From Macrostomum lignano (taxonomy: Eukaryota): a stretch of 64,000 nucleotides of DNA. Both the position numbers and the translations under genes were made by a program. Of the stretch, positions 1 through 64,000 are shown in pieces; the first letter of the stretch is position 1; every line of letters starts with the position of its first letter. The stretch covers positions 992,001 through 1,056,000 of the forward strand of contig NIVC01000038.1 in assembly GCA_002269645.1 (NCBI GenBank), written 5' to 3'. The notes below the pieces were generated by a model. The model ran no database searches. It was not told where the DNA came from and worked only from the letters and a program-made list of their open reading frames with translations.

Positions 1-432
1 TTGGCACCACAGTGACACACAGGAGTTGGCGCCACAGTGACACACAGGAGTTGGCGCCACAGTGACACACAGGAGTTGGCGCCACAGTGACACACAGGAG
101 TTGGCGCCACAGTGACACACAGGAGTTGGCGCCACAGTGACACACAGGATGTGGCGCCACAATGCCATGAAAGATTAGTGTCACAATGACATTAAAGATT
201 GGCGCCACAGTGACACACAGGATTTGGCGCCACAATGACATTAAAGATCGGCGCCACAATGCCATGAGAGATTGGCGCGACAATGACATTAAAGATTGGC
301 GCCACAATGACATGAGAGATTGGCGCCACAATGACATTAAAGATTGGCGCCACAATGACATTAAAGATTGGCGCCACAATGACATTAAAGATTGGCGCCA
401 CAGTGACATCTGATGTGGCGCCACAATGACAC
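1..432. repeat. Minisatellite: 25-bp unit (TTGGCGCCACAGTGACACACAGGAG) grading into a 24-bp unit (ATTGGCGCCACAATGACATTAAAG)
   Basis: Tandem units read directly; ORFs 186..413 and 192..401 are translations of the repeat. Confidence 0.95.
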
Positions 433-851
433 TCAAGACGCGCTATTTTCCTGCTTTCTAATTTCTAGTAACTATCTGTATAAATACTCACGAAGCCGCA
501 GCTGAAGCCTCGCGGATGCAGGAGTGCAGGATTTCAGCAAGGAGATTTTGGGAAATGGTGGGGGGGAAGCAGGAAAAATGAAGAGCAGGAAATTAGTAGC
601 GCTACGCTACTAGGGGAAGAGGAAGCCTTTGTAAAACTGAAAGGCATTGTGTAGCAGCACGCCCGGGTTTCGTATTATAATTAATAAGGCTCGGAGGCTC
701 AAGCTCAGACAGTGAAAGAGAAACCAACTCATAACTCTCAGTTATGTCACCACAGCGGTGTTAGATATATTGAGGAGGATCCTTTCTGCGTGTGCAACAA
801 GCTTTCACCTGCTTGACTGAGTCAATATCTTTTTCAATGCCTTTGAATTCA

Positions 852-1265
852 TCTGGCGCCACTATAAGGAACTTCGTCTGGCGCCACTATAAGGACCTTC
901 ATCTGGCGCCACTATAAGGACCTTCATCTGGCGCCACTATAAGGACCTTCACCTGGTGCCACTATAAGGACCTTCATCTGGCGCCACTATAAGGACCTTC
1001 ACCTGGCGCCACTATAAGGACCTTCATCTGGCGCCACTATAAGGACCTTCATCTGGCGCCACTATAAGGACCTTCATCTGGCGCCACTATAAGGACCTTC
1101 ATCTGGCGCCACTATAAGGACCTTCGTCTGACGTCAATATAAGGACCTTCGTCTGGCGCCACTATAAGGACCTTCGTCTGGCGTCACTATAAGGACCTTC
1201 GTCGGGCGTCACTATAAGGACCTTCACCTGGCGCCACTATAAGGACCTTCATCTGGCGCCACTCA
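852..1265. repeat. 25-bp minisatellite (ATCTGGCGCCACTATAAGGACCTTC)n
   Basis: About 16 near-identical tandem units. Confidence 0.95.
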
Positions 1266-2041
1266 AGAATCTTAAAATCTCAGCTACCTAATAAGAAATT
1301 TTCCTGCTACTAAAAGTAAAATTACATGAATTTTCTGTTTACAAACCCATCAACAGATAAGTGTTTCTGTATAACAAAAATAGTTGTACAGTACAAGATG
1401 ATGTGTATTATTTTTAAAGCGAGAACTTACCGGTTAGATGAATTATTTACTTCTGACCTACTGGGCAACAGGCAAAATGCTGTATAAGTTCTTTCTCGAT
1501 ATTATTTTTTCTAACTGTTAGTCTGTCATGCAGAACTGAAGAGCAACTGATTTTTGCATAAAGTAGTGTCGTCACTCGCTCCAAACCTCAAGCTCATGCA
1601 CCCCAGCTGTTGGCGGTGAGTAACTTTACAAACCTACACAAGTCGTTACCAGCTTAAGAGCTGTGGCCGGGGTCTGTCACACACACTGACGACCAATCGG
1701 GTTGCAGTACAGAGTGTAGGCTTAAATACTTTAACAGAATTTCTTTTGCGTAGGGTGTTTGTTGAGCTACCATAATAAGTTCTGCACACACAGACAGGCA
1801 TGCACTGAGAAAGAATTGGAATATATTGATTTGCATTGGTTGGAATCGTACATTAGCCAACGAGACAGAACTCTGACTGACTGACTGCTCAGTCCCAAAA
1901 CAGCCACTTGGAAATGGTCAAAATCAATGTACGTTGATTAAATTGTAGAAAAGCACAAACTGTTAGGGTGGGAGTTCAAAATCTACTTTAAATTGGTGTT
2001 TTTTATGGACTGTCTTCAGCGCATTACCTCGTAGGGACACA

Positions 2042-3135
2042 TAAGATTGGCGCTCTATGATCAATAAGATTGGCGCTCTATGATCAATAAGACTGGCGCT
2101 CTATGATCAATAAGACTGGCGCTCTATGATCAATAAGATTGGCGCTCTATGATCAATAAGACTGGCGCTCTATGATCAATAAGATTGGCGCTCTATGATC
2201 AATAAGATTGGCGCTCTATGATCAAAAAGACTGGCGCTCTATGATCAATAAGATTGGCGCTCTATGATCAATAAGACTGGTGCTCTATGATCAATAAGAC
2301 TGGCGCTCTATGATCAATGAGATTGGCGCTCTATGATCAATAAGACTGGCGCTCTATGATCAATAAGATTGGCGCTCTATGATCAAAAAGACTGGCGCTC
2401 TATGATCAATAAGATTGGCGCTCTATGATCAATAAGACTGGCGCTCTATGATCAATAAGACTGGTGCTCTATGATCAATAAGACTGGCGCTCTATGATCA
2501 ATGAGATTGGCGCTCTATGATCAATAAGACTGGTGCTCTATGATCAATAAGACTGGCGCTCTATGATCAATAAGATTGGCGCTCTATGATCAATAAGACT
2601 GGCGCTCTATGATCAATAAGATTGGCGCTCTATGATCAATAAGATTGGCGCTCTATGATCAAAAAGACTGGCGCTCTATGATCAATAAGATTGGCGCTCT
2701 ATGATCAATAAGATTGGCGCTCTATGATCAAAAAGACTGGCGCTCTATGATCAATAAGATTGGCGCTCTATGATCAATAAAATTGGCGCTCTATGATCAA
2801 TAAGATTGGCGCTCTATGATCAATAAGACTGGCGCTCTATGATCAATAAGACTGGTGCTCTATGATCAATAAGACTGGCGCTCTTTGATCAATAAGATTG
2901 GCGCTCTATGATCAATAAGATTGGCGCTCTATGATCAATAAGATTGGCGCTCTATGATCAATAAGACTGGCGCTCTATGATCAATAAGACTGGTGCTCTA
3001 TGATCAATAAGACTGGCGCTCTATGATCAATGAGATTGGCGCTCTATGATCAATAAGACTGGTGCTCTATGATCAATAAGATTGGCGCTCTATGATCAAT
3101 AAGATTGGCGCTCTATGATCAATGAGATTGATGCT
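2042..3135. repeat. 23-bp minisatellite (ATTGGCGCTCTATGATCAATAAG)n
   Basis: Long homogeneous tandem array with few SNP variants. Confidence 0.95.
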
Positions 3136-3547
3136 GTATGATCAGATTGTCACTCTGTTCTGAGGAAACCAGTTGTAACTGGGTAGAGAGCTAATTTTGA
3201 GAGCAAGTCTTTCGAAAATTTACGCAGCAACAAGAGCAAGCACGTGTTTGAGCAAAAAGAAATCTTCCATGGGTGCCTGAACTCCTCTTCGATTGCTCCT
3301 GCAGGTCCTGTGCCATTTGATCCCCCTACTCTGAGGATTCCGCGAGCCGCTCCTTTGATCTGTCGCTACTTGTCGCTGAGCGGTTATTAAAAATAATGAA
3401 AACGCGCTGCTCAAGCCACGAAAGCGAAGTACTTTTTGAGCTGAATTCACTGCAGTTCAGTTTACTCACTAGGGGCGTTGCTCAAACCACTGCTTTTACT
3501 AAGACTACTCAGCATGAAACTGGCTGAGTACATTTGCTTATGAGCAT

Positions 3548-3553
3548 GGCTGC

Positions 3554-3585
<32 letters not shown>

Positions 3586-3734
3586 GTGTCTGTCTGTCTG
3601 TCTGTCTGTCTGTGTGTCTGTCTGTCTGTGTGTGTGTCTGCCTGCCTGGCTGCCTGGCTGCCTGTCTGTCTGTCTGTGTGTCTGTCTGTGTGTCTGCCTG
3701 CCTGGCTGCCTGGCTGCCTGTCTGTCTGTCTGTG

Positions 3735-3807
<73 letters not shown>

Positions 3808-3882
3808 TAGTGTCTGTCTGTCTGTCTTTCTGTCTTAGTGTCTGCCTGTCTTTCTGTCTGTCTGTCTGTCTGTCTGTCTTAG

Positions 3883-3919
<37 letters not shown>

Positions 3920-4045
3920 TAGTGTCTGTCTGTCTGTCTTTCTGTCTTAGTGTCTGCCTGTCTTTCTGTCTGTCTGTCTGTCTGTCTGTCTTAGTGTCTG
4001 TCTGTCTGTCTGTCTGTCTTAGTGTCTGTCTGTCTGTCTGTCTGT
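3548..4045. repeat. (TGTC)n microsatellite
   Basis: Simple tetranucleotide repeat; source of the CLSV-type ORFs. Confidence 0.95.
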
Positions 4046-4257
4046 CGTATTGCTGCATTGACAACCGAAATTAATGCCCGAGAGCCATCAGTCATGGGGA
4101 CTCACGTCAGTCAAAGGCAGGCTTGGCACCCCATTGCTGTTCCCCGGCTGCTCAGTTGATGATGAGGCTCGGTAGACGCAGCTTCCAAGACGGATGGCCT
4201 CGCCTGAGGTGATAAAATTGGACCAGAGAGTCTGTGGCGAGTGTGTGCTGTCACACC

Positions 4258-4880
4258 TGTCTACCCCCACTTACCCCACTAGCTCCCCTGTCTACCTCAC
4301 TATAGCTCCCCTGTCTACCTCACTAGCTCCCGTGTCTACCTCACTAGCTCCAGTGTCTACCTCACTAGCTCCCCTGTCTACCTCACTAGCTCCGCTGTCT
4401 ACCTCACTATAGCTCCCCTGTCTACCTCACTAGAGCTCCCCTGTCTACCTCACTAGAGCTCCCCTGTCGACCTCACTATAGCTCCCCTGTCTACCTCACT
4501 AGAGCTCCCCTGTCTACCTCACTATAGCTCCCCTGTCTACCTCACTAGCTCCCCTGTCTACCTCACTAGAGCTCCCCTGTCTACCTCACTATAGCTCCCC
4601 TGTCTACCTCACTAGCTCCCCTGTATACCTCACTAGAGCTCCCCTGTCTACCTCACTAGAGCTCCCCTGTCTACCTCACTAGCTCCCCTGTATACCTCAC
4701 TAGAGCTCCCCTGTCTACCTCACTAGAGCTCCCCTGTCTACCTCACTAGCTCCCGTGTCTACCTCACTAGCTCCCCTGTATACCTCACTAGAGCTCCCCT
4801 GTCTACCTCACTATAGCTCCCCTGTCTACCTCACTATAGCTCCCCTGTCTACCTCACTAGCTCCCTGTCTACCTCACTAG
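4258..4880. repeat. 21-23-bp minisatellite (CTCCCCTGTCTACCTCACTAG)n
   Basis: Tandem units with 0-2 nt inserts. Confidence 0.95.
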
Positions 4881-5861
4881 CTCCTGTGTCTATCTCGTAG
4901 CTCCCGTATCCATTTACTAAAACCGAACAACTGAACATCCCGATGAACTTTTCCGCATAAGCCAGCCCAGCCAGACTTACCCAATCGGTTCCGTTTATCT
5001 CTGTAGGCAATTCTAATGCTATTAAAGTCTCGCCGACCCTGGTACAGGTCCATATCTACAAATACCAATAATAACTCGCGGCTAACAAAAGTAACTATAT
5101 TATTCTCTGTTAACTCTCCGTGTGGGAAAGTTTGCCAATGAAAGGAAAAAATTACTTGTCTATACAGCGCCGAAAGCAAATGTTCTCAAACTATTAAAGT
5201 CAGCTTGAAGCAAACATTGCAGCGAAAAAGAAATCTGCACGCCCCCCTACTCCCCCAGTTTTTCAATTCTGTTTCTACCCAGCAAAGTGCATTCGAGCCG
5301 AGCCAACGAGAGCCAAGCAACCGCCGAGGCAGCAAAGAAACTGCAAAGCAAAAAAAATGAGAAGAAAAAAACGATTAAGTTTTTGCCAACTCTCACCCCT
5401 CTCGCTGTGCGCAGGTCACGCGGGGTGAGGGCTAGCGGCGCTGTGCAGTACTGCTCAAACTGAATTCCTACACAGCTCACTCTACCATATTTATTGTTCA
5501 ACTGTGTACATCATTCCTCTGACAATATTTCTTTGCACAAGAAGCCAAGGCTGACAAATGGTCAACTCAAAATTCATTTCTTATCTCTGCTGTCAGCGGG
5601 CCCCACCCGGTTAGCCAAGCAACCGGTCTGTCAGTTTGCCAAGCTGCACTGTGCGACCCACTGTGCGATTGCAGGGCTTTATAGTTTCTGTTTGCTTGGG
5701 CAATGATTTGAGCAGTCCAATTGTGTGGCTACTCTGTGCTCAGCAAGGTGTCACGCTTAAGATGGTGTTAAAGCGGGTGGGAGGCTGGTGGGTCAGAAAC
5801 TTAGAACAGATTTTTTCCGGCGTGAGGGGCAACACGGAGGCAAAAAAAAGAATGAACTGAT

Positions 5862-6039
5862 GATAGATAGATATACAAATAAATAGATTGATGGATATAA
5901 AGATAGATAGATAGGTAGATAGATTGATAGATAGATAGATAGATAGATGGATAGGTAGATAGATAGATCGATAGATAGATGGATAGGTAGATAAATAGAT
6001 AGATGGATAGATGGATAGATGGATAGAAAGATGGATAGG

Positions 6040-6096
<57 letters not shown>

Positions 6097-6126
6097 GGAT
6101 AGATGGATAGATAGATAGATAGATAT

Positions 6127-6196
<70 letters not shown>

Positions 6197-6207
6197 GAAT
6201 AGATAGG

Positions 6208-6254
<47 letters not shown>

Positions 6255-6407
6255 GTAGATAGATAGATAGATGGATAGGTAGATAGATAGATGGATAGAT
6301 AGATAGATAGATAGATGGATAGGTAGATAGATAGATAGATAGATAGATGGATAGGTAGATAGATAGATAGATAGATAGATAGGTAGATAGATAGATAGAT
6401 AGATAGG

Positions 6408-6482
<75 letters not shown>

Positions 6483-6498
6483 GTAAATACACAGATAG
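5862..6498. repeat. (GATA)n microsatellite
   Basis: Simple repeat; source of the YLSI-type ORF 5740..6492. Confidence 0.95.
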
Positions 6499-6907
6499 AT
6501 CCTTAAGCAGTGGATCTTATCAGTTAATTTAATTTCATTACAAACGTAATAAACTTACAGTAATTAGCTAGGCGTTGCTTTGATTCACTGATCCGATGTG
6601 CTTTAAATTATTTAGCAGAAATCTAAATTTTGTTAAATTAGTTCGACACAGTGCTGCAGCTTAGTTTTTAAAACTTCTATAGGAAAAGTGAATGCCTGTT
6701 TTAAGCCAAATAAATATTTAATCCGATCTTGGTTACTGTCTTGCGGTTTCCAACGAGGTCAGTTGCGGGTTCTGAATTTGTATTTTCTGAGTTCACGAGA
6801 CTAAAGGCGTCAAAGTTAAGTAGAATGAGTCGTTGGGTTCTGTTCAGACTGAGATGGTGAAAGGCAGACAAGAAACTTAATGCTAAACAGGATTGGCTGT
6901 TAAACAA

Positions 6908-7590
6908 AGAAATCTGTTAGACAGGGGAATCTGTTAGACAGGGGGAATCTGTTAGACAGAGGGGAATCTTTTAGACAGGTGGAATCTGTTAGACAGGGGA
7001 ATCTGTTAGACAGGGGCAATCTGTTAGACAGGGCAATCTGTTAGACAATGGAAATCTGTTAGACAGGGGAAGCTGTTAGACAGGGGAATCTGTTAGACAG
7101 GTGGAATCTGTTTGACAGGGGGAATCTGTTAGACAGAGGGGAATCTGTTAGACAGGGGGAATCTGTTAGACAGAGGGGAATCTGTTAGACAGGGGAATCT
7201 GTTAGACAGAGGGGAATCTGTTAGACAGAGGGGAATCTGTTAGACAGGGGAATCTGTTAGACAGGGAGGATCTGTTAGACAATGGAAATCTTTTAGACAG
7301 GGGAATCTGTTAGACAATAGAAATCTGTTAGACAGGGGAATCTGTTAGACAGAGGGGAATCTGTTAGACAGGGGAATCTGTTAGACAGGGGAATCTGTTA
7401 GACAGAGGGGAATCTGTTAGACAGAGGGGAATCTGTTAGACAGAGGGGAATCTGTTAGACAGGGGAATCTGTTAGACAGGGGAATCTGTTAGACAGGGGA
7501 ATCTGTTAGACAGGGGAATCTGTTAGACAGAGGGGAATCTGTTAGACAGAGGGGAATCTGTTAGACAGAGGGGAATCTGTTAGACAAGAC
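6908..7590. repeat. 17-19-bp minisatellite (AATCTGTTAGACAGGGG)n
   Basis: Tandem units read directly. Confidence 0.95.
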
Positions 7591-7923
7591 ACTGTAACAG
7601 GTTAGCTAAGAAGACAAGGGCACAACAAAATGAATAAAAGTACAAATTAAGGGAGACTTCTTAACACAAACAAGTTTGCAAAAACTAAAAATTAGATTTT
7701 TCACGTGTAAATATCTCTACTTATATATACTAATAATACTACTACTAAGTAGAAAAAGTAGGCCCTACTTCGAAAACTGAACTGAAAATAAAAATAGGTT
7801 TTGATATTGAGCAATTCTGCAGGCTCTTGCAGTGCAGTCCTCTCTGCGTTCGCTGAGTTCAATAGAAAACAAATTTAGTACGCAGGTGTCAGTTTAGTTG
7901 CTTCCGTGATCCTGAAAGTTAAA

Positions 7924-8193
7924 TTAGGAATTTTTAGTCGAGTAGCACCGAGCGATGTGCTCTTGCATGCACTCGATCACGGAGTCCGGGATCACCAGAC
8001 AGAAGCTCTCCTTCGGAAGTTTAGCCAGACGAACTTTCGCCACGGCAATGCAAGTAGCGGCTCGGCCTTCGTCCAGTACGAGAGCTCGTTCGCCGAAAAA
8101 CTCGTTCTGATGCATCCGCTTCACCTGTTTGGAGTCGATCAGGACGTCAACTTCGCCGTCCATGATAAAGTACATTGCATCACCCGGATCGCC
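7924..8193 (-). CDS. PKA-R-like exon 4 (CNB-B, stop)
   Basis: cattacag|GGC GAT CCG acceptor; GDPGDAMYFIMDGEV...FFGERALVLDEGRAAT; TAA at 7926-7924. Confidence 0.85.
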   Translation of the reverse strand, partial: GDPGDAMYFIMDGEVDVLIDSKQVKRMHQNEFFGERALVLDEGRAATCIAVAKVRLAKLPKESFCLVIPDSVIECMQEHIARCYSTKNS

Positions 8194-10890
8194 CTGTAAT
8201 GCAAGCGTGTTTGGAGTGATTGGGTCAGTCCACGCGTTCTCTGGGATAGCTGCTAAGGGGCGCCAGCTACAGAGGGGGGCGCCAGCTACAGAGGGGGCGC
8301 CAGCTACAGAGGGGGGCGCCAGCTACAGAGGAGGCGCCAGCTACAGAGGGGGGCGCCAGCTACAGAGGGGGCGCCAGCTACAGAGGGGCGCCACAGAGGG
8401 GCGTCAGCTACAGAGAAGGGGCGCCAGCTACAGAGGGGGCGCCAGCTACAGAGGGGGCGCCAGCTACAGAGGGAGCGCCACAGAGGGGCGCCAGCTACAG
8501 AGAAGGGGCGCCAGGCGCCAGCTACAGTGGGGGCGCCAGCTACAGAGAAGGGGCGCCACAGAGGGGCGTCAGCTACAGAGGGGCGCCACAGAGGGGCGTC
8601 AGCTACAGAGAAGGGGCGCCAGCTACAGAGGGGGCGCCAGCTACAGAGAAGGGGCGCCAGCTACATATAAATGTTCACCAATTTGCAGTTAGGAAAACAA
8701 TGATTAAAAAAACTCTCTCACCTGACGACAAATGACATCCCCGAATGCAGAGTGATCACTTCAATCGCGTCAATCAATCGATTGGTAAGAGAAGGAGACA
8801 AATTGTCTCTAAACAGCGGGATGGCTTTTATCACCTGTTCAAATCGCTCAGCATTGACGATGGCGCGTTGTTTGCGCAGCCAGCCGTTTCGAAGGGCGTC
8901 CAGCACCCACAGGGAGCCGCTGGACTGCGCCACAATGTTAGCAGCCCTGGGAGCGTGGTTTATTAACGCCAGCTCGCCTGCGGGGTGACGGATTGGGAGC
9001 TGAAGATTAGCCGGCGGTTTCTTAGAAATCACAGTTTCAGACTGTGTGACATTTCAGTGTCAGATTTGTGACATTTCAGTGTCAGACTGTGTGGCATTTC
9101 AGTGTCAGACTGTCGAAGAGATAAAAACTTTCTAAGCAAACGATCAGCCGTTAAGGTTTCTTGTTTTAGAGAAAAAATGCAATTGAAAGTTAATTAACAA
9201 ACTAGCTAGTCAGTAGGTAAGTAAGTAAGTAACTAACAAACTGACTAACTAACTAACTACCTAACTAACTAACTAACTACCTAACTACCTAACTGATCAA
9301 CTACCTAACTAACTAACTAACTAACTACCTAACTGACTAACTACCTAACTAACTAACTACCTAACTACGTAACTGACTATCTACCTATCTAACTAACTAC
9401 CTAACTACCTAACTGACTATCTACCTATCTAACTAACTACCTAACTACCTAACTGATCAACTACCTAACTAACTAACTACCTAACTACCTAACTGATCAA
9501 CTACCTAACTAACTAACTAACTAACTACCTAACTGACTAACTACCTAACTAACTAACTACCTAACTACCTAACTGACTATCTACCTATCTAACTAACTAC
9601 CTAACTACCTAACTGACTAACTACCTAAATAACTAAATAAATAACTAACTAACTAACTTAGTAAATAACTAACTAACCAACTAGCGGAATAACTAACTAA
9701 CTACTGAACTAACTAACTACCTACCTTACTAACTAACTAACGAACTGAATAACTAACTAACTATTTAGCTAACTGCCGAACTAACTAACTACCTAACTAA
9801 CTAAATAACTAACTAACTGACTGAATAACTATCTAACTACCTAACCAACTAACTTAGTAAATAACTAACTAATTAACCAACCAAATAACAAACTAACTAA
9901 CATGCACTCTCACCAAAGTAGCCGTCACCGTCATAGCTGCGCACAGTGATCTGCTGCCCATTACTAGCGGGCACCGTGCACTTAAACTGGCCAGTGTTCA
10001 CCACATAAAAGGCGTCCCCAGGTCCGCCAAATTCAATCACGACATCGCCTGGTTCAACTTTGCGGTTGTACATGTAGCTGGCGACCAGCTGCAGGCTCAT
10101 GGGGGATGATGGTGGATGAAAATGGTATTATGCAAAAACTGGTTGGCTAATATTAAAAGTGGTATCATATAAACAAATCATAAATTTTTGTCAACAAAGC
10201 TTAGCAAAGCAGTAGTCTAGCTCTTAGGCCTTAGCAGTAGGCCTAGTCTCGATTCCAAATGCAGTCATCCCATTAACTTTGGGGCTAAACTGGAAACTCA
10301 GCTTGAGTCTGCTTGTGAAATTGCCACAGTACATGCCTAACGATAAATAAAGTGAGGTGTGTGCCTATGCGTATGACTGCGTACGTATCTGCGCGCTCGT
10401 GTGCCTGCTGGAGGGGCAGTAATGCCTCTAGCCGGTTGTGTGACAATGTCGCTTAAAGTGCGCCAGGGTGCACACACACCCTCACCTGCAGTTCTTCAAC
10501 GTCGTATCCTTCAAACAGCACCACAGTTCGAATATTCCGAACAATCTTATCAATATCATCAGCCGATTTCGTAAAATCTTTGCCAGTGTCAGCAAAGTCG
10601 CTCTCCTTCAATTCCTCCATGTCCACGGCTGAGATGACACTCCTGCGGGTGGTTCGAATCTCGTAAGGCGTCTCCGTGGACGGTGGAGGCAGTGTCGGGT
10701 CGCATTCGTCGATGACAAACTGCGGACAGGAGCTCTCGGCTTCGGACGGAGGCTGCTCTGCGCTGTTATAGTTGAACAATGGGCTATCGATGACGTCATC
10801 GTCAGAGGAATCGCTTTGATTGGCTCGTTGTGCTATGTCCACAGTCTGATTGTGAGACACAACTGGAGCTGATGGGACAGAAGCTTGCAT
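7924..10890 (-). CDS. PRKAR-like: cAMP-dependent protein kinase regulatory subunit-like gene (two CNB domains), 4 exons, about 368 aa after correcting one frameshift
   Basis: Exons 10890-10486, 10088-9914, 8977-8722, 8193-7924, all with GT-AG junctions. Inhibitor-site-like RRSVISA; CNB-A FGELALINHAPRAANI; CNB-B FFGERALVLDEGRAATC; GDAFYVV and GDPGDAMYFI motifs. Confidence 0.85.
8258..8665. repeat. GC-rich ~19-21-bp minisatellite (GGGGCGCCAGCTACAGAGG)n in PKA-R intron 3
   Basis: Tandem units; ORF 8129..8692 is largely repeat-derived. Confidence 0.9.
8722..8977 (-). CDS. PKA-R-like exon 3 (1-nt deletion in G run)
   Basis: ccgcag|GC GAG CTG acceptor gives GELALINHAPRAA. One extra G at 8739-8742 is needed to read SGDVICRQ into exon 4. 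Confidence 0.8.
9222..9900. repeat. (CTAA)n-type microsatellite in PKA-R intron 2
   Basis: Degenerate CTAA/CTAC repeats running up to the exon 2 donor. Confidence 0.9.
9914..10088 (-). CDS. PKA-R-like exon 2
   Basis: cctgcag|CTG GTC acceptor; LVASYMYNRKVEPGDVVIEFGGPGDAFYVV...GYF; G|GTGAGA donor, phase 1. Confidence 0.85.
10245..10482 (+). mobile_element. 5'-truncated, diverged copy of a tRNA-derived SINE in PKA-R intron 1
   Basis: Co-linear with 59628-59920 (CGATTCCAAATGCAGTCA...TTTGGGGCT...GCGTACGTATC...GTAATGCCTCT...GTCGCTTAAA.TGCGCCAGGGTGCACACA). Confidence 0.8.
10486..10890 (-). CDS. PKA-R-like exon 1 (linker, inhibitor site, start of CNB-A)
   Basis: ATG at 10890; ends ...EELQ at the CAG|GTGAGG donor, phase 0. 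Confidence 0.8.
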
Positions 10891-11329
10891 TGTTAAATAT
10901 TTAATTCACTAATAACACTAAGAGTCGATATATAGATTCAATGCAGTATTAATCGCAATAGAAATTAGAAGTCAAACTTCAATGCAATACATGTTTAACT
11001 GATTCCGACCATAGACTACGAATGCGGTTTGAATCATGGAGTTCTAAAAAAACGACTTGAGTTGAGGTCAAACAGAATTGTGAACCTTGGCGCTGGAAAT
11101 AGACAAACGATATTCAAGGTCTTGTCATTTTCAAATATATAACGCAAAGGGAACAAAAGTTTACTGAAGATATGTTACATGAAAACGATAAAAGCTTTGT
11201 TAATTGCACACTTCGGCGACAAAATTGTCTAACGCGTCACACCCGTATCTAACTGGTCTCACACCCAAATCTAACAGGTCTCACACCCGTATCTAACAGG
11301 TCTCACACCCGTATCTAACAGGTCTCACA

Positions 11330-11985
11330 GCCGCTGGAATTAAGGCTTCTGGAATCGTGTCTGCTGGAGTCGTGTCTGCTGGAATCGGGGCTGCTGGAAT
11401 CGGGGCTGCTGGAATCAAGTCTGCTGGAATCGGGGCTGCTGGAATCAAGGCTGCTGGAATCCTCGAGGCTGCTGGAATCGAGGCTGCTGGAATCGGGGCT
11501 GCTGGAATCGAGGCTGCTGGAATCGGAGCTGCTGGAATCGAGCCTGCTGGAATCGGGGCTGCTGGAATCCTCGAGGCTTCGGGAATCAAGGCTGCTGGAA
11601 TCGTGTCTGCTGAAATCAAGGCTGCTGGAATCGTTTCTGCTGGAATCAAGGCTGCTGGAATCCTCGAGGCTGCTGGAATCGAGGCTGCTGGAATCGGGGC
11701 TGCTGGAATCGAGGCTGCTGGAATCGGAGCTGCTGGAATCGAGGCTGCTGGAATCGGGGCTGCTGGAATCCTCGAGGCTTCGGGAATCAAGGCTGCTGGA
11801 ATCGTGTCTGCTGAAATCAAGGCTGCTGGAATCGTTTCTGCTGGAATCAAGGCTGCTGGAATCGTGTCTGCTGGAACCAAGGCTGCTGGAATCGTGTCTG
11901 CTGGAATCAAGGCTGCTGGAATCGTGTCTGCTGGAATCGAGGCTTCTGGAATCGGGGCTGATAGAAACGAGGCTTATGGAATCTG
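11330..11985. repeat. 15-bp minisatellite (GCTGCTGGAATCGAG)n
   Basis: Period of 15 explains the open frames on both strands (11293..11910, 11357..11986). Confidence 0.9.
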
Positions 11986-13345
11986 ATTGTTACTTGGTTT
12001 TGTCTAGCTGTTTATATACTAAAAGTTTGTACATGCATGCTGGATGCTTTTCATGTCGTATTATGAGCATCCAGCCACGGCTCAGGTAGTTACCGAATAC
12101 CACCTTTATACTGGTGGTGCTGTCAATATACTCGTACAATAAAGTATTTTGCGGTTTAACGTACTTTCGTCTCCGTGAGACTGGTAAATGCATTTTTGAC
12201 AGAGTAAATTTATGTTGTACAATTAAATCGGGTTATTTACATGCCTAGGTGAGTCACTACATCCTGCTGGGGGGAGGGGGTGGATGGTCAAGGAGACGCA
12301 ACATGCAGTACTTCAATGAGTCCTTCTCTCCTGCTTTCTGTGTGACCTCTGATGCCAAAAGTATGACTATCTCTCTGAAGAAGCGCTACAATTGCTTGAC
12401 CTCAGTCAGAGATCTTGAGTCAGAGAGGGAACAGTGTATACAGAGACATCGAATGACAGAAAGAGAAAGAAAACAGGGAGAAGGCGGAAAAGCACACGGG
12501 CACACACACACACACACACGCAAGTTCCCTTGGGGCGTTGAATGCCTTCAACGGCTATTGGAAGGTTAAAAGAAATTAGCTATCAACAATGCCTTCTGAG
12601 AGATCTGCAAGGATAGATCAGAATATTGCGGCTGCGGAGAAAATGACTCGAGCTACAAGAGCCTAGTTTCCTCTCTCTCTTTCCTCCCTGTTTTCTTTCT
12701 TTTTAGAGCTACAGGGTTGCCCCCAATCTATTGATTTTACATTACTTATCCATGTGCCAACCCCCTCACAGAAAAGCTGTTTACGAACTCTGGAAACCAC
12801 CTGGCTTCTCCGCCCGCGTGGGTGGCGAGCTTGTGTCCACCGGAGGGGCATAAAGCACCCGCGGGACATGGAGGCCGGCAACTTTCTTCTGAAGCATTTC
12901 TGCCGATCCGCGGGATCCGGACTAAACTCAAACTGATCCAGAAGCCCTCTCGTCAAACAACTTTATTCGGCTTCTTTGCTGCATGCTCGAATTACGTGAA
13001 GGCTCGTGTAGAAAATTGCATCGCCACTTTTTTCCCACTTATCTCTCCTAAATCTCACTTTCTCTCTCACTCATCTCTCGGCCTAAATCTCACTTTCTCT
13101 CTCACTCATCTCTCGGCCTAAATCTCACTTTCTCTCTCACTCATCTATCGGCCTAAATCTAACTGTGGGAGCCCCCACATGAAAAAAAACATTTACCATA
13201 GACAAAAACTGTTTTAACAGAATTCACGAAAATTTTTACCACAGACGAAAGCAATCCTGCACGCCGAATAAAATAAGAATAAGAATGGCTGGAGTTAGTT
13301 ACGTAGTGATAAGAGTGTTTGTTATTTAGAAAATTGAAATCAACC

Positions 13346-14749
13346 ATGGCCACTCTGAGTGACAAAAATTTGGTTGGTCCATTGATAGACCTGCGCTACG
13401 TGTCTGTGTGTGGAGTTAGTAAAGAGGAGATGGTTCTAGCTGGTACGACTAGCAAGCTAGAGACAGATGCCGACAAACTGACAGCTTTGGTAGCAGATGC
13501 CAACTTCGATGATGAGCTGGCCAAGCTGATATCTGCGGATCCCGAATCGCTGGCTACGCTCGACGAACTGGATCATCTCGTGAACCAATTGGAACGAGAC
13601 AATGAGTGCCGAATAAGTGTTTCCAAGCAGAAGGCTATTATCAAGCGTCTTACTGACTGGCTTGAGAGCTGCAATGTGCATCTTGACTTCAAGAACGTCT
13701 CTGTTGAAGAACTCGCACGCTGGATTCGATACTTCTATGCTTCGAAGCGTAAACCCGATGGAGGATTTTATTCTCCTAACACCATTGTCGGGTTGCGCGC
13801 TGCTTTGTATCGCTACTTTATGAAGTTGCGCAGACTAAATATTATTGCCGAGCCAGCCTTTCACGCTGCGAACTCGATGGTACAGCATGTGTGTAATGCG
13901 TACCTAAAATCAGGAGGACGAATTCGACACTACGATGCGATTGAATCCGAAGATCTGATGAAGTTGGCCAGCTATTTTGACCGAAGCACACCAGCCCGTC
14001 TGCAGGAGGATGTGTATTTCAATATTATCTTCTATTACGACAATCCTGGCCGTGAATGGTTGCGTGGCCTGACTGCGAATTCGTTCAGCAAGACGGTCCT
14101 TGCCAACGGCATGACGGCGATCAAGCTACAAAGCAGCACTTCCAAGAATGTGAAGGGATCAGTGGATATTCGCGACTGTGATGACAACAAGGAGGCTCTT
14201 ATGGTTGCTAAGCCAGGATCAAAATGCTGCCCTGTTGCGGCCTTCAAAATGTATCTATCGAAAATTGTTGCAGTTCCCGACTGGAACTGCACCGATTTTT
14301 TTGTTCGGCCGAACCAACAGGTTGGACCAAACGGAATCTGGTACACCAAGCAAGCTGTTGGTATCAACACATTAGGGCCGCTGATGAAGACAATATCTGC
14401 AAAGGCAAATCTTTCGAAGCCGTACACAGGTCACTGTGTAAGAGCGACCGTTGTTACGGAACTTCACGAGGCTGGATACGCCGTAGAAACCATCGCTAAA
14501 GTGACGGGTAACAAGGTAAGCTGAAAACCGTTACAATGTGTGTACAAAACGTAGCAAAGCTTGCACATTGTATCTGATAGAATTATTCTTACGTTTATGC
14601 GAAAATTTCAGTCCAGTACATCCGTCGAACGGTATATTCGACGTGGAAAGCGAAGAGACACTATAATGACGGGCATGAGTGAACAATTGAGTATTGCTCT
14701 TGACGGAACTGGCTCTTCGGAGCGGCATTCGGAGTGCGGCGCAGTCTAA
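13346..14749 (+). CDS. Crypton-type (DUF3504-like) tyrosine recombinase, two exons (13346-14515, 14612-14749)
   Basis: ACCATGG start; FYASKRKPDGGFYSPNT, CPVAAFKMYLSK, WYTKQAVGINTLGPLMKTIS, YTGHCVRAT (HxxR). Phase-0 intron AAG|GTAAG...TTTCAG|TCC joins TGNK to SSTSVERY (catalytic Tyr position). Confidence 0.85.
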
Positions 14750-15115
14750 AGTGCTGTTAACAAGTGAGCCGACTACGTCGGCGTCAACAAAGAAGATGAG
14801 GATCATCGCTGATGGGGATTCCAACGTGGTGCAGTTCGTTTTCGAGTAGATAAGGATCGAAATTGATCTACGAGCTATTGTTCTTGGAAAGGAAACTATG
14901 TCTGTTTGAGTGTTCCATTGCTTTAATACGTTAATGTTGTTACTCATTTTTGTCAATATTTCTCATTTTGTGTCACTTGTTTGTTCTTATTGAAATAAAT
15001 TCAGTCTATTACCGTACAGGAATGAAAATGCATTCCTGCACTGTAAGCATTAACATTTTAAATGAAGATTTACCATGGACGAAAGCATTTCCGCACGCAT
15101 AAATGCATTCCTGCA

Positions 15116-16309
15116 CGTAGAATCAAACAAGAATACGGGCTATTCGCCGCATTTCTTATTACTTGGCAGAGAGGCAGTTTTGCCCATAGACAGCGAACTT
15201 AGAGAGCCAAATCGATATGCTAATTATCCGACTTATGTTGCCGAGCATGCAGAGAGATTAGAGAGTGCTAGAAAATTAGTAAAAGAAAAATTTGAGAAAG
15301 TGCATGACAAGAGACAGATAGACGCCGAGAATCAGAGAAAACCAAATGTTATTGAAGTAGGAAGTTTAGTGCTAATTAATAATCCACAGCTTAACATTGA
15401 TGAGTCTAATAAGTTTCATAGGAAGAAGAGAGCAGCTTTTAGAGTGCTTAAGCAAATTTCAGAAGTAGTTTTTTAAGATTCAGAAAGAAGATGGCAAATT
15501 AGTAGGTAATAAGTTATTAGTGCATAGGGATAACATGGCGCCCGTGCCAAATTCAGTGAAAGAGCCAATAGATAAGGGAAGCCAGGAGAGCGCTGAGATA
15601 GTAGAAGTTACAAATAAGGGAGGCCAGAAGAAAGCTAAGCATTTAAATAGAAAAAAATCAGCAAGAGGTAGGACAATCAAGAAAGGAAAGCCATACCAGA
15701 AAAAATAGATTAGAGAAGCCAATTATCGAATTAGAATCTGAAGAAGAAAGCTCGGATGAAGAATACCCGAATTGGTTCTGCAAAATTCGTGAAAATGAAC
15801 AATCGGTACATGAGAATGAATCAGAGCTAGAAGCCGAGACAGAAGCTGAGATAGAAAATAATATGCAACATGAGAGCCTAGCGGAAGAAGAGATGGAGAG
15901 GTCAGAGAGAGAGAGAGGGAGGAGAAGTGGCACCGGCATACACCACTAAACCACCCTTGCCACAGGCAATTGCACCAACACGAGTGTCAGCATCAGCAGT
16001 ACCACGACACCGAGTTGAGGCAGTCGCCGGAAGCGCTCAACTGGAGCTGCCCGCCGCACCAGAGTACCGGAGGACGGCGCAGCAGGTTCAGCAGCACCCC
16101 CAGATGGAATTAGGTGCGAATTTCTCGGCCATCTTGAACTCCATCCCGAGGCAGCGCCACGATTACTACAAATATTTGATCGGGCAGTTAAAAGGCTATC
16201 TATATCGTGTGGCCTTGCTTCGCCTAGATGGCAGGGGATTCATGCCTCAGGCTGCCGAGCCAAAGGAGGTCATCAAAACGCTGCGGCGAGAATTCACCTT
16301 TGAGCAAAG
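15116..16309 (+). mobile_element. Old Ty3/Gypsy relic: integrase C-terminal tail plus downstream extra ORF, truncated by a younger Gypsy
   Basis: NTGYSPHFLLLGREAVLP...GSLVLINNP...KFHRKKRAAFRV...LVHRDN is homologous to the integrase tails at 25.0 and 56.5 kb. ORF 15927-16309 runs into the LTR start at 16310. Confidence 0.75.
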
Positions 16310-16626
16310 TGTAGTGACTGGCTGCTAACTGGCTATTCAGCAGCATTCACTAGCTTTCCTTAAGAGTTGCTGTGGTCCGCTGCACAGTAGCTCAGTCCAC
16401 CTGATCGAGTGAGAGAGAGATACCCTGTGCTGGGCCTAAGTGTGTACTGCCCGATGACTCATCGCCTGAGCAGGCGTGGGCAGCCACACTCAATGTCTTC
16501 CCACTCGCGCTGCGAGGCGTACCCGTACGATACAGTAGAGGATTTAATTTTAGGGATGACTCAGGAGATGAGGAAGAAGATCCATTTGCAGGACTCAACA
16601 ACCTCGGACGCGACACCAACCCGGAC

Positions 16627-17586
16627 ATGATCCGCATGATGCTGCAGGCCATGCAACGTCAGCTTGATCTACAGCCTAAGAAGCAGGTCAAGATGAAGAG
16701 CTATACGCCATCGCAGGACATCCGCGTTTGGTTAAAGGCTTTCGACCTACGATGCGAAGCAGAAGATCTACAGGATGAAAACGATAAGAAGGCCCAATTG
16801 CTGGCGAATTTAGACTTAAATTCAGCCTACGCCGCGGTACTTCGCATGAGGCTGCCCGACCGCATCAGCTATCAACAGCTTCAGCAACGACTAATAGAGA
16901 GATTTTCACGACTCTCTGGACCAGACGAATATCGAGAAGAACTCAGAGGCCGCAGCCAGCGCAAGAACGAATCAACGGAAGATTACGCAGATGCTCTGCA
17001 GGAGCTAGGAGAGCAAGCCTTCCCTTGGCTTGAGCCTCGCCATCTAGAGCAAGAACTGATTGACCAGTTCCTGCGCGGGATTCGCACGTCATCAGACTGC
17101 CGCGAGAAACTTTTCTGGATCCGACCTACGACACTCAGCAAAGCCTTGCGAGCACTGAAAAGGATGGAACTAGTCAAAGACCTGGCTCATCGTTCGAAAG
17201 AGCCCCCGGTCAGAATGTTGGACGGGGAGGGACAAGCCTCAAAGGAGCCCAACAACAGCGCCCTTTCGAAGTTGGAAAAAGTCGTTGAGCAGCAGCAGCA
17301 TCTACTTAACACGTTGGCATAGCAGGCCACAGCCAATCAAGTGATCGGTCAAGCGAACCGACCGCCGCACTACACGTGCTATGAGTGTCATCAAGAAGGA
17401 CACAAGGCGAGAGATTGTCCGTATAGACGCCAATCAACTCAGCAGTTTACGGGAAACGGCCGGCCGGAGGACGTAAACGGCAACGCCCCCCGAGCTCCAG
17501 CCCAGGCTATGCAGCCGACACCGAACACGCCCCGGAAGAGTATGGCCCCGCAGCCGCGGCAGCTGACTCGTTCGAGTCGTCAGTAA
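16627..17586 (+). pseudogene. gag: Gypsy gag with CCHC knuckle; in-frame TAG at 17320-17322
   Basis: VWLKAFDLRC...LRGRSQRKNESTEDYADALQELGEQAFP...DQFLRGI, then CYECHQEGHKARDC in the same frame after the TAG. Confidence 0.85.
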
Positions 17587-20286
17587 ACGAGGAAACGTTG
17601 GATGGAGGTTTCGTGGACGCCTCCTTTGTAAATACTGTCCATGCGCGTGACGCCGATCCATTTATTACAGGACGAGTGGCTCGACGAGAGGTCGCCTTTC
17701 TGCTAGACAGCGGAAGCAGAAGAAACTTCCTCGGAGCGTCCACTTGGGCCGCTATCAGGCGTCGTTTACCACGTTGTATAGTTGCACCTGCTTACCCTAA
17801 CCGAGTCGCTATGTACGATGGGACCGAGTTAAGTCTCACCGCCAAGGTTATCCTATCAATTGAATTCGGGGACTATGCCGCGGAAACCGAATTCTTCGTC
17901 GCCGAAGGAGACTGTGAAAATCTTTTAGGAATTGATTTCATGCGGAGTCATTGCCAAGGACTGGACTTCCAGCAAGGAATGCTCACATTCCGACAAGGCA
18001 CCCGACTTCCGGTACGCTATTCAAGGAGAGAACTGAAGGCCTGCCGAGTGTACGTCGCTGAAAAATGCACTCTGCCGCCCCAATGTTCCTGCCTTGTCGC
18101 CATTAAACTAGCTGAAGGTTATCAGCAGAACTACGGCTCACCGATGATTATCGAACCACTCAAATCAGGACTGCGAGCGAAGCATCACCAGTTAGACGCA
18201 GCCCCGGTACTGCATACGATGACAGAAGGTCGAGGAGTGATGGAAGTACTCAACCCATCAGTCACGGAGGTTCACCTGCGTCGCAACATGCTAATGGGAG
18301 TAGCTACGCCACTCAAGACCCAGGACCTCGAGTATTTCAGCGAGTCGAATGAGCCAGAAGTCCGTCAACTGATAACGACCGAAGAAACGACTGACAGTTG
18401 GATTAACGAAGTCGACATCGGAGACCAGCTGAACAGCCATCAGAGGCACCAGGTTCAAGAATTACTCAAGGAATGCGAGAAGGCATTCTCCCTAACTCCG
18501 TTGGACCACGGATTGACACACCTGGTAACTCATGAGATTGTGCTCACAGACTGGACGCCAATCGCAATTCCTCCTCGCCGGATACCTCCGCATCTACGAC
18601 CGCAATTGGATCAGATGCTCGATGATATGCTGAAGAAGGGCATCATACGGCCAACGTACTCCAGCTACAATTCGCCGATGATCCTAGTACCAAAGAAGGA
18701 CAAGACGATTCGCATTGTGCACGACTTCAGAGCGATCAACGAAGTGACGCTGAAGCACCCGTACCCGATCCCGCACATTCAGGAAACATTCGCCAAACTC
18801 AAAGGAGCGCAGTGGTATTCAAGCCTCGACCTGGTACAAGGCTTCTACCGGATCCCTCTCCGCAAGGAAGACCAGGACATCACTGCCTTCTCTGTGCTCG
18901 ATTGTGGACAATTCTGCTTCAAGGTGCTACCAATGGGACTCACCGACAGCCCCGGATCGTTCCAGCGTTGTATCAACCAACTGCTTGAAGGACTAGCACC
19001 GCAGGCCGCTCTTGGTTACATGGACGATATCGTTGTACACGCAGTGACATTCGAAGATCACTTAGACCGTCTACGACAAGTCGTAAATCGAATTATAGCC
19101 ACCAACTTGAAGCTAAAACCGAAGAAATGCCATTTATTTAAGAAGGAGCTCCATTATTTAGGCCACGGGATTACGCCAGAAGGCCTACGAACCAGTGAAG
19201 ACAAGATCGCGCAGATGCGCAGTTGGCCAACGCCTCGGACTGTTCGTCAACTACGAAGCTTTCTTGGTCTAGCCAATTACTACAAGAAGTTCGTCGAAGA
19301 TTACTCGGGCATCGCGGCCCCGTTACACGCATTGACACGCAAGGACCTGCAAGGATTCCAGCGTCATTGGACGCAGCAGCATCAGACTGCCTTTGAGACT
19401 CTGAAGAGCAAGCTATGCTCAACCGAAGTACTCGCCCTCCCAGAGTTCACTGAAGATCCGAAGGTCAAGTTTATCCTGGATACCGACGCATCCGACACCC
19501 AAATCGGTGCATGTCTAGGACAACTGCAATCCGATGGAATAGAACGACCGATCGCATTTTTCAGTCGCAAGCTCCGTGACCCAGAAGTTCGCTACACGGT
19601 CACCAAGCGGGAGCTACTGGCTATTGTCGATGCCATGCGACACTTTCGAGAATACTTAATAGGAAAGAAGTTTGAAGTAAGAAGTGACCATAAGGCCTTG
19701 CTCTGGCTGTTACGTCAGACTGAATCTACAGGGATTCTAGGTCGATGGGTCCAAAGGATCAGCGAATTTCAGTTCACCATCTCCCATCGCAAGGGTACTG
19801 ACCACACCAACGCCGACGCGCTATCCAGACGCCCGGACACGCCTCCGTTAGAATGCGATTTCGGAGTGCTCCAAGACGTCGACGCTGTCCTGGCTTACCA
19901 CCGCGAGGAGACAGGAGACACCTCTCAGCGTGAGTGCCGCCACATTAAGGAAACTGATCCGGGCATCGATTCAGAGGCCACCGCACCAGCAGCCCTCTCA
20001 ATCGAGACCCACAATCGCGATCCAGAGGCAGAGACCGACTTGGACAACGAACCAGAGGCCACCGCTCCAGCAGCCCTCTGCCGAGTTCTCCACTGTTCAC
20101 GTCGAAGCCAGGAGACAGCAAGCTTGGATGAAGACACAGAGGCCACCGCACCAGCAGCCCTCTGCCGAGCCACCCACGCACGCCGTCGCTTCAAGGAGAC
20201 TAGCCTGGATGAAGTTCAAGAGGCCACTGTACCCTCAGCCCTCTCCAACAACAGCCATCAGGTCTACCTACAAAGTTTGGAGACTG
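17451..20286 (+). CDS. pol: Gypsy pol 5' part (protease, RT, RNase H), entered by -1 frameshift
   Basis: FLLDSGS protease; YMDDIVV RT; LDTDASD RNase H. The frame is open from the GGGAAAC heptamer at 17451. Confidence 0.9.
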
Positions 20287-20293
20287 CAATCCC

Positions 20294-20562
20294 AAATTTA
20301 TTTGCAGTCTTAATTTATTTGCAGTCTTAATTTATTTGCAGTCTTAATTTATTTGCAGTCTTAATTTATTTGCAGTCTTAATTTATTTGCAGTCTTAATT
20401 TATTTGCAGTCTTAATTTATTTGCAGTCTTAATTTATTTGCAGTCTTAATTTATTTGCAGTCTTAATTTATTTGCAGTCTTAATTTATTTGCAGTCTTAA
20501 TTTATTTGCAGTCTTAATTTATTTGCAGTCTTAATTTATTTGCAGTCTTAATTTATTTGCAG
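20294..20562 (+). repeat. 17-bp tandem array (TTAATTTATTTGCAGTC)n forming the RTE 5' leader
   Basis: About 16 perfect copies inside the TSD-bounded insertion, ending GCAGTGCAGTGCAGATAA-ATG. Confidence 0.95.
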
Positions 20563-20576
20563 TGCAGTGCAGATAA

Positions 20577-23500
20577 ATGCCGCTACCTCCTCGTGGTGAG
20601 AGTGGAGAGCCGCGCTTAACTGCTGCGGCGGCCAAATGCGGCAGGACCAAGCGAGGGCAGCGGAGCGCGCGTCGGCGAGTTGAACGCCGTCGCGAGCGAA
20701 ACTGGCGAGGTCGGCAACGTGGCGCCGCCCGCCGAGCTGCTGCTGCGCTGGCCCAATTGGATCTTCCGGGTGGCGCCGGGGACCATGAGGCTCACCAGCA
20801 TCGAGCCCCAGCCGTACCAGAGGGCACGCTTCGGGTCGGGACGCTGAACTGCCGCACTCTCAAGGCCACATGGCGGAGAGGGCTGCTGGCGAGGCTAGCG
20901 CTCGACCTCAGCTGTGATGTCATCGCACTACAGGAGGTGTCTATCAGAGCCGACCCCGGACTTCACTGTGAGGACCTGGGCGCCGGTTGGACACTCTGGT
21001 ACACCTCAGCGGATGAGCGAGGCCGTGGAGGAGTTGGAGCGCTGATCGGACCGAGGCTGCAGCAGAGCTGTCGCTGCATCTCCCTGTCTTCTCGGCTGCT
21101 TCGGGTCGACGTCCGGCTTCGCGGCCGAAACACCCGCCTGTTCTGCGCGTATGCGCCGCCTGCTACCCGCTCCGATGAGGCTCAGGCCTTCTTCGAGCAA
21201 CTCTCGGTGCGGGTGCAGGAGATGGCGCAACGTGACACAGTGGTCATTCTCGGAGACCTGAACGCAGTTCTGCGTAGGTCCGAGCGATCGCTGTTTGTGA
21301 CAGCGCGCGAGAACGGCAACACCGGAGCGCTAGAGGACTTCCTGGAGAGACAGGACATGGTGTCGGCCAACACCAGATTCCGCAAGTCACCGGGCAGGCT
21401 CGCGACCTTCGTGGGCTGCAAGCGGAGGCGGCGGAACGCGCGCGGCCGGAACGCTACGCGGAGGCTGGCACAGCTCGACCACGTGCTTGTGCGCTTTCGT
21501 GAGCGCCGCCGCGTCACCAACTGCCACACCATTACGCCGCTGGCTCTGCGGTCCGACCATCGGCTGCTCATCTGCGACCTTCGGCTTCGGGACCCGCTCT
21601 ACCGTCCGCCAAAGCGGCCACCGCGGCGCTACTACCGCGCGCTCAGGGACGCCGAGACGCGACGTCGCTTTGCCGGTGCCTTTGTCACTGCGCTGGGCGA
21701 CAAGCGTGGAGGAGCCGAGTACGCGGAGGTGAGCGCTGCAGTTCGAGCCGCTGCGGAGCAAGCAGTCCCGCTGATGCGACCGGCCCAGCGCGGGCAGCCG
21801 GTCTGGCAGGACGACCCCGCGATCGACGAAGCGAGGGAAGATCTGGAGAGGCTCCGACTGAGTGGGCGGCCAACTCGCGAGGCGGAGGAGGCTCTGGCGG
21901 CTGTCTACCTGCAGCGGCAGCAGTCCGCTGTCGATGACGCCATCCAAGCCGTCTCTGCCGCAGGGCCCGATGCCAGAGGGCGCGTGGCCTGGTCCGCCAT
22001 CAACACTCTGACGGGGCGAAAGCGGCGCATCGCGCTCAACCTGGCAGGCGACACTCCGGATGAGCGCAGGAACGAGCTGCGCGAGTTCTTCGCCGCCATT
22101 GTCAACGCGCCGCCCCCTCCGCTTCCAGAAAATCTGAGGCTGCCGCCGGAGACGCCGTTGCCGGCGGAGGAGAGCTTCAATGTTGCCCCAGTCAGCACAG
22201 CCGACGTTGTGAAGTTCGCTCGGCAGTCGCCGGGCGGCAAAGCGCTTGGTCCGGACGAGGTGCCCACCGAGGCGCTGCGGATCCACTGCGTGGCCACTGA
22301 GGTCGCCAGCGTGATGAACCGCGTGCTTTTCGGTGAGGTGGCGCCAAACGAATGGACCACGGCGCACATCGTCGCCATTCCAAAGAAGCCGGACACCACC
22401 AAGCTCGAGGAGCATCGAGGCATCTGCCTACAGTCCTGCGCCGCGAAGCTGTTCAACCGCATGCTGCTATCGCGGTTACAGCCTGTGCTGGACCCGTACC
22501 TGCGACCTGAGCAGAACGGATTCCGGCCCCATCGCGGCACAGTGACGCAGATCCTGGCTCTTCGACGAGTCATCGAGGAGGCGCGCATCCGCCAGTTGAC
22601 CCTGATCCTGATCTTCGTCGATTTCAGGAAGGCTTTCGACTCGGTCGTGAGGGACGCGCTCCCAGAGGTGCTCCGTGCGTACAACGTGCCAGAGCTGCTG
22701 ATTTCTGCTGTCATGGCGCTGTACCACGGCACGACGGCTGCTGTCTCAACACCGGACGGCCTATCGGATTTCTTCGAGACATCCTCCGGGGTGCTCCAGG
22801 GAGATACGCTAGCGCCGTTCCTATTTATTCTGGTGCTTGACTGGGTGCTACGGACTGCTCTGCCTTCCAACGACGACGGCTTCCTGCTGCGGTGACGCGT
22901 GGGTCGACGCCAACCGGAGAGACGGCTCAGCGTGCTTGGCTACGCCTATGACCTCGCCCTGCTGTCCTCGACCGTCGAGGGCGCCCAACGACAGCTGGAT
23001 AGGCTGGTTGCCGTTGCGGCGAGCGTCGGCCTGGTGGTCAACACGCAGAAGACCGTCGTGCTATGCGTGTCGGACGACACCGAGGCTGCAATCTTCTGCC
23101 GAGGCGCTGACGGACAGGCGAGTGAGCTTCCAAGATGTCAGCAGTTCGTCTACCTCGGCGGTCTGGTTCCCGACGTCCGCGAGGATCTGCGGCGTCGCCG
23201 AGGACTTGCTTGGGCTGCCTTTCGTTCTATAAGGTCAGTCCTGCAGTCCGAGGCCCTACCGGACCGCCAGAGGGCGGCGCTGTTCCAGGCGGTGATCGAG
23301 ACCGTCCTGTTATACAACGCCGAGACCTGGACGCTGACAGACTCGCTCGAGGCTCAAGTCGACGCGGCGCACGCTGGCCTGCTGCGCGCCGCCTTCAAGA
23401 TCGGCAACGAGCGAGTCACCAACACGGCGCTCTATCATCGCGCCGGCCTGGCCCGTCCTAGCGATCTGCTGCGCCGTCGGCGACTCCAGCTGGCAGGCCA

Positions 23501-23693
23501 CGTCATCCGCGCCGAGGCCTACTGTCCGGAGCCGGTGCAGGAGGTGCTGCTACTTACGTTGCAGGCACCCTACCGGCGGGGACAGGCGAAGACTCGGCGC
23601 TACGTCGACTGTCTGCTGGCTGACGCCGGCGCCCCGGAATCTGCCGGCGGTGCGGCTTTTGTTCGCGCCCAAGCTTTGAAGCGCGCCATCTGA
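20577..23693 (+). pseudogene. RTE APE-RT ORF, inactivated (TGA at 22893-22895; YADD changed to YAYD)
   Basis: VGTLNCRTL, IALQE, GDLNA, LDHVLV, SDHR (APE); PGPDE-like LGPDE, QNGFR, FVDFRKAFDSV, GVLQGDTLAPFLF (RT). The same frame continues after the stop. Confidence 0.9.
20578..20643 (+). ncRNA. HDV-like self-cleaving ribozyme core (P1 5' strand not identified)
   Basis: P2 TGCCGC(20578-83)/GCGGCA(20638-43); P3 ACC/GGT around L3 TCCTCGT; GG(20604-05) for P1.1; P4 GCCGC/GCGGC; J4/2 GGCCAAAT. Confidence 0.65.
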
Positions 23694-23739
23694 CGCTGCT
23701 TTTGTGAACTGGCAGCGTACTCTGTTGTTGTTGTTGTTG

Positions 23740-25805
23740 TTGGAGACTGACTTGGACGAAGATTCGGAGGCCACCGCTCCAGCAGCCCTCCCAGTCGAGC
23801 ATCACTGCTCAGATCTCGGTCGAAAATTTACTGCTGAGGAGTCCCGCTGCTCTCCCTTGAGCCGACAGACTCAGCAGGTCGAGCCGTCTCGTTGCTCTTC
23901 CATGAGCCTGCAGCCGACCACCCATTATCAACGCGTGGACGATACGTCTTGCGCCATGAAGCGCCTTCGTCCTACGCCGAAAACGAGGCGTTCCTATGCA
24001 GAGGTGACGAAGTCTGCATACGAGGAAGACAGAGTACGTACAGCTAAAGCATCTCCCCAGCTCGCAACTTCTCAAAGTCTGCCGCGCTGCCGAGCATTGC
24101 TCACGGATCATCTGAAGCCGCCATTGCCGCGCGACAAGCTCATCAAAGCTCAAGAGGATGACCCAGCTATTGGCTACGTTTACAAGTTGATCAAGGAGAA
24201 TCAACCGAAACCAGCGTTTGACGATCGATTACGACTTAGCAGAGAGCAACGGAATCTGCTAGGATACTACGAGTTACTATTCCTCGAACGAGATCTACTC
24301 ATGATCAACATGACGGAAAAAGACACTCCACCGAATATTGTCTTACCGGAAGCACTCGACGACGAAGTTTTTAACGAGCTCCACAATTCGCCTTTGGCAG
24401 GACACCAAGGACAGCGGAAGACCGCCCAACGTGTGCGCGAAAGATTCTGGCGAACAGGTCTAGTCCGAGCCATTGAGACCTACGTCAGCAAATGCCGAAC
24501 CTGCCTAGAGAGCAAGTCACGACGAAAACAGCAAGTGCCAGTGCAGAGTTTTCCAGTCTGCGAAGTTTTTGGAAGACTTCACATGGATGTGATCGGACCG
24601 ATTGCGCAACCGTCTAAAGGAGGTCATCGGTACATCCTGACACTCTGCTGTGCGACATCAAAGTTTCCGATAGCTTATCCGATGAGAAATCAGAAAGCTA
24701 AAACCGTTATCCGATTACTACAGGACCGATTTATTCCAGAATACGGAGTTCCAGCTTGGATTCACACGGACCAAGGCACGAACTTTACAGGAAACGCCTT
24801 CAAGAAGTTCTGCGATCTCTACGCGATCAGGCACACGACAACGACGCCGTACAATCCAGCATCCAATGAACCGGTAGAAAATTTGAACAACCAGATCAAG
24901 AGCATTCTGACATGTCTCCTCGAGCACGATCACCGCGATTGGGACACATTTCTGCCAGCGTGCATGATTGCTCTCCGATCCAGCGTTCATCTTCATTCAA
25001 GCTACAGCCGGGAAATCTCGTCTTCTTGAACAACCCGGTCGACACGACACAACACGAAGACGAAGCAGCAAAATTTCACAGGCCAAGGAGATCGTTGTAT
25101 GAAGTGGTGGAAAGCAAAGGAGAAGTCGTCTACAAGATTCGACGGAAGGTTCGACACCCTCGAGAACGACCGGACGAGATGGTAGTTCATCGCCGGAACC
25201 TCTTCCTTGTGCCCACTTCAGATTATCCAATTGCAGATCTCGAAGGGCCAGCTGAACCGAAGCAGCAACGCCGAGTTCGACAGGTTGACGCCGGAGCTGC
25301 GACACTCCCCGCCATCTCTGAAGACTCTGACGAAGAAGAAGACGACCTGGACACGAAACCCGCCTATCACTGGCGACTCCGATCAGCCGCTCAGCCAAGC
25401 GCGCGTCCAAATGAAGTCCGCATCCACGAACCTGAAGTTATGGAGAATGGAGTTGAGCTTGAGTCACTGCCGTATGATTCTTGCGACGCTCCATCCGCTC
25501 CTAAAGTTGAACCGCAGAGGCGACCTGAAATTAGAAATAGCGATAGGATTAACTTAGACTCTGATAGGAATAATCAATGTAATAGTCATGTTATGTCGGC
25601 CAATTTGCCAAATAATAGTCATGTTTTGTCGGCCAATTTGCCATCAACTAGTCAAGTTGAATGGGCCGTCAATGACAGGCCAGTTAGGGCTCGAAAGGAA
25701 CCTGACCGCTTGGTTCTAAAACCAAAGTCAAAGTCCTACTTGAGCCGTTTAAGTAACTTTTTCCGCCGGCCTCGTGCCTGTTCCAGCGCTGAAAAGCACA
25801 ACTAA
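23740..25805 (+). pseudogene. pol: Gypsy pol 3' part (HHCC-DDE integrase and tail), internal deletion near 24990
   Basis: HNSPLAGHQG...CRTC zinc finger; LHMDVIG, HTDQGTNF, NPASNEPVE. The TGYSP...GRE segment present in the sister copies is missing and the frame shifts into 24912..25805. Confidence 0.85.
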
Positions 25806-25807
25806 TA

Positions 25808-28800
25808 ATGCCCGGCAAAGAAAACAGGAAGCGGCGAGATCGCGAGCCGTCCCGGACGCCCTCGCCGGCCAGCGGGCGCAAGCGCACCCAGCCTGCCCTG
25901 CCACATCGTCGAACGAGAGTCATGCCGACGCCGGTCCAGGACCCGACGCGCAGGCGCCGTAGTCGCTGGGATGAACAGCGCCGGCAGGAACCACGGATCG
26001 AGGTGCGCCGGCAGGAACCACGGATCGAGGTGCGCCGGCTCGCTCCGCTGCAGCCCTTGCCACTCGATGATCGTCTCGCTGTCGCTAAGGAGCGGGCGGA
26101 GGCCATTCGCCGTCGATTGAATCCGGCCCAGGCTATCCCATCTGACGCATGCCCACTAGCCACTGCCAAATCTCAAGGTGTAGCTATTAAGAAAGCCTTG
26201 TTAAGTTATAATGAATCGGCGTTTATTGAGTTTTGATAAAGATAGCAAAAAAGGGGTTAACATGTAATTTAGCACTGGCGTAGCTCAAACAAAACTTAGT
26301 GGTACAGGTAAGGGAGTCGAAGACCATAGATATAATTAAAAAGTATGTTATAGAAAATTCTAGAAGGAAAACTTGGATTCACTTACTATAAATATAAAGT
26401 TGACTATTTTAAGATAAACGATTACTTATAACATCTTTAACACTCCCACTTAATGTTTAGCTTAAAAACTAATGCATACTGGTACAAACAGTTCATATTG
26501 TGTCTTGAATATCAAAGTTAGATAAAGAGTTAGCAGTTATTAGCGAACAGGAATCAGTTCCTTGAGCACTTGAAACTTGGCATTAGACAGTGCTTTAGTA
26601 AGAATGTCAGCGATCATCTCCTCTGACGGACAGTAAATTAGCTTTAAAGTTCCACCGACCAACTTCTCACGCACGAAATGGTGACGGATATCAATGTGCT
26701 TAGAACGACTGTGGAAGACAGGATTCCTAGCTAGAGCAATACAGCCTTGATTGTTTTCTAGGATAGTAACGCATTTGAGACTTTCTACGCGAAGATCTAG
26801 TAGTAATTGTTGTAACCATGTGGCTTCTTGGGTAGCAGCTGAGAGTGCCATGTACTCGGCCTCCGTCGTCGATAGGGCTACAGTTTGTTGCTTCTTGCTA
26901 CTCCAGCTAATCGGACATTCAGCCAACTTGAAGATGTACCCGGTTGTAGAACGTCGGTCATTGTGATCTCCAGCCCAGTCTGCATCGGAATATCCAATTA
27001 GATCGATTGCACGCGAGTCCTGAAAAACCAATCCGGATGAAATGGTTCCCTTTAGATATCTCAGGACACGCTTCACGCCACTCCAATGCTGTTCAGTTGG
27101 GTCTGAGCAATATCGCGCGAGAACTCCCACTGCAGATGACACATCTGGTCGTGTAGCTAGTGCTGCATAGTTTAGACTTCCTACTGCCGCCTGATACATA
27201 GTCTTGTCCACCTTAGCATCACAGGTCTGTGCAGTGTAGAACTTGACACTTGTGTCCATTGGTGTTGATACCGGTTTGCAGTCCATCATGTTGAATTTAG
27301 AAAGGATGGTATTTAGATACCGCTCTTGGTTTAGAAACAATGAACCATTCTTCCAGGTAGCTTGAATTCCAAGAAAATAGTGAAATTCGCCTAGATCCTT
27401 CATTTTAAATTTAGATTGCAGTTCTTGCTTCAGCACGGGCATGTATTCGTCAGATGCTGTTAATAGAATGTCGTCCACATACACACCGATCGCAGATTGA
27501 GAGTTAGCATAGATACACGGTTCTGACTTTGCCTGCACTAGGTTAAGACTTAAAAGTTCATCATGTAGAGTTTGATTCCAACATCTAGGAGCCTGCTTGA
27601 GTCCATATAGACTTTTTTCTAGTTTGCATGCTAGTGTTTCCTTGCCTTGAACCACAAATCCTTCCGGTTGTTCCATGTAAATTTCTTCGTCTAGTTTGCC
27701 GTTTAAAAATGCTGTTACGACATCCATCTGGTGAATTTTCCAATCTCGTTGAATTCCAACAGCCAGTAGAGTTCTAATTGATGTAAATCGAGCTACTGGT
27801 GCATACGTCTCCTCATAATCTACTCCATACTCTTGAGAGTATCCTTTGACTACCAATCTTGCTTTGAATCTGTCTACTGAGTTGTCTGCCTTATACTTGA
27901 CACGAAATACCCACTTACAGCCAATAGTTTGACGTCCTTTTGGTAGCTCAACCAGTTTCCATGTCCTGTTCTCCATCAGTGACTCGTACTCGGCGTTCGC
28001 AGCCTCTTGCCAGTCTTTTGAGAATGAGCTGTCCAATGCTTGCTGTAGAGTTTTCGGTTCGTCAATTTGTGTTGCAACGGATGCCATGTACCTGTCAACG
28101 GGCTTCTTCTCTCGAGTTGATCTCCGAACTTCTTGCTTGTCGACAGTTTCAGGAACACATTTGAAATCAGACGATGCTGGTTCGGTACCTGCATTCAGTT
28201 GAAGTGTCTCCTGCTTCTCCACTAATTGCTTCACGAAGCACGACTCTTGGAACGTTACATCGCGACTGACGAAAACTGATCGTGTTTGGAAATCAAAACA
28301 ACGATATCCTTTTGAGGTTTCCGAGTATCCAATAAACCTGACTTCCCGAGCTTTTGAGTCAAACTTGTGACGTTTCTCAGCTGGGACATGCGCGTAGGCA
28401 ACGCATCCAAATATTCGCAAATGCTGAACACTCGGCTTGCTGCCGGTCCAAATTTGATATGGTGTCGCTTTGTTGACTGCACTCGTTATTGATCGATTAC
28501 GCAGATATGCTGCCGTAGAGATTGCTTCTGCCCAGAATTCCTTGCCAATATGAGCATGTGCAATCATTGTTCGTGCTGCCTCCACCAAGGTTCGGTTCAT
28601 TCTCTCGGCTACTCCGTTCTGTTCAGGAGACTGTGGGACAGTAGTCTGGTGAATGATTCCGTTTCGGGCACAAAATGCCTCAAATTCTCCTGATGTATAC
28701 TCTCCACCATTGTCAGTCCGAAGAATCTTGATAGACTTGTCTGTTTGATTCGTGACGAGAGCCTGAAAGATCTTGAATTTTTCTAAGACTTCTGACTTAC

Positions 28801-31800
28801 TTTTAATGAAGTAAACTGAGCAATAGCGCGAATAGTCGTCAATAAATGTGACAAAATACTTTGATCCTCCAATTGACGTAGTTTGCATGGGACCGCACAC
28901 GTCACTGTGAATTAGACCCAATAGTTCAGTTGACCTTGACGCTTCACCCTTGGCAAATGGCGTTCGATGTAGCTTTCCTTCCACACATGCTGTGCAGAAA
29001 CTGATGCCTTCAGTTTTTACGTCATCCTTGCTAAGCTCAATTCCGTCCACTTGCTTTCCATTAATTAGAGATTTCAGGTCTTGCTCACCTAGGTGTCCAT
29101 AATGCTGATGCCATAGGTCGATGCTGTTGTTTCTCGCGACAGATGCAGTCTCGTTAGTTAGGTTAAAGCCTTTCAATTTGTACAGTCTGCCAACTTTCAA
29201 AGCTTCTCCAACAATCTTACCAGTTACGCTCAAAATCTGACACTTGTCGTCGCTGAATTGTACACTGAAGCCTTTTCTTGTAACTGCTGATACTGAGAAC
29301 AAATTCTGTTCCATAAGTGGTACATATAGAACGTCGCTCAGCTCGCACAATTTCTTACCAGAACCAGTATTGATATACAACCGAACGGTTCCCTTTCCAG
29401 TGGCTTCGAGCTTATGTCTATCTGCTAGCGAAATGTTCTCCAGTACCGAAAAATCTTCAAATTTCTCAAAATTTGTCCGATCATTAGTCATATGATTCGT
29501 TGCGCCTCTGTCCACAATCCATGTACTAGACTCGTTAGCTGTCGATGATGTGCCCATAGACAACGCCGGAAATGCAGAATCTTCCTCATCTGAAGCTGAA
29601 AAGTCCTTTAAGCCTTTTGCTGGGGCGTCTGCAATCCTCGCCTGATGCCTTCTGTTAGATTTCTTCAAATCCTGTGCACGTGGTCTTGAATTTGTGCTCG
29701 ATCCACCTGTCACAGAGAGGCTATTCTTGAATTTGTAACAGTGCTTCTTTAGGTGACCAGGCTTATTGCAGAAAAACATACTTTTGGTCTGACACTCTGG
29801 TGCTGTTGCTTGTTGAATCCAACCAGAGCCTTTGAATTGCTGCTAGGTTCACAGCTTTCCTGTTCAAGTCGTTTTGACTCCTCGTGCAAAAGCCGCTCGA
29901 GTACGAAATTCATCGTCAAGTCGTCCGCTCGCGATTCCAGGGCAGTAATCAACCCGTCATATGACTTCGGCAAACTGTTTAACAAAATCGTGACTTGATA
30001 GTCCTCGGGAACACCTGCTCCGATAGCCGACAGTCGTTTGACCATATCCTTGAACTGATTAACATGCTCCTGCATGGATGCACCTTCCACCATCTTGAGC
30101 GCTTGTAGTTTCCGATTAAGAAACAATTTATTTGCCAGCGAACTCCGCTCGAAATATGCTTGAAGCTTATCCCACGCTTCCTTTGGAGTTACTGCATCCT
30201 CAATTAGATGAATTTGACTATCCGCAACAGCCAATACGATAGTCGCTAGGGCTTTGTTCGCACGCCGCTTGAACTGAACTTTGACCTCGTTGGTCGCGTC
30301 CTCAGCAAGTGTCTCTGTACCATCAACAACTTCCCAAAGTTCTCGCTCCATCAGGACGTTCTTCATCTTGAACTTCCAGACAGTGTAGTTGGAACTATCC
30401 AACTTCTCAACCAGTAGTTTGGCATCGAAAGACATCGTGTCGATCCACCAGCACAACTGGACTGCTGAGCTTGAACTTTCTAAGAGACGGTAGAGCCTGA
30501 CAATCACGCCGACTGACGCACTGCCACTGAAGCAGCTTTATTGTTCACACTGCAGTAGATCACAGTGGAGGGGCGCAGGGCCCATAACCTATTAAGAAAG
30601 CCTTGTTAAGTTATAATGATTCGGCGTTTATTGAGTTTTGAGAAAGACAGCAAAAAAGGGGTTAACATGTAATTTAGCACTGGCGTAGCTCAAACAAAAC
30701 TTAGTGGTACAGGTAAGGGAGTCGAAGACCATAGATATAATTAAGAAGTATGTTATAGAAAATTCTAGAAGGAAAACTTGGATTCACTTACTATAAATAT
30801 AAAGTTGACTATTTTAAGATAAACGATTACTTATAACATCTTTAACACTCCCACTTAATGTTTAGCTTAAAAACTAATGCATACTGGTACAAACAGTTCA
30901 TATTGTGTCTTGAATATCAAAGTTAGATAAAGAGTTAGCAGTTATTAGCGAACAGGAATCAGTTCCTTGAGCACTTGAAACTTGGCATTAGACAGTGCTT
31001 TAGTAAGAATGTCAGCGATCATCTCCTCTGACGGACAGTAAATTAGCTTTAAAGTTCCACCGACCAACTTCTCACGCACGAAATGGTGACGGATATCAAT
31101 GTGCTTAGAACGACTGTGGAAGACAGGATTCCTAGCTAGAGCAATACAGCCTTGATTGTTTTCTAGGATAGTAACGCATTTGAGACTTTCTACGCGAAGA
31201 TCTAGTAGTAATTGTTGTAACCATGTGGCTTCTTGGGTAGCAGCTGAGAGTGCCATGTACTCGGCCTCCGTCGTCGATAGGGCTACAGTTTGTTGCTTCT
31301 TGCTACTCCAGCTAATCGGACATTCAGCCAACTTGAAGATGTACCCGGTTGTAGAACGTCGGTCATTGTGATCTCCAGCCCAGTCTGCATCGGAATATCC
31401 AATTAGATCGATTGCACGCGAGTCCTGAAAAACCAATCCGGATGAAATGGTTCCCTTTAGATATCTCAGGACACGCTTCACGCCACTCCAATGCTGTTCA
31501 GTTGGGTCTGAGCAATATCGCGCGAGAACTCCCACTGCAGATGACACATCTGGTCGTGTAGCTAGTGCTGCATAGTTTAGACTTCCTACTGCCGCCTGAT
31601 ACATAGTCTTGTCCACCTTAGCATCACAGGTCTGTGCAGTGTAGAACTTGACACTTGTGTCCATTGGTGTTGATACCGGTTTGCAGTCCATCATGTTGAA
31701 TTTAGAAAGGATGGTATTTAGATACCGCTCTTGGTTTAGAAACAATGAACCATTCTTCCAGGTAGCTTGAATTCCAAGAAAATAGTGAAATTCGCCTAGA

Positions 31801-34800
31801 TCCTTCATTTTAAATTTAGATTGCAGTTCTTGCTTCAGCACGGGCATGTATTCGTCAGATGCTGTTAATAGAATGTCGTCCACATACACACCGATCGCAG
31901 ATTGAGAGTTAGCATAGATACACGGTTCTGACTTTGCCTGCACTAGGTTAAGACTTAAAAGTTCATCATGTAGAGTTTGATTCCAACATCTAGGAGCCTG
32001 CTTGAGTCCATATAGACTTTTTTCTAGTTTGCATGCTAGTGTTTCCTTGCCTTGAACCACAAATCCTTCCGGTTGTTCCATGTAAATTTCTTCGTCTAGT
32101 TTGCCGTTTAAAAATGCTGTTACGACATCCATCTGGTGAATTTTCCAATCTCGTTGAATTCCAACAGCCAGTAGAGTTCTAATTGATGTAAATCGAGCTA
32201 CTGGTGCATACGTCTCCTCATAATCTACTCCATACTCTTGAGAGTATCCTTTGACTACCAATCTTGCTTTGAATCTGTCTACTGAGTTGTCTGCCTTATA
32301 CTTGACACGAAATACCCACTTACAGCCAATAGTTTGACGTCCTTTTGGTAGCTCAACCAGTTTCCATGTCCTGTTCTCCATCAGTGACTCGTACTCGGCG
32401 TTCGCAGCCTCTTGCCAGTCTTTTGAGAATGAGCTGTCCAATGCTTGCTGTAGAGTTTTCGGTTCGTCAATTTGTGTTGCAACGGATGCCATGTACCTGT
32501 CAACGGGCTTCTTCTCTCGAGTTGATCTCCGAACTTCTTGCTTGTCGACAGTTTCAGGAACACATTTGAAATCAGACGATGCTGGTTCGGTACCTGCATT
32601 CAGTTGAAGTGTCTCCTGCTTCTCCACTAATTGCTTCACGAAGCACGACTCTTGGAACGTTACATCGCGACTGACGAAAACTGATCGTGTTTGGAAATCA
32701 AAACAACGATATCCTTTTGAGGTTTCCGAGTATCCAATAAACCTGACTTCCCGAGCTTTTGAGTCAAACTTGTGACGTTTCTCAGCTGGGACATGCGCGT
32801 AGGCAACGCATCCAAATATTCGCAAATGCTGAACACTCGGCTTGCTGCCGGTCCAAATTTGATATGGTGTCGCTTTGTTGACTGCACTCGTTATTGATCG
32901 ATTACGCAGATATGCTGCCGTAGAGATTGCTTCTGCCCAGAATTCCTTGCCAATATGAGCATGTGCAATCATTGTTCGTGCTGCCTCCACCAAGGTTCGG
33001 TTCATTCTCTCGGCTACTCCGTTCTGTTCAGGAGACTGTGGGACAGTAGTCTGGTGAATGATTCCGTTTCGGGCACAAAATGCCTCAAATTCTCCTGATG
33101 TATACTCTCCACCATTGTCAGTCCGAAGAATCTTGATAGACTTGTCTGTTTGATTCGTGACGAGAGCCTGAAAGATCTTGAATTTTTCTAAGACTTCTGA
33201 CTTACTTTTAATGAAGTAAACTGAGCAATAGCGCGAATAGTCGTCAATAAATGTGACAAAATACTTTGATCCTCCAATTGACGTAGTTTGCATGGGACCG
33301 CACACGTCACTGTGAATTAGACCCAATAGTTCAGTTGACCTTGACGCTTCACCCTTGGCAAATGGCGTTCGATGTAGCTTTCCTTCCACACATGCTGTGC
33401 AGAAACTGATGCCTTCAGTTTTTACGTCATCCTTGCTAAGCTCAATTCCGTCCACTTGCTTTCCATTAATTAGAGATTTCAGGTCTTGCTCACCTAGGTG
33501 TCCATAATGCTGATGCCATAGGTCGATGCTGTTGTTTCTCGCGACAGATGCAGTCTCGTTAGTTAGGTTAAAGCCTTTCAATTTGTACAGTCTGCCAACT
33601 TTCAAAGCTTCTCCAACAATCTTACCAGTTACGCTCAAAATCTGACACTTGTCGTCGCTGAATTGTACACTGAAGCCTTTTCTTGTAACTGCTGATACTG
33701 AGAACAAATTCTGTTCCATAAGTGGTACATATAGAACGTCGCTCAGCTCGCACAATTTCTTACCAGAACCAGTATTGATATACAACCGAACGGTTCCCTT
33801 TCCAGTGGCTTCGAGCTTATGTCTATCTGCTAGCGAAATGTTCTCCAGTACCGAAAAATCTTCAAATTTCTCAAAATTTGTCCGATCATTAGTCATATGA
33901 TTCGTTGCGCCTCTGTCCACAATCCATGTACTAGACTCGTTAGCTGTCGATGATGTGCCCATAGACAACGCCGGAAATGCAGAATCTTCCTCATCTGAAG
34001 CTGAAAAGTCCTTTAAGCCTTTTGCTGGGGCGTCTGCAATCCTCGCCTGATGCCTTCTGTTAGATTTCTTCAAATCCTGTGCACGTGGTCTTGAATTTGT
34101 GCTCGATCCACCTGTCACAGAGAGGCTATTCTTGAATTTGTAACAGTGCTTCTTTAGGTGACCAGGCTTATTGCAGAAAAACATACTTTTGGTCTGACAC
34201 TCTGGTGCTGTTGCTTGTTGAATCCAACCAGAGCCTTTGAATTGCTGCTAGGTTCACAGCTTTCCTGTTCAAGTCGTTTTGACTCCTCGTGCAAAAGCCG
34301 CTCGAGTACGAAATTCATCGTCAAGTCGTCCGCTCGCGATTCCAGGGCAGTAATCAACCCGTCATATGACTTCGGCAAACTGTTTAACAAAATCGTGACT
34401 TGATAGTCCTCGGGAACACCTGCTCCGATAGCCGACAGTCGTTTGACCATATCCTTGAACTGATTAACATGCTCCTGCATGGATGCACCTTCCACCATCT
34501 TGAGCGCTTGTAGTTTCCGATTAAGAAACAATTTATTTGCCAGCGAACTCCGCTCGAAATATGCTTGAAGCTTATCCCACGCTTCCTTTGGAGTTACTGC
34601 ATCCTCAATTAGATGAATTTGACTATCCGCAACAGCCAATACGATAGTCGCTAGGGCTTTGTTCGCACGCCGCTTGAACTGAACTTTGACCTCGTTGGTC
34701 GCGTCCTCAGCAAGTGTCTCTGTACCATCAACAACTTCCCAAAGTTCTCGCTCCATCAGGACGTTCTTCATCTTGAACTTCCAGACAGTGTAGTTGGAAC

Positions 34801-35996
34801 TATCCAACTTCTCAACCAGTAGTTTGGCATCGAAAGACATCGTGTCGATCCACCAGCACAACTGGACTGCTGAGCTTGAACTTTCTAAGAGACGGTAGAG
34901 CCTGACAATCACGCCGACTGACGCACTGCCACTGAAGCAGCTTTATTGTTCACACTGCAGTAGATCACAGTGGAGGGGCGCAGGGCCCATAACCTATTAA
35001 GAAAGCCTTGTTAAGTTATAATGAATCGGCGTTTATTGAGTTTTGAGAAAGATAGCAAAAAAGGGGTTAACATGTAATTTAGCACTGGCGTAGCTCAAAC
35101 AAAACTTAGTGGTACAGGTAAGGGAGTCGAAGACCATAGATATAATTAAGAAGTATGTTATAGAAAATTCTAGAAGGAAAACTTGGATTCACTTACTATA
35201 AATATAAAGTTGACTATTTTAAGATAAACGATTACTTATAACATCTTTAACAGTAGCGCCAGGCCGACCTGACCAAAGCACGCCCATGCAGCAGCAATCG
35301 TGTGGGGCTCAAGTCAACCAGCCGCCTGACGGAGAACTGCTCAACCTGCTAGGCAGTCTGGGCAGCTCCCTACAGGAGGAACCCGGCGAGGACTTGTTGC
35401 CTCCAATCCAAGATCTGATGGGGGAGCAGGTCTCGCAGCTCGCGCAACCGCCGGCCCTACTCAATCCGAGGGAGGACGCTCTACGCACGCCGCCTCCTCC
35501 CGTTGCATCGCCGCCAGCGTTTCACCTGGGACTTCTTACGCCGCCGCCTCAGCCGGACGCGATTAACCTAGACGACATTCCGACGCCGCCTACGCCGCTG
35601 ACGCCTCGTTTCCGACACCCATCGCCTCCAAGGCTGTTCTCTCGCTCCGAGTTAGCCAGCGCAATTAGTGCGGCCTTTAAGGCCAGGCCGCAGCACGTCG
35701 ACGCAAGCACCCAGATCGATCATCGGACTAGTGTCAGCAAAGAGTCGATCGACCTCCTCACTGACCTGCTTGGGAAAGCTGGATCGAAGGGACAACTGAC
35801 CCGGAAGTGGCCGGTGAAGGTGCGCGACGATTTCCTGGCGGCTACCGTCGAAGCTCGGCGACAGGCCATCGCCGAAGTGGCCCGTCGCACCGTCGCTGCC
35901 CTACCGTCGCCGCCTCCGCATTCTACGAGCTACGTCTCTGGAACTGGCAATTTTAAAAATGTTGTTCTTCTTGGGCCACGCTGCCCAAGTCCCTGA
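25808..35996 (+). CDS. Extra ORF3 of the Gypsy element (25808-26184 joined to 35258-35996, about 371 aa), split by the copia insertion
   Basis: Removing 26185-35257 gives the in-frame junction SQGV-APGRPDQSTPMQQQ. Starts 2 nt after the pol-tail stop. Arg-rich N-terminus, Pro-rich middle, no hydrophobic stretch. Confidence 0.7.
26185..26442 (-). repeat. copia LTR A (3' LTR)
   Basis: TGTTAAAG...CTTAATA on the minus strand; PPT adjacent. Confidence 0.95.
26540..30435 (-). CDS. copia gag-pol copy 1 (frameshift at the knuckle; protease DSG changed to DRG)
   Basis: gag from ATG 30435 (KLDSSNYTVWKFKMK); CNKPGHLKKHC; WIVDRGAT; HSDVCGP, LRTDNGGEY, NGVAERMNR (IN); YVDDILL (RT); YSDADWAG (RH). Confidence 0.92.
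30590..30847 (-). repeat. copia LTR B (shared middle LTR)
   Basis: PPT on one side and PBS on the other. Confidence 0.95.
30945..34840 (-). CDS. copia gag-pol copy 2 (translation identical to copy 1)
   Basis: All ORF-track translations repeat exactly at +4405. Confidence 0.92.
34995..35252 (-). repeat. copia LTR C (5' LTR)
   Basis: Followed on the minus strand by PBS GGTTATGGGCCC, the Drosophila-copia-type half-tRNA-iMet primer site. Confidence 0.95.
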
Positions 35997-36427
35997 CGAA
36001 TTGAGCCACTTCGTACGGTATTAACAATTAGCAAAACTCCAGGACAGTTAAGTCAACCATTTATTCATCAAACACCATTAAATAAGTGAAACTTTAAATA
36101 ACATTTGTAATTCATATGCATCAAAAATAATAATCAAAAATATTCATCTCTCCAATCATACACTGCTCTAAAACAATCTGCAATTAATACTGTATGCAAT
36201 TCGTGTTGCCTTCGCCGTAGTACACCATCTATTTGACTGGCGCGCAATGTTTTTCCTTTCTTTTCTAGCCAACCTTTTGCCAATAAATAACTAATAATTC
36301 TGTGAGGCCTTGTTAGAGCCAAAGTGTTTTTGTTAAATAAATTGAATCATCGTTCCGCTGCTACAATTCTATTTGGACGGGGAGAGTGTAGTGACTGGCT
36401 GCTAACTGGCTATTCAGCAGCAGTAGT

Positions 36428-37830
36428 ATGAGTTTATGCAACTCTGCCGCACTTGCACTGCGGAGATAGGCGGTAATGTAAAAGGATAGGAGGGCTGAGA
36501 TAGCCAATGGAAATAAGGGGCGTGGGGTGGGTGTGCGATTGGCTGGGCGGCGCGGGTGGTGAAACGCTTATGCAACTCTGCCGCACTGGGAGGGGCAGGT
36601 AGCAAAGCAAAGCAAAGAATTGGAAGGTTTTTGGAATAGCAGAGTAAACAAATTAAAGCAAGGTAGGCGTGGCGTGGAAACTTCCACCTCAATTTTGTGC
36701 CTGGCCTACGCAACTCCTCAGCATCCTCCACTGTGCTTATTGTATAGCAATGCCTATGCAACTCTGAGCGGAGAGAGGCTCCGTCCGCTCTTGAGTGTCT
36801 GCCTCTGGCGCACTGGCATTGATAATAAATGGGTAATAAACTTTGTAACGGGTGCGGGGGCTTGAGTGGAAAGGGTAGGGTTTGGAGTGGAGGTGAGGTT
36901 GTTGGTGGGCTCTAAAACAGTTGTTCAACTCTGCCGCACTTTCACTGTGCAGGGACAGAGAGTTGAGCTCTAAAACAGTTGTTCAACTCTGCCGCACTTT
37001 CACTGTGTAGGGACAGAGAGTTGAGCTCTAAAACAGTTGTTCAACTCTGCCGCACTTTCACTGAGGAGATAGGCGGTTATGTAAAAGGATAGGAGGGCGT
37101 AAAAGAGCCAGCTGAGATAGCCAATGGAAATAAGGGGCGTGGGGTGGGTGTGATTGGCTGGGTGGTGAAACGTTTATGCAACTCTGCCGCACTGGTGGAG
37201 GCAGGTAGCAAAGCAAAGAATTGGAAGGTTTTGGAATAGCAGAGTAAACAAATTCAAAACAAGGTAGGCATGGCGTGGAAACGTCCACCTCAATTTTGTG
37301 CCTGGCCTACGCAACTCCTCGGCGTCCCCCACTGTGCTTATCCTATAGCATGCCTATGCAACTCTGCCGCACTATTTGTCAGTGCGGAGTGAAATAGATA
37401 AGAGAGGCTCTGGTCTTCCTGAATGTCTGCCTCTGGCAATTTTAATAAATGGGCAATAAACTTTGTAATGGGTGCGGGGCTTGAGTGGAAAGGGTAGGGT
37501 TTGAAGTGGAGGTGAGGTTGGTGAGCTCTAAGTTGTTCAACTCTGCCGCACTTTCACTGTGCAGGGACAGAGAGGTGAGCTCTAAAAACAGTTGTTCAAC
37601 TCTGCCGCACTTTCACTGTGCAGGGACAGAGAGGTGAGCTCTAAAAACAGTTGTTCAACTCTGCCGCACTTTCACTGTGCAGGGACAGAGAGGTGAGCTC
37701 TAAAAACAGTTGTTCAACTCTGCCGCACTTTCACTGTGCAGGGACAGAGAGGTGAGCTCTAAAACAGTTGTTCAACTCTCTTTCACTGTGCAGGGACAGA
37801 GAGGTGAGCTCTAAAACAGTTATTCAACTC
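36428..37830. repeat. Maverick subterminal repeats: two ~500-bp direct repeats plus 59-bp tandem units
   Basis: 36428-36940 matches about 37060-37540; the 59-bp unit CTCTAAAAACAGTTGTTCAACTCTGCCGCACTTTCACTGTGCAGGGACAGAGAGGTGAG is repeated. Confidence 0.85.
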
Positions 37831-37859
37831 TAGTGGTGAAACGCATATGCAATTCTGCC

Positions 37860-38132
37860 CTGGGTTTTTTTCGTCCAGAACTTGGGTGCGATTTCGCACC
37901 CTGTGCTAGATTTCAGGGTGCGATTTTCAAGACCAGGATGCGCTGCACTGCTGCAGACAAAAACTGGTCTAACACTAATAACACTAAAGACGTTCATAAC
38001 ACAAAATTGTGAAATCCACATCACATCCTTGCAAAAAATTCTGGTGCGCTTTTCGCACCCTGAGTCAAATTTCAGGGTGCGATTTTTAAGACCAGGATGC
38101 TATTCGCACCCATTCGCACAAAAAAAACCCAG
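37860..38132. mobile_element. hAT-like non-autonomous MITE (273 bp)
   Basis: TIR CTGGGTTTTTTT / AAAAAAACCCAG; 8-bp TSD ATTCTGCC / ACTCTGCC; internal GGGTGCGA-TT-TCGCACCC palindrome. Confidence 0.65.
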
Positions 38133-38897
38133 ACTCTGCCGCACTTGCACTGCGGAGATAGGAGGGCCTTGGTAGTATAGAGCCCTATGGCATCGGGTTT
38201 GAAAGTGGGATGGGGGCAATCCGAGAGGAGGGGGTTAGGCGTTGTATGGGTCTGAGGTTGGTTAAGCAATGGCGCAGGCCTACACACCTATGTCCCTCCC
38301 CCCCTCCCCATTGTGTACTGAGAGAGATAAGGGGCTAGGCAGAGCTGTGGTTAGTTCAAGTCTTGCCGGCGGTGTAAAGAGAAAAATATAGATTACACAG
38401 GTATGAAAATCGGAAGGGTTGGATGATACAGTGTTCGGATCATAAAAGCTAGTTGGGGCTCACGACGCTCTCACTGCTAGGCTCTTCCGTTGATCTCAGT
38501 TTTTAGACTGTATAGGCGGTTTATGGTACAGAACGAAGCCCAATGAATATAAAGTAAATATTGTGGGAAATTTTATTAGATATAGGTCTGGGGTCTACTA
38601 AGCACAAAGTTTGTTATTGCGCCAGAATAATGTCGGCGTGTACGAGTATTATTATTATTCTAGTCTACCACAACAACTGCGCTGTGTATACCGTTCTTGG
38701 AAAGAAAATTAGGGAGGGGGTTCGATTGGTCGGTTTGAGGAAGAACTGGATTGGGGTTGGTGGGGAACAAATAATGATGTACATTTAATGGGGATTGGAG
38801 GGTACTGTATTCAGTGGTCAGTGTTCCGCAAATTGTATACATATAAATGAAGTGAAAAATAACTGCAGTCTTCCGAATTCTCACTTCCGCCGCAACA

Positions 38898-39911
38898 ATG
38901 AAGAAGATAAGCGACTCATGTGCTACCTTTGAAGTCTGCCTAACTTGCAACAAGTGCGTTGTTGGATTTTTAAAGCCTGGCCATCACAAAGAGTGCAACA
39001 AGAGCACTTTCAACGTTTGCTGGCAGTGTGGCGTTGTAATGAAGCGTGGAGGAAAAGCGGGAAAATTCAAAGCTCACCGCGGGCATCAGCAGCTGCCTAC
39101 TGGAGACAATGGAATAAAAAATTTAAGACGCATAGTTATGCAGAAAGCGCATCAAATAGCCGGAGAGCAAACCGCTGCACGAAAGGCTCTCAGCCATTAA
39201 TAAACGGTGTAATTAGAGACGGCTGTAGCAGCGATGATGACTTTGTTGAGCAGCCGCAACAGTCACAATTCCAACGCCCACTCGCTGCTCAGTCGGCTGG
39301 ACATCCCCCGGATATCAGAGGAAAGCAGATCCGCATGGACAGTCCGGACAGCCTTCTGTACGAAGAGCCAACCGATGAGGAGACTGAGGACAGCGACATT
39401 GCTATCAACAATGAGCAGCCTCCCAGCATCAGCGAGCAGCAGCAGCAGCAGCAGCAGCCTCCAGGCATCGGCGAGCAGCCTCCTAGCATCAGCGAGCAGC
39501 AGCAGCCTCCAGGCATTGGCGAGCAGCCTCCTAGCATCAGCGAGCAGCAACAGCAGCCTCCCAGCATCAGCGAGCAGCAGCAGCAGCCTCCAGGCATCGG
39601 CGAGCAGCAACAGCAGCCTCCAGCATCAGCGAGCAGCAGCAGCAGCCTCCAGGCATCGGCGAGCAGCAACAGCAGCCTCCCAGCATCAGCAGCCTCCAGG
39701 CATCGGCGAGCAGCAACAGCAGCCTCCCAGCATCAGCGAGCAGCAGCAGCAGCCTCCAGGCATCGGCGAGCAGCTTTCAAGCATCAACAACATTGGTGAA
39801 CAGATTGCTCAGCCAAACATTATTGAAGAACCGGCTGGATTGGATTCCCTGATGGAGGTATTGGGAGACGGGGAATTTGAGGCTGCTAACAATGTCGTAC
39901 CTCGATACTAA
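38898..39911 (+). CDS. Cys/His-rich small ORF followed by frameshifted acidic and Gln-rich repetitive ORF(s), probably Maverick accessory gene(s)
   Basis: ATG 38898; CLTC...HHKEC...CWQC...HRGH; then SSDDDFVEQ, EEPTDEETEDSD and PPSISEQQQ repeats in shifted frames. Confidence 0.45.
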
Positions 39912-40565
39912 CTGCAACTTGTGCTGCCACCAGTAATTGGAGCAGGATACATTGTAAAAATTGAAAATGACAGCATTATTTTTGTGTCTCGTTGAGCAAG
40001 CGAATTCTTGGTCACTTGGTCATTCTTGGCTATTGTGTATCTTAAAAATTCAGTTTAACTTAAATTTTTTACTTTAATTTGTACTTCAGCTTTTATTTTG
40101 ATTTACAATAAGCCAAGAAATGTTTTTTTTAAATCAATAGCGATTATAGCAAAGCTAGATAGAATATTTCGAGCAACATAGCTTTTAGTAGTATCAATCT
40201 ACAATTAAATAAGCCAATCATGTAATTGTTGACTCAAATATGAATTCAAGTTTCTGAATTAATATTTCGGGTGTTTAAAAAATAGGTTTAAAACTTTTGC
40301 CGTGCTATCTCTGTGGCCGTCGCCATCCAGAAGCTCCTCAACTGACGAGCGCCGAGCAACAGCGATTTCGACCATCTACGAGTATCTGACTTTTGCATGT
40401 GTCACTCAATTTCTACAATTGATGCAGCTTTAATGTCTGAATTTAAAGTTACTTTTTGGCAATTTCTAGAAAGTTACTACTCGTACTTTTTGCGTAATGG
40501 AATTTGGTGTTTGATGGTCAACTGATTTTAGTCATATTGATTTCTTTGAAATTTTGTTGTTGTTG

Positions 40566-40568
<3 letters not shown>

Positions 40569-40610
<42 letters not shown>
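40569..40610. repeat. (TG)n microsatellite
   Basis: Simple dinucleotide run. Confidence 0.95.
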
Positions 40611-40614
<4 letters not shown>

Positions 40615-41012
40615 GCTATTCATTGGTGGTGGTTGCTTTTCTATATTACGTTATTTTTCTGTATTAGTGCGTACTTTTCTAATTTGTGGCTGTAATATTA
40701 TTTATCAAATTGCTATTCCAACCATCTGTGCATGAAAATGTTAGTTAATGATCATGTTTTGCTAATGTCCATTGTTTTAAACAAAATATGCTTTTTTATT
40801 CATGAGCCAAATTGCTTCACTGTGTGTGTTAGCATTTTCATTTTCTTTCTTTTCCTATTTTTCTTTTACTAGTAGTACCAATTTCGCTGTGTGTAGCAGT
40901 TTGCTGACAATTTTTAGCATCTTTTTATCCAAATAAAACTAGTAAACAAGACAGATTAAAATTCTACTGTTAAATTTTTGTCGGAAGATTAAAGACGGAT
41001 AATTCTTGTGCT

Positions 41013-41594
41013 TTATTTTAGTTGCATAAGTGTGTTAACAGAGCGAAACAGGGAAGAACTGTCGGATTTTAGCATCCGCAGAGATTTCGCCCCACTTAGA
41101 ATATAAGAGGCATTATGGAAAAGCAAGCATTTACAATACTTAAGTTGACAAACTAAAGCTGAAAATGTTTCTGGTTCATACTGGGCTTTGGGCAATACTT
41201 TAACAAGCTCATTAAGCGGTAGCGCATTTTTAAGCTTAAATCGTCCATGAGCAGTAATAGTTTTAATTCGAACACAAATTGTTTGATGAGGCAGCAGTTG
41301 AGCCGGCACTCTCCGATGTAGCATAGCCACGAAGCGAAGGGCAGCCCTTTTGGCGTCTGCGTGGGTCTTGGCACCACAGATGCTCAGTTGCCCAGTAGGG
41401 TAGAGTAGCAGAGTCACTCTGGGACTTCGCATCCGCTTGATGAGCACCCGGGGCCAGACGGGCCGGTAGATCACATGAGCCATGCTGAGAGCCAGTTCCC
41501 GTAGAGGTAGCTGAGCGCCCCTGCCACCATCCAGCCTCAGATCTACTCCGCCAACCAGATTGGTCACTCTTAGGGCTGTAGCGGGTGGGCTCAT
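41013..41594 (-). CDS. TBP-like: Divergent TATA-binding-protein (TBP)-like protein, 193 aa, intronless, inside the Maverick gene block
   Basis: Two TBP repeats: RVTNLVG...LRELAL...IYRPVWPRVLIKRMRSPRVTLLLYPTGQLSICGAK and IKTITAHG...LPLNELV...YEPETFSALVCQL...CLLFHNASYILSGAK. These parallel the TBP NIV..., YNPKRF...LIFSSGK...TGAK and YEPELF...LIFVSGK...TGAK motifs. Confidence 0.85.
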   Translation of the reverse strand: MSPPATALRVTNLVGGVDLRLDGGRGAQLPLRELALSMAHVIYRPVWPRVLIKRMRSPRVTLLLYPTGQLSICGAKTHADAKRAALRFVAMLHRRVPAQLLPHQTICVRIKTITAHGRFKLKNALPLNELVKVLPKAQYEPETFSALVCQLKYCKCLLFHNASYILSGAKSLRMLKSDSSSLFRSVNTLMQLK

Positions 41595-41689
41595 TTCGAT
41601 CGTCAACTTCTTCACCAAATCTGCTTCTGCCAACTTTACTGCTCGTGTGCCACGGACACTTCTCGCTTCTTAAGTTGATGCAGAACTTT

Positions 41690-42114
41690 GGCTTAAGCCA
41701 ACTGTAGTGCAGCAATGAATTTCTCACTGCACAACCAGTATCTGAATCTTCAATTGAGGGTGCTCCCAAATCTTCTAGGTTATAAACCTGTCTACCAAGC
41801 AGCTCAGTCAGGAAAATAGACTTCCTTTCCCCATTTGTCCAGATCGGACCACTGGCAATGCTCAGAATGTCTTCCGCCAGTTCCATGTACGGACGGGTTC
41901 CATCATTCCACTTAAACTGGTGCAGACTCCTTGATAGCTGTCTGTAGCAAACTCGCATGTCAGGGGAGACTCTCTCCCATGGATACGGAGGTGCGTACAC
42001 ATGGTGAGCAATTCGGTAGCTTCCCGCTCCGACTTGAACAACTGCCAACTCCTTCACAACAAATTTTTTGCTTGTGCTGTTGCACGGAAATCCTTGGAAG
42101 TCAATGTAGTTCAT
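41690..42114 (-). CDS. Maverick-type DEDD-exonuclease-like ORF
   Basis: MNYIDFQGF...FVVKELAV...HHVYAPPYPW...LHQFKWNDG...Y...IWTNGERK...L...VYNLEDLG...CAVRNS. The pattern resembles a conserved invertebrate Maverick ORF (recognised by eye). Confidence 0.55.
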
Positions 42115-42143
42115 GATGCAGCTTTCCTTCGAAAAATTCGGAG

Positions 42144-42857
42144 TCAATCCACCTTCTTATATACTTTTCTTCCGGGCAGTTTCAGCCAGGCTGTGTTGCT
42201 CCCGTACCCCTTGACTAGACTCTTCTGTTCTTTCTCCAGTTCACCCCCTCTGCTGGTTGCCATTTTATTTTTAACTGATTTACCAACAGCAGAAAGCGGA
42301 ACATTAAGCTTTTTCTGCTGCAGAAAATCGATGAACTCGTTCCACCCAACTGGTTCACGCTCACATGGCGAATCCCTCACCGCGTGTTGAATCAAGTCCA
42401 GTATATTTGAGGAAGGGATTGACCACCTCCCCATTTTCACAAACTCGAATCAGCTCTGGACTGGTGGACAGGATCGTCCACAGACTGCGAGCCCTGGTTT
42501 TGAATCATTTCATGGTTTGTTCATTTTGCTTCTTCTTCTTTACCAGCTTAAGCAGAATCGGGAGTATTTTAATGAAACCAGCCTTCAACAAGTCTATCTT
42601 TCTTCTTTTGTGAGTAATTTTTCCAATATCTCTTTTGACTTTGCAAGAACAGCTTTTTCATCGAGCGAAAACGATAGATTGTTTTGTAAGAGATTATGGC
42701 AGGCCTCGACAAGAAAATAACGCACTTCTTTTGGACAATTTTTTATCAACAGCCGCTTGAAGCGCACGGTATATTTAGGTGACGCAAGAACCGCAAAAAG
42801 ACTTGCATGTGAATCAAGCACTTCCATAGCGTTGAAAACAATAGCTGATAAAAACAA
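42144..42857 (-). pseudogene. Frameshifted conserved Maverick small ORFs (PW/PZ-type)
   Basis: FLVEACHNLLQNNLSF...LAKSKEILEKL...LLKAGFIKILPILL, then ARSLWTIL...NGEV...IPSSNILDLIQH...PVGWNEF...LNVPLSAVG. Confidence 0.5.
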
Positions 42858-42868
42858 GCTTCACTTTC

Positions 42869-43515
42869 TTAAGCAAATACAAGATGAGGTCGCTGGTTGG
42901 GCAAAATTCTGGCCCGCACTCGCAGCTCATCGGGAGTTGATGGGTGAAAGTCTAGGAACAGGTAAGCTCCCCTGTTCTGCGCGGTCACGTGCTTGAACAC
43001 TGACAGCAGAAAGCCGGGCTTCTCTGTAAAGCACTGCCTGCCCAGTGCTGCAATCTGCAGCTGGTCTCTGGGGTTTTTCAAGATAGCTAAGTACATTACA
43101 TTCAAGCTCATTGTTCGCGACTATTTTCCCTTGAAAAATATATTCTGAGTCAGCATCACCAAGAAGCACGGCAAGTGATGTGCGATTCCTGTGAAAAAAT
43201 TCGCATTGAAGCAGAATTTGAGGTTCCCTCTATTAAGTCATCGAAAACAACCAGGTCATTGGGCCTAAGTGCTGCCTCGATGTTGGTGGGAAATCCCTGG
43301 CGCAGCTGCACACCTAGGCTGCTCAGTTCTGCATGCCCTGCCTGTGAGATCCCATAGTACCACAGAACTCTACCAGGCTTCACATCAAACATGGCGTCTT
43401 TGTACTGGATCAGGTGTTTGACAAAGGTTGTTTTTCCTGCATTGGTGGGCCCGCAGACAATCATGCAGCTTCCCTGCCTGAGGCGGATATCGTAGCAAAC
43501 TCGCTTTTCTCCCAT
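42869..43515 (-). CDS. A32/FtsK-like DNA packaging ATPase (frameshifted near 43170)
   Basis: Walker A GPTNAGKT; Walker B LVVFDD; C-terminal SLNVMYLAILKNPRDQLQI...YLFLDFHPSTPDELRVR. Confidence 0.85.
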
Positions 43516-43538
43516 GTTTAATGCATAAATATTAGAAA

Positions 43539-44009
43539 TCACGGACATCTTTTTCTTAAGTTGGCTTCAAACCTCTGTAAGATTCTATCATTCAAATGAT
43601 TTTTTTCATTAGCATGCAAATGCTTCAAAATCCCCTCAAATGACCGATTGAACAGAAACTTTTGATAAGCAAAATAGATGCAAAACATTCCGCATTTATT
43701 AGAGTTAGCACATTGAAATCTGTTTAGATTGCTTCGGAGCCAAAAGCCAGTTGTTTTAATCTCTCGAAACAAATTATAAACCAAAGATAAAATTTCAGGT
43801 TCCCAGCCGAGGGAGTTGAACAACTCAATGCGATTTCCTTGCCCAGCATAGCACACCACCCAGTGACCAAATGAGCCATTGTGCTGAAGTAGGACAAAAA
43901 CAAACTTGTTTTCAAAGGAAATTGATGATCTAAATTTTTTTACATTCAAGGGCAGAGAATTTTTATAGCGCAAATGTAAAGTAACTATGAGAAATTTTTG
44001 GTAAGGCAA
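43539..44009 (-). CDS. Adenain-like cysteine protease
   Basis: GHW...LFNSLG...FQCANSNKCGMFC (His, Asp/Asn, Gln...Cys arrangement). Confidence 0.8.
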   Translation of the reverse strand: MPYQKFLIVTLHLRYKNSLPLNVKKFRSSISFENKFVFVLLQHNGSFGHWVVCYAGQGNRIELFNSLGWEPEILSLVYNLFREIKTTGFWLRSNLNRFQCANSNKCGMFCIYFAYQKFLFNRSFEGILKHLHANEKNHLNDRILQRFEANLRKRCP

Positions 44010-44053
44010 AAATTTTCTGGCGAGATTAAGTAGTTAAATTGCATCCATGTCAA

Positions 44054-45330
44054 TTAAGATGAATAGTCCAGCAAAAGCTCTCGGTGCTTGGTGACCTCAA
44101 TCAGCGAGTCATACAGGCACATAGCAATCAGGGACACCGCTTCATTCAGTGCCTGTTGAAGCGAATCTCCAGCCGCAGGTTGCCCTCCTTCTGTCCGTAC
44201 CACAGAGCCGCTCCCTCTGGTGTGAGATCGAATGCAAACACCGTGTTGTTGTTGGAGAAGAGCTGGTAGGGGATCCACGGGACCGAATTGCTTGCAGATT
44301 GACAGCTTTTCATGTAGTGCAAGTATTCTCTTACAAAGGAATTGTTTTCAGGTGTGAAGGCGCCGTGGCACACGGTCTCTCCACCTTTCTTTAGAGCCAA
44401 CCGGCTGAGGTTGAAGCTCTGGAACTGGAACGGGCTCGCGTGATGATGACCGTTGAATGCTCGGTGGCTCACGAAGGCCAGCATGATGAACTCCGGCAAT
44501 TTTCCATGAGTGAATCCTTCAATGTTTTTAGATTGAATGCCCTGGGGTAGGATGAAGTTCTGCATTTCAGTTCGCTCGATGGGATACAGTGCATTTTGGT
44601 TTGTTAGCCCCTGCTCGTGGGCCAGGGTGATGTGGGGCACCACTTTGACTCGGCGAAGATGCAGAATGCTGTGAGAGATTTCCATGCGGTATGCCACGTT
44701 GTTTGCATTCGGGGTTCTGATGGCAAAAGCCCCGTCGCTGGGCACCAGTTTGATGTGCAAGTGCAGATTGCTTAGCAGAAACACTGGGCACTGGAAAACA
44801 TCGCTGAAGAGCGGCCCCGCATACTCCATCCATCGGGATTCCCTGTGGCTCTCCGTGTGCTTTTCAGCTGCAGAGTCCGGCTCCAGGAAGCCAGCAGGGT
44901 AAAGTTTTAGTTGCTGGCCATCAGATGAGCTCATTAGTGCTTTGAAGGACGCATGGTAGGGATAGAGCTGGTCTCCACCAGACACCACTCGCTGGTTAAT
45001 GCTCACAATTACATCTGAGAAGACTGTAGACAGAACAAAGTTTTCTGGGTGCACATCACTGTCTCTGCGTTCGGTGATGATGCCATCTCCATCTCGAACA
45101 TCCTCCCTCAGCAAACCCCCATCCAGTCTCACAAGGCGGCAGCGAATATAAAGAAAAGAATTTAGCAGATCTGTGTATTCATCGGCAGATTGGTGGCAGT
45201 CAAATTCAATGGGGGAGTTTGCAGCAATGGAATTAACTGGGTGAATATCAACACAAGTAGCTTTTTCAATGCAGGTTTGTAGAACGGGCGTCTTAAATAA
45301 ATCAAGTCGGGGATTGAATCCGTAAGCCAT
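44054..45330 (-). CDS. Major capsid protein (PY/hexon, double jelly-roll), frameshift near the C-terminus
   Basis: LDLFKTPVLQT...IHPVNS...PIEF...YTDLLNSFLYIRC...FSDV...YPY...P.FI.LAFVS..AFNG...SPFQFQ...AFDLTP...LRLEIRF, continuing LIAMCLYDSLIEVTKHRELLLDY in the next frame. Confidence 0.85.
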
Positions 45331-45332
45331 GT

Positions 45333-45830
45333 CTATGACAGAGAGTCGAGCACGCGTTTCACAGTTTTCTTGCTGACTTTACGCTTTCGCTTTCCTCCGC
45401 CTGCTGCATTCTTCTTTGCTTTCGTCTTCCTATTCTTAAGCTTTTTTCCCACTAGCCTTGCTCGACCTCTTATTGCGATTTCCACCAGTTGCCTTTCGGG
45501 TGTGCTTCTTCTTCTTACCAAGGTGGCAGCAACCCTACCAAGTCGAGGCTAACGTTTTAGGTTCATTTTCAGGCAAATCTATAGGTAGTACAACGGTGCT
45601 ATCTAGCTTCTTCAGGAGCAGCGGGTTTTATTTTCCAGGAACATCTTCAAGAACCCGAGAAGGAGAAGTACTTTAAAAGCATCGCCGCCTGGCACCGAGC
45701 GGTATGGTATGCCCTACAAAGTATCCACCAGTCCGGCTGGGCGTATATCAACAGGCGCAGCTACGCTTCGAAGTATGCTGGATGGCTGCAGACCTCGGCT
45801 GGCCTGTAGAAAATAGTCTGCCCTGGGAGT
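45333..45830 (-). pseudogene. Degraded basic/core-protein-like ORF upstream of MCP
   Basis: Lys/Arg-rich tail (45333..45521) and an upstream FSGFLKMF/PLLLKK amphipathic fragment with frameshifts. Confidence 0.35.
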
Positions 45831-46494
45831 TCGCTATGAACTAAGTAACTATTACTTTATTATATATATTTGACTCGATTTAATTTTGCTACTTGCAACT
45901 TTGAATATTTCACTAGTACGAAATATTGCATATCTTCATGATAATTCGCTTAAATACTCGTGCTCATACTAATATGTATATTCTGCTCATATGCTTGTTT
46001 TTCTTAAATGCTCATGCTCATGCTAATATGTACATATCTTGCTTACATGCTTATTCGACCTATTTAGCTCTAAACTTGTGCTTATCATTGTTATCTATGC
46101 TCATACTTATTCACTCAATTATATTTTGCTCATCGTTGCTCACGTAGGCTATATTTATCCATGCTCATCGTGCTTGCCCCTCAATTGTATGCTCACTAAT
46201 ATTTTTATACTTACCCCTTGCTTATGCGCATGCTCGACATACTACTTGTAATACTCTTTTAACTTTTTCTTACGCATATATTTATTCGAAAAATTTAAAT
46301 AGGGAAGCCAGTTGGTATAGGGCTAAAGCTTAATAATTCGTATTACTGGTAGTAGTTAACTTTGAACATTTTATTCCAGCCAATTAGGGAATTTCTCCCT
46401 GTTTTGTTTTAATCCTATATTTTTATTTCTGTTATAAATTCGCTAATTTTGTTTGAGTGAATGTCACCCAATAAAAAATGTTTGCCTTAATTTT

Positions 46495-47000
46495 TACTTC
46501 ATAAAAAATGAAGTAAGTTGGCCCGAAAATAAAAGTAACCTGTTCTCAACCGTTTCCTCATTGCTGAGAAGCTCTTGGTAGAAACAAACTTGAAGTTTGG
46601 CTAAGAATTATCTCGTTATTTCTTTCTGGAACAGGTAGAACTTGAGGTCGTGGAGACCCAGTATAGGAGTCTGGAATAGGGAGAACTTGAGATTGTGGAG
46701 ACCCAGAATAGGAGCCTAGTAGGGAGAATTAGAGGTAGTGCAGACCCTAAGAAAGCCGTGAGGCTAATAACAGAGATTAGGCGCTAAGAAATTAGGCATT
46801 AGGGGGGGGCTATCGCTGAACACCCTTGATCCCCGGAAAACGCAAGACTTTCGGACTTAGTTAGGAAATTAGACAGTGTCTTACCGCTCGGGCACTAAAC
46901 GCTATCACGAGGCTTCTAAGAAAACCGCGTGAACTAGGAATTTCTAAGAAAGAATCATAGCTTGGGGCAGCCAAAGCTACTTAGAGTAGATAGAAAATTC
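46495..47000 (-). pseudogene. Possible relic of the Gypsy extra-ORF family
   Basis: PQSQVLPIP...PRPQVLPVP repeats and a terminal LFSGQLTSFFMK weakly resembling LIGQLKGYLYR / LIGQLKIYLMR; many TAA/TAG stops. Confidence 0.3.
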
Positions 47001-47617
47001 GGTGACCAATTGGTGGAATTTTAGCTAGGAGCAAATAAGGGCCGTTACAACTTGGTGGCTTTCAGTGGGATCTTTTAGCGAAGAACGATTAAAGCTGTTA
47101 CAATTTCGGTGTTTAAGATGTTGTGAGTAGCATCTTTTCAACAGCGGGGTGTCATTTGTAAGCGAGTTATACAAACGTTAAAAGTACAAAGGTATCTTAC
47201 AACTAGACAACACTAAGTTATCCTAATGGAAATCTTGTTCCATTATCTGATTTGCAAACCATATTCGCATCATGCTATCTTGCGAATTTTAGATTCCTAC
47301 AGGTTTCCTACAGACCGGATAACACACAGTTATCTTGATTGAAATCTTGTATTGTTATCGGATTTTCAAACAAGATTCAAGACATGTTATCTTGTGAAAT
47401 CCAGATAACTCACCAGATAACAGTCAAACCAGATAACACTAAATTACCTGGTGACGAATCTGGTGGTTTCACCAGTTCTGCACCCCTAACAAGAAAATCG
47501 GTAGTTAATATGACAAGATTCAAAAATTATCTTGTGGTGTTATCTGGTTTATTTACCAGAGGGTTGCTAATGCAAAGGCGCCACCAGTCGGCGACACCCG
47601 GAGAAGAGGCTGTCCCT

Positions 47618-48060
47618 CTTCGGCTAGGCGGACGACCTCGCCCTGCTGTGTAGGACGGCCGAAGGCGTCCAACGGCTGCTGGATGGCCTGACTGCGGCGG
47701 CTGCTAAGGCCGGCCTCGTCATCAACGCCAAAAGACCAAGGTGCTGACGATGCCCCATGATCTACCCGCCGTGATTCGACTCATAGACGGCGATGGTTGC
47801 CAGTTCCTTTACTTCGGCGGGCTGGTGCCGGACGTGAGCGACGACCTGGCGAGACGGCGCGGCAAGGTCCCAGCTGTTCCAGGCTGTTGTTGAGACCGCC
47901 CTTCTGTACGATGCTGAAACCTGGACGCTGACCAAGGCGCTCGAGAGGCAGCGAGACGACCGACTCCCTGTACCAGCAAGCGCGCCTGACGCGGCCTTCT
48001 GTCCTGCTGAGCAAGCGACGTCTGCGGCTTGCCGGGCGTGTCATCCGGGCCGACGCCTAT
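47618..48060 (+). mobile_element. Decayed RTE fragment (RT C-terminal half)
   Basis: ADDLALLCRTAEGVQRLLD...GLVINAK, YFGGLVPDV, LLYDAETWTLT; homologous to 22930-23520. Confidence 0.8.
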
Positions 48061-49006
48061 AAGTATTAATATTAATATTATTTTAATTATTATTATCAAG
48101 AAGTCGGTAACAAACATGTACGAAATTTACCAACCGCTAGTAGGAACCAACATTTCAAGAGTGCGGGCCTTATCTGGAATTGGAGGGGATGTATTGAAAA
48201 GAGGACAGCTCAGTTGCTTACTAATCTGGGTTTCACCAATGCGGAGCTCAGATTACTGTCTTAAATGGTTCTCGAGAGTGCAGTTTTTGCGGCAGAAACG
48301 TATCATAGGAGGAAGGGGCATGATAAACCTCAATCTTTCCAAAGGTCTTCTGGTGGGCAGGGTCTACATAGTTCTTGAGGTTATGTCCAGCTGAAATTTA
48401 AAACTTTTAATTTTAAACTAGGTGTTAAGCCATAATTTTAGCTCTAACCTAGCTAGCATTAAGCTATTCTCTACGCTTTAACATGTACCTTAACCTAATT
48501 ATTTGCCTCTAACCTACTTATAATTTAACATACTTCTTTGGACTTTAACGTGATTAACGATTTGTCACTTTTCTGCTGCACCACGGACTGGCCTATCGGC
48601 CTGTATGGCGGGGTCTCGCGCCTCCCTGCCTTGACCGCGGTTGCTCGCACTCTCTCGGGTTTGCCAGTTTCAATGCCTGAAAACCGGGCGGACTATTCCG
48701 GGCGCTTGTCTGGTGTTGCTGTTGGACGCCCGGGTGGCAGCCGGGATCGTGGCCTGGCGTGTGCTGGTGGTCAGTCCTTTTTGCTCTTTCTTCTTCTGCC
48801 TTCGTTCTTGCAGACTTACACCTAATTTACTTTGTTTTACGCATCCCGTCTGCGACGCGCTCTGAGCCGGTTCCTAATATAATGCGCTTTTTCTTTCCTC
48901 TGCTCTCTTTATATTTGTGCTGCTCCTTTCATTGGTTGTTGATGCTTTTCTTCACCTGTTTATTTAGTTTATGTTTGGATTTTTTATATATTTTTAGAAA
49001 GAGCAA

Positions 49007-49272
49007 CTGGCGGGCCACGTGATCCGGGCCGAGGGCTACTGCCCCCAACCCGTTCAGGACGTCCTGCTGCTCCCCTTGCAGGGCCCGTTCAGGCGGGGTC
49101 AGGCCCGAACCCGTCGATACGTGGACTGCCTGCTGTGCGACGCTGGGGCGCCCGACATTGCCAACGGAGCGGATTTCGTTCGCTCCCAGGCTCTGCGGCA
49201 CGCCATCTGACGCGCCCTGCTCTAACTGACTTTGCTTGCGGGGCCGCGTATTTTGTTGTTGTTGTTGTTGTT
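49007..49272 (+). mobile_element. 5'-truncated RTE 3' end with (TGT)n tail
   Basis: QLAGHVIRAEGYCPQPVQDVLLLPLQGPFRRGQARTRRYVDCLL...RHAI*; homolog of 23487-23739. Confidence 0.9.
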
Positions 49273-49419
49273 GTTTTTATGCTTCTTTAGTTTTATAAAC
49301 CACATTTCAGTAAAATTGTCACGGACAAATATGTTTGCTAAGAATCTCTTTTTTAGTAGTGACAAAAATACAAAAAAAAGATTTCACATATAGATAAGAC
49401 GCATTTGCCTAAATAGAAT

Positions 49420-52400
49420 GTATCTCCCAGACCGCAAGCAATAACATCCCCCCAAGTAGCAAGCACCTCCCCCGTCTGACTCTCTTAGACGGGCCGCTTG
49501 ATGGTGGTGTGTTAAACTGAGAGGCAAACCTGAGTGTGGCGCTGGCAGACCAGTCAGCTGTTACTTGGTGGTCGTGTAGGTAAGGCCCCAGCCACCTCAG
49601 GATGGTGAAACTATGCTATGTTGAGGCAGAAGCATGGTCGAAGCCTGGATGACTGTTCAGTAATGGCGGCTGGATGCCGGGGGGCTCCAGTTCGAAAAAT
49701 GGCTCCATTACCGGGGAAACCTGGTAGAGGTTGAACATTACTGATCAGGATACTAGGCTAAATCTCTGCTTCTAGTGTGGATGATTGTGAGGATTGTTCT
49801 GCCTTCGGATTGGGTGGCCCCCCGCACCTGGTTCGGTCTGGTGGTTCGATTCTCACCGGAGGGGACCTCGCTCCTTGGGTGCGCCCTTGGGTCGGGAGAA
49901 CCTTCATGTTCGGATTGAAACACGGACCAGGATAGGGCCTGCACGCGCTATGGTTGGGTGCGGCTCGAACTTTAACATACTTTTATCTAGCTGGTCTCCG
50001 CTCAGGCGGGTCCGGGTTTCGATTCGGATGTTGATGATCGCAGGAGGGTAAAGGTGTGAAGGTGGATCTGGCTTGCTGGTGAAGCTGTAGCACTCACCCG
50101 TCTGACAGTGTTGGTGCCTCCAAGTGGCCTAAGTCGGGCAACGGTGCGTTCGAGTGCGATGTATATTAGAATTTCCAATTTTTTTTGTATATTAATTTTT
50201 TACACTATGTTAACCTTTTAATTTTAACTCTAATTTCTGTTAATTATTACCTTTTATATTTCTCATTACTGTTATTATTACTTACATAGTATTCGGGCGT
50301 ACTGGCTAAATCCCTCTGTCTAATCAGCTAGTTCCACATGCTCCGAAGACTACTAAGAAAAATTCGAACTCGGCCAAAGCCGAGTCGCAGGGTGACACCT
50401 GCACCTCCCCGAAAGGGGGTCAGGGTGCCAGTTGGAGCTGTTCGGATTGTGAGAGTGTTTTCCACCAAGACCGGGCTTGGAGTCCACCGTAGGGCTCGGC
50501 ACCAGAGTAGTTTCCTTCAGCAATGTGAGGAAGTTGAGAAGCAGAGTAAGAGAAGATGGACGGATGAGGAGAGGCATATCCTAGCAAGAGCTGAGGCAGG
50601 GTTTAGCGAGCTGAGGCAGGAATTAACGACTTACTAGTAGCTGCAAATATTCTTCCGGGTAGGACTAAGGAGAGTATTAAAGGGGCCAGAAAGGCGGCAG
50701 CGTATAAGCTTTTGGTTGAAAAGTTTAGAGAGAATCGTAGTTCTGAGTTTGAGGGCCGGGATGGCAGTGCTGAGACTAGGGACGTGGAGGGGAGCTCAGC
50801 AAGTAAGAATAGTTGTGAAAGTGAGAGTAGCATCGAGAGTGAGTCTAATCCTAACTACAAAACCCAAAAAACTAATATAAAGTGCAGGAAAAAACAAAAA
50901 AGATGATACAGTAGTTATTGCAGGCTCGTCCTCCTCCATGGGGTCCGGGGCTTGCTCTTTAAGGTTGGCAGGTATCCCGGAGGTGGAGTCCGAGGGGTTG
51001 AGTAAAGCTGAGGAAGAAGCTCGTAGAGGTATTAATAGAAAAGCGATTAAGTGGGTTCTAGAGATTGGGTCGGTGAATGGCTTTGAGAAGCAGTGTAGCG
51101 AGATTGGAACAGTAATTGTTGAGGAAAGATGGGCTGAGTGTAGTGAGCTTATTGAGGCATGTTTTCTGAGTTATAGTGAGGAGAAGAGCAGCGCCAAGAG
51201 ACCAGTTAGAAAGAAGGCAGTTAAGAGAGAGCTTAAAAACAGAGAGAAGCGTAGAAGAGCTTACGGTGAGATGCAGCGAATTTATAGTAAGGATAGGAAG
51301 AAAGCAGCAGCTGCGGTGTTTAGTGGCGCGTGGAGACTGTGGAGTGAGCCTAGAGAGGAGAATAGACAGTTTAAAGAGCGCAAGATGGAGTACTGGAATG
51401 GTGTTTTCAGTAGGGAGTCTGACCCGGATGGCCGTCCGGTCAAGCCTCTGCGTGAGCCAGTTGAAGAGATTGAAGAGCCGGTTAGTTTAGCTGAGTGCAA
51501 GAAAGCGCTGAGAGATCTTAAGCAGACAGCTTCGGGGCCAGATGGCGTTAGTTGGAGCAGTGTGAAGGGCATGGGTCCAGGTTGGCTTCAGTACCTTTTT
51601 AATTCCATCTTGGCGTGCGGGTATCCAACAAAATCTTTTAAAAATTCTCGCACCGTGCTGATTCCTAAAACCGAGAAACCTAGTGACCCGGGTGAGTTTA
51701 GGCCTTTGGCGATAGCTAGTGTCTTTGGCAGAGTCTTTCATAGAATTTTAGCTAGTAGATTGGGAGTCTGGGCACCGTTAGGGGAAAGTCAGAGAGCGTT
51801 TCAGGTGGGTATTGATGGGGTGTCGATGAACCATCTCATCTTGGAGGCGGCTCTAGCGGCGGCTAGGAGGGGAGACAGTGAGCTTTATTTAGCTTGGTTA
51901 GATCTTAGTAAGGCCTTCGATTCGGTGAACCATCAATCTTTGCTTCGTGCAGCTCGTCGTGCAGGCTTGCCTGAGTCCACCTTGGGCTACTTGGGTAACT
52001 TGTATGACGGGGCGGTAACCGATGTTAACGGGGTTGAAATTAAGATTAGCAAGGGGGTTAAGCAGGGGGATCCTCTATCACCTATTTTATTCTGCTGTGA
52101 TAGATGAGCTAATTGACAATCTAGATAGTGGTATTGGGTTCCCGTTAGCTGGGAATAGAGTCAACGCGGCAGCCTTTGCCGACGACTTGGCTCTCCTGTC
52201 TAGGTCTAAAGCCGGATTGCAAGCACTCTTGGCTAGCTTGGCTGACTCGCTTCTCCCTACTGGGCTTGAGGTGAACCCGGCTAAGTGTTCCACGCTTGCT
52301 ATCATTTGGGACGGTAAGAATAAGCGATGGCTTCATGATGCCAAGGAGCAATTCAAGTTTAGGGGGTCTACTCTGCCGGCACTTGGGGTTGAAGAGTCGT

Positions 52401-53876
52401 ATAAGTATTTGGGCTTGCAGTATGGGTCGAAGGGTAAGCTGAAAACTGGGCTGGAACTGCTTAAAGGTATGCTCAGGGAGTTAAAACCGCAGCAGCGGGT
52501 GTACCTGCTCAGAAGCAATGTCCTACCTAAGATAATATATTATTTAATTAACGGGCGCGTTCACCAGTATACTCTTCGAGAGTGTGACAAGTGTGTTGGC
52601 CGCTTCATTAGGGAGGTTCTCCATCTGCCGCACGACACTCCGGTGTCTGCCTTTCTTGCGTGTGCGAAGGATGGAGGCCTCGACATCGATTGTTTTGAGT
52701 CGCTTGTACCAATGTATAAATGGCAGAAGCTGGTGAGCCTCGAAGAGGTTCTGGACACGTTGGTCCGTGACTTGTCTCAGCTTCCTGCCATCCGCAAGCG
52801 GTTTCAACTCCAAGGTGCGCAGACTAAATTTAAGGACAGAGCTGCATATTGTATGTTCAGGAAAAACAAGTTTTTGGACAATTTAGACGGTTTTGGATTA
52901 GGTGAAGCAGCGGACGTTCCTCAAGTCCACTCTTGGGTGACGGACGGTTCGTCCCTGCTCACAGGTGAAATGTACATTAAATGCCTCAAGATCAGGTGGA
53001 ATGTTTGGCCGACTGCAGCTCGTGCGTCCAGAGGCAGAAGGCAGACACCTCTGTGTGACGCGGGTTGTAGGCAAATTGAAGGGTTGGGACATATTCTGCA
53101 GCAGTGCAATAGGACTTGGGATAAGAGAGGAGCTAGGCATGATAGAATGGTTGAGTTCGTGGGGAATCAGTTAGAGAGGTTAGGGTATAGTGTGCTTAAG
53201 GAAAAATCATTTGCGACTCCTAGGGGGCATAGACGGCCTGACTTAATTATATTTAACAAGGAAAGAGTCTGGATTGCGGACGTGACGATCTGTGCGGACA
53301 GAGGAACGGGGCCTATGGCTCTCGCGAGGGATAACAAAGTCAAGTACTATACCGATGAGGGGCTATCGACAGAGGTCGCGAAAGAGGCGGGCTCAGGTGC
53401 CTAGAGTGTCATTGGCTTGGTGTGGAACTGGAGGGGTTGCTGCGAGAAAAGGACCGATGATTGGCTGAAGAGGATGGGCGTGCCGATCGAGTCTAGGAGG
53501 CTGGCTTCGGTCAGAGTGCTTGAGAGCTCGGTCTGGTGCGCGGTGTTTCGCAAGAGAACGGGAATCAATTTCGCGCAGGTCAGTGGTCGCAATCGGAGTG
53601 TGTGATAAGTGCGTTGGTGGCTCGGGCGTTCGGTGACGTCCGGACCAGTTTTAGGCATCCGCCCGGCAGTCCCGGCTGGTCCTATGTTTATGACGCTGCT
53701 CTATATAAAGAGTTGGCTGACTTGACCACCTGGACGGGGGGTTGTACCGGTTTTCCAGCGGTTTCCACGCCATAAAACCAGCGAATATGCTACCTACCCG
53801 GATGATGGGCCAGTATAGGCTCGGGCAGTAGCCCAATGTTTCTTCGCGAAACCTTCCGGGACAGCACTTCAAAAAA
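49420..53876 (+). mobile_element. R2-clade (RLE-type) non-LTR retrotransposon, decayed, not in rDNA
   Basis: One C2H2 finger plus Myb, RT, CCHC and PD-D/ExK endonuclease; ends in A6 at 53871-53876; the flanks are not 28S. Confidence 0.85.
50420..53620 (+). pseudogene. R2 ORF with several frameshifts
   Basis: CSDC/VFSTKTGLGVHRRARH; KRRWTDEERHILARAEA; ASGPDG; RTVLIPK; WLDLSKAFDSV; GVKQGDPLSPILF; AFADDLALL; CDAGC...LGHILQQC; RHD; RPDLII...DVTI...KVKYY. Confidence 0.88.
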
Positions 53877-55372
53877 GCAAGTATCGCCCAGATAGAAAGC
53901 AACTAGGATTTGCCAAGCTGCATCAGTAGCCTGAAACCTGAATTTCAACAGATCTTTAGTTTAGATTGAGCTAGTCGGCGCATTGTGCAGAAAAACCGTG
54001 TTTCTATCTCAAAGAGCTTTCAAGATATTCAGAGGCGGCGATTCCGCCAATTCTAATATATGGAATGTTTTGTTCTTTTGTTTGTTCTTATTGGTTGAAG
54101 CGGGGCCAAATAGGAGGGCACAAACAGCCTCCACCACCAAACCGCAACAGAGAGAGAATGACACAGTGGAGTGACAGTTGACAATCAAAAGGCTTGTATA
54201 AATGTAATCTCCATACAGTAATATTTTTCCTATATTTCCTACCCTTCTAACCAATTACATATTTAAGTCTGTCTTTCAAAGCAATATAAACCACTTCCTT
54301 ATTTTTGCAAGGGTGCTTTCATGATCTACTTAGTGCAGTATAGAGCATTCATTCATTCATTCTGTAAAATTAAATTTCTCATTCTCACTTCTAAAATGAG
54401 TACCGGTACTGGTCCTCGTCGTTCGTCACACCAACCAGTAACATGGTTGCTTGCTTTGTTTAGTGATTGACTAGTGGACCATGTTGAATGGCAACAAAAG
54501 CACCCGCCATCCTTCGGTGATCGAGTTGAGATATCTTTCTTTTAAAAGGACGAACTTGTGGAGATTCTTGGCGTTTCGGGTAAATGCATCGAATTTTTTG
54601 GTTGGGGGGGGGGCAGTGTAGAGAAATATTTATTCGACTTCCTCGTCCCCTTTATTATTTCAATAGATGATTGAAGTAACATCCGACAACTCGACTATGA
54701 TTTTGCCAAATCAACTCGTTCGCATGCAATCGAGGTCGAGCGAAAACGACCAAAAGAGGAAGGTGCAGAGTCCAGAGGAAGATTTTTAAATATTAAAACC
54801 AATTATGTGTCTATCAGGGGAGTACAAACATCAGCTAAATCCAGTACAGTAGCTGGCGCATCAACTGATAGCTGCACAGCAGCTGGCACCAGCGCATCAG
54901 GGGACAACAGCACAAGCATGCAGCGGTACAGCAGCTGGCAGCATCTCAGCAGCTGGCAGGAAGCGGAAGTCGCAGGGTCCGGCACCAGCAACTAGTACTG
55001 TAGCAAAAAGACTGCTTCAGAAGTCTGTAGATAAGGTAAATTCGACTGCCACTATCCTAAGGCGCATGGAACCTAATCTACAGCAGCAGCAGTAGCAAGA
55101 CGAGACGGCTGGGCTGCCCTTGCAGAGTCAGCTCGCAGGTTGCAGACGCACTGAACCCAACGCACAGACAGCGATGTTGACCGGCGCGACAGGCTGCTAC
55201 CGAATCCGCGGAGACTCCGTTTGTGATCCGGTTGAACTTAGAACAATTCTAAGGAATTTGGTAAAAAGGGAAATAGAAAAGGGGAATAAAATTAGAATGC
55301 ACAGAGGAGTCTTGCCTTTAAAATCACTATTAGGAGTCTTGCCCAGAGCACATAGGGAGAATAGGGAATTAA

Positions 55373-55628
55373 TGTAACAAACCAACTTTTGTACAAGTAA
55401 CATTCTTTTCTTTTATTAAACTTGTGTTAACTAAACCTTATCGGTGTCCTGACTCAATTTTTAAAATCTAAAAGCTAGAATTAGAGAATAGCAGGAACCT
55501 GGTGGCAGCGAACTAACAAAATCTCAAACCAGTAAATATCCAGAAAATCCACTAAGCATTAACTAAACTAATTAAATAAACCAGTAGCCTAAACCGCAGG
55601 TACCACGACTTGTCCAATTGGTGGCAGC
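55373..55628 (+). repeat. Putative Gypsy LTR (55373-55616) followed by tRNA-Leu-type PBS TGGTGGCAGC (55619)
   Basis: TGTAAC...GTCCA-AT-TGG; purine tract upstream; shares an end motif with 59054-59387. Confidence 0.5.
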
Positions 55629-56064
55629 TTAGAGGATTAGAATACCCGAGAAGCGCATACATTAGACTGGAGCATAGTAAGGATTAAGTGGATTAGTAAG
55701 GGATTAACGGATTAACTCCTATGTGCTGAAATTAGAACCAAAAATAACACAAATTTACTAATTAGGTTCTAAATTAGAGATCTAATGTACATAGTCAATT
55801 TGTCTAAGATTGTCTAATCTCAGATTAACGGATTAACGGGTTAGGAATGGATTAACGCTCCTAAAAAGAATTTTAACTTAGTTTCTTCACTAGAAGATTA
55901 GTAAGGTATCAATTAAGACCAGAAGTAAGGCGGAAGTAATAAAACTAGAGTCACTGCTGTTTTATTAACTAAAGCCTTACCATTAGGAAATTAGCAGCTA
56001 AATTTGGAGTCTTGCAAATTTAACTGACCAAAATTATTAAACCAGAAGCGTTAATTTTCCTATT

Positions 56065-58050
56065 GTTGAGCCATTCTCACGCCTTCACATTGATTTGATA
56101 GGTCCAATTAGTCAGACAAGCAAATCTGGTAACAAATATGTCTTGTCAGTTATTGACAGCACTAGCAAATTTCCATTTGCGTTCGCAATTAAAAATCAGA
56201 AGGCTAAGACAGTAATTAAAATTCTGCAGGAGCGAGTTTTCGCAGATTTTGGAATATCTCAGTGGATTCACACAGATCAGGGAACACAATTTACAGGGAG
56301 AGCATTTAGGGAATTTCTAGACCTCTATGGTATTAGGCACACTAGGACAACAAGCTATCATCCACAAAGCAATGGGCTAGTAGAGAATTTAAACAAACAA
56401 ATTAAATCAATTCTTACCTGTTTGCTTGAGAAAGAACATGCGAACTGGGATGTTCTGTTGCCCGGTTGTATAACCGCATTACGCACCAGTACGCACACAG
56501 CTACAGGTTTCAGCCCGCATTATCTTGTGTTTGGAAGAGAGGCCCGGATGCCGAGTGACGTGTTCCAGCAGCCAAAGGCGTTCGCCGATCTGCCTGCTTA
56601 TGTTCAAGAGCATTTGACTCACCTGCAAGAGGGGCAAGAACTCGCCAAACAGCGGCTCAAATTAATACAAACGTAAGCGTGAGCAGCACTATTCTAACAA
56701 ACCAAAACAACCAGACTTAACTATAGGAAGCTTAGTTTTCATTAACAACCCAGTCATCGCACAGACAGAAGCCAACAAGTTCCACAGGAAAAGAAGAGCA
56801 GTCTACGAGGTCATAGAACAGTTATCAGAAGTAGTTTACAAGATTAGATTACAAAACAAAAGTACTAAGGCTAGAAAAGAGGAATTAGTCATGCATAGAG
56901 ACAATCTACTACCAGTACCAACAGCTGATTACGTCAGTAAAGAAGAAAAGCCAGAAAGCAGTTGTGCCAGGCGACCGAAACTTCGAGAAAATGTACCGCT
57001 TAATCCAATGTACTACACAGCCGATAGTGAGAGTGAGCAAGAAGAAGAAGTGCAGTTTGTGCCAGTGCAGAATCAGAATAATGTTCCAGTGCCAGTGCAG
57101 GTTATGCCAGTGCAAGTTATGCCAGTACAAGAAGATAATCTACCAGTGCAAAATAATAATGAGCAGCCAGCAGGCGAAACTAGACCAGTTAGATATAGAC
57201 GGGAGCCGAGTAGATTAGTGATAAACCCAGGTCAGAAGAGTTATGTACAGAGAGTAAAGGAGTTGTTTAACCCTTACCTACCTTCTAGGAAAAGAAGAAG
57301 AAGTGATACTGACGAGAACGAGCCACCGAAGGTACGCTCGGTAAGGGTGGTAGAGACGGCTGATGAGCCAGAAAGGAACCATCTACGAGAAGAACCGAAG
57401 GAAGAAGAAGGCGAAGGCCGGTTGGTAGTGGATTTAGGAGAAGTCGACCTGGAGGAAGCGACCCGAAGACGGGAAGAAGAGTTGAAGAGGGAACAGGAAG
57501 AATTTATGGAGGCCTTGTTAGGAGTGGAGCTACCAGAGATTGAGAAAATACCCAGCCCCGTTGCCGAAGCTCGAACACCGGAGGCACCGTCACAGGAGCA
57601 GGAACCAGCACCCGCTGCCGAGGAGACTCTGCTGAACGTCGCTCTTCCAAGAAGCTCTTCCAAGAAGAGTCACCGCAGTTGGAGCAGGCTGAAGAGCTGC
57701 CCGGCACGAGCGCCAAAGAATTTAGGAGAAAAACGAAGGCGATTGAAAAGTGGCTACTGCGCACCGCAGAATCCGGCGTTTATGACCCTGCGGTACCGCC
57801 GGAGTGCTACCGATTCCTGGCCAGGGCCACAGCTGCGCAAAGGATCCAAAGCTTCGAGATTGCATGCACGTATGCCCTGCAGTACGCAGAGGAAAGAGCA
57901 AGAGGGCCGATCTCCCCCTATCAGGTGAGTAACCATCTTATTGCTCTAACGGACCTATTCGACCCAGAGCAACGAAGAATGCCGGCAGCTAGGCTACTTT
58001 ATCAATGTACACAGAGGGCACCGACTTGTCGACCTTTAGGACAGCTTTAA
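56065..58050 (+). pseudogene. Gypsy integrase relic plus downstream extra ORF (frameshifted)
   Basis: HIDLIGP...[10 protein letters not shown]...[10 protein letters not shown]...[13 protein letters not shown], a close relative of the 24.5-kb integrase; the tail continues into an acidic, Glu-rich ORF. Confidence 0.8.
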
Positions 58051-59053
58051 TAACTGAAATAATAACCAGGGATTAACACTTTCGTTTTATTAATAGCTTT
58101 AACTATTATTTTGATGTTGTTGCATTTTTACACAGTGCCACGAGCCTATTTATATTTTATTATTATTTTTTAATTCGATGCACCGCTCGATGCACCGCTT
58201 CGATGCACTGTCTCTCACTCCCGTAGGGTTCGGATCGGTATATATACCCCCGAAAAATCAGCTAGGAGGTTTTGGAGCCTTCGTTTTCGTAAGGCTACTT
58301 TTAGTAACAGTATTTGAATATGCACTATATTGTGCACACAGTTTGGGATAAAATTAATTATTCAAAACAGGACACAATCCAAACAGACTTGTTTTTAATC
58401 AAAACTCTTATTATCATAAATTAACACTTATCTCTGTGATTCATTGCATTGTATAAAGCTTTTATTTACTCAAATATTTTCTGTTTTAGTTTTATCCTCA
58501 CAAATATTGTTTTATCTCACCTGCTTTTAGTTTTAATTTTCAATTGATCCTTAGGACTATTTAATTCATTTGTTTTAATACTGTATCGAATTGTTTTACT
58601 CTCTAAAATCGAAAAAGAATACTTCGTATCTCCAAACTCGGACTACAAAAATACAAAATTTCGCAAGAGCCCTTTAAAGGGCTGAGGCGCAGGGTAAATA
58701 ATTTTATGAGCCCCTACCTAAAGTAAAAGTAAGTCGAGAAAAGCATCCGTTCAGGACAGTCCATCGGGACAACGTTTAGAGACCAATTCTCAATTAAAAG
58801 CTAACATAAAATGGAGTACCCCCTTGTGTAAAAGCAGAAATAAAACTCGCTAAAATATATAGGAAATTAAGGGTAAGTCCAGGGTAACATAGGGAGGCTA
58901 AAAGGAGTCTACCATTTAGTCCAAACGGAGTCTACCGAGGATAGGAATATTAGTATAGACAATTCGGTGAAATAAGGAAAGACTAAAGGAGTCTACCATT
59001 AGTCTAATTAAGAACCGGAGTCTACCGAATTATTAACATAGGAAATTAGTAAG

Positions 59054-59387
59054 TGTAACTTCACTTTGCATATTTGGTTTTAATAATATCATTTCTTTTA
59101 TCTGTTTGCTCTAACAACCTTACACGAAATTGACTCTTGTCTCATTTATTTTAATTTAAAACATTAAGTATAAGGGACATTAGTCTGGTGGCAGCAACCT
59201 ACTAAGTAAAGTACATAATAGCGAAAGTAATAAAGCAAGTAGCCTAGACCACAGGAACTACTTATCCCATTAACAGTGAATAGAAAACCTTCCGAATTAG
59301 TCCGAGCCTGGAGTCTCCCAAGCTCGGAAATAACCAAAATACAATAAAACCAGTAGCTTAACCGCGAGGTAACCACGCCCGATACCA
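59054..59387 (+). repeat. Putative diverged LTR related to 55373-55616
   Basis: TGTAAC start, internal TGGTGGCAGC (59186), shared AAACCAGTAGC.TAACCGC.AGGTA.CCACG, ends CA. Confidence 0.45.
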
Positions 59388-59551
59388 AAAGTTTGTTATT
59401 GTGATGGCCACCACGATGCTATATGATTTAAACTAGGAACTATTAAGTGCCATAGTGGATGCATAAATTCATGTGGACCATCTGGCAGAAAAAGGGTTTT
59501 GACACGGATACCATTACTGACTATTTAAAGCAATATCAAGCTAGCAGGCAT

Positions 59552-59938
59552 CAAGTGCAATAATCCTTGGTTTATGGGGGCCGTAGCCCAGCGGTAGCGC
59601 AGCTGCTCTGGTGTGCCAGCGATCCAGGTTCGATTCCAAGTGCAGTCACATTAATTTGGGGCTGAATTCGAATCTCGGCTTGGCTCTGCTCGTGCAATTA
59701 ACGGCCTTGAGAGCCAACCCCCCAAGGCGCAGTGAAGTGTACATGACTAACGATAATATAAAGTTCGGGCCGCTGTACACTCCTGTGTGAGTGTGTGCCT
59801 GCGTACGTATCCGCGCGCATGTATGCCTGCTCAGGGGAGTTAGCGGAATGGGGAGTAATGCCTCTCGCCGGCTGTGTGCCTATGTCGCTTAAACTGCGCC
59901 AGGGTGCACACAACCCCCCTGCCTCTAATAAAAAAATA
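59552..59938 (+). mobile_element. tRNA-derived SINE, full-length
   Basis: A box TAGCCCAGCGG, B box GGTTCGATTCC, A-rich tail, 14-bp TSD AAGCTAGCAGGCAT (59538-59551, 59939-59952). Confidence 0.88.
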
Positions 59939-61934
59939 AAGCTAGCAGGCATAGATCAGCATCACCTAAACCATCTGACAACAAAAATAGTCATAAGAAG
60001 TTTTTGCTGGCAACAATTATAGGAGTCATAAGGACAGTAATTCAGAACTGCTTAGTCAAGTTATAGAGAGAATTAGGCTTTTTAAAAGTTCCAAGCTAAG
60101 AAACTAGCAGCCATCAATAAAAAAGCCTATTCATCCAGTGTCCTATTCCAGGTAACCCATCTTTGTCATCATGCTACTCTCACACTAGTAGACTTGGTGC
60201 TATTACAATTGGACCTGCATTACAATGTCAAGTTAAGGTTATTGAATAGAAAGATTCTATTATATGAGTCATTTGTAATATTTTTGCAAACTTTCTTTAG
60301 TAAAATATTGCATGTCTTTATTAATAAACTTGTCTTACTGTTTTACTTTCGTAGCATTTAGTGTTAGTCGCCTTATTATAAAACTGACCTTCTCACCGCA
60401 TAGTAAGATTGTTTTCGTTTAGTGTAGTAAACCGCGTATGTATTTTACCCTTTTTAAGTGTTATTGCTCTGATTAATCAATTCGTTCATTTAGACAAAAC
60501 TATAATTCTTATTTTCCCTTATTTTTGTAAAATTCCCTACTAAATACAATATTTTGTTTAAATCTGTCCGCCATACAGAGCTAAAATCCTATAAATAGAA
60601 GCAAAATTCTTACCGTACGAAACTCCGTACCGTCTCCATTAATCTGATTAGATCAGCATTATGATCTAAACATAGAAACTGAATCAGACTTATTTATTCA
60701 AAGGCACATGCTGTTCAATAGGGGCGTGTTGCCGCCTTTTCTTCCCCAGGGCGTTCAGTTCTATCCCAAGCTTTCTACCTACCCCAGACGTCTGTCTCTA
60801 ATCTTTTCTCTTTTCCAGACGTTCTGTCTACCCAGGCGTTTAGCCTATCCCTTCAACTCCCTATCTATTAGGCGTCCTGCCTTCTTACCCAATTCTCCAT
60901 TAGGTGCTCCGCTCTCCCTGCCAAAATTTCCCATTAGACATTAGGATTCCCTTTTAGGATAGTGTGCCCCATTTCCCGGGCAACTCTGGTTCATCGCGTA
61001 CCCCTTTCCCCGGACTGAAGTTGATTAGAATAGTTTGTTAGAAAGCGTCTTGCCGCTCGGACACTAACGCTACCGGGGTATTGTTGAAGTATACTCCATA
61101 AAGTAATATTAATAGAAAATTTTCCCTAATTTTAAGAAAGCCCAGAATCTTTCCCTTTAACAATTTGGTGGCAGTGTTCAAGATTAAAATAACCCCACAA
61201 CATATAGGCAACCTGGCACCACAATAGTAGCTATCATTGCAGACTAAAACATGAGTATGCATGAGTACGTCCTTTAACATTTTGGCTAACTTACTAAACC
61301 AGCAATTATTCAGCCCAATGGCTTGAAATGATATATAGCTACAAGTAGCCAATATTTTCAAGAGATCTGAGATTTTCAGTCCAAATGGTTCTCATCCTAT
61401 AACTCAAACAATTTAAACTTCCATCAATCAAACATTTCTTTTTACATTGCTAGAAGGCTAAAAAAGGTCCAAAAGTCTAAAAAGGCTAACATTTCTAGTC
61501 TTTCTCCATGAGGATTAAGCACTTACTAAGGACTGCTCAATTCGAGCTTTATTCAGTGTGTTGCCTACGCAGCCATGGCTCAACTGCTATTCGCTCTATT
61601 TTATAGCCCCTTTGGTAATTCCTCTTTTATGGTCTCTACGAGTTGCAATCATAGGTGCAATTAAGTATTTAGGTGCCTATGTTTAACACTGGCGCCAAGG
61701 TAACATTTACGGCAACTTTGTGGCCCTGGCTTTTTGCCGTAAATGTTAATGTTAATGCCTAACGGCAGCCATTTGCCATAAGAATTATCTGCCCATTAAA
61801 ATGACTTTCTATTTATTTCTGTATCTGCTGGCATTCTTAAGATATGAAAACTTTTCTGCCCCACCCCTGCGCTTCTACAAATTTCCATGTCGTCAATGGC
61901 ATAAGCAATGACATCAACGAATTCAGAAATTGAT

Positions 61935-62370
61935 TGGCACCAACGCCTGACTGACAGTTCGTGAAATTGCGGACATGCTCGGCAGTCTAAAGTCCACTGT
62001 TCGCTATTCTGGAGATTTCTGCATCCATCTTGACGTTTGTTGGGGCGAAAGGTAGCTAAGATGACGTCTGCAATCTGATCACATCTAGAGATGAAATCTG
62101 GATCCCATTTTTTCGACCCTGAAACAAAGGAGAGCCGTGTTTGGACGAGAAAAATATCAAATACCACGGTCAAGGCTCACCGTGATAAGCACTTCGAGAA
62201 GATCATAATGACAATTCTCTTTGATCGTTCTGGCCCATTCACAATCGAGTTCTTAGAAGAAGAGCAGACGATAAATGCTGACTGCTTTTGCGCAACTGTA
62301 CAGAAACTCAAGTCGGGCATCGAAAGCAAGCGTCGGTACGGTGAGAAGCCGTACCTTCTGCACTATTAAA
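61935..62370 (+). mobile_element. Tc1/mariner transposase fragment
   Basis: LTVREIADMLG..KSTV (HTH); RDEIWI; FDPETKE; KIIMTILFD..GPFTIEFL...TINAD...KLKSGI..KR...LLH. Confidence 0.8.
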
Positions 62371-62383
62371 ATAATATTATAAT

Positions 62384-63130
62384 GGATGAACTAGACGCAA
62401 AAGCCTTTGACGATTTGCTAGCCAATTTTACAGTAGACTTGTGTCAAGATGAGGTGGTAACCACCCAGTAGCAACCAAGAGAGGTGGTAGACACCCAACA
62501 GAAACAGGTAGAGGTGGTAGACACCCAACAGAAAAAGGTAGAGGTGGTACACACCCCAAAAGAAGAAGCAATATACACTCAACAGAGGTGGTAATCACCC
62601 AAGAAAGTGCCAAACCAGTTTTAAAATTGATCATTATTAAAAAGACACATTAATCGGATATTACGAGTATTAACCGCACAGTCTTCACGCTCGTCTAGTG
62701 ATACGGAAAAGACAAGCGGAGAGACTGCTAGTCCCTGAAGCCGCACTAATCTGCCAATACCAGGCTGGATCCACACACACGCAGTATGTACCTACGAAGA
62801 GGCCAAGACAACAGCAACAGCACTAGCAACATGGAAAGCCAATACTGACCGGTCTAGTTCATACTCACAATGACAATCAATGCACAGCCGCCGCTCCATC
62901 AGGTGGCCAGGCTGCAACAGCAGCCAGCGCAAGAAGCCCCACCTGTAGTGTACACCAATCAGCGGCTGGCCCAACAGAAGCTGATGTCGTTCGGCGTGAA
63001 CTACTCAGATGTCCTAGCAGGAATTCCAGGCGCGCAACATAAGACCTACAAGCAATTGATTGGCCAATTAAAAATTTACTTAATGAGATTTGTGCTGGAG
63101 GCGAGCTGTCATATACGCCTCCAATCAATA
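62384..63130 (+). pseudogene. Gypsy extra-ORF family relic
   Basis: EVVDTQQ repeats, then FGVNYSDVLAGIPGAQHKTYKQLIGQLKIYLMR, homologous to LGANFSAILNSIPRQRHDYYKYLIGQLKGYLYR at 16.1 kb. Confidence 0.55.
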
Positions 63131-63774
63131 ATGCAATTCGGCTGGGCTTATCAGCAGCTGAAGCTGCGGTATGAGTGTGCTGGACTGGGGCAAACATCAA
63201 CTGGCCAGTACGACACAGTTTACCGACAGAATTCGATATTAATTAACTGCAAACATAACGAACTGACAAATTTAACGTATGGTGGTACAGTTGCAAAATC
63301 ATCATTATTGCCCACATGCTTTGCTCATTATTACTTGCATGTTATGCTCATTATTACTTACATGCAATTGATGTGGCTGCAGCCTTCTGCTGCAAGCATA
63401 GAGCCGCAGTCACATCTTAGGCACTTCTACAGTCCGCAGCTAGTATCTGGAATAGGAACTGTTCTGCTGCCTCCATGCACTCTAAGCAGCCTTCCTTGGC
63501 GCTGAAAAGTCGCGCAATATGGCGCAATCGAGCCGTCCTAATGAGGCTCATTAACATAGGAAATTAGGAAGTTTAGCCTAGGGTTAGTTAGTGGAAGCCG
63601 CCATAATTGGCGCTTGCCTGTACAGTTGTTGCCTGGCCTGCCACGTACGATAGCTCAGTGTACGCCAGCCTAGTTAGCTGCACTCCTCCCCACACGGCAT
63701 GCGAAAATAAAGAACATAATACGCGTAACTAGATGATAGCAAGAGCGTAGCTGAATCAGTGACATTGAAATCAC

Positions 63775-63960
63775 GTGCGCCTTCAAACCAACGCCATTCC
63801 GGCTGCTACCAAGGATAACAGTTTTTTCCCGAAACCGCTCAAGGGAAGGGGATTTTCTGCGCTGGTCAATCGTGGGACGAATTATTGGAACAATTTCATA
63901 AAAACCATGAGTGCGAAGGCTGGATTGCACAAGCAACACACGAACCACTGTATCCTGTAA
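63775..63960 (+). pseudogene. Second Crypton-type tyrosine recombinase fragment
   Basis: FFPKP...RGTNYWNNFIKTMSAKAGLHKQHTNHCI aligns with FFVRP...VGINTLGPLMKTISAKANLSKPYTGHCV of the 13.3-kb gene. Confidence 0.6.
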
Positions 63961-64000
63961 TTATTTACGTTTAATTTACCTGACTGTGATTAATTTTAGG

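Follow-up and report, generated by a model that had tools for sequence, protein, structure and literature searches.

Mavericks of the flatworm Macrostomum lignano carry a TATA-binding protein (TBP)-like gene that is real, element-encoded and conserved; viral TBP-like factors are known and have barely been described in Mavericks. The gene was noticed in a 64,000-nt stretch of genomic DNA (hereafter, the window) and is fixed in two Maverick families, A (that of the window) and B, which are 33-39% identical. By analogy with the TBP-like proteins of herpesviruses (vTBPs), we assign a probability of roughly 0.5 to the reading that the element protein is a late-gene initiation factor that recruits host TFIIB and RNA polymerase II (Pol II). 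An earlier note on this DNA had proposed a private TBP with altered specificity, which is still the best reading; it gains a candidate binding site, a box with a TAAG core, and loses the promoter that the note had suggested, a TATATATAA tract, because that tract lies outside the element. The proposal bears on the timing of Maverick capsid genes and on whether virions form without a helper, and the combination of a bare TBP core, a candidate box and many intact copies in a laboratory flatworm makes it directly testable. If true, the element would offer a minimal counterpart of the herpesvirus vTBPs that arose independently.

The element protein has a TBP fold and an altered DNA face

The 193-aa ORF reads from ATG to stop on the minus strand, and Pfam and a structural model agree that it holds both TBP repeats, as the earlier note had claimed. 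Pfam matched it to TBP (PF00352) in two stretches (E 2e-20, 72.9 bits), and a search of PDB sequences gave 35 matches, every one a TBP or TBP fusion. An AlphaFold2 model from a 16-sequence alignment (pLDDT 85) forms the full TBP saddle, with its two direct repeats, and the fold comparison that the note had called for gave a clear match: TM 0.75-0.79 against 44 PDB TBP chains and Z 15.6-19, with the next fold at Z 7.9. The absence of the N-terminal extension and the co-orientation of the gene behind the capsid, protease, ATPase and DEDD ORFs were also borne out. Two further remarks are true and tell us little: the gene is intact while its neighbours are broken (the DEDD ORF is intact too, and the TBP-like gene is short), and it is intronless (host TBP and the host TRF2-like gene are each a single ORF as well).

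Profile-profile alignment to cellular TBPs places F144 and F159 at the repeat-2 Phe sites, which are kept, and Y65 at the second Phe site of repeat 1. The first Phe site of repeat 1 falls on P48, with W47 one place earlier (a one-residue shift is possible), and W47 of the window protein is His in family B. The residues read earlier from the window alone therefore hold for F144, F159, Y65 and T112, and the first repeat-1 site moves from W47 to P48. Of the symmetric Asn pair, N12 is kept and the second member is T112 in 39 of 39 distinct proteins. Because Phe sites are missing from the intercalating set of four, we classify the protein, on its sequence, as a TBP-like protein rather than a canonical TBP.

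Conservation among the 39 distinct proteins is absolute at E140, P141, E142, F144, F159, N12, V14 and Y65, and likewise at the changed DNA-face residues (P48, Y65, C73, K111, T112 and H160); the basic helix of repeat 1 is not conserved in family B. E140 and E142, in the acidic C-terminal stirrup, align with TBP glutamates that, according to text in PMC10005294, contact TFIIB. Shared with cellular and archaeal TBPs and TRFs (PF00352) are the two-repeat saddle, the YEPE-x-F stirrup, F144 and F159, and the first Asn-x-Val strand. The element protein differs from them in being only 22-28% identical, in lacking the N-terminal tail, in being encoded by a mobile element, in carrying Pro (or Trp) and Tyr where repeat 1 should have its two Phe residues, in a Thr that replaces the second Asn, and in a 6-residue insert after strand 1. 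TRF2 and Giardia TBP, which have such losses, do not bind TATA normally according to text in PMC12209930 and PMC10005294, and it is because one Phe and one Asn are lost, as in those two proteins, that rival roles stay open.

The gene belongs to Mavericks rather than to the host

The closest named homologues of the TBP-like protein are M. lignano proteins (80-89%). A genome search with the gene gave at least 152 matches (150 of 233 candidates scored), a number that is not a copy number; the assembly represents host genes about three times over. At each of the 30 best loci the DEDD-like neighbour accompanied the gene, and in 53 longer stretches, selected around TBP-like matches to span the score range, another Maverick gene was found every time (an MCP match in 47 and a pPolB match in 46). 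The host TBP and TRF2-like genes (loci L049 and L050) lie on other contigs; each reads as one open frame, of 218 and 390 aa respectively, and each occurs in three copies. The TBP-like protein is 28% identical to host TBP. A start-to-stop ORF was present at 62 of 76 loci by a motif rule, in a sample that favours the top matches and with a rule that misses some open frames. Among nine family A representatives, pairwise dN/dS for repeat 1 was 0.04-0.25 in 34 of 36 pairs, with one pair at 0.43; for repeat 2 it was 0.07-0.29 in the pairs whose synonymous sites were unsaturated. The gene is under purifying selection.

A tree of 160 proteins, for which a length filter retained 139 of 142 representative matches, joins families A and B and eight relatives in one clade (SH-aLRT 98) on a long stem that stands away from host TBP and TRF2. 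The nearest neighbours of this clade are long-branch TBPs (support 90); we draw this deeper placement open and claim no donor. The clade is narrow in databases, since a full HMMER search returned only eight proteins at E <1e-30: four Macrostomum gene models, three further relatives and one plant TBP tandem. The 26 loci recovered by a metagenome scan were generic TBPs throughout (19-29%), none of them near a Maverick gene, and viral contigs searched for TBP and MCP matched neither. One family B-like TBP relative and one MCP homologue hint, short of proof, that the linkage occurs elsewhere too.

The gene is thus multicopy, in Maverick company in every stretch read, and without the nesting, low copy number and host gene context of a host TBP or TRF2 paralogue. 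The alternative that the earlier note had set against its own claim, a recent retrocopy found at one locus, nesting with a host TBP paralogue and showing dN/dS near 1, does not describe it: this is a Maverick gene, and no retrocopy lately derived from the host.

Maverick families and the window copy

Family A elements are ~17 kb long and run in the order PC4-like, integrase, putative mCP, core, putative MCP, protease, ATPase, two unknown ORFs, DEDD-like and TBP-like, with this structural run facing pPolB. Terminal inverted repeats (TIRs), AGT ends and 6-bp target duplications are present in copies C530 and C986; the window retains the left end only. Family B (~40 matches at >=70%) has the same integrase-to-TBP run, with pPolB upstream and the PC4-like gene facing. 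The family B polymerase matches DNA_pol_B_2 (E 0.0026, below cut-off), as expected of a protein-primed PolB, and shares 44% identity with the family A polymerase across 1080 aa. Sister copies encode an integrase with rve (E 2.5e-16) and a chromodomain; the protease matches Peptidase_C5 (E 9.4e-5), and P-loop AAA matches of the ATPase are weak. For the putative MCP we found 22 homologues, a weak Capsid_N match (E 0.032) in two of 20 relatives and no PDB match; from gene position, we tentatively take it and the putative mCP to be capsid proteins. PC4-like genes (L066 8785-9549 and L034 795-1433; Pfam PC4 E 3.6e-6 and 5.6e-5), DEDD-like genes and TBP-like genes co-occur in families A and B. An element-encoded TFIIB was not found, a search giving 15 low-copy TFIIB matches only.

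A third family, C, was found via its MCP, and no TBP, DEDD or PC4 match was present in the five copies read. It (L134-L143) has its own gene order, with ORFs that we take, from their motifs, to be dUTPase-like and parvovirus-type PLA2-like. In family B (L033/L034 and L146/L147), pPolB and the PC4-like gene share upstream sequence with a TATATAA box because the TIR includes it. Beside one family A copy lies a Polinton-like capsid/ATPase cluster (L042-L043; G000:C986:297248-302822), presumably of a different Polinton-like type.

The window copy (Table 1) is dead and deleted, and could act only as a passenger. It lacks pPolB, ~5 kb that hold this gene in sister copy C986 being missing between 40253 and 40823, and a search running from the core-like ORF to 30 kb past the window end recovered no mCP, integrase, PC4 or right TIR. 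Its left end contains 11 copies of the 15-mer CAACTCTGCCGCACT (36439-37729), a unit of the TIR that is also present at the terminus of C986. The TATATATAA tract is where the earlier note had placed it, ~350 nt past the end of Maverick homology; among the Maverick loci compared, the only match of the region around it (45517-46400) is a duplicate of the same insertion, and part of this region is another interspersed repeat.

Table 1. Features of the window Maverick copy and its flank (positions in the window)
Feature	Position	Strand	Basis
Left terminus (starts AGTAGT), rearranged terminal-repeat region, 11 copies of 15-mer	36422..37831	+	sister-copy comparison
Broken accessory ORF, Cys-rich then Gln-rich	38856..40253	+	
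Element-encoded TBP-like gene, 193 aa, both repeats, intact	41013..41594	-	ATG-to-stop ORF
Recombination joint (approximate), repeat 1/repeat 2, about codons 115-118	41243..41250	-	
DEDD-like ORF, 283 aa: ~160-aa core and tail across TBP repeat 1	41263..42114	-	
CTTAAGA box ~80 nt before TBP start, inside DEDD coding sequence	41668..41674	-	
TATATAAG, canonical-looking box before DEDD gene	42156..42163	-	
Conserved ORF ~230-240 aa, broken by ~300-nt internal deletion	42144..42524	-	
CTTAAG box before ~230-240-aa ORF	42547-42552	-	
Conserved ORF ~112 aa, frameshifted	42594..42827	-	
CTTAAGA box before ~112-aa ORF	42867-42873	-	
Packaging ATPase, frameshifted	42869..43548	-	
CTTAAGA box before packaging ATPase	43554-43560	-	
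Adenovirus-type cysteine protease (Peptidase_C5), disrupted	43539..44050	-	
Putative major capsid protein, frameshifted near 3' end	44054..45330	-	
CTTAAGA box before putative MCP	45434-45440	-	
3' part of basic core-like ORF; Maverick homology ends here	45333..45516	-	
TATATATAA tract, outside element	45860..45868	-	

A TAAG-core box precedes element genes

We searched for promoter-like boxes by eye and with an unbiased k-mer count upstream of genes, using random windows as controls. TAAGAA was the top upstream 6-mer in all four family A copies (6/9, 6/8, 6/9 and 4/8 genes; family-wise p 0.021, 0.0065, 0.027 and 0.64), counts that are not independent because the copies are related. It occurs in family A at 7-10 sense versus 0-1 antisense sites, mostly as CTTAAGAA, 30-110 nt before the start, and the TBP-like gene itself is preceded by a box. 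Between two family A subfamilies, five of six box sites in coding regions are kept. Three of the coding-region boxes contain TTA, a rare Leu codon here (15 of 192), and one persists although the reading frame differs. Boxes of the TATATAAG type precede the PC4-like and left accessory genes, and also DEDD in one subfamily. CTTAAGA, found at the four gene-linked sites in Table 1 (41668, 42867, 43554 and 45434), is not enriched across the whole window (10 versus 12.6 expected).

Family B contains ATAAGAA without family-wise significance in either copy (p 0.42 and 0.94). In the TBP-less family C, TAAGCA precedes six of seven genes (p 0.003) in one copy and falls short of significance in the second, and the boxes there are TTATAAG, closer to TATA. 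Since a family without the gene has a related core, the TAAG core does not need element TBP.

Four contig sets, which we guess to be RNA, map to 39950-47300, where they cover the gene block and little of its flank, with loose ends at 41243. We rejected this coverage as evidence of expression because multicopy DNA would give the same pattern.

Proposed role of the element TBP and alternatives

As a late-gene initiation factor, element TBP would likely bind the TAAG-core box before the capsid, packaging and integrase genes, and would likely recruit host TFIIB and Pol II. The terminal genes and the DEDD gene, with their canonical-looking TATATAAG, would be started by host TBP, and the first element TBP could be made from RNA that started at the DEDD box. 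It would then read the non-canonical CTTAAGAA boxes, its own included, creating positive feedback at boxes of a type that would probably suit host TBP badly; it may be assisted by the PC4-like protein. In favour of this role are the fold, the fixed place in two families, purifying selection, the invariant stirrup, the lack of an element TFIIB, the shared upstream box and the herpesvirus parallel. Against it stand the related core in the TBP-less family, the lack of significance in family B and in one family A copy, the absence of CTTAAGA enrichment across the window, the box before the TBP-like gene itself, the lost Phe and Asn, and the basic repeat-1 helix that family B does not conserve. A fuller version of this scheme, which we advance tentatively and would not call probable, is a self-encoded early-to-late switch (TBP-like, PC4-like and DEDD/Maelstrom-like proteins) that reads a private CTTAAGAA box, with the TBP gene serving as a standing crossover for capsid and polymerase modules, so that TBPs would be chimeras in which the first half moves together with the promoters.

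The protein might instead lack specific DNA binding and act as a decoy, titrating host TFIIB or the TBP regulators Mot1, NC2 and TAF1 while host TBP reads the boxes, so that host transcription is shut down or rerouted. An invariant TFIIB stirrup beside changed DNA-facing residues in repeat 1 would suit a decoy, as would the related box in the TBP-less family, yet three of the four intercalation sites are still aromatic, and the invariance of the changed DNA-face residues in all 39 proteins suggests a constrained binding surface; we consider this role unlikely.

We give still less weight to the idea that the polymerase of a helper DNA virus reads the boxes while the TBP-like protein serves a different purpose, for instance by binding termini or single-stranded DNA in protein-primed replication. 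No helper virus is known here, and the TFIIB stirrup would have no reason for invariance. The co-inheritance of repeat 2 with pPolB in 50 of 50 copies, which might be taken to favour a replication role, follows from position alone. What speaks for it otherwise is that the TAAG core is present in all three families, that baculovirus late promoters use TAAG (text of PMC4893493) and that Giardia TBP binds single-stranded DNA (text of PMC12209930).

A TRF2-like factor, initiating through protein contacts (with TFIIB and a PC4-like partner) rather than by reading the box, is about as unlikely: F144 and F159 are kept, which the host TRF2-like protein does not do for both, and the element protein does not group with host TRF2, even though a Phe site is lost as in TRF2 and the PC4-like and DEDD-like genes accompany it in families A and B, all three being absent in C. 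Finally, a neutral passenger or recent retrocopy of host TBP, which the dead window copy and the lack of introns might bring to mind, can be dismissed at the level of the family, given the 28% identity to host TBP, the separate clade on its long stem, the low dN/dS and the same gene position in two families so divergent.

The TBP-like gene is a recombination joint

In family A, the end of pPolB was in reach in 50 of 55 copies, and in all 50 the type of repeat 2 corresponds one-to-one to the type of pPolB. There are eight repeat-2/pPolB types versus two repeat-1 types, and repeat 1 follows the structural block. The window type and the commonest type are identical at 28-30 of every 30 nt up to codon 110 and at 11-23 of 30 after it, and all eight repeat-2 types are in frame and retain the invariant residues. 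The TBP-like gene is therefore a recombination joint, at which two capsid modules pair with eight polymerase modules between its repeats. The eight repeat-2 alleles that occur naturally, set against two forms of repeat 1, show what this half of a TBP tolerates.

The DEDD reading frame is open across TBP repeat 1 (41263-41594, minus strand) for 110 codons in family A and 129 in family B, which is more than synonymous re-draws suggest by chance (p 0.004-0.04 in A and 0.01-0.02 in B). The tail of this frame has dN/dS >1 in most pairs, showing no amino-acid constraint, and the synonymous divergence of repeat 1 tracks that of the DEDD core. On these two observations we rejected the idea that repeat 1 is conserved because it encodes two proteins, and we attribute the pattern to recombination instead. 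The DEDD-like protein itself, a putative nuclease by its motif, had no Pfam, NCBIfam or PDB match (model pLDDT 37), and Maelstrom came up for its core only as an Atlas lead (0.87).

Relation to known viral TBPs and Mavericks

The probable working analogue is the vTBP of herpesviruses (EBV BcRF1, KSHV ORF24 and HCMV UL87), likewise a virus-encoded TBP-like protein with a variant box. According to text in PMC4893493, these proteins of beta- and gammaherpesviruses (BcRF1, ORF24 and UL87) read a TATT variant in late promoters with host Pol II. The vTBPs are ~10% identical to TBP and work in a six-protein viral complex, whereas the element protein consists of the TBP core with its TFIIB stirrup retained, and no homologues of the herpesvirus partner proteins were seen in the elements read. 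A variant box confined to late genes would complete the likeness; a box was found, but the TBP-less family has a related core.

Nucleocytoviricota and mirusviruses also encode a TBP fold (BFVD matches, best E 1.4e-11), and the element TBP model is closer to cellular TBP (TM 0.78) than to viral TBPs (up to 0.74). These viruses mostly carry their own RNA polymerase; unlike them, the 12-17 kb Maverick elements contain no polymerase gene that we could see. TBPs are mentioned in putative mirusvirus elements in text of PMC10675990.

With Mavericks/Polintons (adintoviruses) and the MELD viruses (PMC8502044), the M. lignano elements share pPolB, an rve integrase with chromodomain, ATPase, protease, putative capsids, AGT-repeat termini and a 6-bp target duplication. 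The earlier note had called the transcription module undescribed, which is too strong: Starrett et al. 2021 (PMC8502044; preprint 10.1101/697771) label a TBP, in a figure legend, in MELD viruses with adintovirus-like PolB. In the text seen of that paper, this TBP is a figure label only, in the section on non-animal datasets, and the text supplement contains no TBP term. The main text of PMC10748475, PMC11161782, PMC8097293, 10.64898/2026.06.19.733378 and 10.1101/2023.10.16.562556 contains no TBP or TATA term, and term searches of Polinton papers gave no promoter or transcription factor. Searches of the available literature text found nothing joining M. lignano with Mavericks or Polintons with TAAG.

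Other mobile elements in the window

The window holds several further elements. At 26184-35293, a Copia element consisting of two identical 4405-bp units and three LTR-like repeats interrupts a Ty3/gypsy element, within which a LINE (20577-23693) is also found. A 392-aa ORF of the DUF3504/tyrosine-recombinase type lies at 13346-14524 (plus strand) and is presumably Crypton-like. At 50332-53404 (plus strand) is a non-LTR retrotransposon, which we take to be R2/NeSL-like, whose RT is divided between two frames and whose C-terminus bears a CCHC and nuclease-like motif.
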